Source: Kiritimatiellia bacterium
GTDB taxonomy: Bacteria > Verrucomicrobiota > Kiritimatiellia > RFP12 > UBA1067
Direction of reading: 5' to 3'
Assembly (NCBI GenBank): GCA_017403825.1
Contig: JAFRDO010000010.1
Location: 20,401 to 84,400, forward strand
Length of the DNA stretch: 64,000 nucleotides
Shown: in pieces, positions 1-64,000 of the stretch
How the letters are laid out: every line of letters starts with the position of its first letter
How positions within the stretch are numbered: position 1 is the stretch's first letter
Made by a program: the position numbers and the translations under genes
Notes under the pieces: model-generated
The model's input: the letters and a program-made list of their open reading frames with translations, nothing else
What the model was told of the DNA's origin: nothing
Database searches by the model: none

Positions 1-1165
1 CCTTGTCGCAATACCGGTAGTCTGCCTCTCCGAGAAGTCGCTTTGGCCCATGCTCTTCGGACGCGTCCTCCAGGGAATGAGCGCCGGCTACATGAGCGTC
101 GTCATGCCGATGTACCTGACCGAGACGTTGCCGAGCGACATTCGCGGACGCGGCACAGGCGTCTTTCAGTTCTGCCTCGGCCTCGGGCTTGTCGCAGCGG
201 CCGCAACGGGATACCTCGTCGCCCGGCTCTACGGCGCGGCGGACGCGCCTGCCGACATCGTTTCAGACGCCGCCAAGTCCGCCGCGTGGAAGGTCAACTT
301 CTGGTGGACGATGGCTCCTGTCGCGGTGCTCTTCTTAGGAGCGCTTCGCCTGCCGGAAAGCCCGGTGTGGCAGAAGCGGCTGCAGGACGTGTCGAACAGG
401 ACGGACGTGACGAACGCGACGTTGCCGCGAGGATCGCTTTTCACTCGTCGCTATGTTTTGCCGTTTCTATTGGCAGTTGCGGTGCTCACGCTCAACAAGA
501 CTACGGGCATGAGCTCGATCACGAGCTATTCCGTGATGATCTTCCAGAAGGCCGGGTTCGCGGGAACGCTCGGCAACGTGGGCGACTTCGCCATAAAGCT
601 GACCAACCTCGTAGTGACACTCGTCGCGGCGTCGCTTGTGGACCGGCTGGGGCGCACATGGCTTCTCAAGGTCGGCACGGCCGGCATGACGCTGGGGCTT
701 GGCGCGATAGGCGGCGTCCTTCTGGCAATCGAGCGCTTCGGCGTCGAAGCCACCGGCGCAACGGGGCTTTTCTGCCTCGCGGCGTTCTTCGTGATGCAGG
801 TTTTCTATGCGCTCGGCCCCGGAATCTGCGTGTGGCTCGTCCTCTCCGAGCTGATGCCCTCGCGCATCCGCGCGAACGGCATGGCTATCGCGCTTTTCAT
901 GAACCAGTTCGTAGCGTGGGGTCTCGCCTCGTCGTTCCTTCCGTGGGTGAACGCCTGGGGCTGGGCGTCGATGTTCTTCTTCTTCGCCGCGAACGGCGTC
1001 CTCTACTTCATCGTCGCGCTCTTCATCCCGGAGACGAAAGGCAAGCCGCTCGACGAGCTTGAACATCTTTTTGACAGAAAGAAATGCGGGGACGGAAAGT
1101 TCGAGTTCGAAAAAGGAATGGCAGAAATCCATTCTCCAACTCCAACTCGGAACTCCAACAACTAG
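1..1165 (+). CDS. MFS sugar porter-family transporter, 3' portion (the 5' end lies upstream of the window)
   Basis: The frame is open from the window edge. The translation shows sugar-porter hallmarks (R-G-RG loop 'DIRGRGTG', 'PESP' periplasmic motif, C-terminal 'PETKGKPLDELE') and repeated hydrophobic TM stretches. The stop is TAG at 1163-1165. Confidence 0.8.
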   Translation, partial: LVAIPVVCLSEKSLWPMLFGRVLQGMSAGYMSVVMPMYLTETLPSDIRGRGTGVFQFCLGLGLVAAAATGYLVARLYGAADAPADIVSDAAKSAAWKVNFWWTMAPVAVLFLGALRLPESPVWQKRLQDVSNRTDVTNATLPRGSLFTRRYVLPFLLAVAVLTLNKTTGMSSITSYSVMIFQKAGFAGTLGNVGDFAIKLTNLVVTLVAASLVDRLGRTWLLKVGTAGMTLGLGAIGGVLLAIERFGVEATGATGLFCLAAFFVMQVFYALGPGICVWLVLSELMPSRIRANGMAIALFMNQFVAWGLASSFLPWVNAWGWASMFFFFAANGVLYFIVALFIPETKGKPLDELEHLFDRKKCGDGKFEFEKGMAEIHSPTPTRNSNN

Positions 1166-1178
1166 GAAACAACGAACC

Positions 1179-2207
1179 ATGATCACACAGACATCCATAA
1201 GCTACTACGGGCTCAACTACGTAGAACACGCCGAGGCCGACTTCAAGGAAATGAAGGCTCACGGCGTCAGCCAGGTCATACTGGCCGTCACAGAATTCGA
1301 CTTCGACTTCTGGCGGCCGAACATCCCCGCCATCGTCGCCAAGGCGCACGAGCTGGGTCTCCGCGTCCTTATCGACCCGTGGGGGAACGGCAAGTACTTC
1401 GGCGGCGAGCAGGTCTCGAAGTTCCTGCAGGACAACGTGGAAAACCGCCAGGTAAGCGCACTCACCGGTGAAAAGCTGCCCTACGCATGCTTCAACACGA
1501 ACAGCTACCGCGACTACTTCAAGAACTTCTGCACCACGCTCGCACGCGAGGCGAAGCCCGATGGCTTCTTCTGGGACGAACCGCACTACGCCTTCCCCAA
1601 GGGCATCGCCTCCATCACGGGCGGAGTGGCGGACGACTGGACGTGCTGGTGCCCCGTCTGCCGCAAGCGCTTCGAGGACTACTACGGCTACCCGATGCCG
1701 AAATACATGACGAACGACGTGAAGCAGTTCCGCTGGCGCGAGGCGCTCGTCGTCCTCTCCGAGACGTCGAAGGCGCTGAAGGAAATCGATCCAAAGCTGG
1801 AGATCACCTGCTGCGTGCACGCCACGCAGAACGGCTACTATGTCTCCGAGTACCGCGGCTACGACAACTGGGACATGGTCGGGGCCTGTCCCTACTTCGA
1901 CGTGTTCTCGACGACGATCATCAACTGGGCGCTTCCCGAGGACTTCTTTCTCGACATCACGCGCCGCACGGTCGCCATCGCCAAGAAGTACGGCAAGCAG
2001 TCCGAGCGCTGGTTCATGGGCTACTACAAGCAGCCGAAGGACTGGGCGCAGGTGGCGCGCTGGGTTGATCTCGCGGCCGCCGAGGGCGTAGACCGCATCG
2101 CCGCGTGGACCTACCGCGGCGGCTACGGCACCGTAGTCGGCGCACCCGACGCGCTGAAGCTCTGGGACACGATTGGCGAGAGCTACAGGCGGGTTTTGAA
2201 CAAATAA
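1179..2207 (+). CDS. TIM-barrel glycoside-hydrolase-like protein of unassigned family, with a 'FWDEPH...CPVC' signature
   Basis: An internal ATG at 1179 follows the transporter stop; the upstream part of ORF 1059.. overlaps the transporter. The sequence shows an alternating beta/alpha pattern, a 'WDEPH' acid-like motif and a CxxC that recurs in the GH20-like paralogs. The family assignment is uncertain. Confidence 0.5.
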   Translation: MITQTSISYYGLNYVEHAEADFKEMKAHGVSQVILAVTEFDFDFWRPNIPAIVAKAHELGLRVLIDPWGNGKYFGGEQVSKFLQDNVENRQVSALTGEKLPYACFNTNSYRDYFKNFCTTLAREAKPDGFFWDEPHYAFPKGIASITGGVADDWTCWCPVCRKRFEDYYGYPMPKYMTNDVKQFRWREALVVLSETSKALKEIDPKLEITCCVHATQNGYYVSEYRGYDNWDMVGACPYFDVFSTTIINWALPEDFFLDITRRTVAIAKKYGKQSERWFMGYYKQPKDWAQVARWVDLAAAEGVDRIAAWTYRGGYGTVVGAPDALKLWDTIGESYRRVLNK

Positions 2208-2333
2208 GACAAACAAGTAGAAAAGCAATGCTTAAGCGGCTACGGATACATCACCAAGGTGATCGACACAATCAGGGAAATCGCTGAAAAGTAGAAGTGC
2301 TTGTGATAAAGGAACGCACGGGAAGAGCCAGGG

Positions 2334-3896
2334 ATGCGAATAAATCATGTCGTTTGCATGGCGGTGGTCTTCGCTGCACCGATGTTGGCTTACGGCGGCA
2401 ATGCGGCGAATCCGGACGCGATTGAGCTTGTGCCGTTGCCGACGCCTGTGGAGTTCTCCTGCGACATGGACAGGCCCGTCGCATTCGACGCTTCGGCGTC
2501 CGTCACGGTGGCGTGCCCGGACGCGGGCTCCGTCGCGTGGCTCACGCGGCACTTCGCCGACTGGTACGGCGCGCAGGCACCGAAGGCGACGGGAGGGTTG
2601 CAGCTTGCTGCGACCGGTGCGGGCGCAATAAATTGCGCCCCTCCCGAGGGTGACGAGGCTTACGCGATTTCCGCCGATGCCTCGGGCGTCAGAATCGCGG
2701 CGCGGACGCTTGCGGGCGTCAGGTGGGCGGCGTACACGCTCCGACAGCTGGCAATTGCCAAGCGCGGCACATTCAAGACGGAGGGACGCATCCTTCCGAC
2801 GCTGAAAGTGGCAGACCGTCCGCACCTTGCCTTCCGCGCGGTGCACCTATGCTGGTTCCCGGAAGTGCGTCCCGTGCAAATGGAGCGTGCGATTCGCCTG
2901 GCCGCCCTCCTCAAGTTCAACCATGCAATCATCGAACCATGGGGCATGTACGCGAGCGAGAGGCATCCGTGGTGGCATTGGCCCAATCCAACGATGACCA
3001 AGGAGGAGGTGCGACGTCTGGCGGCGGTCGGAAGAGACCTCGGCATTACGCTCATACCGCAGATTAACGTCTATGGCCACGCCACATCCTCCCGCAGCTG
3101 CACGGTAAAGCACATGACGCTGGACATCCGGCCCGAGTATGAGCCGCTTTTCGAGCCAGGAGGCTGGAACTGGTGCCTTTCCAACCCAGAGACGCAGCGC
3201 GTGCTGCGCGAGCTGATCGCCGAAATGCACGACAACTTCGGGCGCCCGCCGTACTTCCACCTCGGCTGCGACGAAGCCCAGCCGCCGTCATGTCCAGAGT
3301 GCCGCAAGACGCCCTACGCCGAACTTGTATGCAGGCACATCGCCGACCTCGCCGACTTTGTGAAAGCTCGCGGTGCGCGCGCGATGATCTGGCACGACAT
3401 GCTTCTTGAACGCGGCGATCCGCGCTGGGAGGGCTACGTGCACCATGGCACGAAAGCGACAGCCACGCTCGCGGATACGCTTCCGAAGGACGTAATCATC
3501 TGCGACTGGCAGTACTCCTACGGCGACATGAAGGAGACTCGAAAGGACTGGCCGACGATGGCATACTTCAAGGGGAAGGGATTCCCTGTCGCCGGCTGCC
3601 CGTGGATGAACTACAACGCGATGAAGCCGATGGCCGACTACGTTGCCGAGATCGGCGGCTTCGGGTTTGTCGAGACCACGTGGCATCACTTGCGCGGAGA
3701 CGATTGGGTGAAGATGTACAAGTTCGCGTCCGCCGCCGCGTGGGGAACGGACGTCCCGAAACGTCCACCGATGTACGACACCGCTTTTGGCAATGCACTG
3801 CGCCTTGTCGGGCAGGACATGAAGGTGACGGACTACCTAGACACCGGTCACCTCAACTATCAGGTGCCGCCCGCCTGGTGGATCGACAACAACTGA
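2334..3896 (+). CDS. Secreted GH20-like beta-N-acetylhexosaminidase-family hydrolase (paralog A)
   Basis: It has an N-terminal signal peptide. The block 'KVADRPHLAFRAVHLCW...NHAIIEPWG...ITLIPQINVYGHA' resembles the GH20 catalytic TIM barrel, 'FHLGCDEA' resembles the GH20 HxGGDE motif, and 'CPEC' follows it. It is paralogous to 9785..11332. Confidence 0.6.
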   Translation: MRINHVVCMAVVFAAPMLAYGGNAANPDAIELVPLPTPVEFSCDMDRPVAFDASASVTVACPDAGSVAWLTRHFADWYGAQAPKATGGLQLAATGAGAINCAPPEGDEAYAISADASGVRIAARTLAGVRWAAYTLRQLAIAKRGTFKTEGRILPTLKVADRPHLAFRAVHLCWFPEVRPVQMERAIRLAALLKFNHAIIEPWGMYASERHPWWHWPNPTMTKEEVRRLAAVGRDLGITLIPQINVYGHATSSRSCTVKHMTLDIRPEYEPLFEPGGWNWCLSNPETQRVLRELIAEMHDNFGRPPYFHLGCDEAQPPSCPECRKTPYAELVCRHIADLADFVKARGARAMIWHDMLLERGDPRWEGYVHHGTKATATLADTLPKDVIICDWQYSYGDMKETRKDWPTMAYFKGKGFPVAGCPWMNYNAMKPMADYVAEIGGFGFVETTWHHLRGDDWVKMYKFASAAAWGTDVPKRPPMYDTAFGNALRLVGQDMKVTDYLDTGHLNYQVPPAWWIDNN

Positions 3897-4054
3897 CGGC
3901 AAGCCGATGTTGACCGCCATCGCTGCCTGACGAGAGGTCGTCTCCGATGCCATAAAAGAGAGCTTGTCAGAAACGGATGCCATAGCCTCCTTGCTTGATG
4001 TAAGGGCGAGATGGGCTCGCCATAAAATCCACAAGCAGAAAGTGAAGGTGCGCC

Positions 4055-4546
4055 ATGAACAACAACTTCGTGAAATTCGCATTCGTCGGGATGGCCTGCG
4101 CGGCATCCTGCATGACAACGTCCGCTGCGCCAAGAGGCGGCGGCCACGGGCGCCCTGCAGGGGTGGCCCAACAGGCGCGGTCCCCTCATGTCGCACGACC
4201 TGCAGCAGTCAGGCCAAGCGCGGCAGTGCGTACCGTTCCGGCACGTCATTTCAGTCAGCCTGCCGTCGCAAGGCATGGGTACGCCCGTCCGGAACCGCGC
4301 CACCACGCGCCGCCGCCGCCCCGTGCCGTCCGCCGGCATCTCCCTCGCAATGCGCACTATTGGGCGAGACCGGCCGTTCCGATGTGGCGCGTTGGCGCGC
4401 TCCGTGCGTGGGAATGGGTCGAGGCGGAATGGGTAATCTTCGTGAACGGCGTATGCTACTACGGCGACGGCTACTACTACGACGGCTACAACTACTATTA
4501 CAACGGCGCGTACCACACAACCCCGCCGATGTCGATATTCGTGTAG
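4055..4546 (+). CDS. Small secreted hypothetical protein with a Tyr/Gly-rich C-terminus (YYGDGYYYDGYNYYYNG)
   Basis: It has a signal-peptide-like N-terminus (MNNNFVKFAFVGMACAASC) and is followed by a clear intrinsic terminator hairpin. Its composition is unusual, so the coding status is moderately supported only. Confidence 0.4.
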   Translation: MNNNFVKFAFVGMACAASCMTTSAAPRGGGHGRPAGVAQQARSPHVARPAAVRPSAAVRTVPARHFSQPAVARHGYARPEPRHHAPPPPRAVRRHLPRNAHYWARPAVPMWRVGALRAWEWVEAEWVIFVNGVCYYGDGYYYDGYNYYYNGAYHTTPPMSIFV

Positions 4547-4575
4547 CAAAACGAGTACGGCCGAGGCATGCGAGC

Positions 4576-4611
4576 CCCCGTCGGAAACGACGGGGCTTTG
4601 CTTCAGCCTTT
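4576..4611 (+). terminator. Rho-independent terminator downstream of 4055..4546
   Basis: A perfect 8-bp stem CCCCGTCG / CGACGGGG with a GAAA loop (4576-4595) is followed by a T-rich tract (CTTTGCTTCAGCCTTTT). Confidence 0.5.
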
Positions 4612-4727
4612 TGAACGCCTGAAGGATCGGGAACTGCATGCGCCGGCATAATGCAAAATGAGCCGCACCGCTTGAACAATGGCATGCGAATGTTGTATAA
4701 TGAGCGCCACACGAAGGACTGGGAATA

Positions 4728-5552
4728 ATGAACAGACAACTGATAATCGGTGCGGCGGTCGCTTTTGCGGCGTCGCTCGCCTTTGCGAAGCCCGTCACGA
4801 TGATGAGCTACAACATACGCATCGGCTGCGGTCTTAACGGAGCGTTCAAGTTGGCGCCGGGCGACCTCGGCCATCTGCCGCAGGTTGCGAAGGTCATCCG
4901 CGACGTCAACCCGGATTGGGTGGCCATACAGGAAATAGACAGCAAGACCAAGCGCGTCGGGTTCGTTGACCAGACCGCCGAACTGGCCAAGCTCTGCGGC
5001 ATGAAAGGCACTTTCGTGCGCAAGACGCTCAACACGAAGATGAACAAGTTCCGCGTGCAAAACGCCGCTACGGCCGAGGAACTTGACGGAGCTGGCGAGT
5101 ATGGCTTGGCAATCCTCTCGAAAGAGAAGCCCATCAAGGTCTCGAAGGTGCTGGTGCCTGGCTACTGCCATACACGGTGCATCGAGTTCGTGGAGTTCAA
5201 GGACTACGTGGTCGCCTGCACGCACTTTCCGCTGAAAGAGGAGCATTGTCTCGTGGCCGCCAAGGTTGCGTTGGCGAACATTGCCGACTACCGCAAGCCG
5301 GTGTTCCTGGCGGGCGACTTCAACGTTGGCCCCGAATCCAAGACGATGGCAGAGCTGAAAACGGGCATGACGATCCTCAACGATCCGGCGGTCTTCACGT
5401 TCCCGTCATCCGGGCCGCAGTGTACCATCGACTTCATCATGGTCGATACGCCTCATGCCGGGCGCGTTGCCGTAACAGAGCGGCGCGTGATCGCCGATGC
5501 GGAGGCGACGGACCACTGTGCCGTAGTAGTGAAGGCCGACTTGAACCTTTAA
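4728..5552 (+). CDS. Secreted endonuclease/exonuclease/phosphatase (EEP) family protein
   Basis: A signal peptide is followed by the N-terminal EEP motif 'MSYNIRIG' and conserved 'DWVAIQEID' and 'DHCAV' blocks typical of EEP-fold enzymes. Confidence 0.8.
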   Translation: MNRQLIIGAAVAFAASLAFAKPVTMMSYNIRIGCGLNGAFKLAPGDLGHLPQVAKVIRDVNPDWVAIQEIDSKTKRVGFVDQTAELAKLCGMKGTFVRKTLNTKMNKFRVQNAATAEELDGAGEYGLAILSKEKPIKVSKVLVPGYCHTRCIEFVEFKDYVVACTHFPLKEEHCLVAAKVALANIADYRKPVFLAGDFNVGPESKTMAELKTGMTILNDPAVFTFPSSGPQCTIDFIMVDTPHAGRVAVTERRVIADAEATDHCAVVVKADLNL

Positions 5553-5587
5553 GCGCTCGCACTCAGGTAAAACAAGGGAGAATCATC

Positions 5588-6340
5588 ATGCTGAACGACT
5601 ACGGATACATCGACAAGGCGATAGCCAATATCAAGGAAGTCGCCGATAAGCAGGAGGCCAACATCAAGGCCGCAGCGACCCTGATGGCTGATGCGATCGC
5701 CGCCGACAAGCTCATCAACGTCTATGCGGGCGGCGGACACACCACGCTCGCGATGGGAGAGATGTTCTTCCGCGCCGGCGGCCTCGCCAACATCAACCCA
5801 ATGATGGAAACCGCGCTTTCAGTCTTCAACCAGGCGCTCAAGTACCTTGAGCTGGAACGTACCGTAAACTTCGGCGCATCAATAGTGAAGTACTACGGTC
5901 CGAAGGAAGGCGACGTCGTTCTCTTCTTCCACAACATCGGCATCAATCCGGCGACGATCGACGCCGCCGAGGAGTGCAAGAAGCGCGGCTGCAAGATCAT
6001 CGCCGTCGCCTCGTCGTACTGGCAGAACGAAATGCCGAAGGACCACTTCATCCGCCACCCGAACGGCAAGAACCTCTTCGACTATGCGGACGTCTGCATC
6101 GACGACTACAACCCAGTCGGCGATGCGGTGGTGAACGTTCCCGGCATGACGACGCCCATCGGCCCCGTCTCGAACGTAGTTGACTTCACCATCGCCCACC
6201 TTCTCGAGATCGAGACATGCCGCCAGTGCGTCGAGCGCGGCATCGTGCCACCGGTCTGGAACTCGGCCAACGCCCCCGGCGGCGACGAGAAGAACGCAGC
6301 CTACCTCGCGAAGTACAAGCCGCTCGTGAAGTGTCTGTAA
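5588..6340 (+). CDS. SIS-domain protein (UPF0309-like sugar-phosphate isomerase/binding fold)
   Basis: The ATG at 5588 has an AAGGGAG RBS; the longer track ORF 5177.. overlaps the EEP gene. The 'VYAGGGHTTLAMGE' and 'AVASS' patterns fit a SIS fold. It is paralogous to 39191..39892. Confidence 0.65.
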   Translation: MLNDYGYIDKAIANIKEVADKQEANIKAAATLMADAIAADKLINVYAGGGHTTLAMGEMFFRAGGLANINPMMETALSVFNQALKYLELERTVNFGASIVKYYGPKEGDVVLFFHNIGINPATIDAAEECKKRGCKIIAVASSYWQNEMPKDHFIRHPNGKNLFDYADVCIDDYNPVGDAVVNVPGMTTPIGPVSNVVDFTIAHLLEIETCRQCVERGIVPPVWNSANAPGGDEKNAAYLAKYKPLVKCL

Positions 6341-6376
6341 CCGCTCATCAAGTGTCTGTAAACAGGAGAACGAAAA

Positions 6377-8818
6377 ATGAACATCAAGAGCATAGTGGTT
6401 GCGGCTTCGCTGATGGCGCTTTGCGCTTCTGCTTCCGACGTATCCTACCCTTACGCCTCGGGCGATACGTCGCTTGGCGATGGTGCCGTGGTCCTTACCT
6501 ACGAGGAAGGAACGACCGACGTCAAGACGCTGACGGCGACTCCGACAGATGGCGGCACGGTCTCGATCACGGGCGACGCGATGACGTTTGCCGACGACGC
6601 GGCGATCACGCTGTCCACCTCCGGAACGGTCTCCTTCGCCAGCATGGTGACGACGCTTGGCAAACTCTCCCTTTCCCGCAGCGATGGAGCGTATGTCGTC
6701 TGGACGGGAAAGGCGCTCACGCCATCTACAACGGCCTCAGGTGTTGAAGTGTTTGCGGGACTTAACCGTGATACTGATCTTGAGCATTCGTCCATCGTTT
6801 TTGTCGGTGGTGCCGACGGCCCTTGCCCTGGGCGTTTTCACTACGTGAGCGGCCCAAGTAGTGGCATCTATACGCTGAATAATGTCAGACCGGACTATAC
6901 CTATTCCATTCGTCCTCAATTGAGTGGAAATTCACCCATTACGGGCGTCCGCTGTATAACAGGTTCACGTTCGCAACAGTTCGTGGAATATCCAGACGGT
7001 TCGCTATGGAACAGCAAAGGCGCGGAACATTACTGCGGAGAGAGCCAGGCAGTGCCAGGTGGCACGCGGATTGGAAACACATCTGACCTCAAGCTTACAA
7101 AGATAATCGTCCGAAAAAAAGGAATGTCGGAAAAGGTTTGGGTGCGTTTTGACGGCGGTGTGGCGCTGGGCGGCGAAACGTCCGTAGGCGCTGGCGTCGA
7201 GGCTGTGATAGGGGCGTCCGAGGGCGATGGTGCGGTAACGCTTGCCTGTCCGATCACAGGGAATGGCGATGTCCGCATCGCCACGTCTACAGCGACAACG
7301 GCTTTTGCCGGTACGTCGTATTTCGAGCCGTTCATCAACACGTCATGGCAGATTCTTGCTACAAATCGTTCGCTTTCGGCTCTTACGAGCCTTTCCGCAC
7401 ACATGTTGGGCGGAAGCCACAATTATGTTGCGTATGCTGACGTTGGCGGCACGCCAACCGATGCCTATTACATCAAGTACAACCCAGATTCCAACACCGC
7501 CACCTGCCAGTTCCAGTATTGGACAGGAAGTGGGCTCAAATTTGTTAAAGCCCAGCTTCGGCAGAATGGAGTAAATGTAGAGATCAAGGGCGTTGCCGCA
7601 GGATATTACACCAACAGTCAGTACAACTACAACAACAATGAGCCCCATGATTTTGACAATGATTCCAACAACGCTAATTTTGCAACGTCTGCGACGGCAT
7701 CAGGATATGGTATCCATTATATCACAGCCACGTTTGCTGGGGCGACGGGTATGGGTGTCGCGAGGCTTGAAAGTACGATGAACGCTATGTTCGGTAGCAT
7801 ATTGACCTTTGATGGAAGCAATGGCCCATTGCATGTAACCGTCACCAACCAGAACGCTTTCCCCATCTGCGGCGTGGTGAACGTCGGCACGAATGCAGAC
7901 GTGGCGTTGCGGGTAAAAGGATTGGGTCTTACATCGGGCGTTTCAGGAGGCACAAGCAAGATTGTCGTCCAGCGAGGCGGCATTTTGAGCCGTGGTGGCG
8001 GAGCGAATGGCCAGATTGGAACCTATCAGGATTTTGTCCTTGACGGTGGAACGTATGAAAGCATCGACTATAATGTTTATCAGAGCTACATCACTTTGAT
8101 GAATGGGGCTCACATGATAGGTGCTTCACCTCCGAGGACGGTGTACAGCTATTCCCCGCAATATTGGAGGGTGAGAGGCACAAGCCCTTCATTTATCGAC
8201 AATGGGATTAACATTTATGGCTCAGGTACTGCAAGCGGTGGAGAGTCAAAAAGATTCAGGATTGACGTTGCGGATGTCACAGGCGATGATGATGTTGATT
8301 GCACAGTTTCAAAGATATTTCATAACGATGGCAATCAGCAGCGTTTTTCGTATTTCAGGTTCGAGAAGTTGGGCGCAGGCACCATGCTTCTTGCAGGCTC
8401 TGGTTTGGCAGTGAAGCTGGAAACGTTTGTCAGCGGCGGTACGTTCCTTCTTGGGGCGAGCGGGATTGCGACAAACGAGTTTGTGCTGTGCGGCGGTAAC
8501 CTTGCGGTGGCGGCGAACGTCACCAACAACATTGGTGCGCTCACGGTGAGCAACGCCTGCACGATTGCGGTCGGCACGGGCGGGTCGCTCTCGTTCGCGT
8601 CGTTCACGGCGGATGAAGGACTTCAGCCGAAAGCAATCACGATCGATGCGCCGTTGGAAGGCAATGTCATCAAGTTCGACACTACTCTTACGGACGAGGA
8701 GCGCAACTTATTCCGCTGGAAGGATAGCGCGGCGCCGACGGGCGCAAGGCGCGTCGATCAGGACGCGAACGGCTACCTGCATCCGCACTCCGGTGGAATG
8801 TTGATCTTTATAAAGTAG
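6377..8818 (+). CDS. Large secreted protein with autotransporter-associated beta-strand (PATR-like) repeats, paralog 1
   Basis: An AGGAGA RBS precedes the signal peptide MNIKSIVVAASLMALCASA. The body is Gly/Thr-rich beta-helix-like sequence with 'GAGTxxL.G' repeats. The N-terminal ~100 aa and the C-terminal ~60 aa are shared with 16466..18499. Confidence 0.6.
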   Translation: MNIKSIVVAASLMALCASASDVSYPYASGDTSLGDGAVVLTYEEGTTDVKTLTATPTDGGTVSITGDAMTFADDAAITLSTSGTVSFASMVTTLGKLSLSRSDGAYVVWTGKALTPSTTASGVEVFAGLNRDTDLEHSSIVFVGGADGPCPGRFHYVSGPSSGIYTLNNVRPDYTYSIRPQLSGNSPITGVRCITGSRSQQFVEYPDGSLWNSKGAEHYCGESQAVPGGTRIGNTSDLKLTKIIVRKKGMSEKVWVRFDGGVALGGETSVGAGVEAVIGASEGDGAVTLACPITGNGDVRIATSTATTAFAGTSYFEPFINTSWQILATNRSLSALTSLSAHMLGGSHNYVAYADVGGTPTDAYYIKYNPDSNTATCQFQYWTGSGLKFVKAQLRQNGVNVEIKGVAAGYYTNSQYNYNNNEPHDFDNDSNNANFATSATASGYGIHYITATFAGATGMGVARLESTMNAMFGSILTFDGSNGPLHVTVTNQNAFPICGVVNVGTNADVALRVKGLGLTSGVSGGTSKIVVQRGGILSRGGGANGQIGTYQDFVLDGGTYESIDYNVYQSYITLMNGAHMIGASPPRTVYSYSPQYWRVRGTSPSFIDNGINIYGSGTASGGESKRFRIDVADVTGDDDVDCTVSKIFHNDGNQQRFSYFRFEKLGAGTMLLAGSGLAVKLETFVSGGTFLLGASGIATNEFVLCGGNLAVAANVTNNIGALTVSNACTIAVGTGGSLSFASFTADEGLQPKAITIDAPLEGNVIKFDTTLTDEERNLFRWKDSAAPTGARRVDQDANGYLHPHSGGMLIFIK

Positions 8819-8860
8819 CTGCGCATGGCACGAGCGGTTTAACGCCTTGAGATATAGACT

Positions 8861-9754
8861 ATGAACGCAAAAATCATCCTTGCGGCTGGCGCCATGCTTG
8901 CCGCGGCTGCCGCCGTCGCGGCGCAGCATCCCGCCCCGCCGATCCCGCCGAACTGGGAGCCGATCCTCACGCGCCCCGGCGCACTCGCGAAAGGGAGCGG
9001 ACACCTTCAAGGCATGTGCGTCACGTCCAACGCGATCTACGGAACGCTCCACGACGGCATCTACAAGTTCGACTGGTATGGACGGATGATCATGCACGTC
9101 CGTGCGGACAAGCACACTGGCGACATCTGCTTCTGGAACGGCAAGCTTTACACGGCAGTCTGCGGAAAGCAGGAGACGCCAGGATTCCGCGGACGTATCG
9201 ACGTGTGGGACGAGAACCTCAAACGCGTCGGCTCCATGGAGTTCAAGCGTTCCGCCGACGGCATCACGTGTCTGGACGGCGTTCTGTATGTGGGGCTGGG
9301 GCCGGCGCGCAATCCGGAAAAGCCATTTCGCGGCAACTACTTCGGCAAGTTCGACGCCGAGACGCTTGAGCCGCTCTGCGAGCCATTTCTCGTGGATCAC
9401 GGCTATGACGTGACTGCCGGTGTGCAGAACATGGCGACGGACGGAGAGAAGCTGTACATCAACTTCTATACGCCTGAGGAGGAGTATCCGTGCTTCTTCG
9501 TGTTCGACAAGGACTTCAAGGTGCTTCAGTCTCATGTGTTCGGCTGGCGGCATGGAGTGGATCTCGTGGGCGGGGGCGAGCCAGGGGAGGTGCGCCTCAT
9601 CTACGCGCTTACGATAAACTGCTGGTCCAAGGCGAGCATGCTGCAGCTTGATCCGGCGCCGTCCCAGACACTTTTCCGATATGCGGAATTGAAAGACGGG
9701 AAGATTCGTGACATTACACGCTACATCAAGTTTCGCAACGAGATGAAGAGGTAG
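8861..9754 (+). CDS. Secreted protein of the uncharacterised 'HxQGMC' domain family (copy 1)
   Basis: It carries a signal peptide. The conserved blocks [56 protein letters not shown] and GVQNMATDGEK are shared with 55129..56052, 56197..57072 and an internal segment of 23246..28318. Confidence 0.6.
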   Translation: MNAKIILAAGAMLAAAAAVAAQHPAPPIPPNWEPILTRPGALAKGSGHLQGMCVTSNAIYGTLHDGIYKFDWYGRMIMHVRADKHTGDICFWNGKLYTAVCGKQETPGFRGRIDVWDENLKRVGSMEFKRSADGITCLDGVLYVGLGPARNPEKPFRGNYFGKFDAETLEPLCEPFLVDHGYDVTAGVQNMATDGEKLYINFYTPEEEYPCFFVFDKDFKVLQSHVFGWRHGVDLVGGGEPGEVRLIYALTINCWSKASMLQLDPAPSQTLFRYAELKDGKIRDITRYIKFRNEMKR

Positions 9755-9784
9755 CGGAGCGCACAAAAAAGGAGATCAGACAAG

Positions 9785-11332
9785 ATGAAACGGATGCTTG
9801 CGGCCTTCGGGCTTTGTGCGGTTGTTCTGAACGGGTCGGCTGCGGAGAACTTTGCCTTCGCGCCGTATGTGGAGCCGAATCCAGTGACGATGTCGGTCGA
9901 TTCCAATACGCTGGTGCGGCTCGACAGGAGCCAGACAGTGACGATTGCATGCGCGGACGGCCTGGAGCAGGCGGTGGAATGGGCTGAGGCGCGTTTCAGT
10001 GAATGGTTCCGTCTCACGAAGACGGGGTGGCTATTTCCATCTGTCAATGCGCCGCGCGTAGCGGCGGCGACGTTCGCTGGCGAACCGGTCGCGGGTGGCG
10101 ACGAGGCTTACGAGCTGGCGGCGCGTCCCGACGGGGTGTCGGTGCGGGCCAACACGCTTCAAGGCGTGCGCTATGCGCTCTACACGCTTCGTCAGACGAT
10201 TCTCGCCATGCCGCGTGACGTGCGCAAGGTCGAATGGTATGCGATGCCGGCACTGAAGGTGAAGGATGCACCGGCAATGAAGTTCAGGGGCATTCACCTT
10301 GGCTGGTACGTCAACCGCACCACGCCCGCAGAGATTGAGAAGAGGCTCCGTCTCGCTGCTTACCTCAAGTACAACTATGCGGTGATCGAACCTTGGGGCA
10401 CATTCCGTTCTGAGCGGCATCCGTGGTGGGGCTGGAAGGAGGGAACGATGACGCCCGACGTCACGCGGAGGCTCGTTAAGCTCGGCAAGGAGCTGGGCAT
10501 CACGCTCATTCCCCAGATCCCGGCCTTTGGCCACGCCTCGATGGGCATCACCTCCCCCGGACGCCACGCCATCTTGGACGCGCACGGGGAATATGCGCCG
10601 CTCTTCGAGTCGCTGAACGGCTGGAACTGGTGCATCTCCAATCCCGAGACGCTCAAGGTGCAGTTCGAGATCATCGACGAGCTGATGGAACTGTTCGACA
10701 ACCCGCCTTACTTCCACATCGGATGCGACGAGCCGGCAAAGCCGAACTGCCCGCGCTGCCTTGCCGCCGATTACCGTGCGCTGACGATCAAGCACATCAC
10801 GGCGCTCCATGACGGGCTGAAGGCGCGCGGTACAACGCCGATGCTCTGGCACGACATGTTCTTAAAGAAGCATGACCCGAAATGGCCGGGTTCCGTCGCC
10901 AACGGCACGGACGAATCGATCACGATCCTGGACGAACTGCCGCATGACATGGTGATCTGCGACTGGGTCTACGGACTGAAGTGCCCGGAGGGGAACTACG
11001 CGTCGCTCAAGTATTTCAAGGACAAGGGGTTTGAGGTCGTATCCTGTCCCTGCCACAAGGTCGACAACACGATGGTGCAGAGAGAATCAGTCCTCAAGCT
11101 CGGGCTGAAGGGAATGCTCGTAACCACATGGAGCTACGGGCAGGGCAAGGAGAAAGGCAAGGTGTTCGCCGATACGTTCGCTGGCGGCGCTGCGGCGGCG
11201 TGGGGATCGACCTATGAGGAAAGCCCGCTCTGGAAGTGGCATTATGATCTTGACCTGATCCGCAACCTGCGTGACGTGGTGCACGACATGAGTCTTGACG
11301 ATCACAATGCCACTGGCACATACATGGACTGA
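9785..11332 (+). CDS. Secreted GH20-like beta-N-acetylhexosaminidase-family hydrolase (paralog B)
   Basis: An AAGGAG RBS precedes a signal peptide. The gene is collinear with 2334..3896, sharing 'NYAVIEPWG', 'ITLIPQIPAFGHA', 'FHIGCDEPAKPNCPRC' and 'MLWHDM'. Confidence 0.6.
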   Translation: MKRMLAAFGLCAVVLNGSAAENFAFAPYVEPNPVTMSVDSNTLVRLDRSQTVTIACADGLEQAVEWAEARFSEWFRLTKTGWLFPSVNAPRVAAATFAGEPVAGGDEAYELAARPDGVSVRANTLQGVRYALYTLRQTILAMPRDVRKVEWYAMPALKVKDAPAMKFRGIHLGWYVNRTTPAEIEKRLRLAAYLKYNYAVIEPWGTFRSERHPWWGWKEGTMTPDVTRRLVKLGKELGITLIPQIPAFGHASMGITSPGRHAILDAHGEYAPLFESLNGWNWCISNPETLKVQFEIIDELMELFDNPPYFHIGCDEPAKPNCPRCLAADYRALTIKHITALHDGLKARGTTPMLWHDMFLKKHDPKWPGSVANGTDESITILDELPHDMVICDWVYGLKCPEGNYASLKYFKDKGFEVVSCPCHKVDNTMVQRESVLKLGLKGMLVTTWSYGQGKEKGKVFADTFAGGAAAAWGSTYEESPLWKWHYDLDLIRNLRDVVHDMSLDDHNATGTYMD

Positions 11333-12545
11333 CGTGTCAAAACCCCTGCTCATATCTGCAGTCGCCATGTCGTTGCCCTGCCTGGCGATCGGCGGGCATC
11401 TGACGTTTGACGAGCCTGCCCCCGGACGCGATTCGGGGCGCATATACTATTATGTCCCCGACGGGCTTGACCTTTCCCGCCCTGCGCCGCTGCTGGTGTT
11501 CCTTCACGGCGGCGGCATCGCGTCCACCGATTCCACGCCCGGCAGCTACTTCAGCGAAGAGCGGCGCGCCCTGATGCCGGATGTCACGAATGCACCGTTC
11601 ATCGTGGCGGCGCCGTCCGCACCGGTCACCGGCGACAGTTCCCGCTGGAACCATGCCGGGACATCTAAGCTCATCGATGCCACGATCGCCGCCGCCAGCC
11701 GGAAGTTCCGCATTGACCAAGACCGCATTTTCCTAGGCGGACATTCGATGGGTTGCTACGGGGCGTGCCATCTCGGGCAGATACTTGCCGACAGGTTCGC
11801 CGGCGTGTGGCTGAGTTCAGGCGCATGGTGGGAGGCGGACTTCCGGGCGTTCTGGGGAACGCCGGTCTATATTCAGCATGGCGCGCTTGACTGCTCGCCG
11901 CGTCCCGGCTATTCCGGCACGCACAAGAGACCTCGCCGCCACCACTGGTGCGGAGTGAGCTTTGCCAGGTGCGCACATGACCTGATGACCCGTCATGGCG
12001 TGGAGCATGTCTACGACGAACACTCGGAAGGCCATTCGCTCGCGTTCCCTGCGGCTAAGGCGGCCATGCGGCGGTTCTTTGCCTGGGCGAAAGACAAGCG
12101 ACGCAATCCATACGCGAAGAAGGTGGCTTTGGTCACGCCATGCGGCACGAAGCATCCTGATCTTGAGCAGGCCTCGAAGTCGCGTTGGCTAGAACTTGCG
12201 GAAAGGTCTGCCGGCGAGATCGAAGTCGATGGCATCGAGCTGTACGGGCCGCCAATCGCCAAGACGGATGACGATCTCACGCGTCAGACCTATTCGCCTG
12301 TCAGACGGCGGTGGAACGACGGCGCGCGCATCATCGCCGAGAATCTCGGCGGAAACCACTTCAAGGTCGAGACCGAGAATGTGAAGCAATTCCTCATCTA
12401 CCTCTCCCCGCAGATGGGCGATCTCTCCAGGCCGTTCACGGTTGATCTTGGTACGGACGGAATCCGCACGATAGTCGCAGAGCCGATTTCTCCCAATGGC
12501 GACTATTCCGCTCGTCTTTCGGTCGTGGTGAAGGAAGGTTCATGA
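11295..12545 (+). CDS. Alpha/beta-fold esterase (GHSMG nucleophile elbow)
   Basis: It has 'LLVFLHGGG' and the 'GGHSMGCYGA' GxSxG motif. The true start may be the internal ATG at 11367, which avoids overlap with the upstream gene. Confidence 0.6.
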   Translation: MTITMPLAHTWTDVSKPLLISAVAMSLPCLAIGGHLTFDEPAPGRDSGRIYYYVPDGLDLSRPAPLLVFLHGGGIASTDSTPGSYFSEERRALMPDVTNAPFIVAAPSAPVTGDSSRWNHAGTSKLIDATIAAASRKFRIDQDRIFLGGHSMGCYGACHLGQILADRFAGVWLSSGAWWEADFRAFWGTPVYIQHGALDCSPRPGYSGTHKRPRRHHWCGVSFARCAHDLMTRHGVEHVYDEHSEGHSLAFPAAKAAMRRFFAWAKDKRRNPYAKKVALVTPCGTKHPDLEQASKSRWLELAERSAGEIEVDGIELYGPPIAKTDDDLTRQTYSPVRRRWNDGARIIAENLGGNHFKVETENVKQFLIYLSPQMGDLSRPFTVDLGTDGIRTIVAEPISPNGDYSARLSVVVKEGS

Positions 12546-13645
12546 ACTCCGGCAGGCTGCGATCGCTCGATGCCCTGCGGGGGTTTGACATGATCTGGAT
12601 TCTCGGTCTGGAGCAGGTCATGCGCGGCTTCTGCAAACTGTTCCCTGGCGGATCGGACTGGTGGTTCGAGCACCAGTTCCATCATGTGGAATGGGAGGGG
12701 CTGGCGTTCTACGACACTATCTTTCCACTGTTCGTGTTCATTGCCGGCGTGAGCTTTCCGTTCTCCTACGCGAAGCAGGTGGAGCGCGGGGATTCGCCTC
12801 TGCGCATCCATGCGCGGATATTCCGCCGCGCGTCGGCCCTGATTCTGCTCGGCATGGTGTATAACGGAATCCTCGCCTTCAACTTCACGGACTTCCGCTA
12901 TGCGAGCGTGTTGGGCAAGATCGGCATCGCCTGGATGGTGGCCGCGCTGTGGTATGTCCATTTCGGGGTTAACGCCAGGCTTGCGATATGCGGCGCAACG
13001 CTCGTGGGCTACTGGGCGCTTCTGCAGCTGACTGCGCCTGACGCACCGGCTGGCTTTGGGCCGTTCACGCCAGAGGGGTGCTTCCCTGGCTATCTTGACA
13101 GGTTGGGCTTCACGCCCGGCCAGTTCTACATCCCCGGACTGCTGGAACCGTCCGGAATACCCGTATCGCTCTTCGGTTCGGCCACTGCCATGATGGGCAT
13201 GTTCGCGGGCGACCTTCTGCGCTCGGGACGCGACTCTCTCACGGCTGAGCGCAAGGTTCTGTATCTTGCGCTTTCCGGGCTGGCGGTGGGGCTTGCCGGA
13301 TGGGGCGTCTCGTTCAGCTGTCCGATCATAAAGAAGCTCTGGACGCCAAGCTTCATGCTTGTGGTAGGCGGATATTCGTTCATGATTCTGGCGCTGTTCT
13401 ACTGGATCATTGACGTGCTGCATCATGACCGCTGGTGCTTTTTCCTGCAGGTTGTCGGAGTGAACTCGATAACGATCTACATGCTTAGGCGCATTGTAGG
13501 CTACCGGCAGATTTCGCAGTTCCTGTTTGGCGGCGTGGCGTCATGGTTCCCGAGCCCGGAGCTTGTCGAGTCCGCGGGAATCGTGCTGCTATGCTGGTTG
13601 ACTTGCTGGTTTCTTGACCGGCATCGGGTATATCTGAAAGTATAA
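12542..13645 (+). CDS. Polytopic membrane protein of the HGSNAT-like acyltransferase family (heparan-alpha-glucosaminide N-acetyltransferase-like, DUF1624/DUF5009 type)
   Basis: The ATGA start overlaps the preceding stop. The N-terminus 'RLRSLDALRGFDMIWILG' is characteristic of this family, and multiple TM helices are present. Confidence 0.55.
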   Translation: MNSGRLRSLDALRGFDMIWILGLEQVMRGFCKLFPGGSDWWFEHQFHHVEWEGLAFYDTIFPLFVFIAGVSFPFSYAKQVERGDSPLRIHARIFRRASALILLGMVYNGILAFNFTDFRYASVLGKIGIAWMVAALWYVHFGVNARLAICGATLVGYWALLQLTAPDAPAGFGPFTPEGCFPGYLDRLGFTPGQFYIPGLLEPSGIPVSLFGSATAMMGMFAGDLLRSGRDSLTAERKVLYLALSGLAVGLAGWGVSFSCPIIKKLWTPSFMLVVGGYSFMILALFYWIIDVLHHDRWCFFLQVVGVNSITIYMLRRIVGYRQISQFLFGGVASWFPSPELVESAGIVLLCWLTCWFLDRHRVYLKV

Positions 13646-13658
13646 GAAAGGTAACGAC

Positions 13659-14657
13659 ATGCGTTGCACAAAAATGATTTTCTCTTTGGCTTCCTTCGCG
13701 GCGGTTTGCCTTGTCGCAGCTGGGGATTCGGGCGTGGGACCGGCGTTCAAGTTGTTTCAGGTGCCCGGAATGCCCGCGCCGGTCTACTATTTCGCGCCTC
13801 ACCGCATTGAGGACGGAAGCAGATGCGAGACGGCCGCCATCCTGATTCACGGCTGGGGCGGAGGATTAAGGCTTACCGGAGACGTGGAACCGTTCGCGGC
13901 GGCGCTCGCCAAGGCCGTCGGCCCGTCGAATACGGCTCCGTATGTCGTATCACCGCTTTTCCCGCGAAGGAGAATCCTTGTCAAGAATGGCATAAAGGAT
14001 GACGGGAGGGCCGTATGGAACGATTCCTGGGGACGGGACTTATCCAAGCATGGCAAGCCAGACGACGATTGGCGCGGCGGAGGCGATGCCGCGGGCGTGA
14101 AGCTCAGTTCGTTCGATGTGGTAGATGCGATTCTTCTGGCCCTTGGCGACAAGGAACGGTATCCCGCCCTTAAACGCGTGATCGTTACCGGGTTCTCCGC
14201 CGGCGGACAGTTCGTTGGCAGGTATGTCGCCGTCGGCAAGGGGTTCGTGCGCGATGGCGTGGAGGTGCGATATGCCGCAATGGCCCCATCGACCGAGTTG
14301 CGGCTTGATGACGATGTGATATGGCACTATGGCATTATGGGGCGTCCGCGCTATTCGGCGCAAATGACGCGCGACCAGATGCTGAACAACCTTTCCCGCC
14401 GCCGCGTGTGGCGTGCATGCGGAACGGAAGACGTACTCGGCAAGGCCCTTGATGTCTGTCCGGAAGCAATGAGACAGGGGGAGAACCGCTATGCGCGTTT
14501 CCGCAATCTCGAGAAGTATCTGAAGCAATTCCCGGAGTGGTCGAAGCAGGTTTCGTTCCATGCCATCGAAGGCATCGGACACGAATCCAAAGTGGCCCAT
14601 ACCGAGAAGGTCTTCATCGACTACGCCCTTGGAAACGATGCGGTGGACAGACAATAA
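13659..14657 (+). CDS. Secreted alpha/beta hydrolase (GFSAGG serine motif)
   Basis: It has a signal peptide, a 'HGWGGG' oxyanion-like block and a 'TGFSAGGQ' GxSxG motif. Confidence 0.6.
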   Translation: MRCTKMIFSLASFAAVCLVAAGDSGVGPAFKLFQVPGMPAPVYYFAPHRIEDGSRCETAAILIHGWGGGLRLTGDVEPFAAALAKAVGPSNTAPYVVSPLFPRRRILVKNGIKDDGRAVWNDSWGRDLSKHGKPDDDWRGGGDAAGVKLSSFDVVDAILLALGDKERYPALKRVIVTGFSAGGQFVGRYVAVGKGFVRDGVEVRYAAMAPSTELRLDDDVIWHYGIMGRPRYSAQMTRDQMLNNLSRRRVWRACGTEDVLGKALDVCPEAMRQGENRYARFRNLEKYLKQFPEWSKQVSFHAIEGIGHESKVAHTEKVFIDYALGNDAVDRQ

Positions 14658-14697
14658 CTGACGCCGAGTCCGCCATGACGCAGGCCTTGCGCAGGCC

Positions 14698-15918
14698 TCA
14701 CGACTCCCCTTTCGTCCGTCTGCCGCGTTGCGCACAACGGTTCTTCCTCCGCCAGGCTTCTGGAGGCATCCCCTTTTCTTCGGAGAACGAGCGCGAGAAG
14801 TATTCCTGAGAAGCAAACCCGCATTTCTCGGCGATGCGCATGACGGGCAGTTCGCTCTTGAGCAGAAGCTGGCACGCCGCTTCAAGGCGCGAGGCGGCGA
14901 TCGTCTGCTGAACCGTCCGATTCAACACCTTGCGGAAGGCTGCGTCCACGGCTGTGTGGGAGCGGTTCAAGTATGCATAGACCTCAAACGCGGACAAGCG
15001 GTCCGCCACATGGTTCTTTATGAAGATGAGAGCATCGGACAGCCACGGCGGATCGATGGGATAGACGTTAGTGGACGCCCGTTCGACGATGCCCTTGGGA
15101 TCGACCTGCCTCACGATCTGCCTTTTGGCGACTGCGGGGTTGTTGATGACCTCCATTAGCGTGCGAATGGCCTCGCGGCCGATCTCGACGGTGTCCGGAT
15201 CAATGCTGGAGATGGTCGGCTTGGAGAATCCGCACACGATCACGTCGTTGTCCAGTCCGAGGATCGCCACCTCGTGCGGAACGTCAATCCCGCAGTCAAG
15301 ACACACGTGGAGCAGCTGCCATGCCCGCAGGTCGTTCGGGCAGAAGACGGCGATCGGCTTCGGCAGCTTCTTCACCCAGCGGGTCAGGGCCTTTGCGTCA
15401 GGCGCGCGGTTCAGGCGCTCGTTGATGAGCACCGACGAATCGAAGTCGTACCGCACCTGCACCGGCGGCTCGTAGCAGTGGCATCTGTGGCCTTCTGCGG
15501 ACAACGCACGGCAGAACGCCTGTCTGCTGTAGTCTGAAAACCTGCCGCCCGAGAATCCACAGAAACCGAAGGTGGAAAACCTCCTATCGATGAAATGCCC
15601 TGCAGCCAGGCTCCCAAGCTTGGCATGATTTGTCTTTACGACGGCAAAACCCGGTCTAGGCTTTTCGTAATAGACGTCAACCACCGGCTTCCCGCTCGCG
15701 GCAAGACGCTTTGCGATAGTGTCGTTCATCACGCGGGCGATGAAGCCGTCGAACTTCGAGAGAACGGACGGTTCCTTAAGGGACTTTGGATCGACGAAGA
15801 ACGGCGCAAGCCTTTCATGCTCCTGCGCATAGGCGGTGATGCCGGCGCACAGGTCGCGCCCAAAGGCACGCGTCAGCTCGACAAGAACCCCGATCTTTGT
15901 CTCTGAAACCGGCTTCAT
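14698..15918 (-). CDS. AraC/XylR-type transcriptional regulator with a periplasmic-binding-protein-like sugar-sensor domain and a C-terminal AraC HTH
   Basis: An N-terminal LacI/PBP-like fold ('IGVLVE...', 'DGFIA') is followed by the C-terminal AraC signature ('LSDALIFIKNHVADRLSAFEV...SQEYFSRSF'). The start is ATG at 15916-15918. Confidence 0.8.
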   Translation of the reverse strand: MKPVSETKIGVLVELTRAFGRDLCAGITAYAQEHERLAPFFVDPKSLKEPSVLSKFDGFIARVMNDTIAKRLAASGKPVVDVYYEKPRPGFAVVKTNHAKLGSLAAGHFIDRRFSTFGFCGFSGGRFSDYSRQAFCRALSAEGHRCHCYEPPVQVRYDFDSSVLINERLNRAPDAKALTRWVKKLPKPIAVFCPNDLRAWQLLHVCLDCGIDVPHEVAILGLDNDVIVCGFSKPTISSIDPDTVEIGREAIRTLMEVINNPAVAKRQIVRQVDPKGIVERASTNVYPIDPPWLSDALIFIKNHVADRLSAFEVYAYLNRSHTAVDAAFRKVLNRTVQQTIAASRLEAACQLLLKSELPVMRIAEKCGFASQEYFSRSFSEEKGMPPEAWRRKNRCAQRGRRTKGES

Positions 15919-15949
15919 GCCGGTTAGTATATCACAGGATCGGCTTGCC

Positions 15950-16014
15950 TTGCAATAATTACAACCTATGTTGCAAAGTTTACATTTTGCAACGACGACG
16001 CGGTTTGATATACT
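15950..16014 (+). promoter_or_regulatory. Putative sigma70-type promoter and TTGCAA direct-repeat operator array upstream of the ASRT-like gene
   Basis: Three TTGCAA hexamers lie at 15950, 15971 and 15987. The last can serve as a -35 element, with a 16-nt spacer to TATACT at 16009-16014. The ATG is at 16056. Confidence 0.35.
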
Positions 16015-16055
16015 GCCTGTGTATCGCGGACAAGCCAGACACGGAGGGTGAAACT

Positions 16056-16415
16056 ATGGAGATAGGAAAGAAAACATGGGTCTTTTCGGACGGCGACCTG
16101 CCGCCACCAGGAGACACCGAGCCTTTCGGGCACGAGGCCCTTATGGTCGTGAACAACGGCGAGAGAGAGGCCACCATCAAGGTGACAATCCTATTCGACG
16201 ACAAGGACCCCAAGGAAGGCATCACGTTGCACGTGCCGCCGCGCCGCGTGAACTGCTTCCGCATGGACATGCCGCTCGGCGACGAGAAGTTCCAGCTCGG
16301 GCCCGGCCAGACCGCAACGATTCTCGAATCGGACATTCCGATCGTGGCCGTGTACGGGCGGCTCGACCGCCGTAAGGACATAGCCTACTATCCTGTCCAG
16401 GGCTACTCCTGCTAA
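16056..16415 (+). CDS. Sensory-rhodopsin-transducer-like (ASRT family) small soluble protein
   Basis: A GGAGGGTG RBS precedes the ATG at 16056. The 119-aa product is collinear with my recollection of ASRT/TM1070-type proteins ('W....G.LPPPG..EP...HE...V.N.GE.EA...VTI.FDDK.P..G..L.VP.RR' and 'S.IPIV...RLD'). The annotated track ORF starts earlier at 15897, but that N-terminus lacks an RBS. Confidence 0.55.
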   Translation: MEIGKKTWVFSDGDLPPPGDTEPFGHEALMVVNNGEREATIKVTILFDDKDPKEGITLHVPPRRVNCFRMDMPLGDEKFQLGPGQTATILESDIPIVAVYGRLDRRKDIAYYPVQGYSC

Positions 16416-16465
16416 CCACCCGCTACACGCTAACCACTATCCACTAATCACAACCGGTAAAACTC

Positions 16466-18499
16466 ATGAACATCAAAAGCATACTGATCGCGACCTCGCT
16501 GATGGCGCTTGGCGCTTCGGCGGCCGATGTGTCCTACCCCTACACACCAGGCAACACCAACCCCGGCGCGGGCGTGACAATCGCCTTCGACGGCGACAAC
16601 AACATCACGTCGATTTCGGCGACGCCGACGGACGGCGGCTCGATTACCCTAACCGGCGGCGCTCCGACATTCGCAGCCGGCGCAACGATTACAGTGAATG
16701 CCCCGGGTTCGCTCGTGTTCACCGGACCGGCGACGGCGAATGGTGCGCTCGCCATAAACCGTGGTGACGACGCATACCTTGCCTGGTCGTCCGACACGGC
16801 CTTGAACGGCACTCTTACGGAGAGTCCGTGCTTTACCGGCCTATCCAGCACCGATCGCGATGAAGGAAGAATCGAGTTTTTCAGGCTTGTCTCGACAGGC
16901 CCTACAGACGACAATAACGTTTTCGGCCAACAGGGGCATTGGAATCTGATTACCTATACAGGATCCGGAATCTTTCAGTTCAACAAGGTATCGGCCGCTT
17001 ATGCGTTCACTGCCCGCGTTCAGCTCGGCCCTAAAACGTCCGGCGAGAACAATCTGTACGCTCGTTGCCTCAACGCCATCCGCTCGCCACGTTTCGGCCT
17101 TTACCCCGATGAAGAGGCTGGATGGGCGACGCTCAACATGTATAATGCGTGGAGCGGGAAAGCCCATCATACCGAACGCGGGCGGTATAACATCACAGAT
17201 TCTTACGGCACGGGTCTGGGTTCGACGGAGAACCTTGGCTTCCGGAAGATAATCATACGCCGCACAACCGTTCCCAACGGCCCGGTGTCTGTTCGTTTCA
17301 ATGGTGGCGCAACGCTTGGCTCAGAAACCACGATTGGCGCGGGGCTTGAGGCGGTGTTTGTGGCGACGGCCACCGATGCCGTTTCGCTTGGAAGTGCAAT
17401 TTCCGGCGATGGAGACCTCAGAATCGAGACGGCGTCGTCCGACGCGACTACGACGCTTGACTGTGATATGTCGGGCCTTGTCGGCGGAAAATTCACCATC
17501 GAGGGAAAAGACAACGCTATCCACACGGTCATGCGGACTGCAGACACGAAGTTTCCATCTGGTGGCGAAGTGCATATCAACACCAACGCCATCCTCACCC
17601 TCTATGGCAACACGGTAAGCACAAGTTATGCCTGGAAGCAGTCGCTGTTCGTGCATCGCGGTGGAACGCTGAAGACTATAGACAAGACCTGGCAAATCAG
17701 GCCCAAGCAGCAGATTATGCTCGATGGCGGTACATTCAACGTCCGCAACGGAGTGTTCTACCTCAACTACCTGGTTCTTTCAAATGCAACCATGAACGGC
17801 ACATCATCGCCGCGCTCGGTTTACAATGAATCGTCCGGGCAGTACTGGCGGGTGATAGGCACCGAGCCTTCGTATCTGACAAGTACGTATGGTGTTAACG
17901 TTTATGGGGCCTCCAGCAAGAGTTCCGCCGTCCCGTTCAGATTAGATGTCGGGGATGTGGCGGATGGAGTCGATTGCTTCATGAGTCGCATTACTTGTGA
18001 CACGGGCGGTACGAACGTTCCGTGGTTCTGGTTCGAAAAATATGGAGCGGGCACACTTAAGATTTCCGAGAATTCGAAGGGCGTGCGCATGGAGTCGAGG
18101 ATTTACAACGGAACTCTGCTATTGGCAGGAAACAGTATCATGACGAACGAGGTGCAACTGTTGGGCGGTAATTTCGCGATAGATGCAGGAAAGTCCAACG
18201 CCCTCGGAAACCTCACGGCGACCACCAATGCAACGCTCACGGTTGGGGCGGGTGGTTCTCTGTCGTTCGCGTCATTCACGCCGGGTGCGGGTCTGGCAGA
18301 GAAATCAATTGTCATTGACGCGCCGATGGAAGGGAATCTCGTTAGAATTGGCACGAACGGCAACGGTCTTGCGGCAGAGCATTGCAAATACTTCCGCTGG
18401 AAGGACGCTACGGACGCGACAAAACTCTGGCGCGTGGAGCAGGATGCTGACGGATATCTACATCCATCGATAAAGGGCGTAGTGATACTCGTTTATTGA
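16466..18499 (+). CDS. Large secreted PATR-repeat protein, paralog 2
   Basis: It has the signal peptide MNIKSILIATSLMALGASA. Its N- and C-terminal modules are shared with 6377..8818, including the terminal 'FRWKD...D.DGYLHP' followed by a hydrophobic strand. Confidence 0.6.
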   Translation: MNIKSILIATSLMALGASAADVSYPYTPGNTNPGAGVTIAFDGDNNITSISATPTDGGSITLTGGAPTFAAGATITVNAPGSLVFTGPATANGALAINRGDDAYLAWSSDTALNGTLTESPCFTGLSSTDRDEGRIEFFRLVSTGPTDDNNVFGQQGHWNLITYTGSGIFQFNKVSAAYAFTARVQLGPKTSGENNLYARCLNAIRSPRFGLYPDEEAGWATLNMYNAWSGKAHHTERGRYNITDSYGTGLGSTENLGFRKIIIRRTTVPNGPVSVRFNGGATLGSETTIGAGLEAVFVATATDAVSLGSAISGDGDLRIETASSDATTTLDCDMSGLVGGKFTIEGKDNAIHTVMRTADTKFPSGGEVHINTNAILTLYGNTVSTSYAWKQSLFVHRGGTLKTIDKTWQIRPKQQIMLDGGTFNVRNGVFYLNYLVLSNATMNGTSSPRSVYNESSGQYWRVIGTEPSYLTSTYGVNVYGASSKSSAVPFRLDVGDVADGVDCFMSRITCDTGGTNVPWFWFEKYGAGTLKISENSKGVRMESRIYNGTLLLAGNSIMTNEVQLLGGNFAIDAGKSNALGNLTATTNATLTVGAGGSLSFASFTPGAGLAEKSIVIDAPMEGNLVRIGTNGNGLAAEHCKYFRWKDATDATKLWRVEQDADGYLHPSIKGVVILVY

Positions 18500-18533
18500 T
18501 CGATGTACAGCCCGCGACAATGTTGAACAGGCG

Positions 18534-20051
18534 ATGAAAATACTTGTAGGAGCGTTTCAGTGCGAATCGAACACGTTCTCTGCCGCAAAGGCGGGGAAGG
18601 AAAACTTCTACATCCTGCACGGCGAAGAGGCGAAGCAGAAGCTTTTCGCGTCCCATCTCTTTGAGGAAGCAGGGTTTGAAGTCGTGCCGCTCGTCTATGC
18701 CGTAAGCCTGCCGTCCGGCATGGTGACGCGAGAGTGTTTCGACGAGGTGCTGGCCGACTTCCGCGCCGAAGCCGCAAAGCATCCAGACGCCGACGGCGTG
18801 TACCTCTATCTGCACGGCGCGATGTACGTGGAGGGACTTGGAAGCGGCGAGGAGTGGACGGTGAAGGAACTTCGCAAGACCGTCGGCGATGCGATTCCCA
18901 TCACGCTCGCGCTCGACTTCCACGGCAACCTGTCGGACGGGCTCGTGCCGCTCGTGCAGGGTATCGCCGGCTACCGCACCGCTCCGCACACCGACTACGA
19001 CGACACCGAGCGCCGCGCCGCCGAAGCGCTGATGCGGATTCTCAACCCGGAACCCGAAACCCTCAACCCGGAACCCATCCGTCCCCACTTCTTCCGCATC
19101 CGCGTGCAGTTCGCCGACGCCGCGCAGACGTCAATCGAGCCGTACGTCTCGGTGCTGCGGATGATCCGCGAGCTGGACGCCGACCCGCGCGTCGTGACGG
19201 CGTCCGTCTTCAACGGCCAACCGTGGGTAGATGCACCGTTCATGTCGGCGTCGATCGTCGTCTATTCGGCGTCCGGCCACGACGAGATCCACGCCAAGGC
19301 CAAGGCCGTCGCGGACTACTTTGACGCGCATAAGACCGACCTCACCTTCGGCGTGCCTGCGGTCGCGCCGGAAGACGTGGCGGAAGCCGTCCGCACGATG
19401 GCAAAGCCCGTCTTCGTGAGCGACTCCGGCGACAATACCACGGCAGGCGCGGCAGGCGAAAGCGACTGCCTCGTAAACGTCTTTCGCGGAACGGGACTTA
19501 AGACGCTTTTCACTTCGCTGTACGACCAGGACGCCGTGGCGAAATACGCCGGTAGCGCCGTGGGGCGCGGCAGGATTCTCGGCTTTGTCGGCGAAGATGC
19601 CGGAGAAGGCATTGTCGTGCGGGAAGGCAACGTTGACATCGTCTATTCGACCGTCCGCACCTCCTTCACGATGAAGGAACACTTCGTGGCGATGGGGCTG
19701 AATCCGGCGGACTATGACGTGGTGGTAGTGAAGCAGGGCTACCTCTGGCCCGGCGCGGCATCGCTCGCCGCCTCGCAAGTCTTCTGCATGACCCCCGGCA
19801 CTGCAACCAACGACTTCTCGACTTTGCCTTTCAAGCATCTTGAAGGCGACTACTACTACGTAAAACCAACCACAACCCCCAATCCTCCTTCGCTGAAGCT
19901 ACGGAGGATAAACCCCCAACCCCTAATCCCTAACCCCCAACAACCATGTCCTACTACAACAAAGAAGAGTCCAACAAGCGCATTGCCGCCGTTCAGGCAA
20001 TCCTTGAAAAGAAGAACCTTGACGCCGCGCTCGTCTATTTCGACGAGCTGA
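18534..20051 (+). CDS. M81 family metallopeptidase (MlrC / microcystinase C-like, DUF1485+DUF1446)
   Basis: The N-terminus 'ILVGAFQCESNTFS' matches the MlrC 'hETNtF' signature, and the length fits. The last ~40 codons are Pro-rich and overlap the next gene, so the true 3' end is uncertain. Confidence 0.7.
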   Translation: MKILVGAFQCESNTFSAAKAGKENFYILHGEEAKQKLFASHLFEEAGFEVVPLVYAVSLPSGMVTRECFDEVLADFRAEAAKHPDADGVYLYLHGAMYVEGLGSGEEWTVKELRKTVGDAIPITLALDFHGNLSDGLVPLVQGIAGYRTAPHTDYDDTERRAAEALMRILNPEPETLNPEPIRPHFFRIRVQFADAAQTSIEPYVSVLRMIRELDADPRVVTASVFNGQPWVDAPFMSASIVVYSASGHDEIHAKAKAVADYFDAHKTDLTFGVPAVAPEDVAEAVRTMAKPVFVSDSGDNTTAGAAGESDCLVNVFRGTGLKTLFTSLYDQDAVAKYAGSAVGRGRILGFVGEDAGEGIVVREGNVDIVYSTVRTSFTMKEHFVAMGLNPADYDVVVVKQGYLWPGAASLAASQVFCMTPGTATNDFSTLPFKHLEGDYYYVKPTTTPNPPSLKLRRINPQPLIPNPQQPCPTTTKKSPTSALPPFRQSLKRRTLTPRSSISTS

Positions 20052-21118
20052 ACGTCGCAAACGGATGGTACCTCACCGGCTGGTGCGGGCAGTTCGAGAA
20101 AGGCTCGGTGTTCGTGCCGCGCAAAGGCGAGCCGTGGCTTCTCGGCGGACCGGAGTCGGAGCCGTTCGCGTTGCAGTCTTCGGCCGTTACGAAGATTCGC
20201 TGCTTCCCGGTGTTCATGGTGCCTGAGGAGGAGTACCCCAACGCGCACATCATCGGCTTTGCCGACCTCTACAAGGAGATGTCGGAGATGGGGCTGCCCT
20301 TGAAGCGCATCGGCGTCGTCGGCACGAACACGATTCCGCACCAGGTCTACCTCGATTTCCAGGCCGGCTTTGCGGGCGTGGAGCTCGTGGACATCACGGG
20401 CGACTACGAAGCCATGCGCGCCTACAAGAGCGACTGGGAGCGCGAGAACATGCTGAAGGCCGTCGGGCTCTGCGACCTCGCATACGATGCGATGAAGGCG
20501 AAGATCGTTCCAGGAGCGTTCGAGTATGAGGTCGCCGCCGCCGGAGAAGCGGTGTGCCGCGCGAATGGCGCGACGAACTTCGCGTACTCCACGATCGTCG
20601 GCTCCGGCGAGCGCGCCAACGCCGTCGTCCCGACGGCTACGAACCGCCAGATGCAGCCGGGCGAACTGGTCATGATAGGCATCGCGCCGCGCTTCAACGG
20701 CTACGCCGGAACGTTCGGCGACACGCTTCCCGTGAGCGGCGAGTACACCGCCGACCAGAAGGAGTGCATGAAGCATCTCCGCGAAGTGATGCACCTTACG
20801 AAGGCCATGCTGAAGCCGGGAGTGAGCGGCAAGGAGATCGACGTGCCGGGACGCGAATACTACAAGAAGCACGACCTCTTCAAGTACCTCGTCTGCCCGT
20901 TCGCGCACACGATCGGACTCATGGAGGCGGAACTTCCGTTCTACGGGCCGAACTCCGAGGACGTCCTCGCCCCCGGCATGACGGTGATGGTCGACGTGAG
21001 CTTCTTCGGGCACCCGAAGTTCAACGGCGCGCGCATCGAGACGGGCTACATCATCACCGACACCGGCTGCAAGCCGATGTCGCCGAAGATGGACGCTTAC
21101 TTCGCGCAGTCCCTGTAA
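19946..21118 (+). CDS. M24 family metallopeptidase (Xaa-Pro aminopeptidase / creatinase-like)
   Basis: A creatinase-like N-domain is followed by a pita-bread fold with metal-ligand-like blocks ('VMIGIAPRFNGYAG', 'HTIGLMEAE', 'VMVDVSF'). Confidence 0.8.
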   Translation: MSYYNKEESNKRIAAVQAILEKKNLDAALVYFDELNVANGWYLTGWCGQFEKGSVFVPRKGEPWLLGGPESEPFALQSSAVTKIRCFPVFMVPEEEYPNAHIIGFADLYKEMSEMGLPLKRIGVVGTNTIPHQVYLDFQAGFAGVELVDITGDYEAMRAYKSDWERENMLKAVGLCDLAYDAMKAKIVPGAFEYEVAAAGEAVCRANGATNFAYSTIVGSGERANAVVPTATNRQMQPGELVMIGIAPRFNGYAGTFGDTLPVSGEYTADQKECMKHLREVMHLTKAMLKPGVSGKEIDVPGREYYKKHDLFKYLVCPFAHTIGLMEAELPFYGPNSEDVLAPGMTVMVDVSFFGHPKFNGARIETGYIITDTGCKPMSPKMDAYFAQSL

Positions 21119-22803
21119 CGATCGACCTCGACGCTGAAGACAAGTTCGTGCGACTGGCCTGGGGCTAGCTCAAGCGCGCCTTCCTTCGTCCGGCAGCTCG
21201 GCCCCAGGCCGATGAAACGCTCGGTGTCGCCGGCGTCAAGGTTGCGGTTGTGCGGCTCGACATTCCCCGGCGACCACACGACGACGCCGGTGTTGCCGCT
21301 GGCGTGCATGCGCAGTTCACGCCCCGCCCCCGCATCGACAAGGGCGAAAGCGTCGCTGCGACGGGGGAACGCGGCGTCCATGCCGCCGACCGCCGCAAAG
21401 TCGTTCTCCTTCACTCCGCGCAGCGTCACCGCGCCATAGCGACTTACCGCAAAGTACGGCTGGATGCCCTCGGAAAACGAAAACGGACGGTCCCCCGTGT
21501 TCTTCGTGCGCATCGTCATTTCAAGGCGGCTTGTCATGCGCAAGGTCAGCTCAAGGTCGGCGGCATACGGGAAATCCGGATCCTCGCCGGCGGCAAGCGA
21601 GAGCCCCAACGTGACGGACGACCCTCCGGCCTCATTGGGATCGCGATGCCGCACGGCAAGTCTGCGGTTGCGGGCTAAGCCGTGGATTGAGCTGGCCTTG
21701 TCCCCCTTCTTGCCGAACCACGGCCAGCAAACCGATATCCCGCCATGAGACCAGTCGCCGTCGGCAGATTCGGTCCGCCGGGGCATGAAGAGCAGTTCCT
21801 CTCCGGCAGGAGTCTTCCACGAGAGAATGCGTCCGCCTTGAAGATCGATGACTGCACGCCCGCCAGGGCCGACGACATCAACCGTGCGGGACGGCGCTGT
21901 CGGCGACATTTTGACATCTCCGCAAAAGCCCATCTGCACGAGCCAGTCCCAGAGGAGCGGACGCCACGCGAGGAATTTTCCCATAATCGCGCCTTTGGAC
22001 TTGAAGTCATGGTCGCGCTTCGCGAACACGTGAAGGTCGCACGGAACGTGCATCGCGTGCAGCCGTGAATAGACCTTTACGCTCCCCATGGGCGAGATTA
22101 CATCGGCATCGCCGTGCATGAAGAACACGGGACATGTCGCAGAGTCAAACTTGAACTCGGGGAGTATGACATCCTCGGCGAGGTCGCCGCCATGGGTGTT
22201 CGCGCTGTTCACGCCGTCGGACAGCACATACGCCGGATACGCAGGCGCCGCAAAGGCGATATTGCAGGGCAGAGAGTCGATTTCATCGATAGGCTCGTAG
22301 GTGCCGGTCTGCGAGGAAAGCGCCATCAGAAGCGCAAGGTGTCCGGCGGCGGAATAGCCGAAGAAGCCGATCTTGTCCGGGCTGACACCGTGCGCCGCCG
22401 CGCCGTGGCGCACGAGCCGGACGGCCCTTTGCGCATCCTGCCATGCCGTGACGTGCTTCGCGACCTTCTTCGGGCGCGGCGTCCTGTGGTGCAGGCGCAC
22501 GACCGTCATCCCCTTCTCAAGCAGCCAGTCGCGGAATCCCCCTCCCATCGACCCATTCGGCACCCAGTTGCAGATGCCGTATCCTCCGCCGCACGTCACG
22601 ATCATCACGGCGTCGGTGGTCTTGTTGGAAGGCACGAACCACTCGATGAACGGCTCGTTGTACTGATTCTCCTCAAGGGACGGCACCTTGCCCTCCGGCC
22701 AGAGAGCTATGCGCTCGCCCTCCGGATCTCCCGCTAAAGGGTCCGTAGCAGCCATTGCACCCGCCGCGAACGACGCGACGACACAGGCCGAAACAAAACT
22801 CAT
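21097..22803 (-). CDS. Secreted bifunctional-looking protein: N-terminal alpha/beta-hydrolase esterase (GYSAAGH) fused to a C-terminal hexose-6-phosphate mutarotase / aldose-1-epimerase-like domain
   Basis: The start was chosen at the ATG at 22803, which has an AGAAGGG RBS and a clean signal peptide (MSFVSACVVASFAAGAMA); the ORF extends to 22833. The esterase GxSxG and an 'HGDAD' block are followed by a YeaD-like 'CWPWFG...HGLARN' motif. Confidence 0.65.
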   Translation of the reverse strand: MSFVSACVVASFAAGAMAATDPLAGDPEGERIALWPEGKVPSLEENQYNEPFIEWFVPSNKTTDAVMIVTCGGGYGICNWVPNGSMGGGFRDWLLEKGMTVVRLHHRTPRPKKVAKHVTAWQDAQRAVRLVRHGAAAHGVSPDKIGFFGYSAAGHLALLMALSSQTGTYEPIDEIDSLPCNIAFAAPAYPAYVLSDGVNSANTHGGDLAEDVILPEFKFDSATCPVFFMHGDADVISPMGSVKVYSRLHAMHVPCDLHVFAKRDHDFKSKGAIMGKFLAWRPLLWDWLVQMGFCGDVKMSPTAPSRTVDVVGPGGRAVIDLQGGRILSWKTPAGEELLFMPRRTESADGDWSHGGISVCWPWFGKKGDKASSIHGLARNRRLAVRHRDPNEAGGSSVTLGLSLAAGEDPDFPYAADLELTLRMTSRLEMTMRTKNTGDRPFSFSEGIQPYFAVSRYGAVTLRGVKENDFAAVGGMDAAFPRRSDAFALVDAGAGRELRMHASGNTGVVVWSPGNVEPHNRNLDAGDTERFIGLGPSCRTKEGALELAPGQSHELVFSVEVDRYRDCAK

Positions 22804-23245
22804 GCATGCCCTTCTTTCGATCATCATTGCCAACCCTTTCTTCTAGTTGTTGTCTACGGAGATTATAACACACTTCGCCGCATCATCGCGCAAAGAGAAT
22901 ATCATTCAAGAAACGAGACTATAGCGACTAACGGGACTTCCAAGACAATCGGGACTTCCGAGACTTGCCCGCCGAAGCCTTGGCGAAAGCGGGTCCCGTT
23001 TGTCCTGGCCGTCCCGAATGTCCCGAAAAGCTCGCATTTCTTGTCATGCGCATATTGTACCATTTTTCAGACGATTTACGGGCGCAACGAGCACATCTAC
23101 TCTTTTAGGCGTCACCGTGCAATGATTTTATTTGCATTTGCAAAATTTACAGTATGAGAGGCGGGTGATATTTGGTATCATATAACCATAAGAATGGACA
23201 TGCACTTATGAAAAACACGATGCAATCGGAAGGAGTCGGATTCCT

Positions 23246-26200
23246 GTGAAGAAACTGGCGGTAATGATGGCTGCGCTTGGCGCGCTAGCGGCGATTGCCG
23301 ACGGCGGTGGCGCCGCTGCAAAGGACAATGTGGAGCTGCTGCCTTCAGCCTTCGACGGCAAGACGCCTGTCGTCGTCGAGACCGATGCGTTCAGGCTCGT
23401 CATCAATCCAGATGCGACGGCGCAGTCGCTTGTCATCAAGGCGACAGGCGAGGAATGCCTGGCGTCCAAGGCGGGGCTGCCAGTGTTCGCATCCGTCCAG
23501 AAGCGTCCGTTCAACAACGAGACGCGCCTGGTGCAGATGGCCAAGCGCACGATGTACCCCGCCAACCGCATCAGGCGCGACGGCGACATCTTGCGCATCG
23601 GGTTCGACACCGCGCCCTACGAGGTGGAGGTACGCGTCCGGGAGCGGGCAGGCTACGCCGCGTTCGAGCTCGTGCGGCTGATCTCCAACACCGTGCAGGA
23701 GAAGCAGTACGGAGGACTGGAGCCGTGGCAGATGGACGTGCCGCCAGTCGAGGAGTTCAGGCTCCTCCAGCTGCCGGTCATCGAGCGCAAGAACTTCGGC
23801 GACTGGCTGAACGTGGAGTGGGACGACCGTGCGGCGGTGGCAGTGGTCGGTGCGACGCCCTACATGGACGTGGATCACGAGAAGCGCGGCGACTGGCGGC
23901 TGCTGCGTGCGGACGCGCTCTCCGGCATCGGCCACGGCATCACGAACGGCGTTGCGGCAATCGCCGCCGGAGCCAGCAAGGATGAGCTCCTCGCGCAGAT
24001 CGAGGCGATGGAGAACGACTATGACCTGCCGCGCGGTGTCGCAAGCCGCCGCAATCCCCTTCTCAACGCCTCCATCTACTGGACGAGCGACATCTCCGTA
24101 CACAACGTCGACGAGCATGTCGCCAACATGAAGAAGGGCGGCTTCCGCATGGCGCTCCTCTACTATTCCGGCATGTTCCTGAACGGACACGCCTACACGA
24201 ACTACGGTGACTACGATCTCAATCCCGAACGTTTCCCAAACGGCTACGACGACCTCAAGGTCGTTCTGGCGAAGATCAAGGCCGCCGGCGTCACGCCCGG
24301 CTTCCACACGCTCCAAACCTTCATCGGCTTCAAAAGCCGCTACGTGACGCCGGAAGCCGATCCGCGACTCAACGTGAAGCGGTATTTTGCACTGGAACGG
24401 CCCTTGCCTGGCGATGGCGCAACTTGCGACGTATATGTGGCGCAGAACCCGGTCGATGCGCCGATGCACCCGAAGTGCCGCGTACTCAAGTTCGGCACGG
24501 AGCTGATGCATTACGAAAGCTACACCACAACGCCTCCTTACAGGTTCACCGGCGTGGAACGCGGCTACTTAGGCACGACCGTCAAGTCGCACGGGCGCGG
24601 CGACGGCGGCGGCATCCTTGACGTGTGCGAATGCACGGCTACAAGCTGCTGCATCGACCAGAACACGTCCCTTCAGGACGAGATCGCCGAGAAGATCGCG
24701 AAGGTCTACGACTGCGGCATGGAGTTCCTCTACTTCGACGGCTCCGAGGACGTGAACGTGCCCTGCAACGTGAACATCTCCCTTTCGCAGTGGAAGGTTG
24801 CCAAACATTGCGGGAAGATGCCGCTTTTCACAGAAGGCTGCGCGAAGACGCACTTCGGCTGGCATCTCCAGAGCGGAGCGAACGCCTTTGACGTGTTCCC
24901 ACCGGAGGTGTTCAAGGAGAAAATCATCGAATATCCGTACAAGGCGGCGCAGCGTCTGGCGAAGGATTTTACTCGTGTCGATTTCGGGTGGTGGGGAATC
25001 CGCGCCAAGGGTCCGAAAAGCGTAGGCACGCAACCTGACATGTGGGAATACGGCACGTCCAAGGCGGCAGCGTTCGACTGTCCGGCGACGATGCAGATGA
25101 ACCTTCACCGCATCCATGCGAACGGACGCATGGACGATCTCTTCGAGACCGTACGACGCTGGGAGGACGTGCGTGCGCGGAAGTGGCTCACGCCGGAGCA
25201 GAAGGAAATGCTGAAGGATCCGAAGCGCGAGTTCCACCTCTACCTGAATGATAAGGGCCAATATGAACTGGTAGAATGGAATCAGCTTGACGTGGCCGGC
25301 GGCAAGTGGACGGACGTGCGGGCCTTCATTTTCGAGCGCAACGGACGACGCGTCGTCGCCTACTGGCATGTTCACGACCGCGCACGCCTCGTCTTCGCCG
25401 AGCCGCTGGACGGCACGGAGTTCCTCGATGCCTCCGGCGTGAAGTATTTCGAGACATCGCTTCCGGCCGAGACCGTCCGCGCCGCCTTCGCCTCCGCCGC
25501 GGTTCATGGAATTCCCACTGACCGACGCATCGAGATATACGGCTTTTTTGATGACAATGACGGACACATCCAGGGGATGTGCACCGACGGAGAATTCATC
25601 TACCTCACCCAACAGAGCTGGATATACAAAGTCGACCGCCAAGGCAAGCTGGTGCGCAAGATAAAGACGCCAAAGCACACCGGCGACGTCTGCTTTCACG
25701 ACGGGCGGATATACGCTTCGAGCATCCACTACTACGGCGAGTATCGCGGGCATGGCATCATAAGGGTTTATGACACCGACCTGAATCTCCTGAAGGAGAA
25801 GATGCTTGAGAAGTGCGGCCTTGACGGCATCACGTGGCTCGACGGCTACCTCTACGTCGGCGGCGGAGCGCACAAGCCGACCATCCCGCACAAGCCGGGA
25901 GAGGCGCCGGAAACGAAGACTCCTCACTTCGACAACAATCTGTTCAAGGTCGATCCGAACACGCTTGAAATCGTCGAGCGCTATGTGCTGAACCACGGCA
26001 CGAAGACATGCTATGGGATTCAGAACGCGACGACGGACGGAAAACTCCTCTACTTCTGCTACTACGTGCCCGGACGTAACATCCCCAACTGCATCGTCTA
26101 TGACAAGAACATGCACGTCGTGCGGACCCTGACGTTCGAGGCTGGCAAGGGCTCAGATTTCGGACAGGGCTTTGACTTCGTCGGCGCCGTCCCGGGCGGG

Positions 26201-28318
26201 AACAGATTCCTCCGCGTTACGACACAAAACGCATGGGTGAGGAACCGCAGGCCAGAGGATGTGTTCACCGCCATCGTGGAGACTGTTGAAATCAGAGATT
26301 CGGACGTGCCGCCGCGGCACGTCCCGAAGCGCATCATGGGCCGCGACTACTGGCCTGCCCTTTACAGGTACCGCGACTGGCTGCCAGACGCCAAATACGA
26401 CAACAGCGCCTTTGAGGTGCGGTTCGACAACCCCGACATCTTCAAGCTGCCCGCGTTCCGCGACGCGGTTCCCGTCTACTGGGCACGCAACGATCCGCCG
26501 CCAATTGATGGCGCAAGCGGCACGTGGCGGCGTTTTGCAGATAACTTCACGGCCACCGAACGTGATCGCGAGATCATCACCTCAAACCCCCTTCCTGACC
26601 GTCCGTTCCTTTTCGCGGCAACGGCCAAGCGTCAGTTCTGGACATGGGGCGCGGAATGCGACCTCGACTACGCCGACTTCGCCGACTGGCGGACGCGGCA
26701 TCCTAACGCCCTCTACAGCGGCACGATCCTCGAATGGGACAACGACCTGATGCTTGCCTACCGCCGCATGGCAAGCATGACAAACACGGCGCGCCGGGCG
26801 GAGGTCGAAGCGCTGATCGGAAAGAGCCCCCCGAAGACGCGCGAGGAGCGGATGGACGTGATGCGACGGCACTATGCCGACCGCCACAAGGCGGCTTACG
26901 GCGACAAGATGGCAGTACACGCCTCTCACGTGTTCAGCCAGCACTTCGGCGGCGACTGCGGCGCGGACATGCTTGTCGTCGAAACGACCAACTCGTCCGG
27001 CAGCCCGACCAGCGACTCCGAATACCGCTGGAACCTCGCCCCGATGTTCGTCCGCGGCGCAGCGCGTCAGTTCGACCGTCCGTGGGAATGGTACTGGGCC
27101 GCCTACATGAACGGCTTTCGCACGAACGGTGAATGGCACAATGACGCCGCCTGCAGATATCCCATAGGCCCATCCGCCAAGAATGGGTCCGGAGCAATCA
27201 ACCGTCCGGAATACGGCGTCTCCGGCAACCTGATGCGCCGTCTCTACTACTTCTCATACCTGAACGGCGCGAACATCACGCAGCCCGAGGAATGGTCCGC
27301 CTACTTCCTCACCTGGGACGATGCCGCGGGCAAGACCGTGCTTACCTGTCGCGGACGCGACTACGCGGCCTACCACGATTTCACCGTGAGGAATCCAGGA
27401 CGCGGCACGCCCTATACTCCTATCGCCATCTGCATTCCCCTTTCGCGCGGTTATACGGCCTTCGGAGGCTGGCCGTGGGCGGAAAAAGGTTATGGCTACA
27501 CGCGGAGCGACTTGATGTCAGATGCTGTGTTATTCTCGCTCGTCCCAGGCTTCGAGCGGGCAAAGGCGATGAAGGCTGGCGTCGAGACGAATCTTCACAA
27601 CTCGCGCTTCGCCCAGATGTACGACGTGATTTGTCCCGACGCGCCAAGCCAGTCGGCAGAGACGGCACTTGACGTGATGAAGAGCTACAAGGCCTTGATC
27701 ATAGCCGGCGAGTTCGCCGATCCCAAGGTCGCCCAATGTCTCGCCGAATACGAGAAGAGCGGCGGACGGGTAATTATGTTGTCGGATGACATTCTCCAAG
27801 ATCGGTCTGTTTTAACCACAGATTACACCAAAGACACGGAAAGACATAATGGAGGAAACAGCAATTCCGTGTGTTCCATGTCTTCCGTGGTAACACGGCA
27901 AATGAAAGCGGGGAAAGTGAGTTTCCCCAAGATCGAGTCGATTCTTGAAAACCTTCAGAAGGACTATTTCCCATTCAAGGTCGAAGGCGACTGCCTGTAC
28001 GGCGCAAACCGCACGGAGGGCGGATGGTGGCTGTGGGTGTTCAACAACAAGGGTATCACAAAGTTCACCGACGCACCGCATACCATTGACCATTCGTTCG
28101 ATGCCGACATTACGGTGTCATGCGCGAAAGACAGCATCACAACAGCAAAGGAACTGCTGGCGGAGAAGCCAGTGCCAATCGTGGAAGGCAAATTCAAGTA
28201 TCGCATAGCAGCAGGCGACCTCGCCGTATTCGAGGTGAACACCGCTACGCAAAACCGAATGTTCAGCGCAAAGGAACATGACCGCGAAGCCTACATTGTG
28301 CAGGTCAGACGGTTTTGA
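23246..28318 (+). CDS. Giant secreted multidomain protein (1690 aa): N-terminal module, uncharacterised TIM-barrel-like catalytic-type domain, embedded HxQGMC domain, and a large C-terminal uncharacterised region
   Basis: A GTG start follows a GGAAGGAG RBS and leads into a signal peptide. The frame is open and uninterrupted for 5 kb. An internal segment around 25525-26150 is homologous to the stand-alone HxQGMC proteins. A segment around 24100-25000 is homologous to the central domain of 28396..33825. Confidence 0.7.
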   Translation: MKKLAVMMAALGALAAIADGGGAAAKDNVELLPSAFDGKTPVVVETDAFRLVINPDATAQSLVIKATGEECLASKAGLPVFASVQKRPFNNETRLVQMAKRTMYPANRIRRDGDILRIGFDTAPYEVEVRVRERAGYAAFELVRLISNTVQEKQYGGLEPWQMDVPPVEEFRLLQLPVIERKNFGDWLNVEWDDRAAVAVVGATPYMDVDHEKRGDWRLLRADALSGIGHGITNGVAAIAAGASKDELLAQIEAMENDYDLPRGVASRRNPLLNASIYWTSDISVHNVDEHVANMKKGGFRMALLYYSGMFLNGHAYTNYGDYDLNPERFPNGYDDLKVVLAKIKAAGVTPGFHTLQTFIGFKSRYVTPEADPRLNVKRYFALERPLPGDGATCDVYVAQNPVDAPMHPKCRVLKFGTELMHYESYTTTPPYRFTGVERGYLGTTVKSHGRGDGGGILDVCECTATSCCIDQNTSLQDEIAEKIAKVYDCGMEFLYFDGSEDVNVPCNVNISLSQWKVAKHCGKMPLFTEGCAKTHFGWHLQSGANAFDVFPPEVFKEKIIEYPYKAAQRLAKDFTRVDFGWWGIRAKGPKSVGTQPDMWEYGTSKAAAFDCPATMQMNLHRIHANGRMDDLFETVRRWEDVRARKWLTPEQKEMLKDPKREFHLYLNDKGQYELVEWNQLDVAGGKWTDVRAFIFERNGRRVVAYWHVHDRARLVFAEPLDGTEFLDASGVKYFETSLPAETVRAAFASAAVHGIPTDRRIEIYGFFDDNDGHIQGMCTDGEFIYLTQQSWIYKVDRQGKLVRKIKTPKHTGDVCFHDGRIYASSIHYYGEYRGHGIIRVYDTDLNLLKEKMLEKCGLDGITWLDGYLYVGGGAHKPTIPHKPGEAPETKTPHFDNNLFKVDPNTLEIVERYVLNHGTKTCYGIQNATTDGKLLYFCYYVPGRNIPNCIVYDKNMHVVRTLTFEAGKGSDFGQGFDFVGAVPGGNRFLRVTTQNAWVRNRRPEDVFTAIVETVEIRDSDVPPRHVPKRIMGRDYWPALYRYRDWLPDAKYDNSAFEVRFDNPDIFKLPAFRDAVPVYWARNDPPPIDGASGTWRRFADNFTATERDREIITSNPLPDRPFLFAATAKRQFWTWGAECDLDYADFADWRTRHPNALYSGTILEWDNDLMLAYRRMASMTNTARRAEVEALIGKSPPKTREERMDVMRRHYADRHKAAYGDKMAVHASHVFSQHFGGDCGADMLVVETTNSSGSPTSDSEYRWNLAPMFVRGAARQFDRPWEWYWAAYMNGFRTNGEWHNDAACRYPIGPSAKNGSGAINRPEYGVSGNLMRRLYYFSYLNGANITQPEEWSAYFLTWDDAAGKTVLTCRGRDYAAYHDFTVRNPGRGTPYTPIAICIPLSRGYTAFGGWPWAEKGYGYTRSDLMSDAVLFSLVPGFERAKAMKAGVETNLHNSRFAQMYDVICPDAPSQSAETALDVMKSYKALIIAGEFADPKVAQCLAEYEKSGGRVIMLSDDILQDRSVLTTDYTKDTERHNGGNSNSVCSMSSVVTRQMKAGKVSFPKIESILENLQKDYFPFKVEGDCLYGANRTEGGWWLWVFNNKGITKFTDAPHTIDHSFDADITVSCAKDSITTAKELLAEKPVPIVEGKFKYRIAAGDLAVFEVNTATQNRMFSAKEHDREAYIVQVRRF

Positions 28319-28395
28319 TATACTTCGGCATAGATAATAACGATTGGACTTGTAAATTGAGAAGTGACGAACGAGGATTAACTCTTCGCCTTGCG

Positions 28396-31300
28396 ATGAG
28401 TCTTGCCTTGGCGGCTGGCCTCGTCAGCGGAGCGGAGGAGCTGCGCTTGCCAGGTGAAGACGGAACGCATGTGGCGGCCTCGTGCGCACCCTTTCCAGAC
28501 GCCCTGAGCGCGTTCGTCTGGCGCAACTGGCCGGTGGTGTCCGTCGCGCGCATGGCAAAGGCCGTCGGAGCGGAACCGTCCGCGCTGGAGGCGATAGCCC
28601 GTGAGATGTCGCTTCCCGTACCCCAGCCGCCAGTTTCGCCCCTCTGGCGACGCAAAGGCTACATCACGGTCGTCAAGCGCAATTGGCATCTCCTTCCGTA
28701 CGACCAGCTGCTGACGATGACGGACATGACGCGCAAGGAACTCGCCTACTCCCTCGTCGAGGACGACTTCCTGTTCAGCAAGCTCGGCAACACAAAGCCG
28801 CTCTGCGCACCGGTCGTCTGCACAGAGGAGACGGCGGCGAAAGGCCGTGCGCAGCGCCGCTGGATCGCAAAAACGCTGAAGGAAGAGGGAGTCGTGCCGA
28901 TGGCGCCGGAGGAACCGCGCTTCCGTTTCATCGAAGAGCTGTCGGCCATGCCGTCGCACGACGCACACCCGCCCGCCGCGCAGTCCTCGTTCGACCTGCG
29001 GCTCATCTTCTCGTACTTTGCGGACTACGGCGATCCTCTCGGCGACGATGCGGTCGGTTCGTATCCGGATGGGCTTCTCGCGCGTCTCGCCGACAGCGGC
29101 GTGAACGCCGTCTGGCTGCATACCGTGCTGTCGACGCTCGCCAAGGATCCGCTCTACCCAGAGTTTGGCGACGGCTCGGAGAGGCGCATCGCCAACCTGC
29201 GCACGCTCGTCGCACGGGCGGCGCGCCACGGCATCAAGGTGTATCTCTACGTGAACGAGCCGCGCGCGCAGGACGACGCCTTTTTCGAGAAACCTGGCCG
29301 TCTGGAGATGCGTGGCGCCAGGCGACAGTCGGGCGGAAGCGGCTACGCACGCTGCACGTCGCATCCAGAAACGCGCCGCTGGCTGCGCGACTCGCTGCGG
29401 CAGGTATTTTCGCAGGTACCGGGCCTGGGCGGCGTATTCACGATCACGATGAGTGAGAACCTCACCAACTGCGCCTCGCGGTGGAAACGCGAGACATGCC
29501 CGCGCTGCAAGGATCGAAGGGTCGGAGACATCGTGGCCGAGGTGAACCGCACCATCTGGGAGGGCGTGAAGGCTGGCGATCCGAATGCAGAGGTCATCGC
29601 ATGGGACTGGGCGTGGCCGAAGGACGAGCGCACGTCCATCGTCGCACAGCTGCCGGCCGGGTCGTGCCGAATCATGTCCGTAAGCGAGATAGGCATGCCT
29701 TTCGTGCGCGGCGGCGTCACGTCCGAAATCAACGAGTACTCCCTTTCGACGCCGGGACCGAGCGACCGTGCGAAGGCTATCTGGGCGGCGGCGAGCGCAC
29801 ACGGGATGAAGACGGCAGCGAAGGTGCAGGCCGCGCTCACCTGGGAAATGAGCGCCGTGCCATATCTGCCGGTCATGGATATCGTCTCCGAACACGCGCA
29901 CAACCTGATCGATAACGGCGTTGACGGCGTGATGCTCTCCTGGTCGCTAGGCTCCGCGCCGACGCCAAACCTTGCCGTCTACACAGACTGCCGCCGAGGC
30001 GAGGAGCCCGGCGCAGTGCTCGACCGCCTCGCGGAACGGCTCTACGGACGTACAGGAGTCGCAGCGGCACGGGCCGCGTGGACCGCCTATTCCGACGGCT
30101 TCCGGGAATACCCGTTCAACATATCGTCCGTCTACTGCGGAAACCACACGCTCGGACCTGCCAACCACCTTTATGCGGAGCCGTCCGGCTGGACGGCCTC
30201 GATGGTGGGCTATCCTTTCGACGACCTGAAACGGTGGCGGGCGATTTTCCCCGAAGACGTTTGGCTAACGCAGATGGCGAAGGTACGCGATGGGTTCAAG
30301 AAGGGAAATGCGGCGTTCGAGGGCCTCGTCGCGTCACTGACCGGCGAGCGGCGGACGGCAGCAGAACGCGAGCTTGGACTCTTCCGCGCGATCGAAAACC
30401 ATTTCTGCGCCGTTGTCGACCAGGGGATGTTCGTGATGGCGCGCGAAAAAGGCAACAAGGCCGAGATGATCGCCTGCGCCCGCCGCGAACTTGAAACGGC
30501 ACGGAAGCATCTCGACCTAGTGCGCGCCGACAGCCGCATAGGATACGAATGCTCCAACCACTACTTCTACATTCCGCAAGACATCATCGAGAAGATGCTG
30601 AACTGCCGAGATGCCATTGCCAGGCTTACCGGAAACACAGGTACGGACACGCCAATCGCGGCGACGTGGTCTACGGACGACTTCGACCTTTCGCTCGCAA
30701 CCAACGGTTGCCTTGTATCCCTGAAGGAAAAGGAGACAGGGCGCGAACTCCTGCGCTGGAAGGGAAAGTTCGCCTCTGTCGTGGCCCAGGACGGCCGGGA
30801 GACGAAGGTCTCTTCTGTAAGCCGCGACGACGACGGACGGTTACACCTCTCCTTCGACGGCATGGACGGCGAGGCGGTGATGTCCGTCCGCGCCACGCAT
30901 TGGGGACTCGTCTTCACTGCGGAACGCCTGACCGTGCCGGACGCAAAAGAGTTCAAGTTCCTTATCGTCTATCCCGTCTGCCGGACGTACAACGGCTCGA
31001 TGATGAACGCCATGAGCGACGACGAATCGGCCGTCGTGCTGCGCACCTACGAGCTCGCGGCGGACATGCGCAACCGCGGCAACACAGTGCTGGAGGCCGT
31101 GGCGGAGGTCGCGGCGCATCCGCCGGCCCTGCCGTCGCGCGCCGCGCTAGTCGCCGCGCCACGTCGGCAAGTCCTCTTACGGATGAAGGAACTGACGCGC
31201 GATGCCGGAATCCTGTCGTCGCCCTGCGGCGGCGCATGGAGCCTGGAGGCTCCGGAGAACCGCGAGTCATACATCATCGGCAGCGTATCGCGGGAGTCCG

Positions 31301-33825
31301 CCGAGGACTGGATCGCTCTCGCCGAACGCGGCGGCTTCCGGACGGTCAGCTTCTACGACTGGTGGAAGACGCTCGGACACTACGACGCCGAGCCTAAGAA
31401 GTTCCCGCGCGGCGATGACGACATATGCGAGACGATTGCCATGCTCCATGCGGCCGGTCTCAAGGCCGGGATGCACACGCTGACTGCGGGTATCGACTTC
31501 CAAGACGCCTGGACGCGCCCCGTCTGCCATGCTGACCTGCTCGTAACCCACGCCTACACGCTCGCCAGGCCGTTCTCTGACGGCGACACGGAGATGGTCG
31601 TGAACGAGGCGCCGGGTCCGCGCCACCATCTCGTGACTTCATTCCTCTCGAACGGCAACATCCTGCGCGTCGGAGGGGAACTTTTCACTTACGCCGGGAT
31701 TCGCGGCGACGCCGCGCCGTATGCGTTCACGGGCGTGAAGCGCGGGGCCTATGGCACGACAAGGGGCAGCAACATTCCCGCCGGTACGCGCGTGGAGTAT
31801 CTCTTCCAGCACTTCTACTCGTTCTTCCCGGAGCCGTCGTCGCCGTTCATGGACACTATGGCCGCGCACCTCGCCGCGCGCTACCGGCAGCTCGGCTTCG
31901 ACTTCGTATACCACGATGGCGCGGAGCCGATGAGTCGCTACAACGTGGATCTGACGCGGCGGAAGTTCGCCGCCGCAATCGACCAGTCAGAACGTCCGCT
32001 GCAGGTGGAGGCAAGCGTCGGCGGCGCGCACAGCTGGTGGTTCCATTCGCGTCTCGGCGCCTGGGATCATCCGCGCTGGGCGCTCAAGAGCTTCCACGAC
32101 CGCCACCTCGCGTACTGCCGCGACCAGGTCGTCAAGGCAGAAATGCTTGCGCCTCAGGTCGGCTGGTGGTCGGTGATGAAAGCTGACGGTTCGGTGCGCG
32201 GAAGCTTCACGGACGAGTCGGAATACTTCGCCTCTCGGAACGCTGGCGAGGACTTCGCGATGTCGCTGACCGGGGTGAACGTGTCCAAGGGGCCGCTTGC
32301 GTTCTCGGTGGAGCGGCAGACCACGATAATCGGACGCTACGAACGTTTCCGCCTCGCCCGGGCGTTCACTGCCGAGGCGATGGAGCGGATGCGTCAGCCG
32401 GGCGCGGAGTTCAGGCTCGCACAGGGCGCGGACGGAATCTGGACGCTGACACCCGCCGCCGTTGCAACGCACCGGGCGACGGCAGACTTCCGCCTCTGGT
32501 CGTTTGATGCACCCCAAGCCGGAAAAAGCGCACTGCGAGTCGAGGCGCTGTACAAAGCGGGCGATGAGGGCGAAACGCTTATCGGACCGCTCGATGCGGC
32601 CAACCTCAAGACGTCTGCGGCGGAGAAGGTGTCGGTTGCGGTAACGACGGCGCACGACACGGAAATGGGCGACGTGCTCGTTTTACGGGCGGAGAACCAT
32701 GGTGATGCACGGCGCGGCGCATGGGGCGGCGCTGGGCTCGCCTACGGCCATCCCTACCGCAACGTTACTGGCGGACGGCAGGACATGGGGAAGGCGTTCG
32801 GTTTCTGGGTTAAGGGCGACGGTTCGGGTGCCGTGCTCGACTTCCGAATCACGTCGCCGCGCATACATAACGCCGGGCAGTCCGATCACTTCGTGACACT
32901 GGACTTCACAGGCTGGCGGCGTGTGAACGTGCTGTTGCGCGAACGCGACGCCGCGCGTCATGCTTCGCTCGCCTGGCCGGGGCAACGCACCGGGCACAGC
33001 ATACTGTACATGACCTACAGAGACCTTGTGACCCCGGAGCGTATAGAGAAGATCGAATTCTTCCTGAACGAGATTCCAATCAACAGCGTTGCAGAGGCCG
33101 TAATCGCGCCCGTCCGGGCTATGTCGACCGCGAAAGGACGCGTGGACGCGGCAACTGTCGTCGTGAACGGCATCCGCCATGCTGTGCCATTCGCCTTGGA
33201 GTCCGGGGAGTACGCGGAACTGGAAAAGGACGTGTGGACGCGCTATTCGGAGGCTGGAGAGCCGATGGAGGAATCTGCGGGTGCGGAACCGGTTGCACTC
33301 GCTGCCGGAGCAAACGAATGCCGGTTCGAAGCAGCGGACGCAGGGGCCCGGACGGAAGTGACCCTTGTCGCACTCGGACGCCCGTTCTCCGCGCTGAAGC
33401 CGCTTGACTCTTTGCCGGCTGCAGATCGAAAGACCCTCGACTACGAGGCACTCGATCCCATCGTGTATTGTCCGGCGAAAGGATTGGCGCGTCCGTTCGG
33501 GATCGCGGCGAGGCCCGGCGAAACGGCACGACTCGAGGTAGAAATCCTAGGACCGGTGAAGACACCGGCGCTGGAGTTCCGTGTGCGCGGCGCGGAGACG
33601 AAAGTATGCTCGTTCATAACGGATCTGGAAGCGAACGAAAAACTCATCTGCCGCAATGGCAAGGAGTGGAAGGTTGTAAAGGACTTCAAGACGGTACGCG
33701 TCGGCACGTTGGAAAAACCGATTCCAGAAGTATCGGGATTCGTCGGCGTGCGCGTGCGGAGTGCCAATCCGTCGTCGGCACACGCACGCGTAAACCTCGT
33801 GAAGCGCTATGACAGAGGCAATTGA
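28396..33825 (+). CDS. Giant secreted multidomain protein (~1810 aa): N-terminal TIM-barrel hydrolase-like domain ('YVNEP', CPRC) plus a central domain homologous to the giant protein 23246..28318
   Basis: The start was chosen at the ATG at 28396, giving MSLALAAGLVSG. A TTG at 28357 would give a more canonical signal peptide, and the annotated ORF begins at 28315. The frame is open for 5.4 kb. The shared block 'PY.FTGV.RG.YGTT ... F.YHDGAEP' matches the upstream giant protein. Confidence 0.7.
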   Translation: MSLALAAGLVSGAEELRLPGEDGTHVAASCAPFPDALSAFVWRNWPVVSVARMAKAVGAEPSALEAIAREMSLPVPQPPVSPLWRRKGYITVVKRNWHLLPYDQLLTMTDMTRKELAYSLVEDDFLFSKLGNTKPLCAPVVCTEETAAKGRAQRRWIAKTLKEEGVVPMAPEEPRFRFIEELSAMPSHDAHPPAAQSSFDLRLIFSYFADYGDPLGDDAVGSYPDGLLARLADSGVNAVWLHTVLSTLAKDPLYPEFGDGSERRIANLRTLVARAARHGIKVYLYVNEPRAQDDAFFEKPGRLEMRGARRQSGGSGYARCTSHPETRRWLRDSLRQVFSQVPGLGGVFTITMSENLTNCASRWKRETCPRCKDRRVGDIVAEVNRTIWEGVKAGDPNAEVIAWDWAWPKDERTSIVAQLPAGSCRIMSVSEIGMPFVRGGVTSEINEYSLSTPGPSDRAKAIWAAASAHGMKTAAKVQAALTWEMSAVPYLPVMDIVSEHAHNLIDNGVDGVMLSWSLGSAPTPNLAVYTDCRRGEEPGAVLDRLAERLYGRTGVAAARAAWTAYSDGFREYPFNISSVYCGNHTLGPANHLYAEPSGWTASMVGYPFDDLKRWRAIFPEDVWLTQMAKVRDGFKKGNAAFEGLVASLTGERRTAAERELGLFRAIENHFCAVVDQGMFVMAREKGNKAEMIACARRELETARKHLDLVRADSRIGYECSNHYFYIPQDIIEKMLNCRDAIARLTGNTGTDTPIAATWSTDDFDLSLATNGCLVSLKEKETGRELLRWKGKFASVVAQDGRETKVSSVSRDDDGRLHLSFDGMDGEAVMSVRATHWGLVFTAERLTVPDAKEFKFLIVYPVCRTYNGSMMNAMSDDESAVVLRTYELAADMRNRGNTVLEAVAEVAAHPPALPSRAALVAAPRRQVLLRMKELTRDAGILSSPCGGAWSLEAPENRESYIIGSVSRESAEDWIALAERGGFRTVSFYDWWKTLGHYDAEPKKFPRGDDDICETIAMLHAAGLKAGMHTLTAGIDFQDAWTRPVCHADLLVTHAYTLARPFSDGDTEMVVNEAPGPRHHLVTSFLSNGNILRVGGELFTYAGIRGDAAPYAFTGVKRGAYGTTRGSNIPAGTRVEYLFQHFYSFFPEPSSPFMDTMAAHLAARYRQLGFDFVYHDGAEPMSRYNVDLTRRKFAAAIDQSERPLQVEASVGGAHSWWFHSRLGAWDHPRWALKSFHDRHLAYCRDQVVKAEMLAPQVGWWSVMKADGSVRGSFTDESEYFASRNAGEDFAMSLTGVNVSKGPLAFSVERQTTIIGRYERFRLARAFTAEAMERMRQPGAEFRLAQGADGIWTLTPAAVATHRATADFRLWSFDAPQAGKSALRVEALYKAGDEGETLIGPLDAANLKTSAAEKVSVAVTTAHDTEMGDVLVLRAENHGDARRGAWGGAGLAYGHPYRNVTGGRQDMGKAFGFWVKGDGSGAVLDFRITSPRIHNAGQSDHFVTLDFTGWRRVNVLLRERDAARHASLAWPGQRTGHSILYMTYRDLVTPERIEKIEFFLNEIPINSVAEAVIAPVRAMSTAKGRVDAATVVVNGIRHAVPFALESGEYAELEKDVWTRYSEAGEPMEESAGAEPVALAAGANECRFEAADAGARTEVTLVALGRPFSALKPLDSLPAADRKTLDYEALDPIVYCPAKGLARPFGIAARPGETARLEVEILGPVKTPALEFRVRGAETKVCSFITDLEANEKLICRNGKEWKVVKDFKTVRVGTLEKPIPEVSGFVGVRVRSANPSSAHARVNLVKRYDRGN

Positions 33826-33869
33826 CTAGTTCTCCAGCTCAATATAACTCGCATAAAAGGAACATATCA

Positions 33870-36800
33870 ATGACAAAGTTGAAGATTTCAATAATTTGCT
33901 TGCTTTTTGCGATTTGGGGACAGTCCCCACAAGTTTGGGGACAGTCCCCGGCTGAGACCACGGCAGCGGTTTGGGGACAGTCCCCAACGGCGGTGGCGCA
34001 GGCGGAGTTTGAGAAGTATTACTTGGCGGTGACGGGCAAGGCCGCGCCGCAGGATGCCGTGACATTCGCCATTGACCCCGCCATGTCAAAGACCGGCAAG
34101 GACGCATATTCAATCGTGTCCTGCGGCAAAGGCGTGAAAATCACGGGCTCGAACGTGCGGAGCGTTCTCTATGGCGTGTACGACCTTCTGGAAAAGCGGG
34201 CTGGGTGCCATTGGTTCTGGGATGGCGACATCGTGCCGAAACGCGAGACTATCAACCTCTCTGGCCTGGACATCCATGAGGAGGCGCACTTTGAGTACCG
34301 GGGGCTCCGCTACTTCGCGCATCGGGGCCTTACGCGCTTTCAGGCCGAGCACTGGGGATTCGAGGACTGGAAGAAAGAAATCGACTGGATGCTCAAGCGG
34401 CGGCTGAACGTGTTCATGCTTCGCATCGGGCAAGATGACCTTTTCCAACGGACCTTTCCGGACATCTGTGGCTATCCCGATCCGTCCAAGGACCTTCCCG
34501 GTGCTGGGGAAGGCTACGACAACCGCACGCTATTCTGGAGCCTCCAATACCGAGGCGAACTGCGTCGGCGCATCCAAGCGTATGCGTTCGAGCGGGGGCT
34601 GATGGCGCCGGAAGACTTCGGCACGATGACGCACTGGTATTCGCGCACGCCTGAGGATTTCCTGGAGACGATGAATCCGCCGTTCCTGCCGCAGTCGACA
34701 AGCGGCTATGCGGAGCGGAACGGACTTGTCTGGGACGTTCGCGAAGATAAATGGGCGGACGAATACTGGAAGCTCACGAAGACTGCCGTGGATGCGTACG
34801 GGAAAGGCGCTCCGCAACGGCTTCTGCACACGATTGGCCTTGGCGAGCGCCGCTGCTACACTAACCGTCAGGACAACTTCAATCTCAAGGTCGAAGTCCT
34901 GGACAAGTTCCTAGCCCGCGCGCACCGCGACTATCCGGACGCCAAGGTTCTGCTCGCCGGCTGGGACTTCTACTTCACTTGGTTTCCCGAAGAAGTGCGT
35001 GCGCTCGTTGGACGGCTAGACCCTAAACGCGACATCATCTGGGACTACGAGGGCGATGCCACGCGCGACTGGCGCAAGGAGATGCAAGGACTCAACAACA
35101 ACTTCACCAAGTGGGGAGTCGTCGGGAAGTTCCCCTACACCTATTCCATCTTCCTTGCCTACGAATCGGCCCTTGACACGCGCGCGAACTATCCGCTAAT
35201 CGAGGAGCGGCAGAAGATAGTCCAGAACGACCCGGCTTGCGTCGGCTACGTCTTCTGGCCCGAGGCAAGCCATACCGATACGTTGTGCCTCAGGTACTTC
35301 ACTGCAAACGCATGGGCCAACGAGGCGGTGCCGCACGGAAAGGTTCTGGACGAATTCTGCGCAAGCCGCTACGGCGCCCTTGCCGGGCAGATGAAGGCAA
35401 TTTGGGAAAAGGCGTTGCCAGCATCGATGCTGCGCGACTGGGACGCGAACTACGGGAGGCTGATCACTGGAAGCGGCGAAAGCCTTCCGCCGTGCGACGA
35501 GAAGACACTGGCGGCGTGGAAGCAACCGGTCGAAGTCGCCAGGACAGTATTCGGGGAACTTGCCGACATTCCGTGGGCGGATGACTTTCTCCGGCGCGAC
35601 ACCATTGACATCGCCCGCATGGTGCTTGACCGCGTCATTACGTTGCGAACGTTCGAGTTGAGCCGGGACGTCGCCGCGTGGCGAGACGGTATGGACGCAC
35701 AGGCCAATTCCCTCCCTGAGAGGGCGAAGAGCCTCGCCGCGCTCTGCGACAAGATGGCCGATCTTTTGGAACTGCACACCGACTATTCGCTCTGGGAATC
35801 GTATCTTCGCCTTGATGCGGTGGAGAAAGTGCGCAATCCCGACTTCCCGAAGACGCTCCTCGACAACGCCTCCTGCAGCTACTGCCGCAGCCACCAGTAC
35901 GAACTGGCGCGGCACTGGTATGCGCCGCGCATGGAGAAGATGGCGTTGCGCCTAGCGGACGCCATTGCCTCCGGAGACCGCAACGTCAAGCTGTTTGACG
36001 ATCGCAACGCGGAGCGCCGCGCGCTCCTGGCCCGTCCGCTGGAGTCGCTCAAGCCAGTGCAGCCGCGCACGTGGGACCGCTATCGCGAGACCCTGCGCAC
36101 AATCGGCACGCAAGTTTCCGCTCCCGACGCGCTCCATGCGCGAACGACGCGCCTGCACGAGGGCATCCCATCCGTCGAGGTGTCGCCTAAGAACGGACGC
36201 ATCTGGGTGACATGGTACGGAAGCCCTACTGGCGGCGAAGACTCAAACAACTATGCCGTCCTGGCCACGAGCGCTGACGGCGGCGACACGTGGAAAGAGG
36301 TCGCCGTTGCGGATCCGGACGGCGACGGGCCTGTCCGCGCGTTCGATCCTGAGATATGGATTTCGCCTGACGGGAAACTCCGCTGGTTCTGGACGGAACG
36401 CGTTGCGCCGCTTGCGGCAGAAGCGAAGAACCGCAATGCCGGCTGCCTTGCCTCCCCCACGAACGATGTCCTGATGATGGCGGTCTTCAACAATGCCGAA
36501 GACGAACCCGATCCAAAACATCTGCCGGTCTCAAGGAAGATAGCGAGAGGCATAATGATGACCAAGCCGATCGTCTCACCGGACGGCGATTGGCTGTTCC
36601 CGATCGCCAACTGGTTCGAGGCTCCTTCTGGCAACGTCTGGGCCTCGTCCGATCGCGGCGGCACTTTGCGACTTGTCGGAGGCGTGACGCTGCCGAAAAA
36701 CGAACGCCTGTTTGACGAACACAACATCTATTTCACGAAAAGCGGAAAGCTTGCCTGCTGGTCGCGCACCAGGACAGGATGGATGCATGCATTTTCGACG

Positions 36801-37187
36801 GACGGCGGACGGACTTGGGGCGTGGCGGGATGTCCGAGCGGAACGAAACACACCTCTTCGCGGTTCGTCATCAAGCGGCTCTCGAGCGGCAATCTTCTCT
36901 TGATCAAGCATGGGAAAATGGACGAAGACATCGGCCGCGCCATGCTGACGGCCTACGTCTCGCTAGATGACGGCAAGACATGGAAAGGAGGGCTGCTGCT
37001 CGATGCGCGGAAAAGAACATCGTATCCAGATGCCGTCCAGACGCCTGATGGCGTCATACATGCCGTTCATGACTTCGACCGCATGGGCAAGCGCCACATT
37101 CTCTATTCCACTTTCACTGAGGCGGACATTCTCGCCGGACATGACGTTTCCGGCAAGTGCAGGCTTTCCAGGCCTGCCAACGAATAG
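33870..37187 (+). CDS. GH89 alpha-N-acetylglucosaminidase (NAGLU family) fused to a C-terminal BNR-repeat sialidase-like beta-propeller
   Basis: The block 'EHWGFEDWKKEIDWMLKRRLNVFMLRIGQDDLFQRTF' parallels the NAGLU '[35 protein letters not shown]' core, and the TIM barrel and C-terminal helical domain are collinear. Three BNR motifs (SADGGDTW, STDGGRTW, SLDDGKTW) lie in the last ~330 aa. The start is the ATG at 33870, which has an AAAGGA RBS. Confidence 0.75.
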   Translation: MTKLKISIICLLFAIWGQSPQVWGQSPAETTAAVWGQSPTAVAQAEFEKYYLAVTGKAAPQDAVTFAIDPAMSKTGKDAYSIVSCGKGVKITGSNVRSVLYGVYDLLEKRAGCHWFWDGDIVPKRETINLSGLDIHEEAHFEYRGLRYFAHRGLTRFQAEHWGFEDWKKEIDWMLKRRLNVFMLRIGQDDLFQRTFPDICGYPDPSKDLPGAGEGYDNRTLFWSLQYRGELRRRIQAYAFERGLMAPEDFGTMTHWYSRTPEDFLETMNPPFLPQSTSGYAERNGLVWDVREDKWADEYWKLTKTAVDAYGKGAPQRLLHTIGLGERRCYTNRQDNFNLKVEVLDKFLARAHRDYPDAKVLLAGWDFYFTWFPEEVRALVGRLDPKRDIIWDYEGDATRDWRKEMQGLNNNFTKWGVVGKFPYTYSIFLAYESALDTRANYPLIEERQKIVQNDPACVGYVFWPEASHTDTLCLRYFTANAWANEAVPHGKVLDEFCASRYGALAGQMKAIWEKALPASMLRDWDANYGRLITGSGESLPPCDEKTLAAWKQPVEVARTVFGELADIPWADDFLRRDTIDIARMVLDRVITLRTFELSRDVAAWRDGMDAQANSLPERAKSLAALCDKMADLLELHTDYSLWESYLRLDAVEKVRNPDFPKTLLDNASCSYCRSHQYELARHWYAPRMEKMALRLADAIASGDRNVKLFDDRNAERRALLARPLESLKPVQPRTWDRYRETLRTIGTQVSAPDALHARTTRLHEGIPSVEVSPKNGRIWVTWYGSPTGGEDSNNYAVLATSADGGDTWKEVAVADPDGDGPVRAFDPEIWISPDGKLRWFWTERVAPLAAEAKNRNAGCLASPTNDVLMMAVFNNAEDEPDPKHLPVSRKIARGIMMTKPIVSPDGDWLFPIANWFEAPSGNVWASSDRGGTLRLVGGVTLPKNERLFDEHNIYFTKSGKLACWSRTRTGWMHAFSTDGGRTWGVAGCPSGTKHTSSRFVIKRLSSGNLLLIKHGKMDEDIGRAMLTAYVSLDDGKTWKGGLLLDARKRTSYPDAVQTPDGVIHAVHDFDRMGKRHILYSTFTEADILAGHDVSGKCRLSRPANE
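33913..33997 (+). repeat. Three copies of the perfect 13-bp palindrome GGGGACAGTCCCC (flanked by TTT / TTTG) within the first 45 codons of the GH89 gene, encoding WGQSP x3
   Basis: This is directly visible at 33915-33927, 33936-33948 and 33983-33995. Each copy is self-complementary around a central A. Confidence 0.7.
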
Positions 37188-37301
37188 CGCTTAGGCGGAT
37201 GTTGGCGGAAAGATAACATTTATTTGGCTGTTTGGGTATTCCATTTCATGCCGCAATATTCTATAATTCCCCTGTCTGTTCAAATGGAGGACTGAGGATA
37301 C

Positions 37302-38054
37302 ATGAACCTGAAGAAAATGAACAAGGGACTCGACTTCCTGCGGGAGAAGTACGGAGCTAAAAAAGGAGAGATCGCGATCAGGGGCGGGCACTGCTTCGTC
37401 GGAACGACTCCCCTTCTGCCCGGGCGCATGGAGAGGAAGATCGTGGAACTGAAGAAGATGACGGAGAACGGGACGCTCGAGGGCGTCTCCACTCTACGCT
37501 TCGCGAGCTTCGCGTCAAGAGGATCGGACGTCGAGGCGATGCTCGCCAAGGAGCTTGACCTTGCGGCGTATCTCGGCGCGTCGGACATCGTGCGCGTGAT
37601 GGCCGTTGCCAGCGGAAGCGCAATCAACGTGCTCGCAAAGCTCGCGAACGACGTGAACGTCTCGGTGGAGATCGGCGCCGGACTGCCGAAGGGAGAAATC
37701 GGTTACGACCGCCATGAGATCATCGCGAAGCGCGGCGTCGCCTGCGACCAGACTGTCGATACACACACGAAACACGAGTCCATCCGCTGCTGGGGCGCAA
37801 AAGGCATGGCGGAATACACAGATGTCGATACCGAGCTCTTCGGGCTGACATACGAGGAAACGTGGAACGTCCGCGCCGCGTTCGCGCTGCTGCAGGGGCG
37901 GGCGGACGCCAAGGTCTGGAAGGCGGCGTGGGCGAAGGCGACGAAGGCCGCCGCGCTCGCGTTCGCGGCGGACAGGGCGAAGGCCGCGAAGGCCATCGCC
38001 GACAAGAAGGGAATCGACACGAACCAGTCAATCAAAGTCGCTGAGGTGAGATAA
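37302..38054 (+). CDS. Hypothetical protein with a possible degenerate Rossmann-like N-terminus, cotranscribed with the oxidoreductase
   Basis: TATAAT lies at 37262-37267 and a GGAGGA RBS precedes the ATG. There is no recognisable family. The Ala/Lys-rich C-terminal tail is low-complexity. Confidence 0.45.
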   Translation: MNLKKMNKGLDFLREKYGAKKGEIAIRGGHCFVGTTPLLPGRMERKIVELKKMTENGTLEGVSTLRFASFASRGSDVEAMLAKELDLAAYLGASDIVRVMAVASGSAINVLAKLANDVNVSVEIGAGLPKGEIGYDRHEIIAKRGVACDQTVDTHTKHESIRCWGAKGMAEYTDVDTELFGLTYEETWNVRAAFALLQGRADAKVWKAAWAKATKAAALAFAADRAKAAKAIADKKGIDTNQSIKVAEVR

Positions 38055-38059
38055 TTGCC

Positions 38060-39139
38060 ATGAAACCAGTGAAGATCGCAATGATGGGCATGACCCACGG
38101 GCATACCCGCAAATACTACCAGACCCTTCTCGACAACCAGAAGCTCGACTGGGTCGCCTCTTGCGCACAAGACGCGGACGCGAAGAAGACCTACGAACTC
38201 TACAAGACCGGCGTTCCCTGCTATCTCGACCCGGAGGAGATGTACAAGAAGCATCCCGACATCGAGGCGGTCGTCATCGCGTCCGCGAACGACCGGCACT
38301 TCGAGCAAATGAAGTGGTGCGCTGAGAAAGGCATCCACATCCTCTCCATGAAGATCCCGACCTTCGACATGAAGGAATACGACGAGATGATCGCCATGTG
38401 CGACAAGGCGGGAATCGTCTGTCAGGTCGAGCTGGAGATGCACTACAACTCCGTCGTGCGGCGGCTGAAGAAGCTGATTGCCGACGGCGCGATCGGCAAG
38501 ATCAAGGCCGTGCAGGCGACGAACATCACGCTCTCGCCAGTGTGGGCGTTTCCGTGGCAGGGCGACCCGAAGGCGAGTTTCGGAAGCGTCGTGCCGCTCA
38601 AGAAGGCCGACCCGCGCTTCCGCGGCGGCGCGCTCTGCGATCACCCGCACATCTTCGACCTGATCCGCCACCTGACCGGCAGCTCCTTCGACTACATCTA
38701 CGCCGAGGTCGCCCCGAACCTGCGCGACGGGCTGAAGGTCGAAGACATGCTCATGGCAGTCGGCAAGATGAAGGACGGCACGGCGTTCCTCTTCGACCCG
38801 TCATGGTCGCGCCTAGAAGAGAAAATCAAGGTGCCTGGCCCCGGCTGGGAGCGGTTCCCGAAACGCATGGAGGTGAACGTAACGATCACCGGCGACAAGG
38901 GAATGATCTCGTGCGACTGCTTCGGGCCGAACGTCTATCACAACGGAGCGCCGAACGACCGCTACACCGTGCAGTACACATACTTCGACGAATGGGTGGG
39001 GCTAATCGACGAGTTCGTCGGCTGTATCCGCAACAAGAAGACGCCGCTCATCAACCTCAAGTGGCACAAGGAGACGATACAGGCGATGCTCGGCTGCTAC
39101 GAATCGATACAGTCCGGCAAGATCGCCAAGGTAGGCTGA
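38060..39139 (+). CDS. Gfo/Idh/MocA-family oxidoreductase-like protein (atypical dinucleotide-binding motif 'IAMMGMTHGH')
   Basis: A GAGGTGA RBS precedes the start. The N-terminal beta-alpha-beta pattern and the C-terminal alpha/beta domain are collinear with Gfo/Idh/MocA proteins. The canonical GxGxxG is replaced. Confidence 0.65.
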   Translation: MKPVKIAMMGMTHGHTRKYYQTLLDNQKLDWVASCAQDADAKKTYELYKTGVPCYLDPEEMYKKHPDIEAVVIASANDRHFEQMKWCAEKGIHILSMKIPTFDMKEYDEMIAMCDKAGIVCQVELEMHYNSVVRRLKKLIADGAIGKIKAVQATNITLSPVWAFPWQGDPKASFGSVVPLKKADPRFRGGALCDHPHIFDLIRHLTGSSFDYIYAEVAPNLRDGLKVEDMLMAVGKMKDGTAFLFDPSWSRLEEKIKVPGPGWERFPKRMEVNVTITGDKGMISCDCFGPNVYHNGAPNDRYTVQYTYFDEWVGLIDEFVGCIRNKKTPLINLKWHKETIQAMLGCYESIQSGKIAKVG

Positions 39140-39190
39140 CCGGGAAAGAGGCTGCATTTGCATGCCGTTCATGAGCCGAAGGAACACGGA

Positions 39191-39892
39191 ATGAGCGAGT
39201 ATCTGGAAAGCATAACTGCCCTGCTGAAGCGGATCGAAAGCGAGGAAGCCACTGCGCTCGACTGCGCGTCCGACGCCGTGGCGGATGTCATCTGCCGAGA
39301 TGCGCTGGTCCACGTCTTTGGCTGCGGGCACTCCCACCTTGCCGCGCTCGATGCGTTCTACCGCGCCGGGGGGCTCGCCTGCGTGTCGCCCGTCCTGGAC
39401 GAGGACCTCATGCTGCACGACGGCGCAGCAAAATCGAGCCGCATGGAGAAGATGCCGGGAATCGCCGCCGAGGTCTTCCGCCGCCACGGAGTGAAGCCTG
39501 GCGATCTCTTCGTAGTCATATCCGCAAGCGGCAAGAACGCTGCGCCCGTCGAGATGCTGCGCACTGCCAAGGCGGCTGGAGTGAAGACGACGGCCATCGC
39601 CTCGTCCGCCTACAGGCCGCATGGCGGCGTACTTCTGGACGAAGCCGACATCGCCATTGACTGCAAGGTGCCGCACGGCGACGCCGTAATCGAGGTAGGC
39701 GAGGCGACGATGGGCGGACTTTCCACATACGCTTCGCTATTCATCCTCAACACGGTGCTCATCGATGGCGCGAAGAAGGCGCTCGCTCGCGGCGTCACAC
39801 CGCCAGTCTACACGAGCGGAAACGTCGAGGGCGGCACGGCACGAAACGTCGCGCTTGAAGAGCGATACTTCGGAAGAATCAAGCACCTGTGA
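39191..39892 (+). CDS. SIS-domain protein (UPF0309-like), paralog of 5588..6340
   Basis: The start was chosen at the ATG at 39191 with an AAGGAA RBS; the ORF extends to 39158. The 'VFGCGHSHLAALD' and 'VVISASGKN' SIS motifs are present. Confidence 0.65.
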   Translation: MSEYLESITALLKRIESEEATALDCASDAVADVICRDALVHVFGCGHSHLAALDAFYRAGGLACVSPVLDEDLMLHDGAAKSSRMEKMPGIAAEVFRRHGVKPGDLFVVISASGKNAAPVEMLRTAKAAGVKTTAIASSAYRPHGGVLLDEADIAIDCKVPHGDAVIEVGEATMGGLSTYASLFILNTVLIDGAKKALARGVTPPVYTSGNVEGGTARNVALEERYFGRIKHL

Positions 39893-40758
39893 CCGGCAGG
39901 AAGGCGAGAATCGCGGTCATCGGCCTTGTGGGCAAGTCGATGTTCTTTGAAGTCCCGCGTTTCCACATGGGCGGCGAGACAGTTCACGCCAACGGATTCC
40001 ACGAGGAGTGGGGCGGCAAGGGCTTCAACCAGGCTGTCGCGGCGTCACGCCAAGGGGCGGAAGTCGCGTTTCTAGGCGCGACGAGCATGTCGGACTCGAA
40101 GCCACTGACGGACTTCTGCAATAAAGAGGGACTGCACGCGACGATTGCGGCAAAACCAGAACCGACCGCATGCGCTGCAATCATGACTGACGGCACTGGC
40201 GAGACGCGCGTCACGGTCTATCCCGGCGCACGGCTCGAAGCGGCTGACGTCAGCGAGTTCGCGGCGGCAATTGCGGCGGCTGACTTTCTGCTTCTCAACA
40301 ACGAAGTTCCTGACGCGGTGAATCTCCGTGCCTCCGAGATAGCCGAAGCACACGGCGTGAAGATAATATTCAATCCCGCGCCTGCGCATCAGATTCCGGC
40401 AGAAGTCAGACGACGAGTCTCGCTTTTCACCCCAAACGAATTCGAAGAAACCGAGATGGGCGAAGCCAGTTGCGACGTCGTGACGACACTGGGCGCCAAA
40501 GGCTGCCGGATCCGCTCGACCGGCGAAGTCGTCCACGCGCCGCCGGCGGACGCCGTGGATTCCACAGGCGCAGGCGATACGTTCACCGGTGTCTTGGCGG
40601 TGCGCCTTGCCGAGGGCGAAAGCTTGCGCGACGCCTGTGCGGCGGCAAACGAAGCGGCGTCGCTGGAAACGACAGTACGCTATGTGCTATCAGCCATACC
40701 GAAAAGAGCGGCCTATTCCCACTCTATCGTCGCAGGCGGCTTGGAGGAGATGTCGTAG
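39889..40758 (+). CDS. PfkB-family carbohydrate kinase (ribokinase-like)
   Basis: The GTG start overlaps the preceding stop (GTGA). 'GGKGFNQAVAASRQGA' is the ribokinase GG motif and 'DSTGAGDTFTG' is the anion-hole/catalytic motif. Confidence 0.8.
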   Translation: MTGRKARIAVIGLVGKSMFFEVPRFHMGGETVHANGFHEEWGGKGFNQAVAASRQGAEVAFLGATSMSDSKPLTDFCNKEGLHATIAAKPEPTACAAIMTDGTGETRVTVYPGARLEAADVSEFAAAIAAADFLLLNNEVPDAVNLRASEIAEAHGVKIIFNPAPAHQIPAEVRRRVSLFTPNEFEETEMGEASCDVVTTLGAKGCRIRSTGEVVHAPPADAVDSTGAGDTFTGVLAVRLAEGESLRDACAAANEAASLETTVRYVLSAIPKRAAYSHSIVAGGLEEMS

Positions 40759-42269
40759 ACAACGCGGTTGATGCCGCGAACCTCGTTTATGATCCTGTTC
40801 GATATGGTCGCAAGCGTATCGTACGGCAGCCGCGTCCAGTCCGCCGTCATCGCGTCGATGGAGTTGACGCACCTGATTGCGCAGGTGTATTCGTAAGTGC
40901 GCTGGTCGCCCATCACGCCGACGGAACGGCACGGCAGCAGTACGGCGAACGCCTGCCAGATCTTTCCGTAGTCGGGCAGCTTGCGCACTTCCTGCTGAAC
41001 CCGCAAGTCGGCTTCCTGCAGAAGACGCACCTTTTCCGCGTTGACCTCGCCCAGCACTCTCACTCCAAGCCCAGGCCCGGGGAACGGCTGCCGGCTGAGA
41101 AGCGACTCGTCCATTCCCAGAATGCGGCCGACAGCGCGCACCTCGTCCTTGAAGAGGTCGCGCAGCGGCTCGACGAGCGAGAACTTGAGGTCCGGCGGAA
41201 GGCCGCCGACGTTGTGATGGCTCTTTATCGTCTGCGAAGGCCCGTTTACGGAGCTTGAGCTCTCTATGACGTCGGGGTATATCGTGCCCTGCGCAAGGAA
41301 CCGGCAGTTCTGGAACTTGCGTGCCTCTTCGGCAAACACCGTGACGAATTCGCGGCCGATTATCTTGCGCTTCGTCTCAGGATCTTCCGCGCCGCAAAGC
41401 GCCTTGTAGAACCGTTGCGCCGCATGCGCCACATGCAGGTCAAGCCCGAGTTTCCCAGCGAACATGGCCTCCACCTCAGCAGCCTCGCCGTGGCGAAGAA
41501 GCCCGTTGTCCACGAAGATGCAGTGAAGCCGCTTCCCGATGGCCTTGTTGAGCAGCACGGCTACAACTGACGAATCCACTCCGCCGGAAAGCCCGAGAAT
41601 GACATGCTCGTCGCCGATCTCAGCCCGAAGCTTCGCGACCGAATCCTCTATCCACGTTCCCATATCCCAATCCGCCCGACACCCGCAGATGGCGAAAACG
41701 AAGTTGGAGATGATTTTCTCTCCGAACTGGGTGTGGGCGACTTCGGGGTGGAACTGAAGCGCGTAGAATCGGCGGGACTCGTCGCACGCCGCAGCATACG
41801 GACAGTTCTCGCTCGAGGCGGCGGGCTTGAACCCGGCAGGCAGTTCCGCCACCCTGTCGCCGTGGCTCATCCACACGACAAACTTCTCCGGCAGGCCGGC
41901 AAACATCCCGCTCGCACAATCGGCCTTTAGCTCGGCCTTGCCGTACTCCCGCACCGTCCCGGCAACGACCTTACCGCCGAGCGTCTGTGCCATGAGCTGC
42001 ATTCCATAGCAAATCCCGAGTACCGGCACTCCGAGCTCGAATATCTCTCGGTCTATGGACGGCGCCCCGTCCGCAAAGACGCTGTTGGGGCCGCCGGAAA
42101 GGATTATGCCCTTGGGCATGTCGGCGCGAAGGCTTTCCGCCGTCGTGCCGAACGGCAGTATTTCCGAATAGACGTGATGCTCCCTGATGCGGCGGGCGAT
42201 GAGGTGCGTATACTGCGAGCCGTAGTCGAGTATGACTATGCGCTGACGGGCCGATTCTGTGTTCTTCAT
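40713..42269 (-). CDS. guaA: GMP synthase (glutamine-hydrolysing)
   Basis: It has a class I GATase domain ('ILDYGSQYTHLIARRIRE', catalytic 'GICYGMQLM'), an ATP-PPase 'SGGVDSSV' P-loop and the canonical C-terminus '...PPATIEWE'. Confidence 0.95.
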   Translation of the reverse strand: MKNTESARQRIVILDYGSQYTHLIARRIREHHVYSEILPFGTTAESLRADMPKGIILSGGPNSVFADGAPSIDREIFELGVPVLGICYGMQLMAQTLGGKVVAGTVREYGKAELKADCASGMFAGLPEKFVVWMSHGDRVAELPAGFKPAASSENCPYAAACDESRRFYALQFHPEVAHTQFGEKIISNFVFAICGCRADWDMGTWIEDSVAKLRAEIGDEHVILGLSGGVDSSVVAVLLNKAIGKRLHCIFVDNGLLRHGEAAEVEAMFAGKLGLDLHVAHAAQRFYKALCGAEDPETKRKIIGREFVTVFAEEARKFQNCRFLAQGTIYPDVIESSSSVNGPSQTIKSHHNVGGLPPDLKFSLVEPLRDLFKDEVRAVGRILGMDESLLSRQPFPGPGLGVRVLGEVNAEKVRLLQEADLRVQQEVRKLPDYGKIWQAFAVLLPCRSVGVMGDQRTYEYTCAIRCVNSIDAMTADWTRLPYDTLATISNRIINEVRGINRVVYDISSKPPATIEWE

Positions 42270-42272
42270 ATC

Positions 42273-45200
42273 TTATCTCCGATTAGAGACCGGCAGTACC
42301 TTTGAGAACCGCGGACGGACATTCGCCCAGTCTGCGACAAGACGCTTCGCCTTCGGCGAGCCGGTGCGTGAAACGTGCTCTTCGAGAAGCGCAAGTATCT
42401 CGCCGTCCGCCCCCGCTTCCACGGGGAAGATGTCGACGGAATCGAGGTTGCAGTTCAGGTCGAGCGTCGCCGTTTCATCGTATACGTAGGCGACGCCGCC
42501 TGTCATGCCGGCTGCGAAGTTCACGCCGACCGGCCCGAGAATGACGGCTACGCCTCCGGTCATGTATTCGCAACCGTGGTCGCCTATGCCCTCGACGACA
42601 AGCGTGGCGCCGGAGTTGCGGATGCCGAAACGCTCGCCTGCGAGTCCGTTGATGAAGATCGCGCCGGATGTCGCGCCGTAGGCTATGACGTTGCCGGCGA
42701 TTGCGTTGTCTTCCGGACGGAAGGCCGAGGCGTCCGAATTGTCAGGCGTTTCCGGCGGACGTATCGTTATCACGCCGCCTGAAAGAGACTTTCCAACGTA
42801 GTCGTTCGCCTCTCCACGCAGGTTGAATGTCACTCCGCTGGCAAGGAACGCGCCGAACGACTGTCCGGCGACGCCAGTGAAGCCTACGGTTATCGGATTG
42901 CCGTACGCAGCATGGTCGACAAGCCTTGCTTTCGCGATATGGCCCGAAAGCGCCGCGCCGACGGAGCGGTCGCAGTTTGATATGCGGCGTTCGAGAACAG
43001 TTTCGCCGTCCGCCTTGAGATGCGGCAGCAACTCGCGCATATCGTAGTTTTGCGAGCTGTTGGACTTCTCAGGAACATCCGGATTCTCAGGAAGGTCCGG
43101 CGCTGCTGTCATCGCCGAGAAGTCGAACCGCGAGCCTTCCTTGGTCTTCAGCAGGTCTGCCCGTCCGCGAGCCTCCGCAAGGGACTTCAGCCCTAGCGAC
43201 GCCAGGATCTCGCGCACCTCTTCGGCAAGGAAGCGGAAGTAACGCTGAAGGTGCTCCGGCTTTCCGGCGAACTTCGCCCGAAGCTCCCCCTTCTGCGTGG
43301 CTATTCCCACGGGACAGCAGTTGAGGTTGCAGTTGCGGCACTGTACGCACCCGAGCGAAACGAGCATGGAAGTTCCGAACGCGAACTCGTCCGCGCCGAG
43401 CATCGCGGCAATGACGATGTCGCGTCCTGTGCGGAGCTGTCCGTCCACCTGAAGCTTCACGCGATGGCGCAGGTTGTTCTTGACGAGCGTCTGGTGCGCC
43501 TCGGCTAGCCCCGGCTCCCACGGAATCCCTGCGTGCTTCATGGAAGAGAGCGGCGCCGCGCCGGTTCCGCCGTCAAAGCCTGAGACTACCACCACGTCGG
43601 CATGCGCCTTTGCGACGCCGGCCGCAATGGTGCCGACGCCGGCTTCCGAAACGAGCTTCACGGAGACGCGCGCCGCGGGGTTGGTGCACTTGAGGTCGTA
43701 AATAAGCTGCGCCAGGTCCTCTATGGAATAGATGTCGTGATGCGGCGGAGGCGAGATGAGCGTCATGCCCGGCTTTGCGTGGCGGAGTCGGGCGACGAAC
43801 TCATCGACCTTGTGCGCCGGAAGCTGTCCGCCCTCGCCCGGCTTGGCGCCCTGCGCAAGCTTGATCTGCAGGTCCTTGGCGGAGCAGACGTACTCGACTG
43901 TCACGCCGAAGCGGCCGGACGCGACCTGCTTGATGGCGCTGTTCTTGTCGGTGCAGAAGCGCTCCGGGTTCTCGCCGCCTTCGCCCGAGTTGGACATCGT
44001 GCCGAGTCCGTTGAGGGCCAGCGCGATCGTCTCGTGCGCCTCTGGCGAAAGCGAGCCGAGCGACATGGCCCCGCCGACGAAGTGCTTCACGATGGAATCG
44101 ACCGGCTCGACTTCGGAGAGACCTGTGGATTCTCCGGACTTGAATTCAAGTTGCGACCTCAGCGTCACTCTGCTTGAGTTGTCGATGTCGTCGGTGTAGC
44201 GCTTGAAGCGGGCGTAGTCGTCATGCCGCACCGCCTCTCGAAAATCCACCACGCGCTGAGGCGTCCAGATATGCTCCTCGCCGCCGATGCGGTAGCGGTA
44301 CTCGCCGCCGACATCAACCTTCGCGCTCCTTGCGGCATTTGCTACCAAGGCATTCTCGATGTCTTCCAGCTCCAGGCCGCCGACAGGCGAGACGACACCG
44401 CCGAAGTAGTCGCGCATGAGCTTCGGACCGAGCCCGACCGCCTCGAAGATTCGTGCGGAGCGGTAGGAACGCAAGGTCGAAATGCCCATCTTGGACATAA
44501 CCCGCATTATGCCCTTGCAAACGGCCGTGACGTAGTTCGCTGCCGCGGTAGTGCTGTCGGCCTTTACAAGGTCCGACACCGTCTCAAGCGCAAGCCAGGG
44601 ATTCACCGCCGTAGCGCCGAAGCCCAGCAGCACCGCAAAATGATGAACTTCGCGTACCTCTCCCGATTCGACTACGATGCCAACCGACGGACGCATGCCC
44701 GCCTCCACAAGCACCCTGTTGACCGCCGCGACGGCGAGCAAGGACGGAATCTCGCACTTCTCACTTGCAATGTCCTTGCAGCGGTCAGAAAGAATGATTA
44801 TCTTCGCTCCCTCCCTGACCGCCTTTAGCGCGTCGGCGGCAAGGGCGTTGAGCGAGGCTTTCAGTCCGCGCCCTGCATCGGGCAGCAGCCCGGAAGCCGG
44901 CTCGAAGAACAGCGGCAGCGTCTTCGCCGGGAACTCCGGAATGTTCCTCATCCGTTTCAGCTCGTCGTCCGTCAGCACCGGACGGGTCATCTTCACGAGC
45001 CGCGCGTGTTCCGGCGTCTCCGCGAGAATGTTCCCCTGGTTGCCGATGTACGTCATGATCGACATCACGAGCTCTTCGCGGATCGGATCTATCGGAGGGT
45101 TCGTCACCTGCGCGAATAGCTGGTGGAAGCAGCCGAAAAGATGGCAGGCGTTATGGAGCCGCGACTTATCCGAACGCGCCGCAAGGCACGCAAGCGCCGC

Positions 45201-46727
45201 ATCGTTGCCCATTGCGCCGACGGGTTCGCTTCCAGTCTCTGCCATCGGACGAAGTATAAGCTCGATGTCCTCCAGCGTGTAGCCGAAGCGTCGCTGGTCG
45301 CGCAGGAGCGCGTCGCGTCCGCTTTCGCCGTCGGGAAGCTTCGACGGCACGATTTCGGTGAAAAGCCCGGTGACTGGAATGTGGTTCTCCTTCACCCAGC
45401 GGCGATAGGGGCGACGGCGGGCGTAGAACGTCTTGATCTCCGCATCCTCCATGAGACGGTGGTTCGCAAGGTCAAGCCAGATGAGCGAACCGGGCTTGAG
45501 GCGTCCGTGACGGGCAACTGCTTCCTGCGGTATGTCAAGCACGCCAGTTTCGGAGGCAAGCACGAACAACCCGTCCTTGGCAAGCGTCCAGCGTATGGGA
45601 CGCAAGCCGTTGCGGTCCAACGCCGCACCGAGGCTCACACCGTCAGTGAACGCGATCGCAGCCGGGCCGTCCCACGGCTCCATAAGCGCGGAGTGGTATT
45701 CGTAGAACGCACGGACATCGTTGCCCATGTGGTACTTCGCGCCCCATGCCTGCGGAACAAGCATCATCATCGCGTGCGGCGCATCGCGTCCGGCGGCAAC
45801 AAGCAGCTCGAACATGTTGTCGAGCGAAGCCGAATCGCTCTGCCCCTGATGGACCACGGGCAGGAGCTTCTTCAGCTCGTCGCCGAAGAGCAGCGAAGCG
45901 AGCGAGGCTTCACGCGCGGCCAAGGCGTTCAGGTTGCCCTTAAGCGCGTTGATCTCGCCGTTGTGCGCGATGGCGCGGAACGGGTGCGCGAGTTCCCACG
46001 ACGGGAACGTGTTCGTGGAGTAGCGCTGATGCACGATTGCAAACGGCGAGACGAAATCCAGATCAGAAAGATCGGGGTAGAACTTCTCGATCTGTGTTGC
46101 CAGAAGAAGCCCCTTGTAGACGATCGTGCGCGACGAGCACGAGCATACGTAGGTTTTCTCCGTCGCCTTCTCGACCTGCCGTCGAATGACATAGAGCCGA
46201 CGCTCGAACGCTGAATTATTTCTGCTCCCTGCGTCCTTTGCGGCTATGAAAATCTGCCTGATTTGCGGCATGACTTTTCTCGCATCACGACCAATCGCAC
46301 TTGGATCAGTCGGAACATCGCGCCAAGCCAGCACTTCGCACCCCTCGGCGCAAATTTCCGATTCTATCTTCTTCTCTTCGCCCTCTCCGCCGAAGATCAT
46401 GGCAACGCCGAACAATTCACCGTCTGAGACCTTCACACCCTTTGCGGACAAGACCTTCCGGAAGAACCCATGCGGAATCTTAAGCAACAGCCCTGCGCCG
46501 TCGCCAGTATTGGGGTCATTGCCCGTCGCGCCGCGGTGCATGAGCCGCTTGAGTATCGTCAAGCCGGATACGACGATTTCGTGGCTAGCCTCCCCCGAGA
46601 GGTTCGCCGCCATTCCCACTCCGCACGCATCGTGCTCGTATTCGCTCCTGTACAAGCCCTGACCGGTCGGACTATCCGTGTCGTTTGTTCGTTGCATATG
46701 GAAAAGTATTAGCACACCCCGTGCCAT
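42273..46727 (-). CDS. gltB: Glutamate synthase large subunit (Fd/NADPH-GOGAT alpha chain)
   Basis: It has the N-terminal Ntn amidotransferase 'HDACGVG', and the central, FMN-binding and C-terminal GXGXG domains are collinear. The mature start may be the internal Met at 46697. Confidence 0.95.
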   Translation of the reverse strand: MARGVLILFHMQRTNDTDSPTGQGLYRSEYEHDACGVGMAANLSGEASHEIVVSGLTILKRLMHRGATGNDPNTGDGAGLLLKIPHGFFRKVLSAKGVKVSDGELFGVAMIFGGEGEEKKIESEICAEGCEVLAWRDVPTDPSAIGRDARKVMPQIRQIFIAAKDAGSRNNSAFERRLYVIRRQVEKATEKTYVCSCSSRTIVYKGLLLATQIEKFYPDLSDLDFVSPFAIVHQRYSTNTFPSWELAHPFRAIAHNGEINALKGNLNALAAREASLASLLFGDELKKLLPVVHQGQSDSASLDNMFELLVAAGRDAPHAMMMLVPQAWGAKYHMGNDVRAFYEYHSALMEPWDGPAAIAFTDGVSLGAALDRNGLRPIRWTLAKDGLFVLASETGVLDIPQEAVARHGRLKPGSLIWLDLANHRLMEDAEIKTFYARRRPYRRWVKENHIPVTGLFTEIVPSKLPDGESGRDALLRDQRRFGYTLEDIELILRPMAETGSEPVGAMGNDAALACLAARSDKSRLHNACHLFGCFHQLFAQVTNPPIDPIREELVMSIMTYIGNQGNILAETPEHARLVKMTRPVLTDDELKRMRNIPEFPAKTLPLFFEPASGLLPDAGRGLKASLNALAADALKAVREGAKIIILSDRCKDIASEKCEIPSLLAVAAVNRVLVEAGMRPSVGIVVESGEVREVHHFAVLLGFGATAVNPWLALETVSDLVKADSTTAAANYVTAVCKGIMRVMSKMGISTLRSYRSARIFEAVGLGPKLMRDYFGGVVSPVGGLELEDIENALVANAARSAKVDVGGEYRYRIGGEEHIWTPQRVVDFREAVRHDDYARFKRYTDDIDNSSRVTLRSQLEFKSGESTGLSEVEPVDSIVKHFVGGAMSLGSLSPEAHETIALALNGLGTMSNSGEGGENPERFCTDKNSAIKQVASGRFGVTVEYVCSAKDLQIKLAQGAKPGEGGQLPAHKVDEFVARLRHAKPGMTLISPPPHHDIYSIEDLAQLIYDLKCTNPAARVSVKLVSEAGVGTIAAGVAKAHADVVVVSGFDGGTGAAPLSSMKHAGIPWEPGLAEAHQTLVKNNLRHRVKLQVDGQLRTGRDIVIAAMLGADEFAFGTSMLVSLGCVQCRNCNLNCCPVGIATQKGELRAKFAGKPEHLQRYFRFLAEEVREILASLGLKSLAEARGRADLLKTKEGSRFDFSAMTAAPDLPENPDVPEKSNSSQNYDMRELLPHLKADGETVLERRISNCDRSVGAALSGHIAKARLVDHAAYGNPITVGFTGVAGQSFGAFLASGVTFNLRGEANDYVGKSLSGGVITIRPPETPDNSDASAFRPEDNAIAGNVIAYGATSGAIFINGLAGERFGIRNSGATLVVEGIGDHGCEYMTGGVAVILGPVGVNFAAGMTGGVAYVYDETATLDLNCNLDSVDIFPVEAGADGEILALLEEHVSRTGSPKAKRLVADWANVRPRFSKVLPVSNRR

Positions 46728-46758
46728 AACAGAGGAGACGGCAAAACTGCCAGCAGCT

Positions 46759-46881
46759 TTACATAGAATGTAAAACCGACTTACATGCCATTACATCATG
46801 TCGCAAGCATTGAATTGACGGGCTGGCAATACAAGCGGGGAGTGCGTAACGGGCATGGGCAAAGTCTTACATTGCGTGTAA
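46759..46881. promoter_or_regulatory. Two copies of the palindrome TTACA-N5-TGTAA (46759-46773, 46867-46881) in the divergent gltB / glnN intergenic region; the first overlaps a TGTAA-N7-TTACA arrangement (46769-46785)
   Basis: This is a direct sequence observation. A third copy lies upstream of carA at 52254-52268. Confidence 0.4.
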
Positions 46882-46991
46882 TCTCATGGCCAATTTCAAA
46901 TGTCAGGCGGCTTTGGCACGCTATGTGCTAGCATATTCACGTGGACGGCAGATGCGATAACCGCGTCCCTCCCTGAAAGGAAAACGAAAAA

Positions 46992-49112
46992 ATGACAGAA
47001 GAAACAAAGGCGGCAACCGACTTCGGCGCCGACGTGTTCGGCGAAGAGGCGATAAGGACATACCTCAGCAAGGATACGGCAAAGAAGCTCCAGGCGACGA
47101 TACGCGAGGGCAAGCCTCTCGACCCCTCCATCGCCGGCGAAGTCGCGCATGGAATCCGCCACTGGGCGATGGACCGCGGCGCCACCCACTACACGCACTG
47201 GTTCCTTCCGATGACCGGCGCCACCGCCGAGAAGCACGACTCCTTCCTTGAGCTCAAGGACGGCGAACCGATCATGCAGTTCAGCGGCAAGAACCTCATC
47301 ATGGGCGAGCCGGACGCCTCGTCGTTCCCGTCGGGCGGCATTCGTTCCACGTTCGAGGCGCGCGGCTACACGGCATGGGACCCGACATCGCCTGCGTTCA
47401 TCAAGCGCCACTCCAACGGTGCGACCCTGTGCATTCCCACCGCGTTCTGCGCCTACACCGGCGAATCTCTCGACAAGAAGACACCCCTTCTCAGGTCCAT
47501 GCAGGCGCTCGACAAGTCGCTCAAGCGCCTGATGAAGCTGTTCGGGCGCGGCGAAGCGCACACAGGCTGCACCCTCGGCGCGGAGCAGGAATACTTCCTC
47601 ATCGACAAGGAGTTCTGGAAGAAGCGTCCGGACCTCGTGCTGACGGGCCGCACGTTGTTCGGTGCGCCGTCCGCAAAGGGCCAGCAGCTTGAGGACCACT
47701 ACTTCGGCACGATCCCCGACCGCATACTGTCCTTCATGAACGACGTCGAGCGCGAGCTGTGGAAGCTTGGAATCCCGGCAAAGACGCGCCACAACGAGGT
47801 TGCGCCGGCCCAGTTCGAGCTCGCCCCCCAGTTCGAGGAGCTGAACCTCGCCAGCGACCACAACATGCTGGTGATGGACGCCCTCAGGAACGTCGCGGAG
47901 AAGCACGGACTCAAGTGCCTCCTCCACGAGAAGCCCTATGCAGGCGTGAACGGGTCAGGCAAGCACAACAACTGGTCGGTCGCCTATGGCGGGCGGAACC
48001 TTCTCGATCCCGGGAGCGACCCGCACGAGAACGCCGTCTTCTTGACGATGCTCTGCGCAGTCATAGAGGCCGTGGACAAGCACGCAGACCTCCTGCGGGC
48101 GTCCGTCGCCAGCGCCGGCAACGACCACCGTCTCGGCGCGAACGAGGCCCCACCCGCCGTTATCTCCATCTACGTGGGCGACCAGCTCGCGGAAGTGCTT
48201 GAGCGCATAGAGAACCCGAAGAGCGCCAAGCACGAGGCGAAGGGAACGCTCAAGATCGGCGTTGACACGCTCCCGGCGATTCCGAAGGATGCGACAGACC
48301 GCAACCGCACGTCGCCCTTCGCCTTCACCGGCAACAAGTTCGAGTTCCGTGCGCCGGGATCGAGCGTCTGCTGCTCCGGTCCGATGACCGTCCTGAACAC
48401 GATAGTCGCAGAGGCCGTAGACCGCATTTCCGGCGAGCTTGAAAAGGCCCTCGCCAAGGCAGGCTGCCCCAAGCCCGCGGCATACAAGCCCGGCGAGCAC
48501 ACCGCAGCGTTCCACGCGGCGCTCCAGAAGATTCTGCAGGCGTCCCTCAAGGAGCACAAGCGGGTCGTGTTCAACGGCAACGGATACGAGGCCGAATGGC
48601 CGAAGGAAGCGGCGAAGCGCGGGCTCCCCAACGCGCCCGACACGCCGACCGCTCTCGCCGCCCTCGCCGACAAGAAGAACGCCGCGCTTTTCGAGAAGTA
48701 CGGCGTGATGACGAAGCGCGAACTGCAGAGCCGCCACGAAATCTTCCTGGAGGAATACGCGAAGAAGATCCGCATCGAAGGCGCGTGCGCATGCGACATC
48801 GCCCGGACGATGATCCTTCCGGCGGTCCGCAGCGACTACCTCGAAGTGCTGAGGACGTACAACGAGACCGGCGAGAGCGACATGAAGTTCGCGCTCAACA
48901 TGCTGCACGAGCAGGTGTACGCGCTTGGCAACGGGCTGGTAGCCCTCGAAGACGCCATCTCGCGCCTGTCGGACGCGGTGGCGAACGGGGACGCAAGCGA
49001 GACTGTCGCGAGGATGTCCGAGCTCAGGAAGATTTCCGACGGGCTCGAACAGGTCGTGTCCGATTCGCGCTGGCCGCTTCCGAAGTACCGCGACATGCTG
49101 TTCCTGTACTGA
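46992..49112 (+). CDS. glnN: Glutamine synthetase type III
   Basis: The ~700-aa length and collinear GSIII blocks ('HYTHWFLPMTG', 'NGSGKHNNWS', 'DRNRTSPFAFTGNKFEFR') support the call. Confidence 0.9.
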   Translation: MTEETKAATDFGADVFGEEAIRTYLSKDTAKKLQATIREGKPLDPSIAGEVAHGIRHWAMDRGATHYTHWFLPMTGATAEKHDSFLELKDGEPIMQFSGKNLIMGEPDASSFPSGGIRSTFEARGYTAWDPTSPAFIKRHSNGATLCIPTAFCAYTGESLDKKTPLLRSMQALDKSLKRLMKLFGRGEAHTGCTLGAEQEYFLIDKEFWKKRPDLVLTGRTLFGAPSAKGQQLEDHYFGTIPDRILSFMNDVERELWKLGIPAKTRHNEVAPAQFELAPQFEELNLASDHNMLVMDALRNVAEKHGLKCLLHEKPYAGVNGSGKHNNWSVAYGGRNLLDPGSDPHENAVFLTMLCAVIEAVDKHADLLRASVASAGNDHRLGANEAPPAVISIYVGDQLAEVLERIENPKSAKHEAKGTLKIGVDTLPAIPKDATDRNRTSPFAFTGNKFEFRAPGSSVCCSGPMTVLNTIVAEAVDRISGELEKALAKAGCPKPAAYKPGEHTAAFHAALQKILQASLKEHKRVVFNGNGYEAEWPKEAAKRGLPNAPDTPTALAALADKKNAALFEKYGVMTKRELQSRHEIFLEEYAKKIRIEGACACDIARTMILPAVRSDYLEVLRTYNETGESDMKFALNMLHEQVYALGNGLVALEDAISRLSDAVANGDASETVARMSELRKISDGLEQVVSDSRWPLPKYRDMLFLY

Positions 49113-49152
49113 TGGCTGACGGCTTCGCCTGCCGCAGCGGTTCCGCACGACC

Positions 49153-50511
49153 ATGCAACGGATACACGACATATACAGGCCGAAGGACGAACGCAAGGGC
49201 GACTTCAAGGAAGTCGAGCTCGTCCTTTCGGACAGCGAGCTGAAGGAGCAGGTCTCGCGCTGCATGAACTGCGGACAGCCGTTTTGCCACGCATACGGCT
49301 GTCCGCTAGGCAACCTCGTGCCGGACCAGAACCGCGCCGTGGCGCAGGGCGACTGGCGGAGGGCATACGACCTTCTCTCGGCAAACTCCGACTTCCCCGA
49401 ATTCACGTCGCGCATCTGTCCTGCGCTCTGCGAAGCGTCGTGCGTTCACGGCCTCGACGAAGAGGCCGTGATGATCCGCCAGTCCGAGAAGCGCATAATA
49501 GAAACGGCTTTCGGCAACGGCTGGGTCGTGCCGCAACCGCCGGAGAGGGAGAACGGCAAGTCCGCCGCGATAATCGGAGCCGGTCCTGCCGGGCTCTCCG
49601 CCGCCGTCACCCTGAGGCGCAAGGGCTGGCGCGTCACGGTTTACGAAAGACGCAACGACATCGGCGGGCTTCTCCGCTACGGCATTCCCTGCTTCAAGCT
49701 CGACAAGGCGCTCATCGACCGTCGCCGCAAGATACTGGAAGCGGAAGGCATACGCTTCGTGACCGGCATAGAGGTAGGCAAGGACATCTCCGCGGAATGG
49801 CTCGCAAAGCAAAACGACGCCGTCGTCGTCGCCATCGGCACGCCCGCCGCCCGCGACTTGAAAATACCAGGACGCGAACTTGCGGGCGTACATCTTGCCC
49901 TTGAGCTTCTCGAAGGACAGAACAGGTTCCTGACAGGCGAAATCGCCGCGCCGCCGATCGACGCCAACGGCAAGAACGTGCTTGTGATCGGAGGCGGCGA
50001 CACTGGCAGCGACTGCGTAGGCACAGCAATACGCCACGGCGCCGCAAGCGTCACGCAGATAGAGATAATGCCGAAGCCGCCGGAGGAGCGCGACGCCTCG
50101 ACGCCATGGCCGCTCTGGCCGTATATGCTCCGTACCAGCTCAAGCCACAAGGAAGGTTGCGAAAGACGCTGGAATCTCAACTCACTGCGTTTTGTCGGGG
50201 AAGGACATGTCGCCGGAGTTGAAGTAGAAACCGTCAAATGGGAGATTTCGCCCGAAGGCCGCCCGTTGAAATTCAGCTCTGTTCCGAACACGAAGGAAGT
50301 CATCAAGGCGGATCTCGTGTTTCTCGCTATGGGCTTCACCGGCGTTCCTAAGGACAATCCGATAGTTGCGCAGCTCGGCCTAGCGCAGACGCCGCGCACC
50401 GCGCTCGTGTCCGCCCCGGAGCGCGGCATCTGCTGCGTCGGCGACTGCGCGTCCGGCGCGTCGCTTGTAGTCCGCGCCCTAGCCAGCGGCAAGGCCTTGC
50501 CGATCTGCTGA
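49153..50511 (+). CDS. gltD: Glutamate synthase small (beta) subunit, NAD(P)H-dependent
   Basis: It has the 'RCMNCGQPFCH' Fe-S cluster motif and two dinucleotide-binding motifs ('IIGAGPAGLSAA', 'VIGGGDTGSDC'). Confidence 0.9.
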   Translation: MQRIHDIYRPKDERKGDFKEVELVLSDSELKEQVSRCMNCGQPFCHAYGCPLGNLVPDQNRAVAQGDWRRAYDLLSANSDFPEFTSRICPALCEASCVHGLDEEAVMIRQSEKRIIETAFGNGWVVPQPPERENGKSAAIIGAGPAGLSAAVTLRRKGWRVTVYERRNDIGGLLRYGIPCFKLDKALIDRRRKILEAEGIRFVTGIEVGKDISAEWLAKQNDAVVVAIGTPAARDLKIPGRELAGVHLALELLEGQNRFLTGEIAAPPIDANGKNVLVIGGGDTGSDCVGTAIRHGAASVTQIEIMPKPPEERDASTPWPLWPYMLRTSSSHKEGCERRWNLNSLRFVGEGHVAGVEVETVKWEISPEGRPLKFSSVPNTKEVIKADLVFLAMGFTGVPKDNPIVAQLGLAQTPRTALVSAPERGICCVGDCASGASLVVRALASGKALPIC

Positions 50512-50515
50512 AATC

Positions 50516-52219
50516 ATGTCTGACGACCTAAAGCACGAATGCGCCGTAGCGATGGTGGTCTTGCAAAAGCCACTTCCCTCCGGCGAGCGTTCGCGCCCAG
50601 ACGATGTCTCCGCCGCAAGCGACATTGGCGGCACGAAACTGTCGCTTCTTCTGGAGAAGCAGCACAACCGCGGACAGGACGGCGCGGGCGCGGCAATCCT
50701 CGCCGCCGATCCCGAGCCGGGCGAGACGCCTTACTGGATCGGCAAGTCCGCGTCAGCCACGCCGCTTGCCGACGTTCTGGGCATGATTGCCAAGCGGGGA
50801 CGGAACAATGCTGACGAACGCATCTTCCTCGGCCATCTCCGTTACGCAACGTTCGGCAGGAACGACGCCGCCTTCTGCCACCCGTTCGTCCATGAGGCGA
50901 GCGAGCTTAGCCATACCCTCATTCTCGCAGGCAACTTCAACCTCACGAACGCCGCAGAGCTTTTCGAAGACTACAGGCGGCACGGGTCCTTTCCGACGAG
51001 CAAGTCCGACGGTTACCTCATTACCGAACTCGTCGCCCATGAGATCGAGCGCGGCAACACGCTCGCCGAAGCGCTCTCGAAGGTGCTTGCAGGCGCAGAC
51101 GGCGCCTGGACGCTCTGTGGAATGACTGGCGACGGGTGGGCGTTCGCGACGCGCGACCCTCACGGAATAAGGCCCGGCTACTGCTACATCGACGAAAACG
51201 TGGTCGTCGTCGCAAGCGAACGTCCGGCCATACAGGCGGCCTTCGACGTTCCGCCAGAAGCCGTGAAGGAACTGCCGCCGGGCGAAGCGCTCGTCGTTTC
51301 TCCCGCAGGCGAAGTCCAGCAGACAAGACTGGATTTGGGCATCGACCCCGCCCCACGCCCTTGCTCCTTCGAACGCATCTACTTCTCGCGCGCCAACGAC
51401 GCCGACATCCACCGCGAACGCAGGGCCCTTGGCGCCGCGCTCCTGCCGCAGATACTGGAAGCCGCCGCCGCGCCGCTGGAAGACGTCTTTTTCAGCTACA
51501 TTCCCAACTCGGCGCGAATCGCGTTCCACGGGCTGCTGGAAGAACTGTTCGAGAGGGTTTCGGCTTCTTCAAACCATGCAATTCCTCGCTTCGGCGAAAT
51601 CGCCGTCAAGGACGCAAAGTTCCGAACCTTCATTGCAGATGCAGCCGCGCGTCGCGAGTTCTACAAGCACGTATACGACGTTACATACGGGCTGGTCCGC
51701 CCCGACAAGGACACGCTGGTCGTCCTTGACGACTCAATCGTCCGCGGCAACACGATGAAGAACGCAATCCTGCCGATGCTTGACCGGCTCGGCCCAAAGC
51801 GCATCGTCATCGCCTCTTCCGCGCCGCCAATCCGCTACCCGGACTGCTATGGCATTGACATGTCGACGCTTCGCGAACTTGTCGCGTTCCGTGCGCTCGT
51901 CAACCTGCTTGGAAAGAACGCGGAAGTCGAAGAACTGCGGCAAGCCGCTTCGTTCCCAGGGAATCCCCTCGAGGCCCTCTACGCCCGTTTCACCGACGCG
52001 GAACACACCGCCGAGATCGCAAGGCTCCTCACGCCGCCCGGCATGAAGGCCGAAGTCGCCGTCGTGTACCAGACCGTCGAGTCGCTGCGGAAATGCCTGG
52101 CCCCTTCTACTATCGGCGACTGGTACTTCACCGGCAACTATCCGACGCCCGGCGGCTACAGGGTTCTCCACAAGGCACTTGCCAACTACCTGGAACACAG
52201 GGCAGAACGGTCTTACTAG
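50516..52219 (+). CDS. purF: Amidophosphoribosyltransferase-like class II glutamine amidotransferase (long form)
   Basis: A short propeptide precedes the catalytic Cys ('KHECAVAMV'). The PRTase motif 'VVLDDSIVRGNT' and 'SSAPPIRYPDCYGIDM' match PurF. It is longer than classical PurF, like Bacteroidetes-type enzymes. Confidence 0.75.
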   Translation: MSDDLKHECAVAMVVLQKPLPSGERSRPDDVSAASDIGGTKLSLLLEKQHNRGQDGAGAAILAADPEPGETPYWIGKSASATPLADVLGMIAKRGRNNADERIFLGHLRYATFGRNDAAFCHPFVHEASELSHTLILAGNFNLTNAAELFEDYRRHGSFPTSKSDGYLITELVAHEIERGNTLAEALSKVLAGADGAWTLCGMTGDGWAFATRDPHGIRPGYCYIDENVVVVASERPAIQAAFDVPPEAVKELPPGEALVVSPAGEVQQTRLDLGIDPAPRPCSFERIYFSRANDADIHRERRALGAALLPQILEAAAAPLEDVFFSYIPNSARIAFHGLLEELFERVSASSNHAIPRFGEIAVKDAKFRTFIADAAARREFYKHVYDVTYGLVRPDKDTLVVLDDSIVRGNTMKNAILPMLDRLGPKRIVIASSAPPIRYPDCYGIDMSTLRELVAFRALVNLLGKNAEVEELRQAASFPGNPLEALYARFTDAEHTAEIARLLTPPGMKAEVAVVYQTVESLRKCLAPSTIGDWYFTGNYPTPGGYRVLHKALANYLEHRAERSY

Positions 52220-52253
52220 AATCTCGCAATATGTAATCGGTCCGCAAACCGTT

Positions 52254-52268
52254 TTACATCAGATGTAA
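52254..52268. promoter_or_regulatory. TTACA-N5-TGTAA palindrome upstream of carA (third copy of the motif)
   Basis: The site TTACATCAGATGTAA lies about 60 nt upstream of the carA ATG. Confidence 0.4.
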
Positions 52269-52328
52269 GAAGAAACGCTCTGACAGGCGGAATCCGGCTT
52301 GGCACAGAATGTGCTAAATTAATTTTGT

Positions 52329-53504
52329 ATGGACTATCTTGAGAAGTGGAAACGCGAGCGCGAACGCAAGGCGTTCCTTGCGCTTGACGACGGTTCAGTA
52401 TTCCATGGAGTGGCATTCGGCGCAGAGAAGGAGGCGTTTGGCGAAGTCGTCTTCAACACCGGCATGAGCGGTTATCAGGAAATACTGACCGATCCCTCCT
52501 ACGCCGGGCAGTTCGTCACCCTTACCACTGCCGAAGTCGGCAACTACGGAATCAATGGCGCGGACACGGAAAGCCGCGCTCTTTTCTTATCGGGGCTAGT
52601 GATAGGCGACTTGACCGCGCCAAGCAACTGGAGAAGCGAGAAGAGCCTTGACGACTACCTCAAGGAGAACGGCATACCTGGCATCTACGGCGTCGATACC
52701 CGTGCGCTTGCCCTGCACATAAGAGAGCACGGCAACAGAAAAGCCCGCCTTGTCCTCGGTGATGGTTCGAACGGTTCTATCGATGCCGAGAGCTTGGAAA
52801 GACAGGCCGTCGCCAAGGCCTGCGAATGGGAAGGCCTCGACGGACAGGACTACGCGGCAAAGGTGACGTGCGAAGAAGCCTACGAATTTGGCGCGACACA
52901 AGAAACTGGAGACTCTGGGCGCAAAAAGCCACATATCGTCTGCTATGACTTCGGTGTGAAGACCAACATATTGCGCTCACTCGCGGCATGGGCGCGCGTG
53001 ACGGTCGTGCCGGCGAAGACTACTGCCGAAGACGTTATGGCAATGCGGCCTGACGGAGTTTTTCTATCCAACGGCCCTGCCGACCCCGCGGCCGTCACCT
53101 ACGCCATAGAGAACATTAGAAAGTTATTGGGTTTGGAGTGGAGGAGTGCACCCACTCATCCACTTCCCATAATGGGAATCTGCCTTGGGCATCAGCTTCT
53201 CGCCCTTGCCTGCGGCGCGAAGACGGCGCGGCTCAAGTTCGGGCACCACGGCTGCAACCATCCGGTGAAGAACCTCTTGACGGGCAAGGTCGAAATCACG
53301 AGCCAAAACCACAACTTCGCCGTCGTCGCTGACTCGCTGCCTAACTGCCTTGAGGTGACGCACGTCAACCTCAACGACGGAACGATCGAGGGAATCCGCC
53401 ACAAGACGCTCCCCGCGTTCTCGGTGCAGTACCATCCGGAGGCGTGTCCGGGCCCGCACGACAGCGCCTACCTCTTCGGGGAATTCAGGAAGATGATCCC
53501 ATGA
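52329..53504 (+). CDS. carA: Carbamoyl-phosphate synthase small (glutaminase) subunit
   Basis: The CarA N-domain ('[11 protein letters not shown]...NTGMSGYQE') is followed by the GATase domain with the catalytic 'GICLGHQLL'. No carB follows it. Confidence 0.9.
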
Positions 53505-55132
53505 AAAAGCAAGTCAAATACGTCTTCATCACCGGCGGCGTGGTAAGTTCCCTCGGCAAGGGCGTGACAAGCGCGTCGCTCGCACTGCTCCTGAAGAGCC
53601 GCGGGTACAAGGTGTTCATGCAGAAGCTCGACCCTTACCTCAACGTCGACCCCGGTACGATGTCGCCATACCAGCACGGCGAGGTGTTCGTGACGGACGA
53701 CGGAGCGGAGACGGACCTTGACCTCGGCCACTACGAGCGCTTCGCAGACGTGACCTGTACCAAGGCTAGCAATTATACGTCTGGACGAATCTACTCCGCC
53801 GTCCTCGCCCGCGAACGCGCCGGCGGATACCTCGGCGGAACGGTTCAGGTCGTGCCGCACGTCACGGACGAGATCAAGGCGGCGATCCGTTCGGCCGGCG
53901 AGCACGACTGCGACATCGTGCTTTGCGAAATAGGCGGCGTCTCCGGCGACATCGAGTCGCTGCCGTTCCTTGAGGCGGCGCGGCAGTTCCGCTTCGAGGA
54001 GGGAAGCGAAAACACGTGCTTCATGCACCTCACGCTCGTGCCATACCTCAAGGCCGCGGGCGAGCTGAAGACGAAGCCGTCGCAACATTCCGTCGGAATG
54101 CTCCGCAACATCGGCATAATCCCCGACATTCTCGTCTGCCGCACGGAGATGCCGATACCCGAGGAACACATGCAGAAGCTCGCCATGTTCTGCAACGTCC
54201 GCAGGGAATGCGTCATCGAGGAAAAGGATGTGGCGGACTCGGTCTACGCCGTGCCGAGGGAATTGCGCAAGCAGGGGCTGGACGAACAGGTGCTGCGCCA
54301 GCTGCACCTTGACATCTGGCCCATAAAGCATACGGTGTGGGACACGCTCGTCAGGAAGACGACGCAACCGAAGAAACGCTGCAAGATCGCGCTCGTCGGC
54401 AAGTACATCGCCATACGCGACGCCTACAAGTCAATTCATGAAGCGTTGCAGCACGCTGGCATGGCAAAGGACTGCAAGGTGGAGGTCGTGCCGGTCGAGG
54501 CGGAGGAAATCGCGTCCGCAAAGAACGCAACGGCCGCAAAGATGCTGGGCGGCGTGGACGGCATACTCGTGCCCGGCGGCTTTGGGTCGCGCGGCGTGGA
54601 GGGGAAGATCGCGGCTATACGGTACGCCCGCGAGCACCGGATCCCCTTTCTCGGCATCTGCCTGGGAATGCAGTGCGCGGTCATTGAGTATGCGCGGGAT
54701 GTCCTCGGCTGGGCGGACGCCAACTCGACGGAGTTCGACGAGGAGACGTCGCATCCCGTCATCGACCTCATGGAGGAGCAGCGCGGCATAACGCAGAAAG
54801 GCGGCACCATGCGCCTCGGCGCGTATCCATGCGCATTGAAGAAGAACTCTCTCGCCGCCAGGCTGTACAAGGCGAAATCCATCTCCGAGCGACACCGCCA
54901 CCGTTACGAACTGGCGAACGAGGGCGAGGCGAGGGCTGCGCTCGTCGAGGCCGGACTGCAGGTTTCAGGCGTTTCACCCGATGGCAAGCTGGTCGAAGTC
55001 GTGGAACTGCCGAAGCACCCGTACTTCATCGCATGCCAGTTCCACCCGGAGTTCAAGTCACGCCCGACCGCACCCCATCCGCTCTTCCTCGGCCTCGTCG
55101 CCGCAGCGCTGAAGAAGAAGTCAAGCCGTTAG
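53501..55132 (+). CDS. pyrG: CTP synthase
   Basis: The ATGA start overlaps the carA stop. '[16 protein letters not shown]' is the canonical PyrG N-terminus, and the C-terminal GATase has 'GICLGMQ'. Confidence 0.95.
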
Positions 55133-56052
55133 CGCTCGATTTCCTTGCTGTATCCCGCGCCATGCTCCGTGAAGTCGAAGACCTGGCCGTCCTTTAGCTC
55201 TACGAACTGAATGATTCCGTAGATGGGAAGCTTCTCTTTCTTGCACAACCTGCCTATCCAGTTGGGAGTGAAGCACCAAGCGAAGCGCACAGCGCCGTCC
55301 TTGCCGCCGGGCACGACGTCGATTCCGTGGTTCCACCCGAACCTGTGCTTGGCGACGACTTTGAAGGTGTCCTTGTCGTGCACGACCACGTTCGGCGTCC
55401 TGGCGGCTTCATCATGGGTGTAGTGGCTGGAGTAGATGTACTTGCCGTCCGTCGTCATGTTCTGGGAACCGCAGTCCGAATCATCACCGTGATCCACAAA
55501 GAACGGCTCGCCTATCTGCTCGAGCGTCTCGGTCTTGAACTTGCAGTACCAGCACTTGCGTCCGCTCTTCTTCACCGGGTCGTACTTGCCGGTGGCGCCC
55601 ATTGCGAGGTAGATTACCCCATCCAGGCACGTGATGCCGTCAACGCCGGCATCCAGCGACTTGACCCTCTGGGTCTTGAGAAGCTCCAGCGTGTCGGCGT
55701 CGTACATGTAGATGGCGCCGCACCACTTTTCGCCCTTCTCCTTGGGCTTGCGCCATACGCCGGTGTAGAGCTTGCCGTTCCAGATGCAGATGTCTCCGCC
55801 ATGGGGATCCGTCGGCGTGCGATTGAGGAGCCGCCCGTACCAGTCCGTCTTCACGATCTGGTCGTGGAACGAGAAGTATATGGCGTTCGAGCTGACGCAC
55901 ATGCCCTGAACGTGCCCGCACCATTTCTTTGTCTGGCCGTACTGTTCCTGAATGGCGCCCGGCTCGGTGACGATGGTCGTCCAGTTCGGCACCTTCCACG
56001 CGAACGCCGTTCCGGCAAGCAGTCCGCAGCACAGCAAAACAATTTTCTTCAT
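55129..56052 (-). CDS. Secreted HxQGMC-domain family protein (copy 2)
   Basis: The start was chosen at the ATG at 56052 ([18 protein letters not shown]) with an AAGAAGGGA RBS. The conserved blocks [36 protein letters not shown] and [12 protein letters not shown] are present. Confidence 0.6.
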
Positions 56053-56196
56053 GATTCTGATCCCTTCTTTTTCCCTGATTGAGGAACTCCGATGGTTGGC
56101 AAATGTGGCTCCGCTGCGCCTGTGCTTAGCCCCAGAGAACCGCATCCCAGTTAACATTGAAAAGGATGAGACGTACCAGGCCATACAAGTAGGACC

Positions 56197-57072
56197 TTAC
56201 CGGTCGAGGGGCTTGCGGAAGATGCAGTGGCGGGAGATGTCGCGTATCTTGCCGTCCTTCAGCTCGGCGAACTGGACAAGCCCCTGGACCGGAACCGCGC
56301 ACTTGGTGCTGGAGCCTATCCAGTTGATCGTGGTGCAGTAGATGAACCGCACCGCGCCGTCCTTGCCGCCGGGCACGACGTCAACGCCCTGCCGCCAGCC
56401 GAAAAGATGTGCGCCCTTCACGTTCATGTCCTTGTCGAACATGATGAAGCACGGAGTGTCGGCCGTCTCGTCGGGACAGTAGTAGTTGGCGTAGATGAAC
56501 TTGCCGTCGGTCGTCATGTTCTGGACGCCAGCGCTGCAGTCGAAGCCGTGGTCGAGACGGAACGGCTCGCAAAGCGGCTTCAGCGTCTCGGCGTCAAACT
56601 TGCCGTACCAGTTGCCGCGATACGGCTGCTCCTTGGTGCCAGCCGGTCCCAGCCCCACGTACAGCACGCCGTCTAGGCATGTGATGCCGTCGGCCGGCCG
56701 CGCAAACGTCTGCTCCTTTATGAAGTTCAGGTCCTCGTCGAACATCTGGATGCGACCGCGCACCCCGTCTGTGTTGGAATGGCACACTGCCGTGTAGAGC
56801 CGACCATTCCAAAGACAGATGTCGCCGGTATGGCGCATGACCTCCACGCGCTTTACGAGGCGCCCAAGCCAGTCCGTCTTGACGATCTGCGTATGGTAGG
56901 CGAAGTAAAGGGCGTTGGAGTTGGCGCACATGCCCTGAACGTGTCCGCACCATGTCTTGCCAACGAACTCCTTCACCGCTCCGACTTCGGTAAGGCGCGG
57001 ATCCCAGCTAGGCACCTCCCAGGCGAACGCCGCTCCTGCCGCAAGCGTTGCGATGACAACCAGTCTCTTCAT
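56197..57072 (-). CDS. Secreted HxQGMC-domain family protein (copy 3, tandem to copy 2)
   Basis: The ATG at 57072 has a GGAAAGGGA RBS and a signal peptide. It is the closest paralog of 8861..9754; many blocks are identical ([46 protein letters not shown]). Confidence 0.6.
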   Translation of the reverse strand: MKRLVVIATLAAGAAFAWEVPSWDPRLTEVGAVKEFVGKTWCGHVQGMCANSNALYFAYHTQIVKTDWLGRLVKRVEVMRHTGDICLWNGRLYTAVCHSNTDGVRGRIQMFDEDLNFIKEQTFARPADGITCLDGVLYVGLGPAGTKEQPYRGNWYGKFDAETLKPLCEPFRLDHGFDCSAGVQNMTTDGKFIYANYYCPDETADTPCFIMFDKDMNVKGAHLFGWRQGVDVVPGGKDGAVRFIYCTTINWIGSSTKCAVPVQGLVQFAELKDGKIRDISRHCIFRKPLDR

Positions 57073-57084
57073 GTCGTCCCTTTC

Positions 57085-58074
57085 CTATTCGCCATCAGGC
57101 CCTTCGGCCTTGTCCGCTTTCTGATCGTCCTTGCCAGGATCGGCAGGGCGGAACTCCCAGTCAGGGTAGAGGGTCTTCAGCGTTTCGCGGTAGTAGTCGG
57201 CGTCAATCACGCGGTCATCCTTGAGCGCCTGGACATACAGGGACTCGAGCGACCCGACAATCGCCGCGCGGACGTCCGACGCCTCCTTTGCGAACGCCTC
57301 GTTCACCAGACGCTGCTCGCGCGCGAGCTTGCGGGACTCACGGGGAATCGAGCGGTCGGTTTCAGGATCATATACAACCTTCACCTGCTTCTTGACGTTG
57401 CCGTCCGCATCGATGATCGTGTCTTCCTGTCCGCCGGCCCAAGAGAGGTCAGCCACTGTCTTTTCCGGCTTAAGAGCGCGTTCGCGTTCCTCAAGGTCGG
57501 TCTTCCATTCGGCGAGGTCACGAGCCAGCGTCTCAAAGTCGATCTTATGGAGTTCCAGCAGCTTTGCCTCCGCTATAACCTTGTCGGCCTTAAGCTTTTC
57601 AGCTGCGAGCTTCGCCTCCTCGGCTTCCGCCTTGGAAGCCTCTGCCATGGCATTCTCGCGGGCGGTTTCCTGTTCCGCCTTGGCGGCCTCGGCCTTTGCC
57701 TTCGCTTCGTCCCGTGCCGCCTTGGCGGCCTCGGCCTTCGCGCGCTCCGCCTTTGCGTTCGCCTCGGCTGCGGCCCTCTTTTCGGCTGCGGCCTGGGCCT
57801 CAAGCTCCGCCGTGCCACGCGCGGTCTTCTCCGCCTCCAGCGCATCGGCCTTTGCCTTCGCGTTGGCTTCCGCTGCACGGCGCTTTTCGGTCTCGGCAGC
57901 GGCAGCCTTCTCCGCCGCGCGAGCTTTCGCGGAAGCAGCATCGGCGCGCGCCGCCTCCGCATCGGCCTGCGCACGCTCGGCCTTTGCGCGGTTCACATAC
58001 ACGACAGCCGCACCAACCGACGCCGCAATGACGGCGAGGCAGACTGCTATGATTGAAATTGTCTTGGCATTCAT
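57085..58074 (-). CDS. Membrane-anchored Ala/Glu/Lys-rich coiled-coil protein (TolA-like)
   Basis: The ATG at 58074 gives an N-terminal TM helix (MNAKTISIIAVCLAVIAASVGAAVV). This is followed by ~150 aa of AEAKAKAEA-type low-complexity helix and a C-terminal globular part. Confidence 0.5.
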   Translation of the reverse strand: MNAKTISIIAVCLAVIAASVGAAVVYVNRAKAERAQADAEAARADAASAKARAAEKAAAAETEKRRAAEANAKAKADALEAEKTARGTAELEAQAAAEKRAAAEANAKAERAKAEAAKAARDEAKAKAEAAKAEQETARENAMAEASKAEAEEAKLAAEKLKADKVIAEAKLLELHKIDFETLARDLAEWKTDLEERERALKPEKTVADLSWAGGQEDTIIDADGNVKKQVKVVYDPETDRSIPRESRKLAREQRLVNEAFAKEASDVRAAIVGSLESLYVQALKDDRVIDADYYRETLKTLYPDWEFRPADPGKDDQKADKAEGPDGE

Positions 58075-58102
58075 CGGAGAACTCCTTTGGACGAGGGAGC
58101 GT

Positions 58103-58263
58103 GATGACGTGAGAGACATGTGGGACGCGAGAGACGCGAGGCAGAGATGGCGTGAGTGACAAGGGGGACGCGAGAGACGCGAGGGCTCTCGCCTCTCATG
58201 TCTCTCACGTCCCTCATGTCATTAGCCATCTCGTCTCTCACGTCTCTCACGCCCCTCTCGTCA
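58103..58263. repeat. Composite repeat element: an inverted arm (58103-58183) plus a direct arm (58184-58263) built from degenerate 9-mers (CTCTCAYGT / ACGTGAGAG); the direct arm is identical to 59054-59133
   Basis: An 80-bp identity (GGCTCTCGCCTCTCATGTCTCTCACGTCCCTCATGTCATTAGCCATCTCGTCTCTCACGTCTCTCACGCCCCTCTCGTCA) is found at both loci. An exact 15-bp inverted repeat GACGTGAGAGACATG / CATGTCTCTCACGTC is present. Confidence 0.8.
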
Positions 58264-59121
58264 CCCGGCTCGAACGAACGGCCGCGTTCCGTTGCAATGC
58301 GGATAGTCGCAACAGCTCCAGAATGGTTTCCCGGCGTTTCGGCCTTTGCGCGCGACCATCTTTCGCATTGGTCCTCCACAATCGGGGCACTCCGGCGCGG
58401 CAACGGCGTCCTTCGCATCGCGCGCCGCCAGCCGAACCCGCGAAAGTCGCTCGGTGAAGCCGCCCTCTTCGGTGAAGGCGTCGCCTATCGCAAGCATCTG
58501 CTTGTGCAGAAGTCCACAGGCCCGGTCGATCACAATCAGCAAGGAGTTCGCCGCAACAATTGGGTCTTCGGCTTCAAGATGCGGCGCAAAGCGATTGCGC
58601 ATCTCCAAGATGTATTCGCCGTAGTCATGGCGGGACAAAGGCCCACCGTAGGGGTCAATGACGAGTGACGAGAGAGAGGAGTGACGCGGATCAGACGGCG
58701 ACCACGGTGCAACACCAGCGTCGACAAGGAACGCCTCGTAGTCGCCGGCAAGTTCTTCAAGCGAAGCCTTGGCCACATCATAGAGACGAAGCTCGGTCTC
58801 CTTCGAGGTCCCGGACCTGGAAGAGCCTTCAACGATATTCTGCCGCGCCGACCGCGCTGCGCCGACCATCTGCCCTGTAGTCTTGCCTAGCGCGTCGTTC
58901 TTGTAGTCGTAGTTGCGACGGCAGAAGAGCGTCGTGGCATGGTAAATGAGACACACATATCCGAAAGTCAGCGTCTTGCGATAGCCACCATACGCGCCAA
59001 TGATGCGCGACGATGTGGACGATTGGCGGACGGAGAAGGCGCGAGCGGCGTGATGGCTCTCGCCTCTCATGTCTCTCACGTCCCTCATGTCATTAGCCAT
59101 CTCGTCTCTCACGTCTCTCAC
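58261..59121 (-). CDS. Four-helix-bundle protein (23S rRNA intervening-sequence protein family, TIGR02436-like) fused to a C-terminal topoisomerase-type C4 zinc ribbon
   Basis: The core 'YKNDALGKTTGQMVGAARSARQNIVEGSSR...SLEEL' matches the 4HB family signature (QLRRAA.SI..NIAEG). The C-terminal 'CPDCGGPM...GKPFWSCCDYPHCNGT' matches the zf-C4_Topoisom pattern. The start lies inside the repeat, with a GTG at 59121 and ATGs at 59100, 59088 and 59070. Confidence 0.55.
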   Translation of the reverse strand: MRDVRDEMANDMRDVRDMRGESHHAARAFSVRQSSTSSRIIGAYGGYRKTLTFGYVCLIYHATTLFCRRNYDYKNDALGKTTGQMVGAARSARQNIVEGSSRSGTSKETELRLYDVAKASLEELAGDYEAFLVDAGVAPWSPSDPRHSSLSSLVIDPYGGPLSRHDYGEYILEMRNRFAPHLEAEDPIVAANSLLIVIDRACGLLHKQMLAIGDAFTEEGGFTERLSRVRLAARDAKDAVAAPECPDCGGPMRKMVARKGRNAGKPFWSCCDYPHCNGTRPFVRAG

Positions 59122-59133
59122 GCCCCTCTCGTC
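59054..59133. repeat. Second identical copy of the 80-bp repeat arm, abutting the secretin stop codon and containing the start codons of the 4HB gene
   Basis: This is a direct observation. It is identical to 58184-58263. Confidence 0.8.
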
Positions 59134-62100
59134 ATTCTATGGGCTTCGCAGCTTCTGGCTTCGCCTCAGCCGCAGGCTTTACCTCGGCAACAGGCTCTGG
59201 CTTGACCTCCGCCACAGGCTCGGGCTTCACTTCGGCGACCGGCTCCGGCTTCACTTCTGCAACAGGCTCAGACTTTGCCTCAGCATCCTGTTTCTCGGCC
59301 TTGGCCTTAGCCTTCTCCGCCTTCTCGGCATCGAGCTTTGTGCGCTCGTTGTCGCTGTGCGTAAGCTCCTCGTTCGCCTTGATCTCCTTTTCGGCCGCAG
59401 CAAGCTTCTTAGCCCTAACATCTTCGGCGAGCTTCTTGAGCTCCTCCTGACTTTCCTTGTCGAGCATCTTCTCCTCAAGCTCCTTCTGCTTCTCCTCCTC
59501 CAGCTCCTCCTTGTGCATCTTGAGCCAGAGGTCGCGCTCCTCCTTCGAGAGCGACTGCAGCTTCTTGGCGCGCTCCACCTTCTCCGTCTCGATGGCGATC
59601 TTAGTCTTGCGCTCCTCGTCCTGCTTCTTCCACTCGTCCTTAAGGCGCCTGAGCTGTTCACGCTTGCTGACAGGATCGGCCAGCTTCGACGCGGACCACC
59701 CATGGTCATCCCACGGCCTCGGGTCGGACAGCGTCTTCTTGCGGCGAATCGCCTCAGCCTGCGCCGCATCAGCCTCATCCAGCACATAAGGCGTTAAAAA
59801 GATTAGAAGTTCCTTTCTGGTCTCGGTTTTTGAGACGCTGCCAAAAAGCCAGCCTATCCATGGGAGATCCTTCAAATATGGAATGCCTTTCTCGGATTCG
59901 GCCTCAGCAGTCTCGGTCATTCCGGCGAAAACAACCGTCTGGCCATCTTCAAGCAGCACATCCGCCGTCATCTTACGCTCAACGGCAATATCCACATACA
60001 TCGTGTCATATGTCTCTCCAAATGGAACCAACATCGTCTGGCCATTATACTTTACTTGCGAATACTCCTCCTCGACTGTCAGCATGACCGTGCCATTCGG
60101 GTTGATCTTGGGAGTAATCTTCAGCTTGATGCCGATATCTTTTGCACTGTAGTTTGGCGTAGGCTTGCCGCTGTTGCCATAACTGCCCGACTGCGCGGAC
60201 CAACCGGTGATGAACTGCCTGTTCTCGGTCGCATCAATCGTCGCCTCCTTGTTGTCAACCGTCATGACAACAGGCGAGGCAATGTATTTTGAATGATCGT
60301 CCGTCTTCGACGCCTGAAGAATCGCCGAAAGACCCAATTTATCTGAATCAAAAACAAATGTAAGCGTTTTGCCGAACAAGTTTGACGTGACGCCCGATGC
60401 GATGTTGTAGGCCTGCGAACCACCGGACTCGCCACCGCCGAGCGCCGTCGCCATGCCGCCAGTATAGTAGTTCATTGCACCGGTACGGGCCACTTCCGCC
60501 GCCGTTCCGGCGAACGTGCTCACCGAATCAGTGACGGTCCTGACCCAAGTGACTTCTTTCCCATCTTCCGTAGTCGTAAACCTAGATGTCGACGAAGTCG
60601 CGGGATACGTACTTGGCACCAAGTCGGAAAGAACAGATGTTGACGAACTGTAGGCAGAGCCGTCCTTTGTCAGAGAGATTTCCCGCTGTTTGTGAAACAG
60701 CTCACGTCCCTGTTCATCCTTCGCGACGCCGTACACCTTCTCCCGCCCCTTCTGCACCCAGTCCAAGCCAGTCTCGATACCGTCGCCGAGACCGACCTCG
60801 ATGATGACCGTCTCGATAAGCACCTGAGAGAGCTTGATGTCCATCGACTCGATGATCTGCTCCAGCGTCGGCACGAGCTCCCTTTGCGTCATGACGACCA
60901 GGCCGTTGATGCGCTTGTCGTGGAGGACGGTGGTGTTCTCCTTGTTGAGTTCGCCGGCCTTGACGTCGCCGGTGCGCTGGTTGGCCGACTTCTTCGCGGC
61001 GGGCGTGCCGCCTGTAGGCGTGTTGCGCGTAAGGTTGCCGCCGCTGCCCTGCTTGGCGTTCTGGTTCTGGTTCGCCTTGCTGGACCCCTTCGACGACGGC
61101 GCGTTGCCGATGAGGTCGTTGATCATGTCGGAGACGTCCTCGGCAAGGGCGTACTTGAGGCGGTACACCTTTACTACGGTGTCGGGCGTGGTCTCCACGT
61201 CAAGCTGCTCGATGACCTTGTCGAAGAAGTCCATGTTAGATTTCATCGTCACGATGATGAGCTTGTTCGACCGCTCGTCGGCGAGGATCAGCACCTTGCC
61301 GCGTATCATGCCGCGGTCCGCGTCGGAGACGTTCATCACGAGCGACTGGTTGTTGGCCGCCGCTGCGGGCTGGTTGCCAGTCTGGCCGGGACGGCGCAGA
61401 GTGCTGCCAAGAAGCGGCGGACGCGGAGCGTCGTGCTGCTGCTGAGCCTGGTTCTGGTTCACGGTCTTGCCGTTCTTCTCCTGTTCCTTCTGCGATTCCT
61501 GCACGATCGCCTCGAGCGCCGTCTTGATGTCCTGCGCGGAGGCGTTCTTCACCTGGCGCACGAACACGTTCTCAAGTACGGGCGTCGCCACGTCGACCGC
61601 TCTCGCGATCTCGAGCATGCGGTTGATGTTCTGCTCGGTATCGGTGACGAGAATCGAGTTCGTGCGCTCGAACACGAGCAGGATGCCGTTGTTCGACCTC
61701 AGGCCCTCAAGCACCTTCTGCGCCTCGTCGGTGGCGATGTTCTTGAACGGAATCATCATCGACACGGTGCGGCTAGTCTCGCCGAGCTTCGCCTCCGGAT
61801 CCATGATGAGCGGAATGCCCTCCTTGCGCACGTCTTTGCGGGGCAGCGCGCGGACGAAGCTCTCGCCGTATGGCTCGATGTGGACTCCGTTCATCTCGAG
61901 GATCGTCTCTATGGCCTCGATGTACTCCTCGTCGGTGAGCTTCTGCCCGGGGCGCGTCTTCAGCGTGATCGTCGCGCTCGGGCAGGCGGGGTCCTTGAGG
62001 ACGGTCTTGCCGACGCGCTCTCCGTACGCCTGCAGCACGATGTCGACGGGCGCGGCGTCCCAGTTCAGCGCCGACGGATCGGCGTCCTCGGCCTCCGTCT

Positions 62101-62368
62101 CGGAGGAGTCGGGAGCGGTCGGTGCCGTGGAGCGCGACGAACGCGACGAGCGAGACTCGGACGACCTGTTGTTGCGGCCGTTGCGGTTGCGGTTCAAAAA
62201 CGACTGCGCCGAAGCCGATTCGGCGACGACGGCGGCAAGCGCAAGCGCCGCGACGATGACGAGAGTGACGCGTGTGACGCGAGAGACGAGAGAACCAATG
62301 CCCCCCGTGTCACTCGCGTCCCTCTTGCCGCCAAGTCTCTCGTCACATAAGTCTCTCGTGTCTCTCAT
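59132..62368 (-). CDS. Secretin of the type II secretion / type IV pilus family (GspD/PilQ-like) with a long C-terminal Lys/Glu-rich extension
   Basis: The canonical secretin C-domain is present ('VLLEDGQTVVFAGM...KGIPYLKDLPWIGWLFGSVSKTETRKELLIFLTPYVL'), preceded by N0/N-domain-like repeats. The ATG at 62368 has a GGAAGGGAAAGAGG RBS. The 35-aa N-region before the hydrophobic core is encoded by a repeat copy. Confidence 0.85.
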   Translation of the reverse strand: MRDTRDLCDERLGGKRDASDTGGIGSLVSRVTRVTLVIVAALALAAVVAESASAQSFLNRNRNGRNNRSSESRSSRSSRSTAPTAPDSSETEAEDADPSALNWDAAPVDIVLQAYGERVGKTVLKDPACPSATITLKTRPGQKLTDEEYIEAIETILEMNGVHIEPYGESFVRALPRKDVRKEGIPLIMDPEAKLGETSRTVSMMIPFKNIATDEAQKVLEGLRSNNGILLVFERTNSILVTDTEQNINRMLEIARAVDVATPVLENVFVRQVKNASAQDIKTALEAIVQESQKEQEKNGKTVNQNQAQQQHDAPRPPLLGSTLRRPGQTGNQPAAAANNQSLVMNVSDADRGMIRGKVLILADERSNKLIIVTMKSNMDFFDKVIEQLDVETTPDTVVKVYRLKYALAEDVSDMINDLIGNAPSSKGSSKANQNQNAKQGSGGNLTRNTPTGGTPAAKKSANQRTGDVKAGELNKENTTVLHDKRINGLVVMTQRELVPTLEQIIESMDIKLSQVLIETVIIEVGLGDGIETGLDWVQKGREKVYGVAKDEQGRELFHKQREISLTKDGSAYSSSTSVLSDLVPSTYPATSSTSRFTTTEDGKEVTWVRTVTDSVSTFAGTAAEVARTGAMNYYTGGMATALGGGESGGSQAYNIASGVTSNLFGKTLTFVFDSDKLGLSAILQASKTDDHSKYIASPVVMTVDNKEATIDATENRQFITGWSAQSGSYGNSGKPTPNYSAKDIGIKLKITPKINPNGTVMLTVEEEYSQVKYNGQTMLVPFGETYDTMYVDIAVERKMTADVLLEDGQTVVFAGMTETAEAESEKGIPYLKDLPWIGWLFGSVSKTETRKELLIFLTPYVLDEADAAQAEAIRRKKTLSDPRPWDDHGWSASKLADPVSKREQLRRLKDEWKKQDEERKTKIAIETEKVERAKKLQSLSKEERDLWLKMHKEELEEEKQKELEEKMLDKESQEELKKLAEDVRAKKLAAAEKEIKANEELTHSDNERTKLDAEKAEKAKAKAEKQDAEAKSEPVAEVKPEPVAEVKPEPVAEVKPEPVAEVKPAAEAKPEAAKPIE
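59177..59272 (-). repeat. Four tandem 24-bp repeats encoding (KPEPVAEV)x4 at the secretin C-terminus
   Basis: Units of the form GGCTTCACTTCGGCGACCGGCTCC are visible on the plus strand at 59177-59272. Confidence 0.6.
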
Positions 62369-62372
62369 GTCC
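62262..62372. repeat. Third, diverged copy of the 9-mer-based inverted-arm repeat, overlapping the 5' end of the secretin gene
   Basis: 'GACGAGAGTGACGCGTGTGACGCGAGAGACGAGAG' and 'GTCTCTCGTCACATAAGTCTCTCGTGTCTCTCATG' mirror the two arm orientations seen at 58103-58263. Confidence 0.6.
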
Positions 62373-62384
62373 TCTTTCCCTTCC

Positions 62385-62927
62385 CTAGTTCTCCCTCATG
62401 TAGGCGCAATTGAGCGTGAAATCGATGTTAAGATAACCCTGCTTGCGGCTGGGCTTGGCCCTGAGCTGAGTAATGCTGAACATGCCGTCGTCGGTGTTCT
62501 CCAGCTCGTACATGAACTTGACAAGAGCCTCAAGCGAACCCTCGCTGCCAGTCACCTTCACCGGCAGCTCCTTCACGTCGTCGGCATCGATCTCCGCTTC
62601 GGCCTGGTGCTGCCCGAGCAGTATCAGGTTGCGCTGCGCGATCTCCTCCATCTTGCGCAGCCACGCGGTATCCGTCGACTTGCCGACGTCGAACGTCGGC
62701 ATCTGGGCCTTTTCGGCCTCGTACGCCTCCTCCCACTTCGACTTCTCGCCTATGAGCTTGCGCTCGCGGACGCACGTCTTTGCAGCCTCCTCGTACTTGC
62801 GCTGCGCCATCTTCCACGCGCGTTCGGAATACATGAACCAGACTCCGACAGCCGCCGCATACAGCACTACGACAATCCCGACGGCGAGAACCGCTTTCTC
62901 CTTCAGGCCCATCGCACTCATTGCCAC
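62385..62927 (-). CDS. PilO / GspM-like bitopic inner-membrane secretion-system component
   Basis: A single N-terminal TM helix is followed by a ~150-aa periplasmic coiled-coil/ferredoxin-like region. Its position is between the PilM/N-like gene and the secretin. Confidence 0.45.
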   Translation of the reverse strand: MAMSAMGLKEKAVLAVGIVVVLYAAAVGVWFMYSERAWKMAQRKYEEAAKTCVRERKLIGEKSKWEEAYEAEKAQMPTFDVGKSTDTAWLRKMEEIAQRNLILLGQHQAEAEIDADDVKELPVKVTGSEGSLEALVKFMYELENTDDGMFSITQLRAKPSRKQGYLNIDFTLNCAYMREN

Positions 62928-63985
62928 CCCTCCTCCGGGAAATCCAGCTCCAGCGTAAAGCGGAACCTTCCGCCGCGCGAAGAGCCGACGGACCCCATAC
63001 GGACCGCGCTGAACACGCGCTCGGCGTCGTCGCCCTCGCCGAACGCCATGTCCTCCAGCTTGTCCTTCAGCTCGTAGATGTATGACGACTGGCCGGCGTC
63101 GCCTTTCACGATTATGCCCTTGTCGCGCCGATAGTCCCAGTCAGACAGCGTGACGTCCTCCGGCAGGCGGTCGGAAACGGCCTTCAGGAGCTCGAGCGCG
63201 CTGTGGTCGCGGTCGGAGTACTTGCGCACTAGGTTCACCTTGTCGACCATCTTCTTTACCTCGGCGAACTTCGCGTGATGACGCTTCGTGTCGGTCTTCT
63301 GCCCGTCGGTCATGAAGCCGTACACGACCGGCACTCCGAAGAGGACGCCCATCACCAGCACCCATATGCCGACCGCGACGGCAAGGAACCGCGTAAGCTT
63401 CGACTTGAAGCGCGTCTCGGCGAGAACCTCGGCCCAGCTCGCCGGCAAGGCGTTCAGCGACTCGGCTTCCTCGCTGCGCTCTGCGACGCCGACAAGGCCG
63501 GCGTCGGCGCCTACGGTCAGCTCGCGGACAGGCGCAAAATCGGAAAGCGAAGAGAAGTCGGGCAGAGCCGGCGATTCCGTTTTTTCCGGAGATTCCGGAC
63601 TTTCCGGTTTCTCCGGCGCCTCGGATTTCACGACCACGATTTCGGCGAGCGGATTCGCACCACCGAAGTCTTCGGCCTCCAGAAGCGAAAGCATCAGCTC
63701 GCGCTTCAATTCGGCTCCGTCGGTAGTGGCGCGTATCGCGGTCGGCAGGTCGCCGTCCAGCACGAATATAGAAATGCAGTCGGGCGACGGGAAGAGAACC
63801 GCCCGTCGCGCCGAGCCTTCGCCAGTGCCGAGCGCGTTCCACACGCCGCGCAACTGCCCGAGCGCAAGGGAATCGACGCGGGTCACATTGAGCTTCGCCG
63901 CGTCAAGCGCGTCGGCGATGTCGTCCGCCGCGCTCTCAGGCAGGGCGGCGGCGATGACAGACGCGCCGTCATCGGCTTCGCGCAC
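62918..63985 (-). CDS. PilM-PilN-like fusion or GspL-like secretion-system protein; the N-terminus probably extends beyond the window
   Basis: A cytoplasmic actin-like C-subdomain pattern is followed by a TM helix (LAVAVGIWVLVMGVLFGVPVVYGF) and a PilN-like periplasmic domain. Confidence 0.4.
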   Translation of the reverse strand: MREADDGASVIAAALPESAADDIADALDAAKLNVTRVDSLALGQLRGVWNALGTGEGSARRAVLFPSPDCISIFVLDGDLPTAIRATTDGAELKRELMLSLLEAEDFGGANPLAEIVVVKSEAPEKPESPESPEKTESPALPDFSSLSDFAPVRELTVGADAGLVGVAERSEEAESLNALPASWAEVLAETRFKSKLTRFLAVAVGIWVLVMGVLFGVPVVYGFMTDGQKTDTKRHHAKFAEVKKMVDKVNLVRKYSDRDHSALELLKAVSDRLPEDVTLSDWDYRRDKGIIVKGDAGQSSYIYELKDKLEDMAFGEGDDAERVFSAVRMGSVGSSRGGRFRFTLELDFPEEGWQ

Positions 63986-64000
63986 CGTCTCGCAGCCGAC

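Follow-up and report, generated by a model that had tools for sequence, protein, structure and literature searches.

A portable C-terminal heptapeptide on exported proteins of Kiritimatiellae, and the family-specific module that precedes it in two beta-helix paralogs

Among the closest known systems to the proteins described here are autotransporter passengers and adhesins (pertactin, Pet, TibA, Vag8, HxuA, and tapirins), together with their C-terminal capping/autochaperone regions. The T9SS CTD (Por_Secre_tail) is a 70-100-aa Ig-like domain of Bacteroidota, and the last strand of such CTDs also tends to end with hydrophobic and then basic residues. PDZ domains bind the last 4-7 residues of their ligands, including the free carboxylate, by beta-augmentation, and the last residue of a typical PDZ or Tsp ligand is hydrophobic. 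We know of no mechanism by which diderms outside Proteobacteria and Bacteroidota display large soluble proteins on their surface. Kiritimatiellae, which break down host and dietary glycans in the guts of ruminants, are abundant but barely studied, and we found no paper in the literature that ties them to PEP-CTERM, exosortase, or C-terminal secretion signals.

The tripartite class of C-terminal signals, comprising LPXTG/sortase, PEP-CTERM/exosortase, GlyGly-CTERM/rhombosortase, and MYXO-CTERM/myxosortase, combines a motif, a transmembrane helix, and a basic cluster (PMC11980579). The OMP beta-signal follows the consensus zeta-x-G-x-x-[aromatic/Phi]-x-[aromatic/Phi] and is recognised by BamA/BamD (PMC10945584). 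There is also a precedent for a soluble lectin-type domain with a short C-terminal peptide that augments strand 1 of BamA, and the peptides of LlpA/B and pyocin L mimic the beta-signal and act in trans on the edge of the beta-barrel (bioRxiv 10.64898/2026.09.25.754295). Here we compare with these systems two proteins encoded in a 64-kb window (the whole stretch of DNA that was analysed, 64,000 nucleotides), which comes from a ruminant-gut Kiritimatiellae MAG.

Two full-length paralogs and their C-terminal module

The two open reading frames singled out in a preliminary description of the window are real, and p1 and p2 are the only copies of their family within it. A third paralog, P0011 (IJH50_02840), lies on a different contig of the same MAG, and the family generally has about 3-4 copies per genome. 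The features of the two genes are as follows.

6377..8818, + strand: p1 (P0031, IJH50_01425), an 813-aa secreted right-handed beta-helix protein
6377..6433, + strand: signal peptide of p1, predicted Sec (aa 1-19, with an A-S-A cleavage motif; sequence reading and hydrophobicity heuristic)
6437..6736, + strand: conserved N-terminal domain of p1 (aa 21-120), the best-conserved region of the family
7307..7765, + strand: inserted all-beta domain of p1 (aa 311-463), a gap in BLASTP against p2
8561..8794, + strand: C-terminal module of p1 (aa 729-806; TIAVGTGGSLSFASF...IDAPLEGN...FRWKD...GYLHPHSG), the last rungs and an end-piece
16466..18499, + strand: p2 (P0001, IJH50_01465), a 677-aa paralog of p1 without the insert
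16466..16522, + strand: signal peptide of p2, predicted Sec (aa 1-19; read from sequence)
18233..18475, + strand: C-terminal module of p2 (aa 590-670), modelled with high confidence

The similarity between p1 and p2 is far above chance (BLASTP 3e-64 and 1e-48), with aa 1-310 of p1 matching aa 1-331 of p2 at 38% identity and aa 464-812 matching aa 331-676 at 41%. The sole gross difference is an insertion of about 150 aa in p1 (aa 311-463). Since the two proteins are homologous over their full length and differ by this one insert, their similarity is not limited to the ends, and the preliminary statement that they differ in their central regions was too strong. The insert is present in the family members of about 800-860 aa and missing from the subfamily of about 675 aa, and in the AF2 model of p1 its region from aa 336 to 453 forms long antiparallel strands. 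The reported sharing of a signal peptide and of an N-terminal domain is borne out. The N-termini are near-identical and signal-peptide-like (MNIKSI..LMAL.ASA, followed beyond the predicted cleavage point by.DVSYPY), the pattern 'AL..SA.D.SY.YTPG' is kept across the family, and AF2 places a low-confidence helix at aa 4-16 of p1 and a low-pLDDT helix at aa 4-16 of p2.

The two ends are the best-conserved parts of the family: among 31 members, mean pairwise identity is 0.63 at aa 21-110 and 0.59 in the C-terminal module, against 0.43-0.47 in the body. The module and the N-terminal domain form the constant frame of the protein. The N-terminal domain of p1 is 88-93% identical to that of its syntenic ortholog in locus L004, and the middle of the protein just 30-70%. 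The evolution of p1 is mosaic, with constant ends and a variable middle (helix body and insert) that is swapped between lineages by recombination, which suggests a diversifying pressure such as acts on surface-exposed binding proteins.

AlphaFold models of both proteins show a soluble, right-handed beta-helix without a beta-barrel. The fold matches solved right-handed parallel beta-helices (pectin-lyase-like or autotransporter-passenger-like); Foldseek against the PDB returns weak, generic beta-helix matches only, and sequence identity to any solved structure is at most 16%. The label of PATR-repeat proteins given in the preliminary description finds no support, as the PATR HMM PF12951 has no match at E<=1 in p1, p2, or 32 family members, and the NCBIfam model TIGR02601 does not match p1 or p2. 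The precomputed Pfam annotation used here does recognise a genuine PATR protein elsewhere in the source MAG (L005). No significant TPS match was obtained (best 0.026, in 1/32 family members), and no Omp85 or ShlB gene was found near the loci of the family. The proteins stop 7 residues past the end-piece with no barrel, and so fall outside classical autotransporters and two-partner secretion; the family differs from pertactin-type passengers in having neither a translocator beta-barrel nor a TPS domain nor PATR repeats. It resembles adhesins or lyases, and its genes are located in host-glycan utilisation loci. In the overall explanation set out below, to which we give even chances as a whole, p1 and p2 are full-length paralogs, and their small family of right-handed beta-helix proteins is exported via Sec and confined to Kiritimatiellae.

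The C-terminal strings quoted in the preliminary description occur exactly as written in p1 and p2. In the p1 model, pLDDT is 89-93 over aa 701-780 and then 72, 90, and 67 over aa 781-810, and the module consists of short rung strands, one helix, and three strands (AF2). In p2, pLDDT is 79-96 over aa 581-670, with strands at aa 589-593, 598-606, 615-618, and 626-628, a helix at aa 637-642, and later strands at aa 643-646 (FRWK), 654-659 (LWRVEQ), and 664-667 (YLHP). A profile built from 29 modules and searched exhaustively against 1.84e9 representative proteins gave 30 matches, of which about 20 are real (35-142 bits); all of these are family members or fragments, and it is always this one beta-helix body that the module closes. 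Likewise, 185,579 scanned species genomes yielded 4 module loci in 2 ruminant MAGs, all of them family members. Apparent modules on phage tail-fibre-like proteins (P0045, P0053, P0054, P0058, and P0059), on proteins with SprB-like repeats (P0051 and P0057), and on P0049 and P0052 were rejected as sums of repeats, each scoring <=10 bits.

The module of about 80 aa is thus restricted to one family, and in the models it is that family's own fold element, made of the last helix rungs, a short helix, and a three-stranded end-piece. A module confined to one family and modelled as the helix end cannot count as a portable domain for sorting. The preliminary description had proposed module and terminal hydrophobic strand together as a possible sorting or anchoring signal; the proposal fails for the module, by a refuting condition that the description itself had named, and survives for the strand in a stronger form. 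A trap in annotation is hereby corrected: the conspicuous module of 70-80 aa is the end of one family's fold, and the proteins that carry it are not PATR proteins.

The terminal heptapeptide and its occurrence on unrelated families

The last seven residues, [G/P/A]-x-x-aliphatic-x-aliphatic-[R/K]-COOH, are an element separate from the module. They are listed here with the neighbouring gene whose family served as a control.

8795..8815, + strand: heptapeptide GMLIFIK-COOH of p1, a portable tail that matches G-x-x-Phi-x-Phi-[RK]$
18476..18496, + strand: heptapeptide GVVILVY-COOH of p2, a variant of the tail with a terminal Tyr
8861..9754, + strand: nb297, a 297-aa secreted, probably beta-propeller protein directly downstream of p1

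In p2 the G-x-x-Phi-x-Phi pattern stops one residue short of the C-terminus. In the tail, the Gly/Pro/Ala at position -7 is the only conserved motif residue ahead of a hydrophobic run of 5-6 residues; within the p1/p2 family (family A), 20/31 members end in R/K. P0048 and P0056, the members that have diverged furthest and whose FRWKD is degenerate, still keep the tail. It often follows a flexible or Pro/Gly-containing linker, which in P0050 is a low-complexity stretch of about 35 aa. Both AF2 models leave the tail undocked next to confident residues, with pLDDT <50 over aa 810-813 of p1 and over aa 674-677 of p2 (mean 46 over aa 671-677). This low pLDDT may reflect ordinary fraying of the chain end.

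In exact register to the C-terminus, the same tail ends at least five families that are unrelated in sequence to family A, namely a 712-aa family, a PMP-repeat beta-helix, two LamG-type proteins, and a duplicated beta-helix, so that at least six sequence-unrelated groups (A-F) carry it when the p1/p2 family is counted. Two of the groups, D and F, consist of LamG (concanavalin-like) proteins. The 712-aa family (family B) is represented by 111 full-length homologs, in which position -1 is R/K in 107, position -2 is V/I/L in 108, position -4 is I/L/M in 109, and position -7 is G/P/A in 107; the tail is preceded by a linker GGG-x-ER and is among the most conserved features of the family. Further unrelated carriers are found in L009 (1072 aa, LamG_3), L025 (999 aa, beta-helix), and L039 (1268 aa, LamG).

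With the regular expression for the tail fixed from the p1/p2 family before other proteins were examined, 4 non-family C-terminal matches were observed in 106 genes, against 0.02-0.10 expected. Pooling 541 kb and 348 genes gives 4 carriers that do not belong to the seeded groups, with 0.16 expected (P = 2.6e-5), where the null is the internal frequency of the tail pattern, the sampled loci were picked via tail-bearing or neighbouring genes, and 2 of the 4 extra carriers (L025 and L039) were found with the expression relaxed at position -7 after family B was known. In the control family of nb297, whose members also have signal peptides, the tail occurs in 0/116.

Profile-profile comparison of families A and B (hhalign) aligns only the last 16 columns, flush with the C-terminus. 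No homology between the two was detected beyond the tail, and the module HMM scores <0 on family B. Since the tail codons and the downstream DNA differ between carriers, selection has acted at the protein level, and a cause at the DNA level (a terminator, repeat, or recombination site in common) is rejected, the downstream DNA being unrelated. Wherever a carrier has a complete N-terminus, a signal peptide is present, as judged by eye and with a crude heuristic. The carriers are 650-1270 aa long, are present in several copies per genome (at least 5 within about 86 kb of one MAG), and lie inside glycan-utilisation operons with XylR-type regulators. Hence the tail is portable, conserved, and associated with signal peptides.

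Comparison with described signals and possible roles

The likeness to the OMP beta-signal lies in a short C-terminal strand on Sec-exported proteins with the identical spacing G-x-x-Phi-x-Phi, and the beta-signal is recognised by main-chain beta-augmentation, which tolerates many sequences. This spacing, placed one residue before the C-terminus, is found in 28/31 members of family A, 75/111 of family B, and 2/4 of groups C-F, almost never occurs in other registers, and is seen in 0/116 of the control family. The tail differs from the beta-signal in that its motif ends one residue early, with an R/K cap in place of the terminal aromatic, and in that its Phi positions are aliphatic and almost never aromatic (no family has more than 2 proteins with an aromatic at -4 or -2); the aromatic or large hydrophobic terminus typical of beta-signals is lacking. 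The polar position of the beta-signal consensus is filled in just 10/31 (A) and 50/111 (B). Furthermore, the carriers are soluble beta-helix, LamG, or PMP-type proteins with no transmembrane beta-barrel, so the tail is no last barrel strand. The lectin-like bacteriocins (LlpA/B, pyocin L) also combine a carbohydrate-binding-type domain with a short amphipathic C-terminal peptide that has a capping residue, a resemblance in architecture; their peptides are hypervariable, Trp-rich, and from Pseudomonas, whereas the tail is conserved across unrelated families, aliphatic, and from Kiritimatiellae.

The tail resembles the tripartite signals in its place at the very C-terminus of proteins that bear signal peptides and stem from many unrelated families in one lineage, and in its order of small motif, hydrophobic stretch, and basic end. 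In contrast to them, it has no PEP, LPXTG, GG, or Cys signature, and its hydrophobic run of 5-6 residues is not of transmembrane length; its basic end is the single R/K noted above for families A and B, not a cluster. It shares with the T9SS CTD the placement of a C-terminal element on otherwise unrelated secreted proteins. It differs in having a portable part of 7-11 residues and an 80-aa module that does not travel between families, and in coming from an organism of the PVC group. No NCBIfam CTERM model matches p1 or p2 at E<=1, and neither do the T9SS CTD models TIGR04183 and TIGR04131; as the preliminary description suspected, the tag is unlike PEP-CTERM, LPXTG, and the T9SS CTD.

The tail points to an undescribed C-terminal recognition tag, and most likely it would serve as a strand that a partner in the cell envelope recognises in trans. 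In this two-part explanation, a family-specific module followed by a portable, trans-recognised tail, which we regard as evenly balanced between right and wrong, the carriers would be exported via Sec with the terminal strand left free, and a shared component of the cell envelope would bind this strand in trans via beta-strand augmentation. Such recognition may direct or tether large binding-type proteins to the cell surface. Given that the tail combines the spacing of the OMP beta-signal with one basic cap, the leading candidate partner would be an Omp85/BamA-type receptor or another that offers a beta-sheet edge. Tentatively, and with less confidence, the tail may belong to a hitherto undescribed sorting or tethering system of Kiritimatiellae, in which a beta-signal-like tag free of any transmembrane helix hands large, soluble glycan-binding/adhesin-type proteins by strand augmentation to an envelope receptor, possibly a dedicated outer-membrane beta-barrel.

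Plain paralogy would make the shared C-terminus of p1 and p2, tail included, a leftover of recent duplication that serves fold completion only. For the module this fits, with homology running the whole length of the proteins, a module confined to the family and modelled as part of its fold, and only about 3-4 copies per genome. It does not fit the heptapeptide, which ends at least five unrelated families of different folds (LamG-type, PMP-type beta-helix, and the 712-aa family), is highly conserved in them, and has no counterpart in the control family; this cross-family occurrence refutes plain paralogy for the tail, and as an account of the whole it is unlikely. The tail might instead have arisen by convergence as an intramolecular strand that folds back onto the domain it belongs to and shields, for instance, the hydrophobic edge of a sheet. 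Alternating aliphatics are typical of a buried edge strand, and AF2 often gives terminal residues low confidence even when they are ordered. However, near-identical tails, GM[LMI]I.[VI][RK], stand behind flexible linkers on unrelated folds (family B and P0050), the tail is undocked beside confident residues in both models, and packing does not explain a strictly conserved basic residue bearing the free carboxylate, which makes such a strand quite unlikely.

Recognition by a periplasmic PDZ protease or chaperone (Prc/Ctp/DegP-like), for quality control or processing and not for sorting, agrees with a tail that is short, extended, and strictly C-terminal. We judge it improbable, as the last residue of family B is nearly always R/K and not hydrophobic, there is no evident reason for a degradation tag on large binding-type proteins only, and no PDZ protein was seen beside the carriers. 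It is very improbable that the carriers are antagonists which deliver a beta-signal-mimicking peptide to the BamA of competitors, as Pseudomonas lectin-like bacteriocins do. The architecture of lectin-type or beta-rich binding domains with a short amphipathic C-terminal peptide is the same (LamG in groups D and F), and close relatives exchange the binding region of p1 through recombination, as would be expected in a receptor arms race; the Llp peptides, however, are the most variable part of their proteins and bear Trp/aromatic dyads, whereas here the tail is the most conserved and aliphatic, the carriers are large, multicopy proteins with Sec signal peptides encoded in glycan-utilisation operons, and no immunity-like gene stands out. 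Finally, a miniature signal of the sortase/exosortase/rhombosortase class, which the inner membrane would retain and a dedicated sorting peptidase would cleave, would share the layout of Gly, hydrophobic run, and basic end on Sec substrates of many families. A run of 5-6 residues is too short for the transmembrane helix by which the class is defined, the tail has one basic residue without a cluster, none of the signatures or CTERM matches named above is present, and neighbours resembling sortase, exosortase, rhombosortase, CAAX-protease, or Omp85 were absent from 16 neighbourhoods; we find this hardly probable at all.

If the trans-recognised tail proves right, a 7-residue tag without a transmembrane helix would be added to the short list of C-terminal sorting signals, and a simple sequence rule would become available for predicting the surface proteome of Kiritimatiellae. 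The beta-signal-like spacing yields a concrete partner hypothesis, namely an Omp85/BamA-type strand acceptor.

Genes beside the carriers

No recurrent candidate receptor or processing enzyme stands beside the carriers in the 16 neighbourhoods. A GspK-like pseudopilin after three carriers in L007 was rejected, its N-terminus being alike by eye with no Pfam support. The gene nb297 has no Pfam match, and its weak sequence matches in the PDB are to designed 6-blade propellers and glutaminyl cyclase. It or its homologs follow carriers in the window, L003, L004, L012, L010, and L009, and in L003, L004, and L012 they adjoin members of the beta-helix family on the downstream side. As a general receptor of the tail nb297 was rejected, with no carrier nearby in L013-L016 and none beside two paralogs at positions 55129-57072 of the window. 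As nb297 occurs without a carrier at several loci, its link is limited to part of the beta-helix family; in P0050, a homolog of nb297 is fused to the N-terminus of a family member (E 2e-31).

Two paralogous beta-helix proteins and the exchanged middle of p1

The ORFs described preliminarily as paralogous secreted proteins both exist where they had been placed, and the C-terminal strings quoted from them are correct:

6377..8818, + strand: p1, 813 aa, identical to hypothetical protein IJH50_01425 of a Kiritimatiellae MAG
16466..18499, + strand: p2, 677 aa, identical to hypothetical protein IJH50_01465 of the same MAG

These are the only copies of this right-handed beta-helix family in the window, and a third paralog (P0011) sits on another contig. 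The preliminary description was confirmed in part in its observation and supported in part in its interpretation. The similarity of p1 and p2 at their ends stands, but its limitation to the ends does not, as BLASTP aligns p1 aa 1-310 with p2 aa 1-331 (38% identity, 1e-48) and p1 aa 464-812 with p2 aa 331-676 (41% identity, 3e-64), leaving an insertion of ~150 aa in p1 as the chief difference. The ends are nevertheless the best-conserved regions among 31 family members, with a mean pairwise identity of 0.63 for aa 21-110, 0.59 for the C-terminal module and 0.43-0.47 for the body. The label "PATR-repeat" has to be abandoned, given that p1, p2 and all 32 members examined are without a PF12951 or TIGR match; at another place this MAG does encode a protein flagged as genuine PATR.

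The impression of conserved ends and different centres arises because the middle has been exchanged while the ends follow the locus. Window 2000-15000 has a syntenic counterpart in Kiritimatiellae RGIG5820 (locus L004), where the flanking genes are 88-98% identical in protein and the p1 ortholog (7832-10258) is 59% identical overall. Along p1 (6377-8818), identity to this ortholog is 88-93% at aa 1-120 and 79-93% at aa 746-813, versus 30-70% in the middle. In its middle part the L004 gene is nearest to the family members P0026/P0028/P0024 (75%, versus 52% to p1), and p1 in its own to P0030 (87%), whose ends resemble p1 less. Middles closest to other family lineages indicate recombination in a cassette-like manner, the breakpoints lying near nt 6721 and 8434, and such a mosaic fits a surface-exposed binding protein. 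GC content is 0.557-0.569 over p1 and p2 (window 6001-10000 and 16001-18000) versus about 0.59-0.63 in the flanks, which is compatible with either exchanged cassettes or amino-acid composition. At another family locus (L002 6400-7544), a 5′-truncated, frameshifted remnant comprising the insert domain and the C-terminal 199 aa, tail intact, lies directly upstream of a full-length paralog; it could represent either a tandem copy in decay or a recombination donor.

The C-terminal module

The ~80-aa module containing FRWKD...GYLHP had been proposed as a sorting or anchoring signal. A profile built from 29 modules (alignment A2) gave 30 matches at E<=1e-3 among 1.84 billion representative proteins. 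The genuine matches, at 35-142 bits, comprise complete family members that carry the module at their very C-terminus, fragments truncated where a contig stops, and rare deletion derivatives. In both predicted models the module is confident and consists of rung strands and one helix, all short, plus three strands (FRWK, LWRVEQ, YLHP); it reads there as the putative end of the beta-helix with an end-piece. Family restriction and this modelled position make a sorting-signal role unlikely on the preliminary description's own reasoning, and we regard the module as an ordinary fold element specific to one family.

The other matches come from repeat proteins of phage tail-fibre-like or SprB-like type, which reach their scores by summing many repeats of <=10 bits each. 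In the tail-fibre-like ones (P0045, P0053, P0054, P0058, P0059) an uncurated repeat of ~38 aa, RFxTDxEKxKLxGIExxANxYxHP, occurs many times over; its weak resemblance to FRWKD...GYLHP (<=9 bits per copy) was judged to be chance similarity. Three short metagenomic proteins, P0035 (104 aa), P0055 (63 aa) and P0043 (116 aa), join a signal peptide, with or without the N-terminal motif ETYTYAPDPG, straight to the module or its last 35 aa, and are deletion derivatives uniting both conserved ends.

A C-terminal heptapeptide on unrelated exported proteins

The last seven residues behave differently from the module. Gly is found at -7 in 28/31 family proteins, an aliphatic residue (or Phe) at -4 and -2 in all 31, and R/K at -1 in 20, the remainder having Y/Q/H/N/F. 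The most divergent members retain this tail (GTVLIMR, STHIIIR) although FRWKD degenerates; pLDDT is <50 for the last four residues of both models, and in the fusion protein P0050 a ~35-aa low-complexity linker precedes it. A regular expression derived from the family, scanned against every ORF in the window and in the loci sampled first (106 genes), also matched four ORFs outside it (the first four listed below), where 0.02-0.10 were expected from the internal frequency of the motif; these have no detectable similarity to the family. Additional loci yielded the unrelated carriers of L009, L025 and L039.

Tail-bearing proteins (carriers) outside the beta-helix family
L005, 712 aa: ...PGVIISIK
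L005, 695 aa: ...GGATIVIR
L002, 663 aa: ...LGMILSFR; Chlam_PMP/DUF5123-type beta-helix
L003, 396 aa: ...IGMMLFFR
L009, 1072 aa: ...DGMLIIVR; LamG_3 protein
L025, 999 aa: ...AATIVIMR; duplicated beta-helix
L039, 1268 aa: ...KPFLMIVR; three LamG repeats

The 712-aa protein represents a family (B) of at least 368 homolog clusters, all in Kiritimatiellae, in which full-length homologs have R/K at -1 (107/111), V/I/L at -2 (108/111), I/L/M at -4 (109/111) and G/P/A at -7 (107/111), preceded by a GGG-x-ER-P-F linker. The module HMM does not match family B, and in an hhalign comparison of the two families the alignment is confined to the final 16 columns, running right up to the C-terminus. Codons differ between the tails and the DNA that follows is unrelated, and therefore the constraint acts on the protein. 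All-against-all BLAST places the carriers in six unrelated groups. Outside the two seeded groups, four carriers were found versus 0.16 expected (541 kb, 348 genes pooled; Poisson P = 2.6e-5), two of the four having come from an expression relaxed to G/P/A at -7 after family B had been seen. The tail is absent (0/116) from a control family that also bears signal peptides, the homologs of nb297, a 297-aa secreted protein encoded directly downstream of p1. A signal peptide is present on all carriers whose N-terminus is complete, as judged by a heuristic and by eye; the association (Fisher P 0.02 as flagged, 0.001 after correction of one mis-called start) is not independent of locus choice. The heptapeptide is a conserved and portable tail of beta-signal-like form, shared by at least six groups of unrelated exported proteins in Kiritimatiellae; we could match it to no described sorting signal.

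In L007 (12618-14915), the tail of a 765-aa group B protein is perfect (...FGMVFMVR) but lies ahead of 16 further residues (WRRGAAAARKFGIIRT). This extension may come from loss of a stop codon, and the protein could offer a natural test of whether the tail has to be C-terminal.

We infer the function of the tail from its form: being short, extended, alternately aliphatic, strictly C-terminal and placed behind flexible linkers on unrelated exported folds, it would be recognised in trans by beta-strand augmentation. Its spacing, G-x-x-Phi-x-Phi (Phi, hydrophobic), is that of the outer-membrane protein (OMP) beta-signal, zeta-x-G-x-x-[aromatic/Phi]-x-[aromatic/Phi] (PMC10945584); this pattern ends one residue short of the C-terminus in 28/31, 75/111 and 2/4 proteins versus 0/116 in the control family, and is nearly absent in other registers. 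Unlike the OMP signal, the tail is aliphatic, R/K-terminated and without an upstream barrel. A preprint describes that soluble lectin-type proteins can augment BamA strand 1 via a short C-terminal peptide (10.64898/2026.09.25.754295), and by this precedent an Omp85-type acceptor would be mechanistically plausible. Tripartite sortase-type signals are defined by a transmembrane helix together with a cluster of basic residues (PMC11980579); the tail has no such helix and at most a single terminal R/K, and the defining features of the T9SS CTD are missing as well. No sortase-like, exosortase-like or Omp85-like gene is recurrent in the carrier neighbourhoods. A 236-aa signal-peptide-bearing protein (L009 19168-19878) ends in ...PFVNGYF, a canonical-looking aromatic OMP beta-signal; this single case suggests that true barrel proteins of the lineage retain the customary aromatic end and differ in this from the R/K-capped tail.

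nb297 and neighbouring genes

The nb297-type sequences noted in the window are:

8861-9754: nb297, no Pfam match
55129-56184, - strand: paralog
56197-57072, - strand: paralog
25475-26242: paralog inside ORF 23246-28318

The nb297 family is large and uncharacterised (at least 195 clusters in Kiritimatiellae and Opitutaceae), is without any Pfam match, and is probably a beta-propeller. At several loci a gene of this kind comes after a member of the beta-helix family (in L012 with a stop/start overlap), and P0050 is a fusion in which an nb297 homolog precedes such a member at its N-terminus (E 2e-31). A conserved XylR-ASRT-M24-M81 gene set (window 14698-21118, L012 5541-12951, L010 558-10804) includes a tail-bearing gene that varies in both position and family: in the window p2 lies between ASRT and M81, in L012 M81 is followed by a p2-like and an nb297-like gene, and in L010 the slot is occupied by unrelated proteins of 761 aa and 723 aa (the second ending ...RGSVLIVF), with nb297 after them. 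Directly after three tail-bearing genes, L007 (14912-16231) encodes a 439-aa protein whose N-terminus (RGSALLMALWIIAVLAVMVL) resembles GspK, a type II secretion minor pseudopilin, with no Pfam support for this assignment. None of three consecutive giant ORFs (window 23246-37187; 1690, 1836 and 1121 aa) ends in the tail; they are apparently translationally coupled, and the first (1690 aa) begins with a signal peptide and contains an nb297-like domain internally.

Follow-up and report, generated by a model that had tools for sequence, protein, structure and literature searches.

A multiplied family of exported propeller proteins from Kiritimatiellae, predicted to be remote homologues of type I glutaminyl cyclases with a rebuilt central pocket

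Introduction

The domain that a sequence-only reading of this DNA had marked out as a secreted "HxQGMC" family is predicted to be an exported, autonomous five-bladed beta-propeller of ~265 residues. Judged from profile-profile alignment and from its structural model, it shares remote homology, blade by blade, with the type I glutaminyl cyclases. By the same comparisons, where the cyclases have their pocket, at the opening of the central channel, the propeller family has its most conserved part, with a rebuilt chemistry. The module is a movable cassette that has multiplied in rumen and gut Kiritimatiellae, where it is deployed among glycoside hydrolases, sugar esterases and phosphoesterases. 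It constitutes a new family within a known fold superfamily: the fold and the superfamily had already been described, whereas no description of the family, of its pocket or of its deployment was found in the resources searched.

The Kiritimatiellae are abundant, poorly understood degraders of glycans in the rumen and gut, and much of their degradative gene content is unannotated. The propeller is an expanded family of this group, with ~650 clusters at 50% identity, and is tied to hexosaminidases, rhamnosidases, esterases and phosphoesterases. The fold itself is unsurprising, and the family is best regarded as a testable lead for carbohydrate-enzyme specialists. Whether it proves to be an enzyme or a binder, it offers a 30-kDa target that is easy to express and has six residues that are obvious choices for mutagenesis.

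Copies of the domain in the window

The window, by which we mean the whole stretch of 64,000 nucleotides analysed, contains exactly four copies of the domain (copies A to D, Table 1), as revealed by a scan of its six-frame translation with a family HMM (224-300 bits). Four homologous copies had been proposed at roughly these places from sequence inspection, and the scan bore this out. Pairwise BLASTP identities were 56% for A and C, 49% for B and C, 42% for A and B, and 33-37% for D against the other three, with E-values of 1e-27 to 1e-110, and the four segments were collinear from the signal peptide through to the C-terminus in a MAFFT alignment. The paralogues thus align well outside low-complexity regions, and their similarity is, on these sequence comparisons, far above chance and no low-complexity artefact. 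The initial estimate of the domain size, ~200 residues, was too small; the module spans ~250-265 residues, the limits of copy D being given by orthologues that lack it.

Table 1. Coordinates of the propeller copies, their motifs and neighbouring genes in the window
Feature	Position	Strand	Description
813-aa exported repeat-rich protein	6377-8818	+	Directly upstream of copy A (42-nt gap); no Pfam or PDB match
Copy A	8861-9754	+	Stand-alone exported propeller protein, 297 aa; signal peptide ~aa 1-21, propeller ~aa 30-290
HxQG motif of copy A (H48, Q50, G51)	9002-9013	+	Just ahead of blade 1's innermost strand; counterpart of F22-x-Q24-G in the papaya cyclase (hhalign)
HTGD motif of copy A (H85, G87, D88)	9113-9124	+	At the start of blade 2's innermost strand; D88 one position away from the catalytic Glu of the cyclases
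Blade 4 pocket residues of copy A	9425-9469	+	Q189 corresponds to cyclase N155, Y203 to cyclase W169
GH20 beta-N-acetylhexosaminidase-like gene	9785-11332	+	Directly downstream of copy A (30-nt gap); Pfam Glyco_hydro_20 and Glyco_hydro_20b
677-aa paralogue of the 6377-8818 protein	16466-18499	+	Members of its family likewise occur as propeller fusions elsewhere
1690-aa exported host protein of copy D	23246-28318	+	N-module aa 1-735; C-module aa ~1018-1690
Copy D	25508-26296	+	Propeller cassette, ~aa 755-1017 (about 263 aa) of the 1690-aa protein; 238 bits; all signature residues kept
Copy B	55129-56052	-	Stand-alone exported propeller protein, 307 aa from MKKIVLL; 224 bits; all signature residues kept
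Copy C	56197-57072	-	Stand-alone exported propeller protein, 291 aa, in tandem with B; 249 bits; all signature residues kept
HMM match spans	8861-9745; 25541-26305; 55162-56052; 56230-57072		Family HMM, six-frame scan

Signal peptides, described initially for all of the stand-alone copies, were recognized on A, B and C and also on the 1690-aa protein that carries copy D. They were called by inspection of the sequence features (a K/R-rich start, a hydrophobic core and an AxA-type cleavage site) rather than by a dedicated predictor. Copy B probably starts at the MKKIVLL sequence at position 56052, with the longer open reading frame to 56184 left unused.

Representation in databases

None of the four copies matched a model in Pfam-A (2025) or NCBIfam (2026) at E <= 1, and 53 diverse relatives were likewise without a Pfam match that would name the family, in agreement with the original assessment that the domain cannot be placed in a characterized, named family. 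Searches of the PDB with single propeller copies returned nothing usable, and nothing was found in the literature on the family or on the use of folds of the cyclase type in the breakdown of glycans. When 5.8 billion proteins were searched by word index, 195 relatives were retrieved, for which every listed source name was "hypothetical protein" and the organism names, where given, were those of Kiritimatiellae or Opitutaceae MAGs. To map the extent of the family further, an HMM was run exhaustively against 1.84 billion cluster representatives; it detected 648 clusters (at 50% identity) at E <= 1e-3, 356 at E <= 1e-10 and 75 at E <= 1e-30.

Fold and relationship to type I glutaminyl cyclases

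The AlphaFold2 model, computed from a 45-sequence alignment (pLDDT 92.0, pTM 0.88), consists of a low-confidence N-terminal helix, corresponding to the signal peptide, followed by 20 strands that form five four-stranded blades. A beta-propeller or a beta-sandwich had been suggested initially; the five-bladed model argues for the former and against the latter. The top Foldseek match was the cyclase 3nol. The nearest folds are enzymes, not Kelch domains, and the closest solved structures are type I glutaminyl cyclases.

The closest known system is, accordingly, the plant and bacterial type I glutaminyl cyclase (PF05096, Glu_cyclase_2; PDB 3mbr, 3nok, 3nol and 2iwa). Comparison by hhalign of a diverse family alignment (A2, members 20-37% identical to copy A) with a PF05096 alignment gave probabilities of 95.7% in local and 97.7% in global mode, with the five blades paired in order; this PF05096 alignment was put together from 54 metagenomic database fragments and one composite sequence from Myxococcus, and is thinly populated in its N-terminal part. 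The in-register alignment scored 65.0, compared with 29.3 for a blade-shifted control, 15.5 for a reversed control and 9.5-16.7 for three column shuffles. A narrower alignment of closely related members (A1) reached probabilities of only 8.5-40%, indicating that the homology signal needs profile diversity. The sequence identity between the propeller family and the PF05096 cyclases is 11-16%, and the PF05096 model itself matched none of 57 members scanned (the four window copies and the 53 diverse relatives) at E <= 1. A phmmer alignment to the cyclase 3nok (E 0.42) was one blade out of register, and was dropped for residue mapping.

The active-site residues of the papaya cyclase (F22, Q24, F67, E69, W83, W110, N155, W169 and K225; PMC9436314) were transferred to the family through the profile alignment. 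F22 maps to H48, Q24 to Q50, F67 to T86 (beside H85), W83 to C101, W110 to D133, N155 to Q189, W169 to Y203 and K225 to N253, while E69 falls in a gap beside D88. Only one of the nine residues is identical (Q24, as Q50), and two replacements, N155 by Q189 and W169 by Y203, are conservative. In place of the aromatic wall (F22, F67 and W110) and the catalytic Glu of the cyclases, the family presents HxQG in blade 1, HxGD in blade 2, an Asp in blade 3, and a Gln and a Tyr in blade 4. The cyclase active site is therefore not kept, and function cannot be transferred from the cyclases. A confident match to a characterized family, which the initial reading had said would remove the novelty, was found in part: the profile and structural link to the glutaminyl cyclases is confident, so that the fold is not new, but it does not extend to the active site.

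The possibility that members are genuine, divergent glutaminyl cyclases, which form pyroglutamate from an N-terminal Gln or Glu in exported proteins, must be weighed here. The type I cyclases are nearest in structure and alone give a significant profile-profile match, the propellers are exported, as are bacterial cyclases, and besides the shared Gln, D88 lies one position from the catalytic Glu. This explanation is nevertheless considered very improbable, given the replacement of F22, F67, W83 and W110 by His, Thr, Cys and Asp, and the failure of the PF05096 model to recognize any of the members scanned at E <= 1. Moreover, at least 14 paralogues per genome and fusions to glycosidases would make no sense for a housekeeping enzyme that modifies N-termini; the propeller genes come in many copies and in fusions with carbohydrate-active enzymes, in contrast to the bacterial cyclases 3mbr, 3nok and 3nol, each a single-domain protein. 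The physiological role of type I glutaminyl cyclase is itself still unclear (PMC7948796).

The conserved central pocket

Seven sequence blocks had been described as strictly conserved among the four copies. When written as regular expressions, each of them fits only one to three of the copies, and none fits copy D. Instead, 14 individual residues are kept in all four: H48, Q50, G51, K69, H85, G87, D88, Y97, D133, Q189, Y203, G232, D234 and N253. Many of these are near-invariant throughout the family, with H48, Q50 and G51 each present in 250 of 250 members, H85 and G87 each in 252 of 253, D88 in 251 of 253, Q189 in 226 of 227 and Y203 in 223 of 227. K69 (244/255), Y97 (240/249) and D133 (211/243) are somewhat more variable. 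The proposed invariance of Cys and His residues was confirmed for the two His only. C53 is found in 193 of 253 members (Ala in 43), C90 in 208 of 252 and C137 in 136 of 243; since the Cys residues are replaceable across the family, a fold stabilized by disulfides or by Cys-bound metal is not indicated.

In the AlphaFold2 model, read together with the family conservation, the signature residues enter the innermost strands of successive blades. Because they precede these strands in one blade after another, they are predicted to converge on one central site, with no once-per-blade repeat. K69, D71, W72 and G74, which are off-pocket by strand position, may be purely structural. D88 is the only invariant carboxylate among ~250 members, in which two His are also invariant, and this combination makes a classical two-carboxylate glycosidase unlikely.

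Comparison with other propellers

Five-bladed propellers are known among glycoside hydrolases of the GH43, GH32 and GH68 types. No sequence relationship to these enzymes was detected, and the fold match to them is weaker than that to the cyclases. Their three conserved carboxylates contrast with the one invariant carboxylate and two invariant His of the propeller family, and a search for the catalytic carboxylate triad among the ~250 members did not find it. The YjiK/SdiA-regulated domain (PDB 3qqz), another close system, showed no sequence match to the family. An analogy in deployment may be offered by FpGalNAcDeAc of Flavonifractor plautii (PDB 6n1b), a five-bladed propeller N-acetylgalactosamine deacetylase that is the partner of a GH36 glycosidase; by comparison, copy D follows a GH31/GH36-like module, and GH20 and GH123 partners are common in the family.

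A likeness to Kelch propellers (Keap1 and the designed SAKe proteins) is seen in the blade motif, which comprises a Gly, an aromatic residue and "DG-x-hydrophobic-Y". Family profiles matched, by sequence, only designed Kelch propellers, with E-values down to 3e-14, and, more weakly, Keap1, with E-values of 4e-4 to 0.06; the matches involve blades 2-3 only, repeated along the target. Kelch propellers are six-bladed and present a face that binds proteins, compared with five blades here. None of the Pfam Kelch models scored above threshold, Kelch_2 being found in one of 53 members at E 0.034. On these sequence data the Kelch similarity is a resemblance at the level of blades and does not amount to membership.

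In propeller lectins, sugar sites are usually repeated between blades. As judged from the strands of the AlphaFold2 model and from residue counts over the family, conservation in the new propellers is central and asymmetric rather than per blade. Pfam models of carbohydrate-binding modules (CBMs) gave no match in the window copies or in the 53 diverse members.

Genomic setting of the propeller genes

The genes that flank copy A recur beside propeller genes elsewhere. Homologues of the 813-aa protein adjoin propeller genes at loci L006, L027, L024, L040 and L033, and GH20 genes do so at L006, L025, L026, L055 and L056. The association with the surface-protein family extends to gene fusion: P0121 (1081 aa) consists of a propeller and a 38%-identical copy of the 813-aa protein over 768 aa, and P0142 (1007 aa) of a propeller and a 41%-identical copy of its 677-aa paralogue over 666 aa. 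There is, however, no constant gene partner. The 813-aa family adjoins the propeller at 5 of the 54 loci compared, and the other neighbours are heterogeneous.

These observations bear on the possibility that the propeller is a Kelch-like scaffold, which docks exported enzymes to each other, to surface proteins of the 6377-8818 family or to the envelope. The Kelch-like blades 2-3, the repeated adjacency and fusion to the 813-aa family, and the position of copies B and C beside a type II secretion secretin gene would all be in keeping with such a role. We regard it as improbable, as the predicted propeller has five blades rather than six, Kelch Pfam models remain below threshold, the best fold neighbours are enzymes, the 813-aa partner is present at so few loci, and an invariant polar pocket at the cyclase site is atypical of a peptide-docking face.

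Copy D had been described as lying between two hydrolase-like modules of its 1690-aa host, and this could be supported for the N-terminal module only. The N-module (aa 1-735) has a GH31/GH36-like fold, composed of a beta-sandwich, a TIM barrel and a second beta-sandwich; its profile gave no sequence match, the fold alone being informative. For the C-module (aa ~1018-1690), no Pfam or PDB match was found. Two orthologues of the host (P0321 and P0332, 79-85% identical) are without the cassette, and in these proteins the residues corresponding to aa ~754-758 are joined to those corresponding to aa ~1018-1021 via ~11 residues. The propeller is also absent from all of the 120 best N-module homologues. 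Together, these findings indicate that copy D is a cassette that was inserted into the linker in this lineage.

Across the family, the propeller occurs as a stand-alone protein, in tandem pairs, or as an N-terminal, C-terminal or interior part of other enzymes. Fusion partners include GH20 (P0195, E 1e-96), GH123 (P0235), GH5 (P0141) and a SASA sialate esterase (P0205), as well as GH20b with a beta-helix (P0209), the N-terminal Ig domain of GH78 (P0080), a 3-keto-disaccharide hydrolase (P0166), a HAD protein (P0123) and a PTP-like phosphatase (P0213). Free shuffling onto unrelated catalytic domains is classic for non-catalytic binding modules, and to that extent speaks against a catalytic reading. 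Pfam annotation of 41 immediate neighbours of propeller genes identified GH20 (3), GH2 (3), GH78 (2), GH106, GH3, GH127, GH5 and GH39, together with AXE1, Metallophos (2), PHP (2), GDPD and PTP-like phosphatase. The role in glycan breakdown that had been proposed for the fused copy fits this context of GH20, GH123, GH5, GH2, GH78, GH106, GH3, GH127, GH39 and esterase fusions and neighbours.

A genome scan with alignment A1, which reaches close relatives only (A2 is too unconserved for such a scan), located 47 propeller loci. Their titles name Kiritimatiellae, Verrucomicrobia, Lentisphaerae or uncultured bacteria, and the animal sources, where stated, are the gut or rumen of sheep, goat or cattle. 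At least 14 propeller copies were found in the loci fetched from a single sheep-gut MAG, RGIG5820, in which synteny with the window extends around copy A (L006) as well as around copies B and C (L020). The presence of ceramidase, GDPD, YhhN, Metallophos, GFO/IDH/MocA and AP_endonuc_2 genes (L003, L058 and L059) prompted us to consider a theme of glycolipid or inositol-phospholipid head groups, which was not adopted, because these gene families are generally abundant in this bacterial group.

Possible functions

The reading that we favour takes the propeller as a catalytic accessory that is autonomous and has a His/Asp pocket at its centre, a proposal, drawn from residue conservation and analogy, that we hold to have an even chance of being right. 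The near-invariance of polar His, Gln, His, Asp, Gln and Tyr residues among members that are only 20-25% identical, in the midst of varied glycosidase neighbours, favours a catalytic core with variable specificity, and the pocket appears single and central, as in the homologous cyclase, which favours the same interpretation. The module would then not bind passively but work as a small accessory enzyme, its single central pocket holding one sugar residue or substituent. The pocket would act by His/Asp acid-base chemistry, possibly with assistance from a metal that the His pair and the Asp would bind. Loops that vary around this constant core could set the substrate of each paralogue, in the way that five-bladed debranching enzymes of the GH43 type are deployed. 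Among the candidate reactions are beta-elimination, hydrolysis, and the loss or rearrangement of a group carried by an amino sugar or a uronic acid. Speculatively, the residues are compatible with metal-assisted amide or ester hydrolysis, with elimination of the His/Tyr type, or with acid-base rearrangement. If the propeller is catalytic, it represents a new enzyme family and the repurposing of a cyclase scaffold for sugar chemistry.

The main rival is a non-catalytic, lectin- or CBM-like propeller, in which the pocket, possibly metal-bound, recognizes a sugar or an anionic group and thereby holds enzymes, or the free protein, on the substrate. We consider it rather unlikely. Its appeal lies in a module that is exported, multi-copy, dispensable in close orthologues of the 1690-aa protein, and attached at the N-terminus, at the C-terminus or internally to a wide range of unrelated catalytic domains. 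Binding residues normally vary within a CBM family, however, while here six pocket residues are 98-100% conserved despite the low overall identity. The asymmetric conservation, with one central site, also departs from the between-blade repeats usual in propeller lectins, conserved aromatic residues are few in the pocket (only Y203), and in the nearest homologues this pocket is an enzyme active site. A binder would be an unusual propeller-type carbohydrate-binding module.

The catalytic reading can be taken one step further, to a proposal that we put forward tentatively and with rather more doubt than conviction. The family would be a new class of carbohydrate-active enzymes on the glutaminyl-cyclase scaffold, in which an aromatic peptide site has given way to a His/His/Asp/Gln/Tyr centre, possibly holding a metal. 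Such enzymes would act on a substituent or linkage of amino-sugar or uronate glycans, or of glycolipid head groups, with the paralogues specialized for different substrates. Should this be true, the propellers would form a new CAZy family, so far found mainly in gut and rumen Kiritimatiellae.

Copies B and C lie in a housekeeping region between pyrG and the secretin gene, with no adjoining glycosidase, a position that speaks against the favoured, catalytic-accessory reading. A tandem propeller pair beside a secretin gene recurs in MAG RGIG5820 (L020).

Genes surrounding copy A

The propeller complement at copy A differs between the window and a syntenic genome. In the syntenic region of MAG RGIG5820 from sheep gut (locus L006), an extra propeller paralogue (L006 5063-5929), 48% identical to copy A, was found between an 808-aa surface protein and the copy A orthologue. 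The window contains no counterpart of this gene, indicating that the gain or loss of a tandem propeller was recent. The two exported repeat proteins of the window (813 and 677 aa) are paralogues of each other, and neither had a match in Pfam or PDB. Their signal peptides are nearly identical (MNIKSI..SLMAL.ASA), and both carry a possible sorting signal at the C-terminus, made up of the motif RV-D/E-QDA-N/D-GYLHP and, after it, a short hydrophobic tail. Propeller fusions are known among the relatives of these repeat proteins.

Further features of the window (nt; strand where reported)
Feature	Position	Strand
Exported Gly/Thr/Ala-rich repeat protein, 813 aa	6377-8818	
Exported Gly/Thr/Ala-rich repeat protein, 677 aa	16466-18499	
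Exported 578-aa protein, fused esterase (BD-FAE / alpha-beta hydrolase) and aldose 1-epimerase domain	21097-22833	-
C-module of the 1690-aa protein, 675 aa	26297-28318	
1836-aa ORF	28315-33825	
1121-aa protein, NAGLU (GH89 alpha-N-acetylglucosaminidase) and BNR/sialidase-like propeller	33822-37187	
Nitrogen-assimilation and nucleotide-synthesis gene block	40713-55132	
Longest ORF for copy B	55129-56184	-

The 1690-aa protein and downstream genes

The C-module, which follows propeller copy D in the 1690-aa protein, gave neither a Pfam match nor a PDB sequence match, and no homologues of it were found among the fetched propeller loci. There is a 4-nt overlap between the 1836-aa ORF and the stop of the 1690-aa ORF; the sole match of the 1836-aa ORF was a weak one to CBM_11. 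Its first ~770 residues correspond to a separate 761-aa gene (80% identity) in L003, a propeller locus of a related contig, indicating that the gene has been split or fused differently between relatives. In the 1121-aa protein, the N-terminal and TIM-barrel domains of NAGLU are joined to a BNR/sialidase-like propeller at the C-terminus. At locus L052, a gene of the new propeller family is directly followed by a homologue of the 1121-aa protein with 42% identity.

Propeller loci in related contigs

Genes for GDPD, Metallophos, GFO/IDH/MocA, and AP_endonuc_2 proteins recur at three propeller loci, L003 (8812-15472), L058, and L059, some of which also carry an alkaline ceramidase or YhhN-family gene. 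The gene content of these loci hints at glycolipid or phospholipid head-group degradation, or at oxidative glycoside cleavage.

Position of copies B and C and probable start of copy B

Copies B and C are set apart from the glycan-degradation region by the nitrogen-assimilation and nucleotide-synthesis block, which encodes GMP synthase, the large and small glutamate synthase subunits, type III glutamine synthetase, an amidotransferase, carA, and pyrG. For copy B, the longest ORF has 44 codons ahead of the signal peptide, an extension that does not look secretory; the family alignment agrees better with translation starting at 56052 (MKKIVLL).

Follow-up and report, generated by a model that had tools for sequence, protein, structure and literature searches.

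Does a gut bacterium acetylate an amino sugar at the end of a glycan before cleaving it off, as HGSNAT and then NAGLU do in lysosomal heparan sulfate breakdown? In humans, HGSNAT, heparan-alpha-glucosaminide N-acetyltransferase, is the Sanfilippo C enzyme and NAGLU the Sanfilippo B enzyme. The question is raised by a 64-kb stretch of DNA (the window) from a herbivore-gut Kiritimatiellae bacterium, in which a first-pass annotation had recognised an HGSNAT-like membrane protein and a GH89 gene. Bacterial relatives of HGSNAT (NagX/DUF5009) are already known, and the only functional model for them, acetylation of free glucosamine, rests on fitness data. Their pairing with GH89-like genes, conserved in Kiritimatiellae and often coupled at the level of translation, recurs with a canonical GH89 in a Bacteroidota PUL; it offers a concrete and testable alternative and suggests a lysosome-like step in which acetylation precedes cleavage. 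Periplasmic repair of de-N-acetylated glycan termini would let N-acetyl-dependent exo-glycosidases proceed.

The predicted membrane acetyltransferase and its operon

The gene at 12542..13645 (plus strand) begins with ATG and encodes 367 amino acids. The open reading frame was confirmed at exactly the coordinates first proposed for it, and the N-terminal motif by which it had been recognised, SLDALRGFDMIWILG, occupies residues 8-22. Its ATG overlaps the stop codon of the upstream esterase gene by 4 bp (ATGA) and its own stop codon lies 13 bp from the start of the next gene, placing the acetyltransferase in an operon, which is syntenic in locus L007. Every soluble operon neighbour carries a signal peptide, so that the membrane protein is set among exported glycan-degrading enzymes. 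The gene directly upstream (11295..12545, plus strand) encodes an alpha/beta-hydrolase esterase of the PHB-depolymerase/LC-Est1C-like type (Pfam Abhydrolase_1, NCBIfam esterase_phb, PDB 3wyd at E=1.8e-11), the true start of which is probably downstream of the TTG. Two genes upstream of the acetyltransferase and in the same operon lies a gene for a GH20-like exported hexosaminidase, GH20b (9785..11332, plus strand; Pfam GH20 and GH20b, HIGCDE motif, signal peptide), likewise syntenic in L007. Directly downstream, 13659..14657 (plus strand) encodes an exported protein of 332 amino acids with a serine-hydrolase-like GFSAGG motif. It is 90% identical and syntenic in L007 and has no relatives in Pfam, NCBIfam or the PDB.

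By sequence and by predicted fold, the acetyltransferase belongs to the HGSNAT/NagX/DUF5009 branch of transmembrane acyltransferases. Homology was far above chance, with 6,359 cluster representatives at E<=1e-3. The sole NCBIfam match, NagX (NF046061), extends over the full length (E=1e-74, residues 5-367 against positions 3-369 of 369) at a score of 251.9 bits, under the equivalog cut-off of 480 bits. Human HGSNAT was the sole sequence match in the PDB, both for the single protein (phmmer, E=9e-13) and for the family profile (E=1.4e-44, aligned through to the C-terminus). The alignment starts at HGSNAT residue 267 and reaches the C-terminal 'YRKKIF.K' tail. Despite this similarity, the Pfam models PF07786 and PF16401 (DUF5009) do not detect the protein; the seed alignment of DUF5009 comprises two sequences only (PMC12423673). 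The nearest named database relatives, at 46-49% identity, are annotated as 'DUF5009 domain-containing protein'.

The AF2 model (pLDDT 92.7, pTM 0.92) predicts a ten-helix TmAT transmembrane fold that is closest to HGSNAT. In a Foldseek search of the PDB, the top 15 matches were all HGSNAT (E=6e-14, TM 0.78), the enzyme affected in MPS IIIC (PDB 8vkj, 8jkv, 8tu9). The next match was GWT1 (E=1.4e-4, TM 0.62), and no transporter fold rose above noise. GWT1/PIG-W and the AT3 proteins (OafA/OatA) belong to the same TmAT superfamily but are much less similar to the acetyltransferase. They are O-acyltransferases with other acceptors, GWT1 also acting on a GlcN-containing one. No match to Acyl_transf_3 (PF01757) was found in the acetyltransferase even at E<=10, no SGNH domain is present, and only few homologues have a precomputed PF01757 match. 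Between an HGSNAT-like protein and an O-antigen or peptidoglycan O-acetyltransferase, the distinction on which the first-pass annotation had made its assignment depend, sequence and fold thus side with HGSNAT. The novelty implied for a bacterial HGSNAT analogue did not hold up. Price et al. (2022, PMC9007349) used fitness data from five bacteria to propose NagX as a bacterial enzyme of the HGSNAT type that N-acetylates GlcN across the membrane, and a 2025 study assigned DUF5009 proteins to the HGSNAT clade (PMC12423673).

Compared with HGSNAT (663 amino acids), to which it is about 22% identical, the acetyltransferase is shorter at 367 amino acids: neither the luminal beta-sandwich domain at the N-terminus nor the extra TM1 is present. 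The luminal domain is absent from all bacterial homologues (PMC11199644) and is thus a feature of metazoan HGSNAT only. NagX (Shewanella SO_3504) is likewise a bare HGSNAT catalytic domain of similar length with a conserved catalytic His. Whereas HGSNAT works in the acidic lysosome, the setting of the bacterial protein would be periplasmic and near-neutral.

Active-site conservation and a clade-specific motif

The HGSNAT residues assigned to CoA diphosphate binding, to gating of the acetyl-CoA pore and to the His-Asp dyad (PMC11199644) are all retained. R5, D10, R13, H48 and D58 correspond to HGSNAT R267, D272, R275, H297 and D307, and F61, F64, F66, R96 and R119 to F310, F313, F315, R345 and R372; all ten show little or no variation across 89 homologues. 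The pore set (R267, the DxxR pair D272/R275, R345 and the gating phenylalanines F310/F313/F315) is conserved in its counterparts, and R119, equivalent to the sugar ligand R372, is invariant. The catalytic dyad H297/D307 was located at codons H48 to D58 (12683..12715, plus strand) by pairwise and profile alignments to HGSNAT, and neither residue varies among the diverse representatives (44/44) or among the locus homologues (89/89). The oxyanion residue Asn286 is not kept: K32 aligns there, residues 15-50 contain no Asn, and the equivalent position varies across the bacterial family. Q45, near-invariant in 39/44 representatives and 77/89 locus homologues, may substitute for it.

A second departure concerns the sugar-binding site. 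At codons E202-P-S204-G205 (13145..13156, plus strand), the alignments place an 'EPSG' motif where HGSNAT has 'DPEG', so that Glu499, the ligand of the GlcN 3-OH, is replaced by Ser204. At position 204, all 11 in-clade loci and all 40 members of alignment A3 have Ser, whereas 76 of the 78 out-of-clade homologues have Glu; NagX and the Bacteroidota DUF5009 (PF16401) homologues keep DPEG. Judged from these alignments, the switch is diagnostic of the Kiritimatiellae clade. With Ser at the position of E499, the enzyme may accept something other than plain GlcN.

The GH89-like partner and its linkage to the acetyltransferase

The gene at 33870..37187 (plus strand) is real, but the GH89 label given to it needs qualification. 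According to Pfam, alignments and Foldseek, it encodes an exported GH89-like (NAGLU-like) domain fused to a C-terminal BNR_2 sialidase-like propeller that had been overlooked. The program-called frame is 33822..37187 with a TTG start, and 33870 is an in-frame ATG followed by signal-peptide-like sequence. Pfam NAGLU (PF05089) scores 38.9 bits against a cut-off of 25.5, in short matched stretches covering barrel fragments only, and NAGLU_N scores 27.6 bits, just under its cut-off of 28.3. Human NAGLU matches at E=1.8e-8. The best fold match is the C. perfringens GH89 enzyme (Foldseek E=1.8e-12, TM 0.46, about 14% identity), obtained with a mediocre model (pLDDT 64.5). Like the GH89 enzymes (NAGLU 4xwh; CpGH89 2vc9, 2vcb), the partner combines a TIM barrel with an NAGLU_N-like domain and a helical domain at the C-terminal side; it differs from them by its low identity and by the propeller fusion. 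It is, by sequence, a highly divergent and distant GH89 relative. The wider GH89-like family yields 1,505 database matches, is expanded in Kiritimatiellae, and all its named members are annotated as 'hypothetical'.

Of the catalytic Glu pair that a GH89 enzyme should conserve, the nucleophile is well placed. In an invariant W479-P480-E481, E481 aligns with the NAGLU nucleophile E446 and with E470 of canonical GH89s, so that the 'PE' motif is kept. The acid/base Glu (NAGLU E316; 'FNE') is probably E342, an invariant residue following a predicted beta-strand (334-339), 139 residues before E481 compared with 130 in canonical GH89s; hhalign gives no confidence around E342 and is offset there by an indel of 3-4 residues.

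In the window, 20.2 kb separate the two genes, an interval occupied by a divergent regulator, by peptidases and by two giant genes. Both are indeed present, but to speak of one locus is loose. This separation by itself proves little, and the hexosaminidase genes closest to the acetyltransferase are GH20-like rather than GH89-like. Related contigs are more informative. Among 11 distinct contexts from the same Kiritimatiellae clade, a GH89-like gene is directly adjacent to the acetyltransferase orthologue in 4/11 (L010, L089, L090, L091), in the same operon in 6/11 (with L003 and L009) and within 10 kb in 7/11 (with L008, a GH89-like fragment at 6.8 kb), while L001, L002 and L092 have none within the available sequence. 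The window itself is the remaining one of the 11, at a distance of 20 kb. In four relatives, the homologue is translationally coupled to the GH89-like gene. Genes for SIS_2 and PfkB proteins follow in several in-clade contexts, and L089 assembles orthologues of the window's GH89-like, SIS2b, PfkB, SIS2a and GH20a genes around the acetyltransferase orthologue. Outside the clade, a homologue in the Bacteroidota PUL L051 is followed at once by a canonical GH89 (449 bits), an independent recurrence of the pairing among DPEG-bearing DUF5009 proteins, and in L054 a canonical GH89 lies 6 kb from the homologue. As GH89-like paralogues are so numerous in Kiritimatiellae, loose proximity is weak evidence; adjacency and operon sharing in the clade, together with the Bacteroidota PUL, support a functional pairing of the two genes. 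The link originally drawn between them thus gains support that the first-pass annotation did not have, and the acetyltransferase is genomically partnered with an NAGLU-family enzyme.

Acceptor, pathway and competing explanations

Our preferred reading, to which we assign a probability of about 0.45, is that the protein is an HGSNAT-type acetyl-CoA:amino-sugar N-acetyltransferase of the inner membrane that would act with the GH89-like partner in a periplasmic acetylate-then-cleave step. Acetyl-CoA would enter the pore from the cytoplasm. At the periplasmic face, H48/D58 would take a proton from the free amino group of an alpha-linked, glucosamine-type residue at the non-reducing end of an oligosaccharide; this residue would then receive the acetyl group and become a substrate of the exported GH89-like exo-glycosidase. 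The GH20-like hexosaminidases of the window, dependent on the 2-acetamido group, would gain likewise. The MFS transporter might import the released N-acetyl sugar, which the PfkB kinase and the SIS_2 isomerase/deaminase-like enzymes would then take up as their substrate. The logic would be that of lysosomal HGSNAT followed by NAGLU, moved to the periplasm. If so, transmembrane re-acetylation would be a new type of step in models of gut glycan foraging and would help to assign function in a family that clusters at 50% identity into more than 6,000 representatives. The bacterial proteins could also serve as small, easily expressed models for the MPS IIIC enzyme, as CpGH89 does for NAGLU.

The other proteins listed in the first-pass annotation were all confirmed, namely two GH20-like proteins, esterases, an MFS transporter, two SIS_2 proteins and a PfkB kinase. 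GH20a (2334..3896, plus strand), an exported GH20-like hexosaminidase, was identified by Pfam and its HLGCDE motif, an instance of the HxGxDE motif common to both GH20-like proteins, and its orthologue flanks the acetyltransferase orthologue in L089. The MFS sugar transporter (1..1165, plus strand) is cut at its 5' end by the window edge (Pfam Sugar_tr E=8e-51, profile positions 106-452 only). SIS2a (5177..6340, plus strand; SIS_2, PRK02947) is a sugar-phosphate isomerase-like protein by Pfam and NCBIfam, with its true start probably near 5600 and an orthologue beside the acetyltransferase orthologue in L089. SIS2b (39158..39892, plus strand; SIS_2, PRK02947) has orthologues adjoining that of the acetyltransferase in L001, L089 and L091, and the PfkB-family (ribokinase-like) sugar kinase (39889..40758, plus strand) has them nearby in L001 and L089. 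Neither a NagA-type deacetylase nor a known N-deacetylase was found in the window.

Terminal and free GlcN are not distinguishable as acceptors by sequence, and a salvage function of the NagX type must therefore be weighed. For Shewanella, Caulobacter and Echinicola NagX, a route for free glucosamine was proposed (PMC9007349). By analogy, periplasmic glucosamine rather than glycan termini would be N-acetylated for GlcNAc uptake and catabolism, and GH89-like adjacency would reflect a shared amino-sugar harvesting regulon only, with no consecutive action on one residue. NagX is the only NCBIfam family that the protein matches, over its full length (E=1e-74), and both lack the luminal glycan-binding domain of HGSNAT (367 versus 663 amino acids). 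Fitness data link NagX to GlcN use in five bacteria, the genetic phenotype that marks NagX being a requirement during growth on glucosamine though not on GlcNAc (PMC9007349), and the window has in common with nag loci an MFS transporter, SIS proteins and a sugar kinase. Nevertheless, 252 bits fall far from the 480-bit equivalog cut-off, and the neighbours of NagX are nagP/nagK/nagA/nagB-II instead of GH89-like, GH20-like, esterase, SIS_2 and PfkB genes. In the window, equivalents of NagA, NagK and NagB-II were not detected (NagB_SO3506 model at E=0.089 only), nor was an exo-glucosaminidase recognised that would free GlcN. Salvage does not predict that in four relatives the gene is coupled translationally to a GH89-like gene, and the clade-specific replacement of E499 by Ser points to an acceptor pocket unlike that of NagX-like homologues. 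We therefore regard salvage as possible but rather unlikely; should it prove right, this is a commonplace regulon for amino-sugar salvage in a phylum that has received little study. The initial suggestion that the pair degrades heparan sulfate or heparin, as a true analogue of the Sanfilippo pathway working on GlcN that N-desulfation exposes, appears improbable. As had been noted at the outset for sulfatases, none was found in any major ORF of the 64-kb window, nor was any sulfamidase, GAG lyase or GH88. Unlike HGSNAT, the acetyltransferase showed no link to sulfated substrates; what its operon contains is GH20-like enzymes and esterases. Relatives give isolated, weak hints that differ in kind: the GH89-like partner in L003 carries a fused Heparinase_II/III_C domain and has a CE15-like esterase after it, a weak GH88 match lies upstream in L002, an FGE-sulfatase-domain gene adjoins the homologue in L091, and L008 contains a weak Hepar_II_III_C match. 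Hepar_II_III_C domains are not heparin-specific.

It is very unlikely that the protein is a sugar transporter like Tannerella forsythia MurT, a member of the same broad family proposed to import MurNAc and encoded next to a kinase and a SIS etherase (PMC9007349; PMC7670621). A MurT-MurK-MurQ-like layout does occur, the homologue being followed by SIS_2 in L001, L089 and L091 and accompanied by a kinase in L001 and L089, and SIS2b weakly matches MurQ etherase models (E=1.6e-4, far under cut-off). However, a transporter would not need the acetyl-CoA-binding and catalytic residues of HGSNAT, and their invariance as a complete set argues for an enzyme. Moreover, the fold search gave no transporter above noise, the window has a separate MFS transporter, and HGSNAT itself does not translocate its substrates (PMC11199644). 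A role in O- or N-acetylation of the cell's own envelope glycans, as for OafA/OatA and with catabolic neighbours being incidental, can hardly be expected. Many TmAT proteins are envelope-modifying acyltransferases (PMC12423673), but the closest relatives here are HGSNAT and NagX, Acyl_transf_3 and a fused SGNH domain are missing, and operons with exported glycosidases, esterases and sugar-catabolic genes recur across 11 contexts.

Returning to the acetylate-then-cleave reading, a narrower version of it would combine the EPSG clade and the co-inherited, highly divergent GH89-like partner into a dedicated periplasmic relay in the herbivore gut, directed at a non-canonical alpha-amino-sugar cap and not at plain GlcN or heparan sulfate. 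We consider this version doubtful. Candidate caps include the GlcN-alpha-1,4-GlcA head groups of plant GIPC sphingolipids, GPI-type GlcN-inositol, heparosan-like glycans and 3-O-substituted GlcN. Such a relay would mean that bacterial HGSNAT-like enzymes act on glycan termini and that the two-enzyme logic of the lysosome is widely paralleled in bacteria, with the Bacteroidota PUL carrying a canonical GH89 as a second instance.

Further genes complete the region. Upstream of GH20b lie genes for an exported protein of 297 amino acids (8861..9754, plus strand), duplicated in L007, and for an exported protein of 813 amino acids (6377..8818, plus strand), a paralogue of 16466..18499 that is syntenic in L007; no family was recognised for either. 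A 382-amino-acid protein (1059..2207, plus strand) is 89% identical to the product of the gene after PfkB in L001 and has no family or PDB match. An exported protein of the endonuclease/exonuclease/phosphatase family (4728..5552, plus strand; Pfam Exo_endo_phos E=4e-13) is syntenic in L007. An AraC-HTH regulator with a periplasmic-binding-protein-like sensor (XylR-like by Pfam) is encoded at 14698..15918 on the minus strand, and AraC-HTH/XylR-like regulators also flank the homologue in L001 and L002.

Family, fold and active site of the membrane protein

The ORF at 12542..13645 (+) described by the first-pass annotation is in place and encodes 367 aa, with SLDALRGFDMIWILG as residues 8-22. Because its ATG and the stop codon of the esterase gene upstream overlap, and 13 bp separate its own stop from the start of the next gene, it is an internal gene of an operon. 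Pfam returned no match even at E<=10. This miss is explained by the Pfam seed of DUF5009, which consists of two sequences only, and is thus no evidence against membership in that family, none of whose proteins has yet been characterised (PMC12423673). NCBIfam identified the protein over its full length as 'transmembrane glucosamine N-acetyltransferase NagX' (E=1e-74), with a score of 252 bits that lies below the 480-bit equivalog cut-off. Among all PDB sequences human HGSNAT was the sole match, both for the single protein (E=9e-13) and for a family profile of 44 diverse homologues (E=1.4e-44), whose alignment reached the C-terminal tail. The best 15 PDB fold matches of an AlphaFold model derived from the 44-homologue alignment (pLDDT 92.7, pTM 0.92) were likewise all HGSNAT (TM 0.78). 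GWT1, a GlcN-PI acyltransferase, came next, and transporter folds did not rise above noise. By PDB sequence and fold matches, the protein groups with HGSNAT and not with the O-acetyltransferases that had been named as the alternative. Counting K/R residues in the loops between DSSP helices was uninformative about topology as the helices are longer than the membrane span, and membrane orientation is therefore taken solely from homology to HGSNAT.

Residue roles from the cryo-EM study of HGSNAT (PMC11199644) were mapped onto the protein, and conservation was counted in 44 diverse representatives and 89 homologues from genomic loci. The pore-lining R267 (R5 in our protein), the DxxR motif D272/R275 (D10/R13), of which R275 binds the CoA diphosphate, the further diphosphate contact R345 (R96) and the catalytic dyad H297/D307 (H48/D58) are invariant, and the pore gate F310/F313/F315 (F61/F64/F66) is invariant or nearly so. 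R372, a ligand of the GlcN 6-OH, corresponds to R119, which is invariant in the 89 locus homologues. Model and alignment together reveal an HGSNAT-type fold with the full acetyl-CoA pore residue set and the His-Asp dyad. No bacterial member of the family has a counterpart of the oxyanion residue Asn286, whose role may be taken by a near-invariant Gln located three positions ahead of the catalytic His. In contrast to HGSNAT, where Glu499 of a 'DPEG' motif contacts the GlcN 3-OH, the protein carries Ser204 within 'EPSG' (E202-G205, window 13145..13156). Position 204 is Ser in 11/11 loci and 40/40 sequences of the clade, and Glu (DPEG) in 76/78 more distant homologues. The DPEG to EPSG switch is thus diagnostic of the Kiritimatiellae clade.

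The family is very large: in a 50%-identity library, 6,359 representatives match at E<=1e-3; scanning genome contigs with the single protein yielded four loci only. The nearest genomic relatives belong to Kiritimatiellae MAGs of sheep ileum (95% identity, syntenic), of sheep rumen and of horse faeces. NagX is required for glucosamine use according to fitness data from five bacteria, shares homology and the catalytic His with HGSNAT, and was proposed to N-acetylate periplasmic glucosamine across the membrane (Price et al. 2022, PMC9007349). DUF5009 proteins were assigned to the HGSNAT clade in 2025 (PMC12423673). The related MurT of Tannerella has been described as a MurNAc transporter (PMC7670621). 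As NagX, DUF5009 and MurT are already on record, a bacterial HGSNAT analogue, the novelty implied by the first-pass annotation, is in itself not new. The protein is a clade-specific variant within the HGSNAT/NagX/DUF5009 family, and it is the variant that is new, together with its pocket switch and its conserved pairing with GH89-like genes. Full-text literature searches, incomplete in coverage, returned no paper joining HGSNAT, GH89 and bacteria, and never the enzyme name together with 'polysaccharide utilization'.

The GH89-like protein and its linkage to the HGSNAT-like gene

The partner ORF spans 33822..37187 (+); the previously assigned start, an in-frame ATG at 33870, precedes a signal-peptide-like sequence. 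Pfam NAGLU matched short stretches with 38.9 bits (cut-off 25.5) and NAGLU_N scored 27.6 bits, slightly under its cut-off, while the best PDB sequence match was human NAGLU (E=1.8e-8). Residues 901-1080 (window 36522..37061) form a sialidase-like propeller of the BNR_2 type that contains three Asp-boxes, namely SADGGDTW, STDGGRTW and SLDDGKTW. The family has 1,505 database matches, all named 'hypothetical' at source, with named members exclusively from Kiritimatiellae; many are 60-93% identical to the window copy, and some paralogues carry SASA esterase, GH20 or Heparinase_II/III_C fusions instead. A mediocre model of residues 1-826 (pLDDT 64.5) retrieved GH89 structures of C. perfringens as top folds (E=1.8e-12), far above GH20, GH84 and GH115. 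Of the catalytic Glu pair on which the hypothesis had been made to depend, the nucleophile is conserved: E481 in an invariant W479-P480-E481 aligns with E446 of NAGLU and also with E470 of the two canonical GH89 proteins that the present searches yielded. The invariant E342 is probably the acid/base residue, so the pair is largely, if not completely, accounted for. It ends a predicted strand (334-339) and precedes E481 by 139 residues, compared with 130 in canonical GH89; in an hhalign comparison of the GH89-like family with canonical GH89, the register of this region was assigned without confidence.

In the window 20.2 kb separate the two genes, occupied by a divergent AraC/PBP regulator, M81 and M24 peptidases, an esterase-epimerase fusion and two giant genes. 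Given this gap and the abundance of paralogues, we rejected proximity in the window as proof of a link. The claim that both genes form one locus is thus weak for the window itself, and its support comes from relatives, where direct adjacency occurs in four of 11 distinct contexts of the clade (57-95% identity). A GH89-like gene lies directly upstream with a 4-bp overlap in L089 and in L090 (there with GH97 and DUF4838), and directly downstream in L091 (1-bp gap, beside an FGE-sulfatase-domain gene and SIS_2) and in L010 (about 50 bp). It is one gene away in L003, fused to Hepar_II_III_C and with a CE15-like esterase in between, two genes away on the same strand in L009, and represented by a fragment at 6.8 kb in L008. 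The context shared by the window and L007, with GH20-like and esterase genes, has it 20 kb away in the window. The available flanks of L001 (SIS2b, PfkB and u382, a 382-aa protein), L002 (a weak GH88 match) and L092 (a GDSL+CE15 esterase) hold no GH89-like gene. If up to 30 GH89-like paralogues are assumed per ~3,000-gene genome, a flanking gene is GH89-like roughly 2% of the time, and four direct adjacencies in 11 contexts have a P of ~5e-5, a rough value that depends on the assumed copy number and on contexts that are not phylogenetically independent. The side of the partner, the identity of the paralogue and the other neighbours nevertheless all differ between contexts, and this speaks for linkage that has been retained, not for one arrangement that was frozen.

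The L089 homologue is ringed by orthologues of the window genes for the GH89-like protein, SIS2b (39158..39892), PfkB (39889..40758), SIS2a (5177..6340) and GH20a (2334..3896, all +), accompanied by Fic and GDSL genes. Hence, the genes scattered over the window are one functional set. An IS200-like transposase (L001 11138..12187) lies between the homologue and SIS2b; this 349-aa gene was considered as a homologue of u332 (13659..14657) and rejected. Fic-domain genes occur within a few kb of the homologue in three relatives (L002 10687..11079, L003 1..929, L089 7271..8407). Together with the transposase, they point to frequent rearrangement of the module.

Outside the clade, tblastn of the window proteins against 56 loci revealed no recurrent neighbours, a search blind to canonical GH89. 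Profile HMMs applied to the 56 loci (>=8 kb) uncovered two genes of the canonical GH89 type (449 and 469 bits for Pfam NAGLU). In L051 (1..21098, metagenome contig OBKS01000005.1) the 449-bit gene is the next one after the homologue, within a Bacteroidota PUL of the order FecR anti-sigma, SusC, SusD, 811-aa unknown, 362-aa beta-propeller, HGSNAT-like and GH89, an independent instance of the pairing; in L054 the distance is 6 kb. As both homologues keep DPEG, this motif goes with canonical GH89 and EPSG with the divergent GH89-like family.

A possible pathway and its alternatives

The protein sits in an operon of exported enzymes with conserved linkage to GH89-like, SIS_2 and PfkB genes. We favour, with a probability of roughly 0.45, a reading in which a terminal alpha-GlcN-type residue is acetylated and then cleaved by the GH89-like enzyme. 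Acetyl groups supplied by acetyl-CoA in the cytoplasm would cross the pore to reach the free amine on a periplasmic amino sugar, preferably a non-reducing terminal alpha-GlcN-type residue, which the GH89-like exo-enzyme would subsequently remove. The GH20-like enzymes of the operon would equally depend on a 2-acetamido group, and the freed sugar would be imported, with the PfkB kinase and the SIS_2 enzymes then processing it. The main rival, acetylation of free glucosamine as in NagX, matches the family precedent, but it gives no reason to expect translational coupling with GH89-like genes. The nag genes are absent, and we consider this the less probable of the two explanations.

The heparan sulfate or heparin substrate proposed in the first-pass annotation, which was otherwise right about an HGSNAT-like family and, in relatives, the pairing, finds nothing in its favour in the window. 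The hints for it are scattered and come from relatives, namely the Hepar_II_III_C fusion, the weak GH88 match and the one FGE-sulfatase-domain neighbour, and it is unlikely. That the protein is a transporter is very unlikely in view of its conserved catalytic set and fold, and modification of the cell's own envelope, against which the genomic context speaks as well, is less probable still. Near the homologue, genes related to peptides and D-amino acids are met repeatedly: Asp/Glu racemase, Amidohydro_3 and beta-lactamase-fold genes (L002 11067..19284), a beta-lactamase+metallophosphatase fusion (L009 10291..12693) and the M81/MlrC and M24 peptidases (window 18534..21118). Together with the family link to MurT, they raise a possible connection to peptidoglycan or muropeptides.

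Other genes of the window

Domain searches recovered the remaining genes listed by the first-pass annotation: two GH20-like proteins, in each of which a GH20b domain accompanies the catalytic domain with its HxGCDE motif, esterases of the alpha/beta-hydrolase type, an MFS sugar transporter gene cut off at the window edge, two SIS_2 proteins (both PRK02947) and a ribokinase-like PfkB kinase. A sulfatase domain was absent from every major ORF, in agreement with the earlier statement for the window. The first ~140 codons of SIS2a (5177..5606) overlap, in a different frame, with an EEP gene (4728..5552). The SIS domain of SIS2a starts at residue 144, and its real start codon is probably near 5600.

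The neighbours u332, u813, u382, u297 and u250 have no relatives in Pfam, NCBIfam or PDB, so that the substrate cannot be read from them. The same searches were negative for both exported paralogues at 6377..8818 (u813, 813 aa) and 16466..18499 (677 aa), which are 38-41% identical to each other; one belongs to the operon of the HGSNAT-like gene and is kept in L007, and the pair may represent a glycan-active family not yet described. Flanked by the AraC/PBP regulator on one side and the 677-aa protein on the other, a 172-aa ORF (15897..16415, +) contains an Anabaena sensory rhodopsin transducer (ASRT) domain (E=2.5e-19). The giant exported proteins (23246..28318 and 28315..33825; 1,690 and 1,836 aa) have a ~600-aa region in common and, apart from one weak CBM_11 match, essentially no Pfam domains. 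Copies of the u297 domain occur at 8861..9754, in the giant protein 23246..28318 and in two tandem genes (55129..57072, -).

Downstream of the sugar genes, a nitrogen-assimilation and nucleotide block (40713..55132) comprises guaA (-), the glutamate synthase large subunit (-), type III glutamine synthetase, a gltD-like oxidoreductase, an amidotransferase, carA and pyrG; that it lies beside an amino-sugar regulon could be meaningful or a coincidence. At the other end, u382 (1059..2207), a protein of no detectable family, is 89% identical to L001 13849..14886, which comes after PfkB in a MAG from horse faeces. Such conservation, unusually high for these loci, suggests an important cytoplasmic step.
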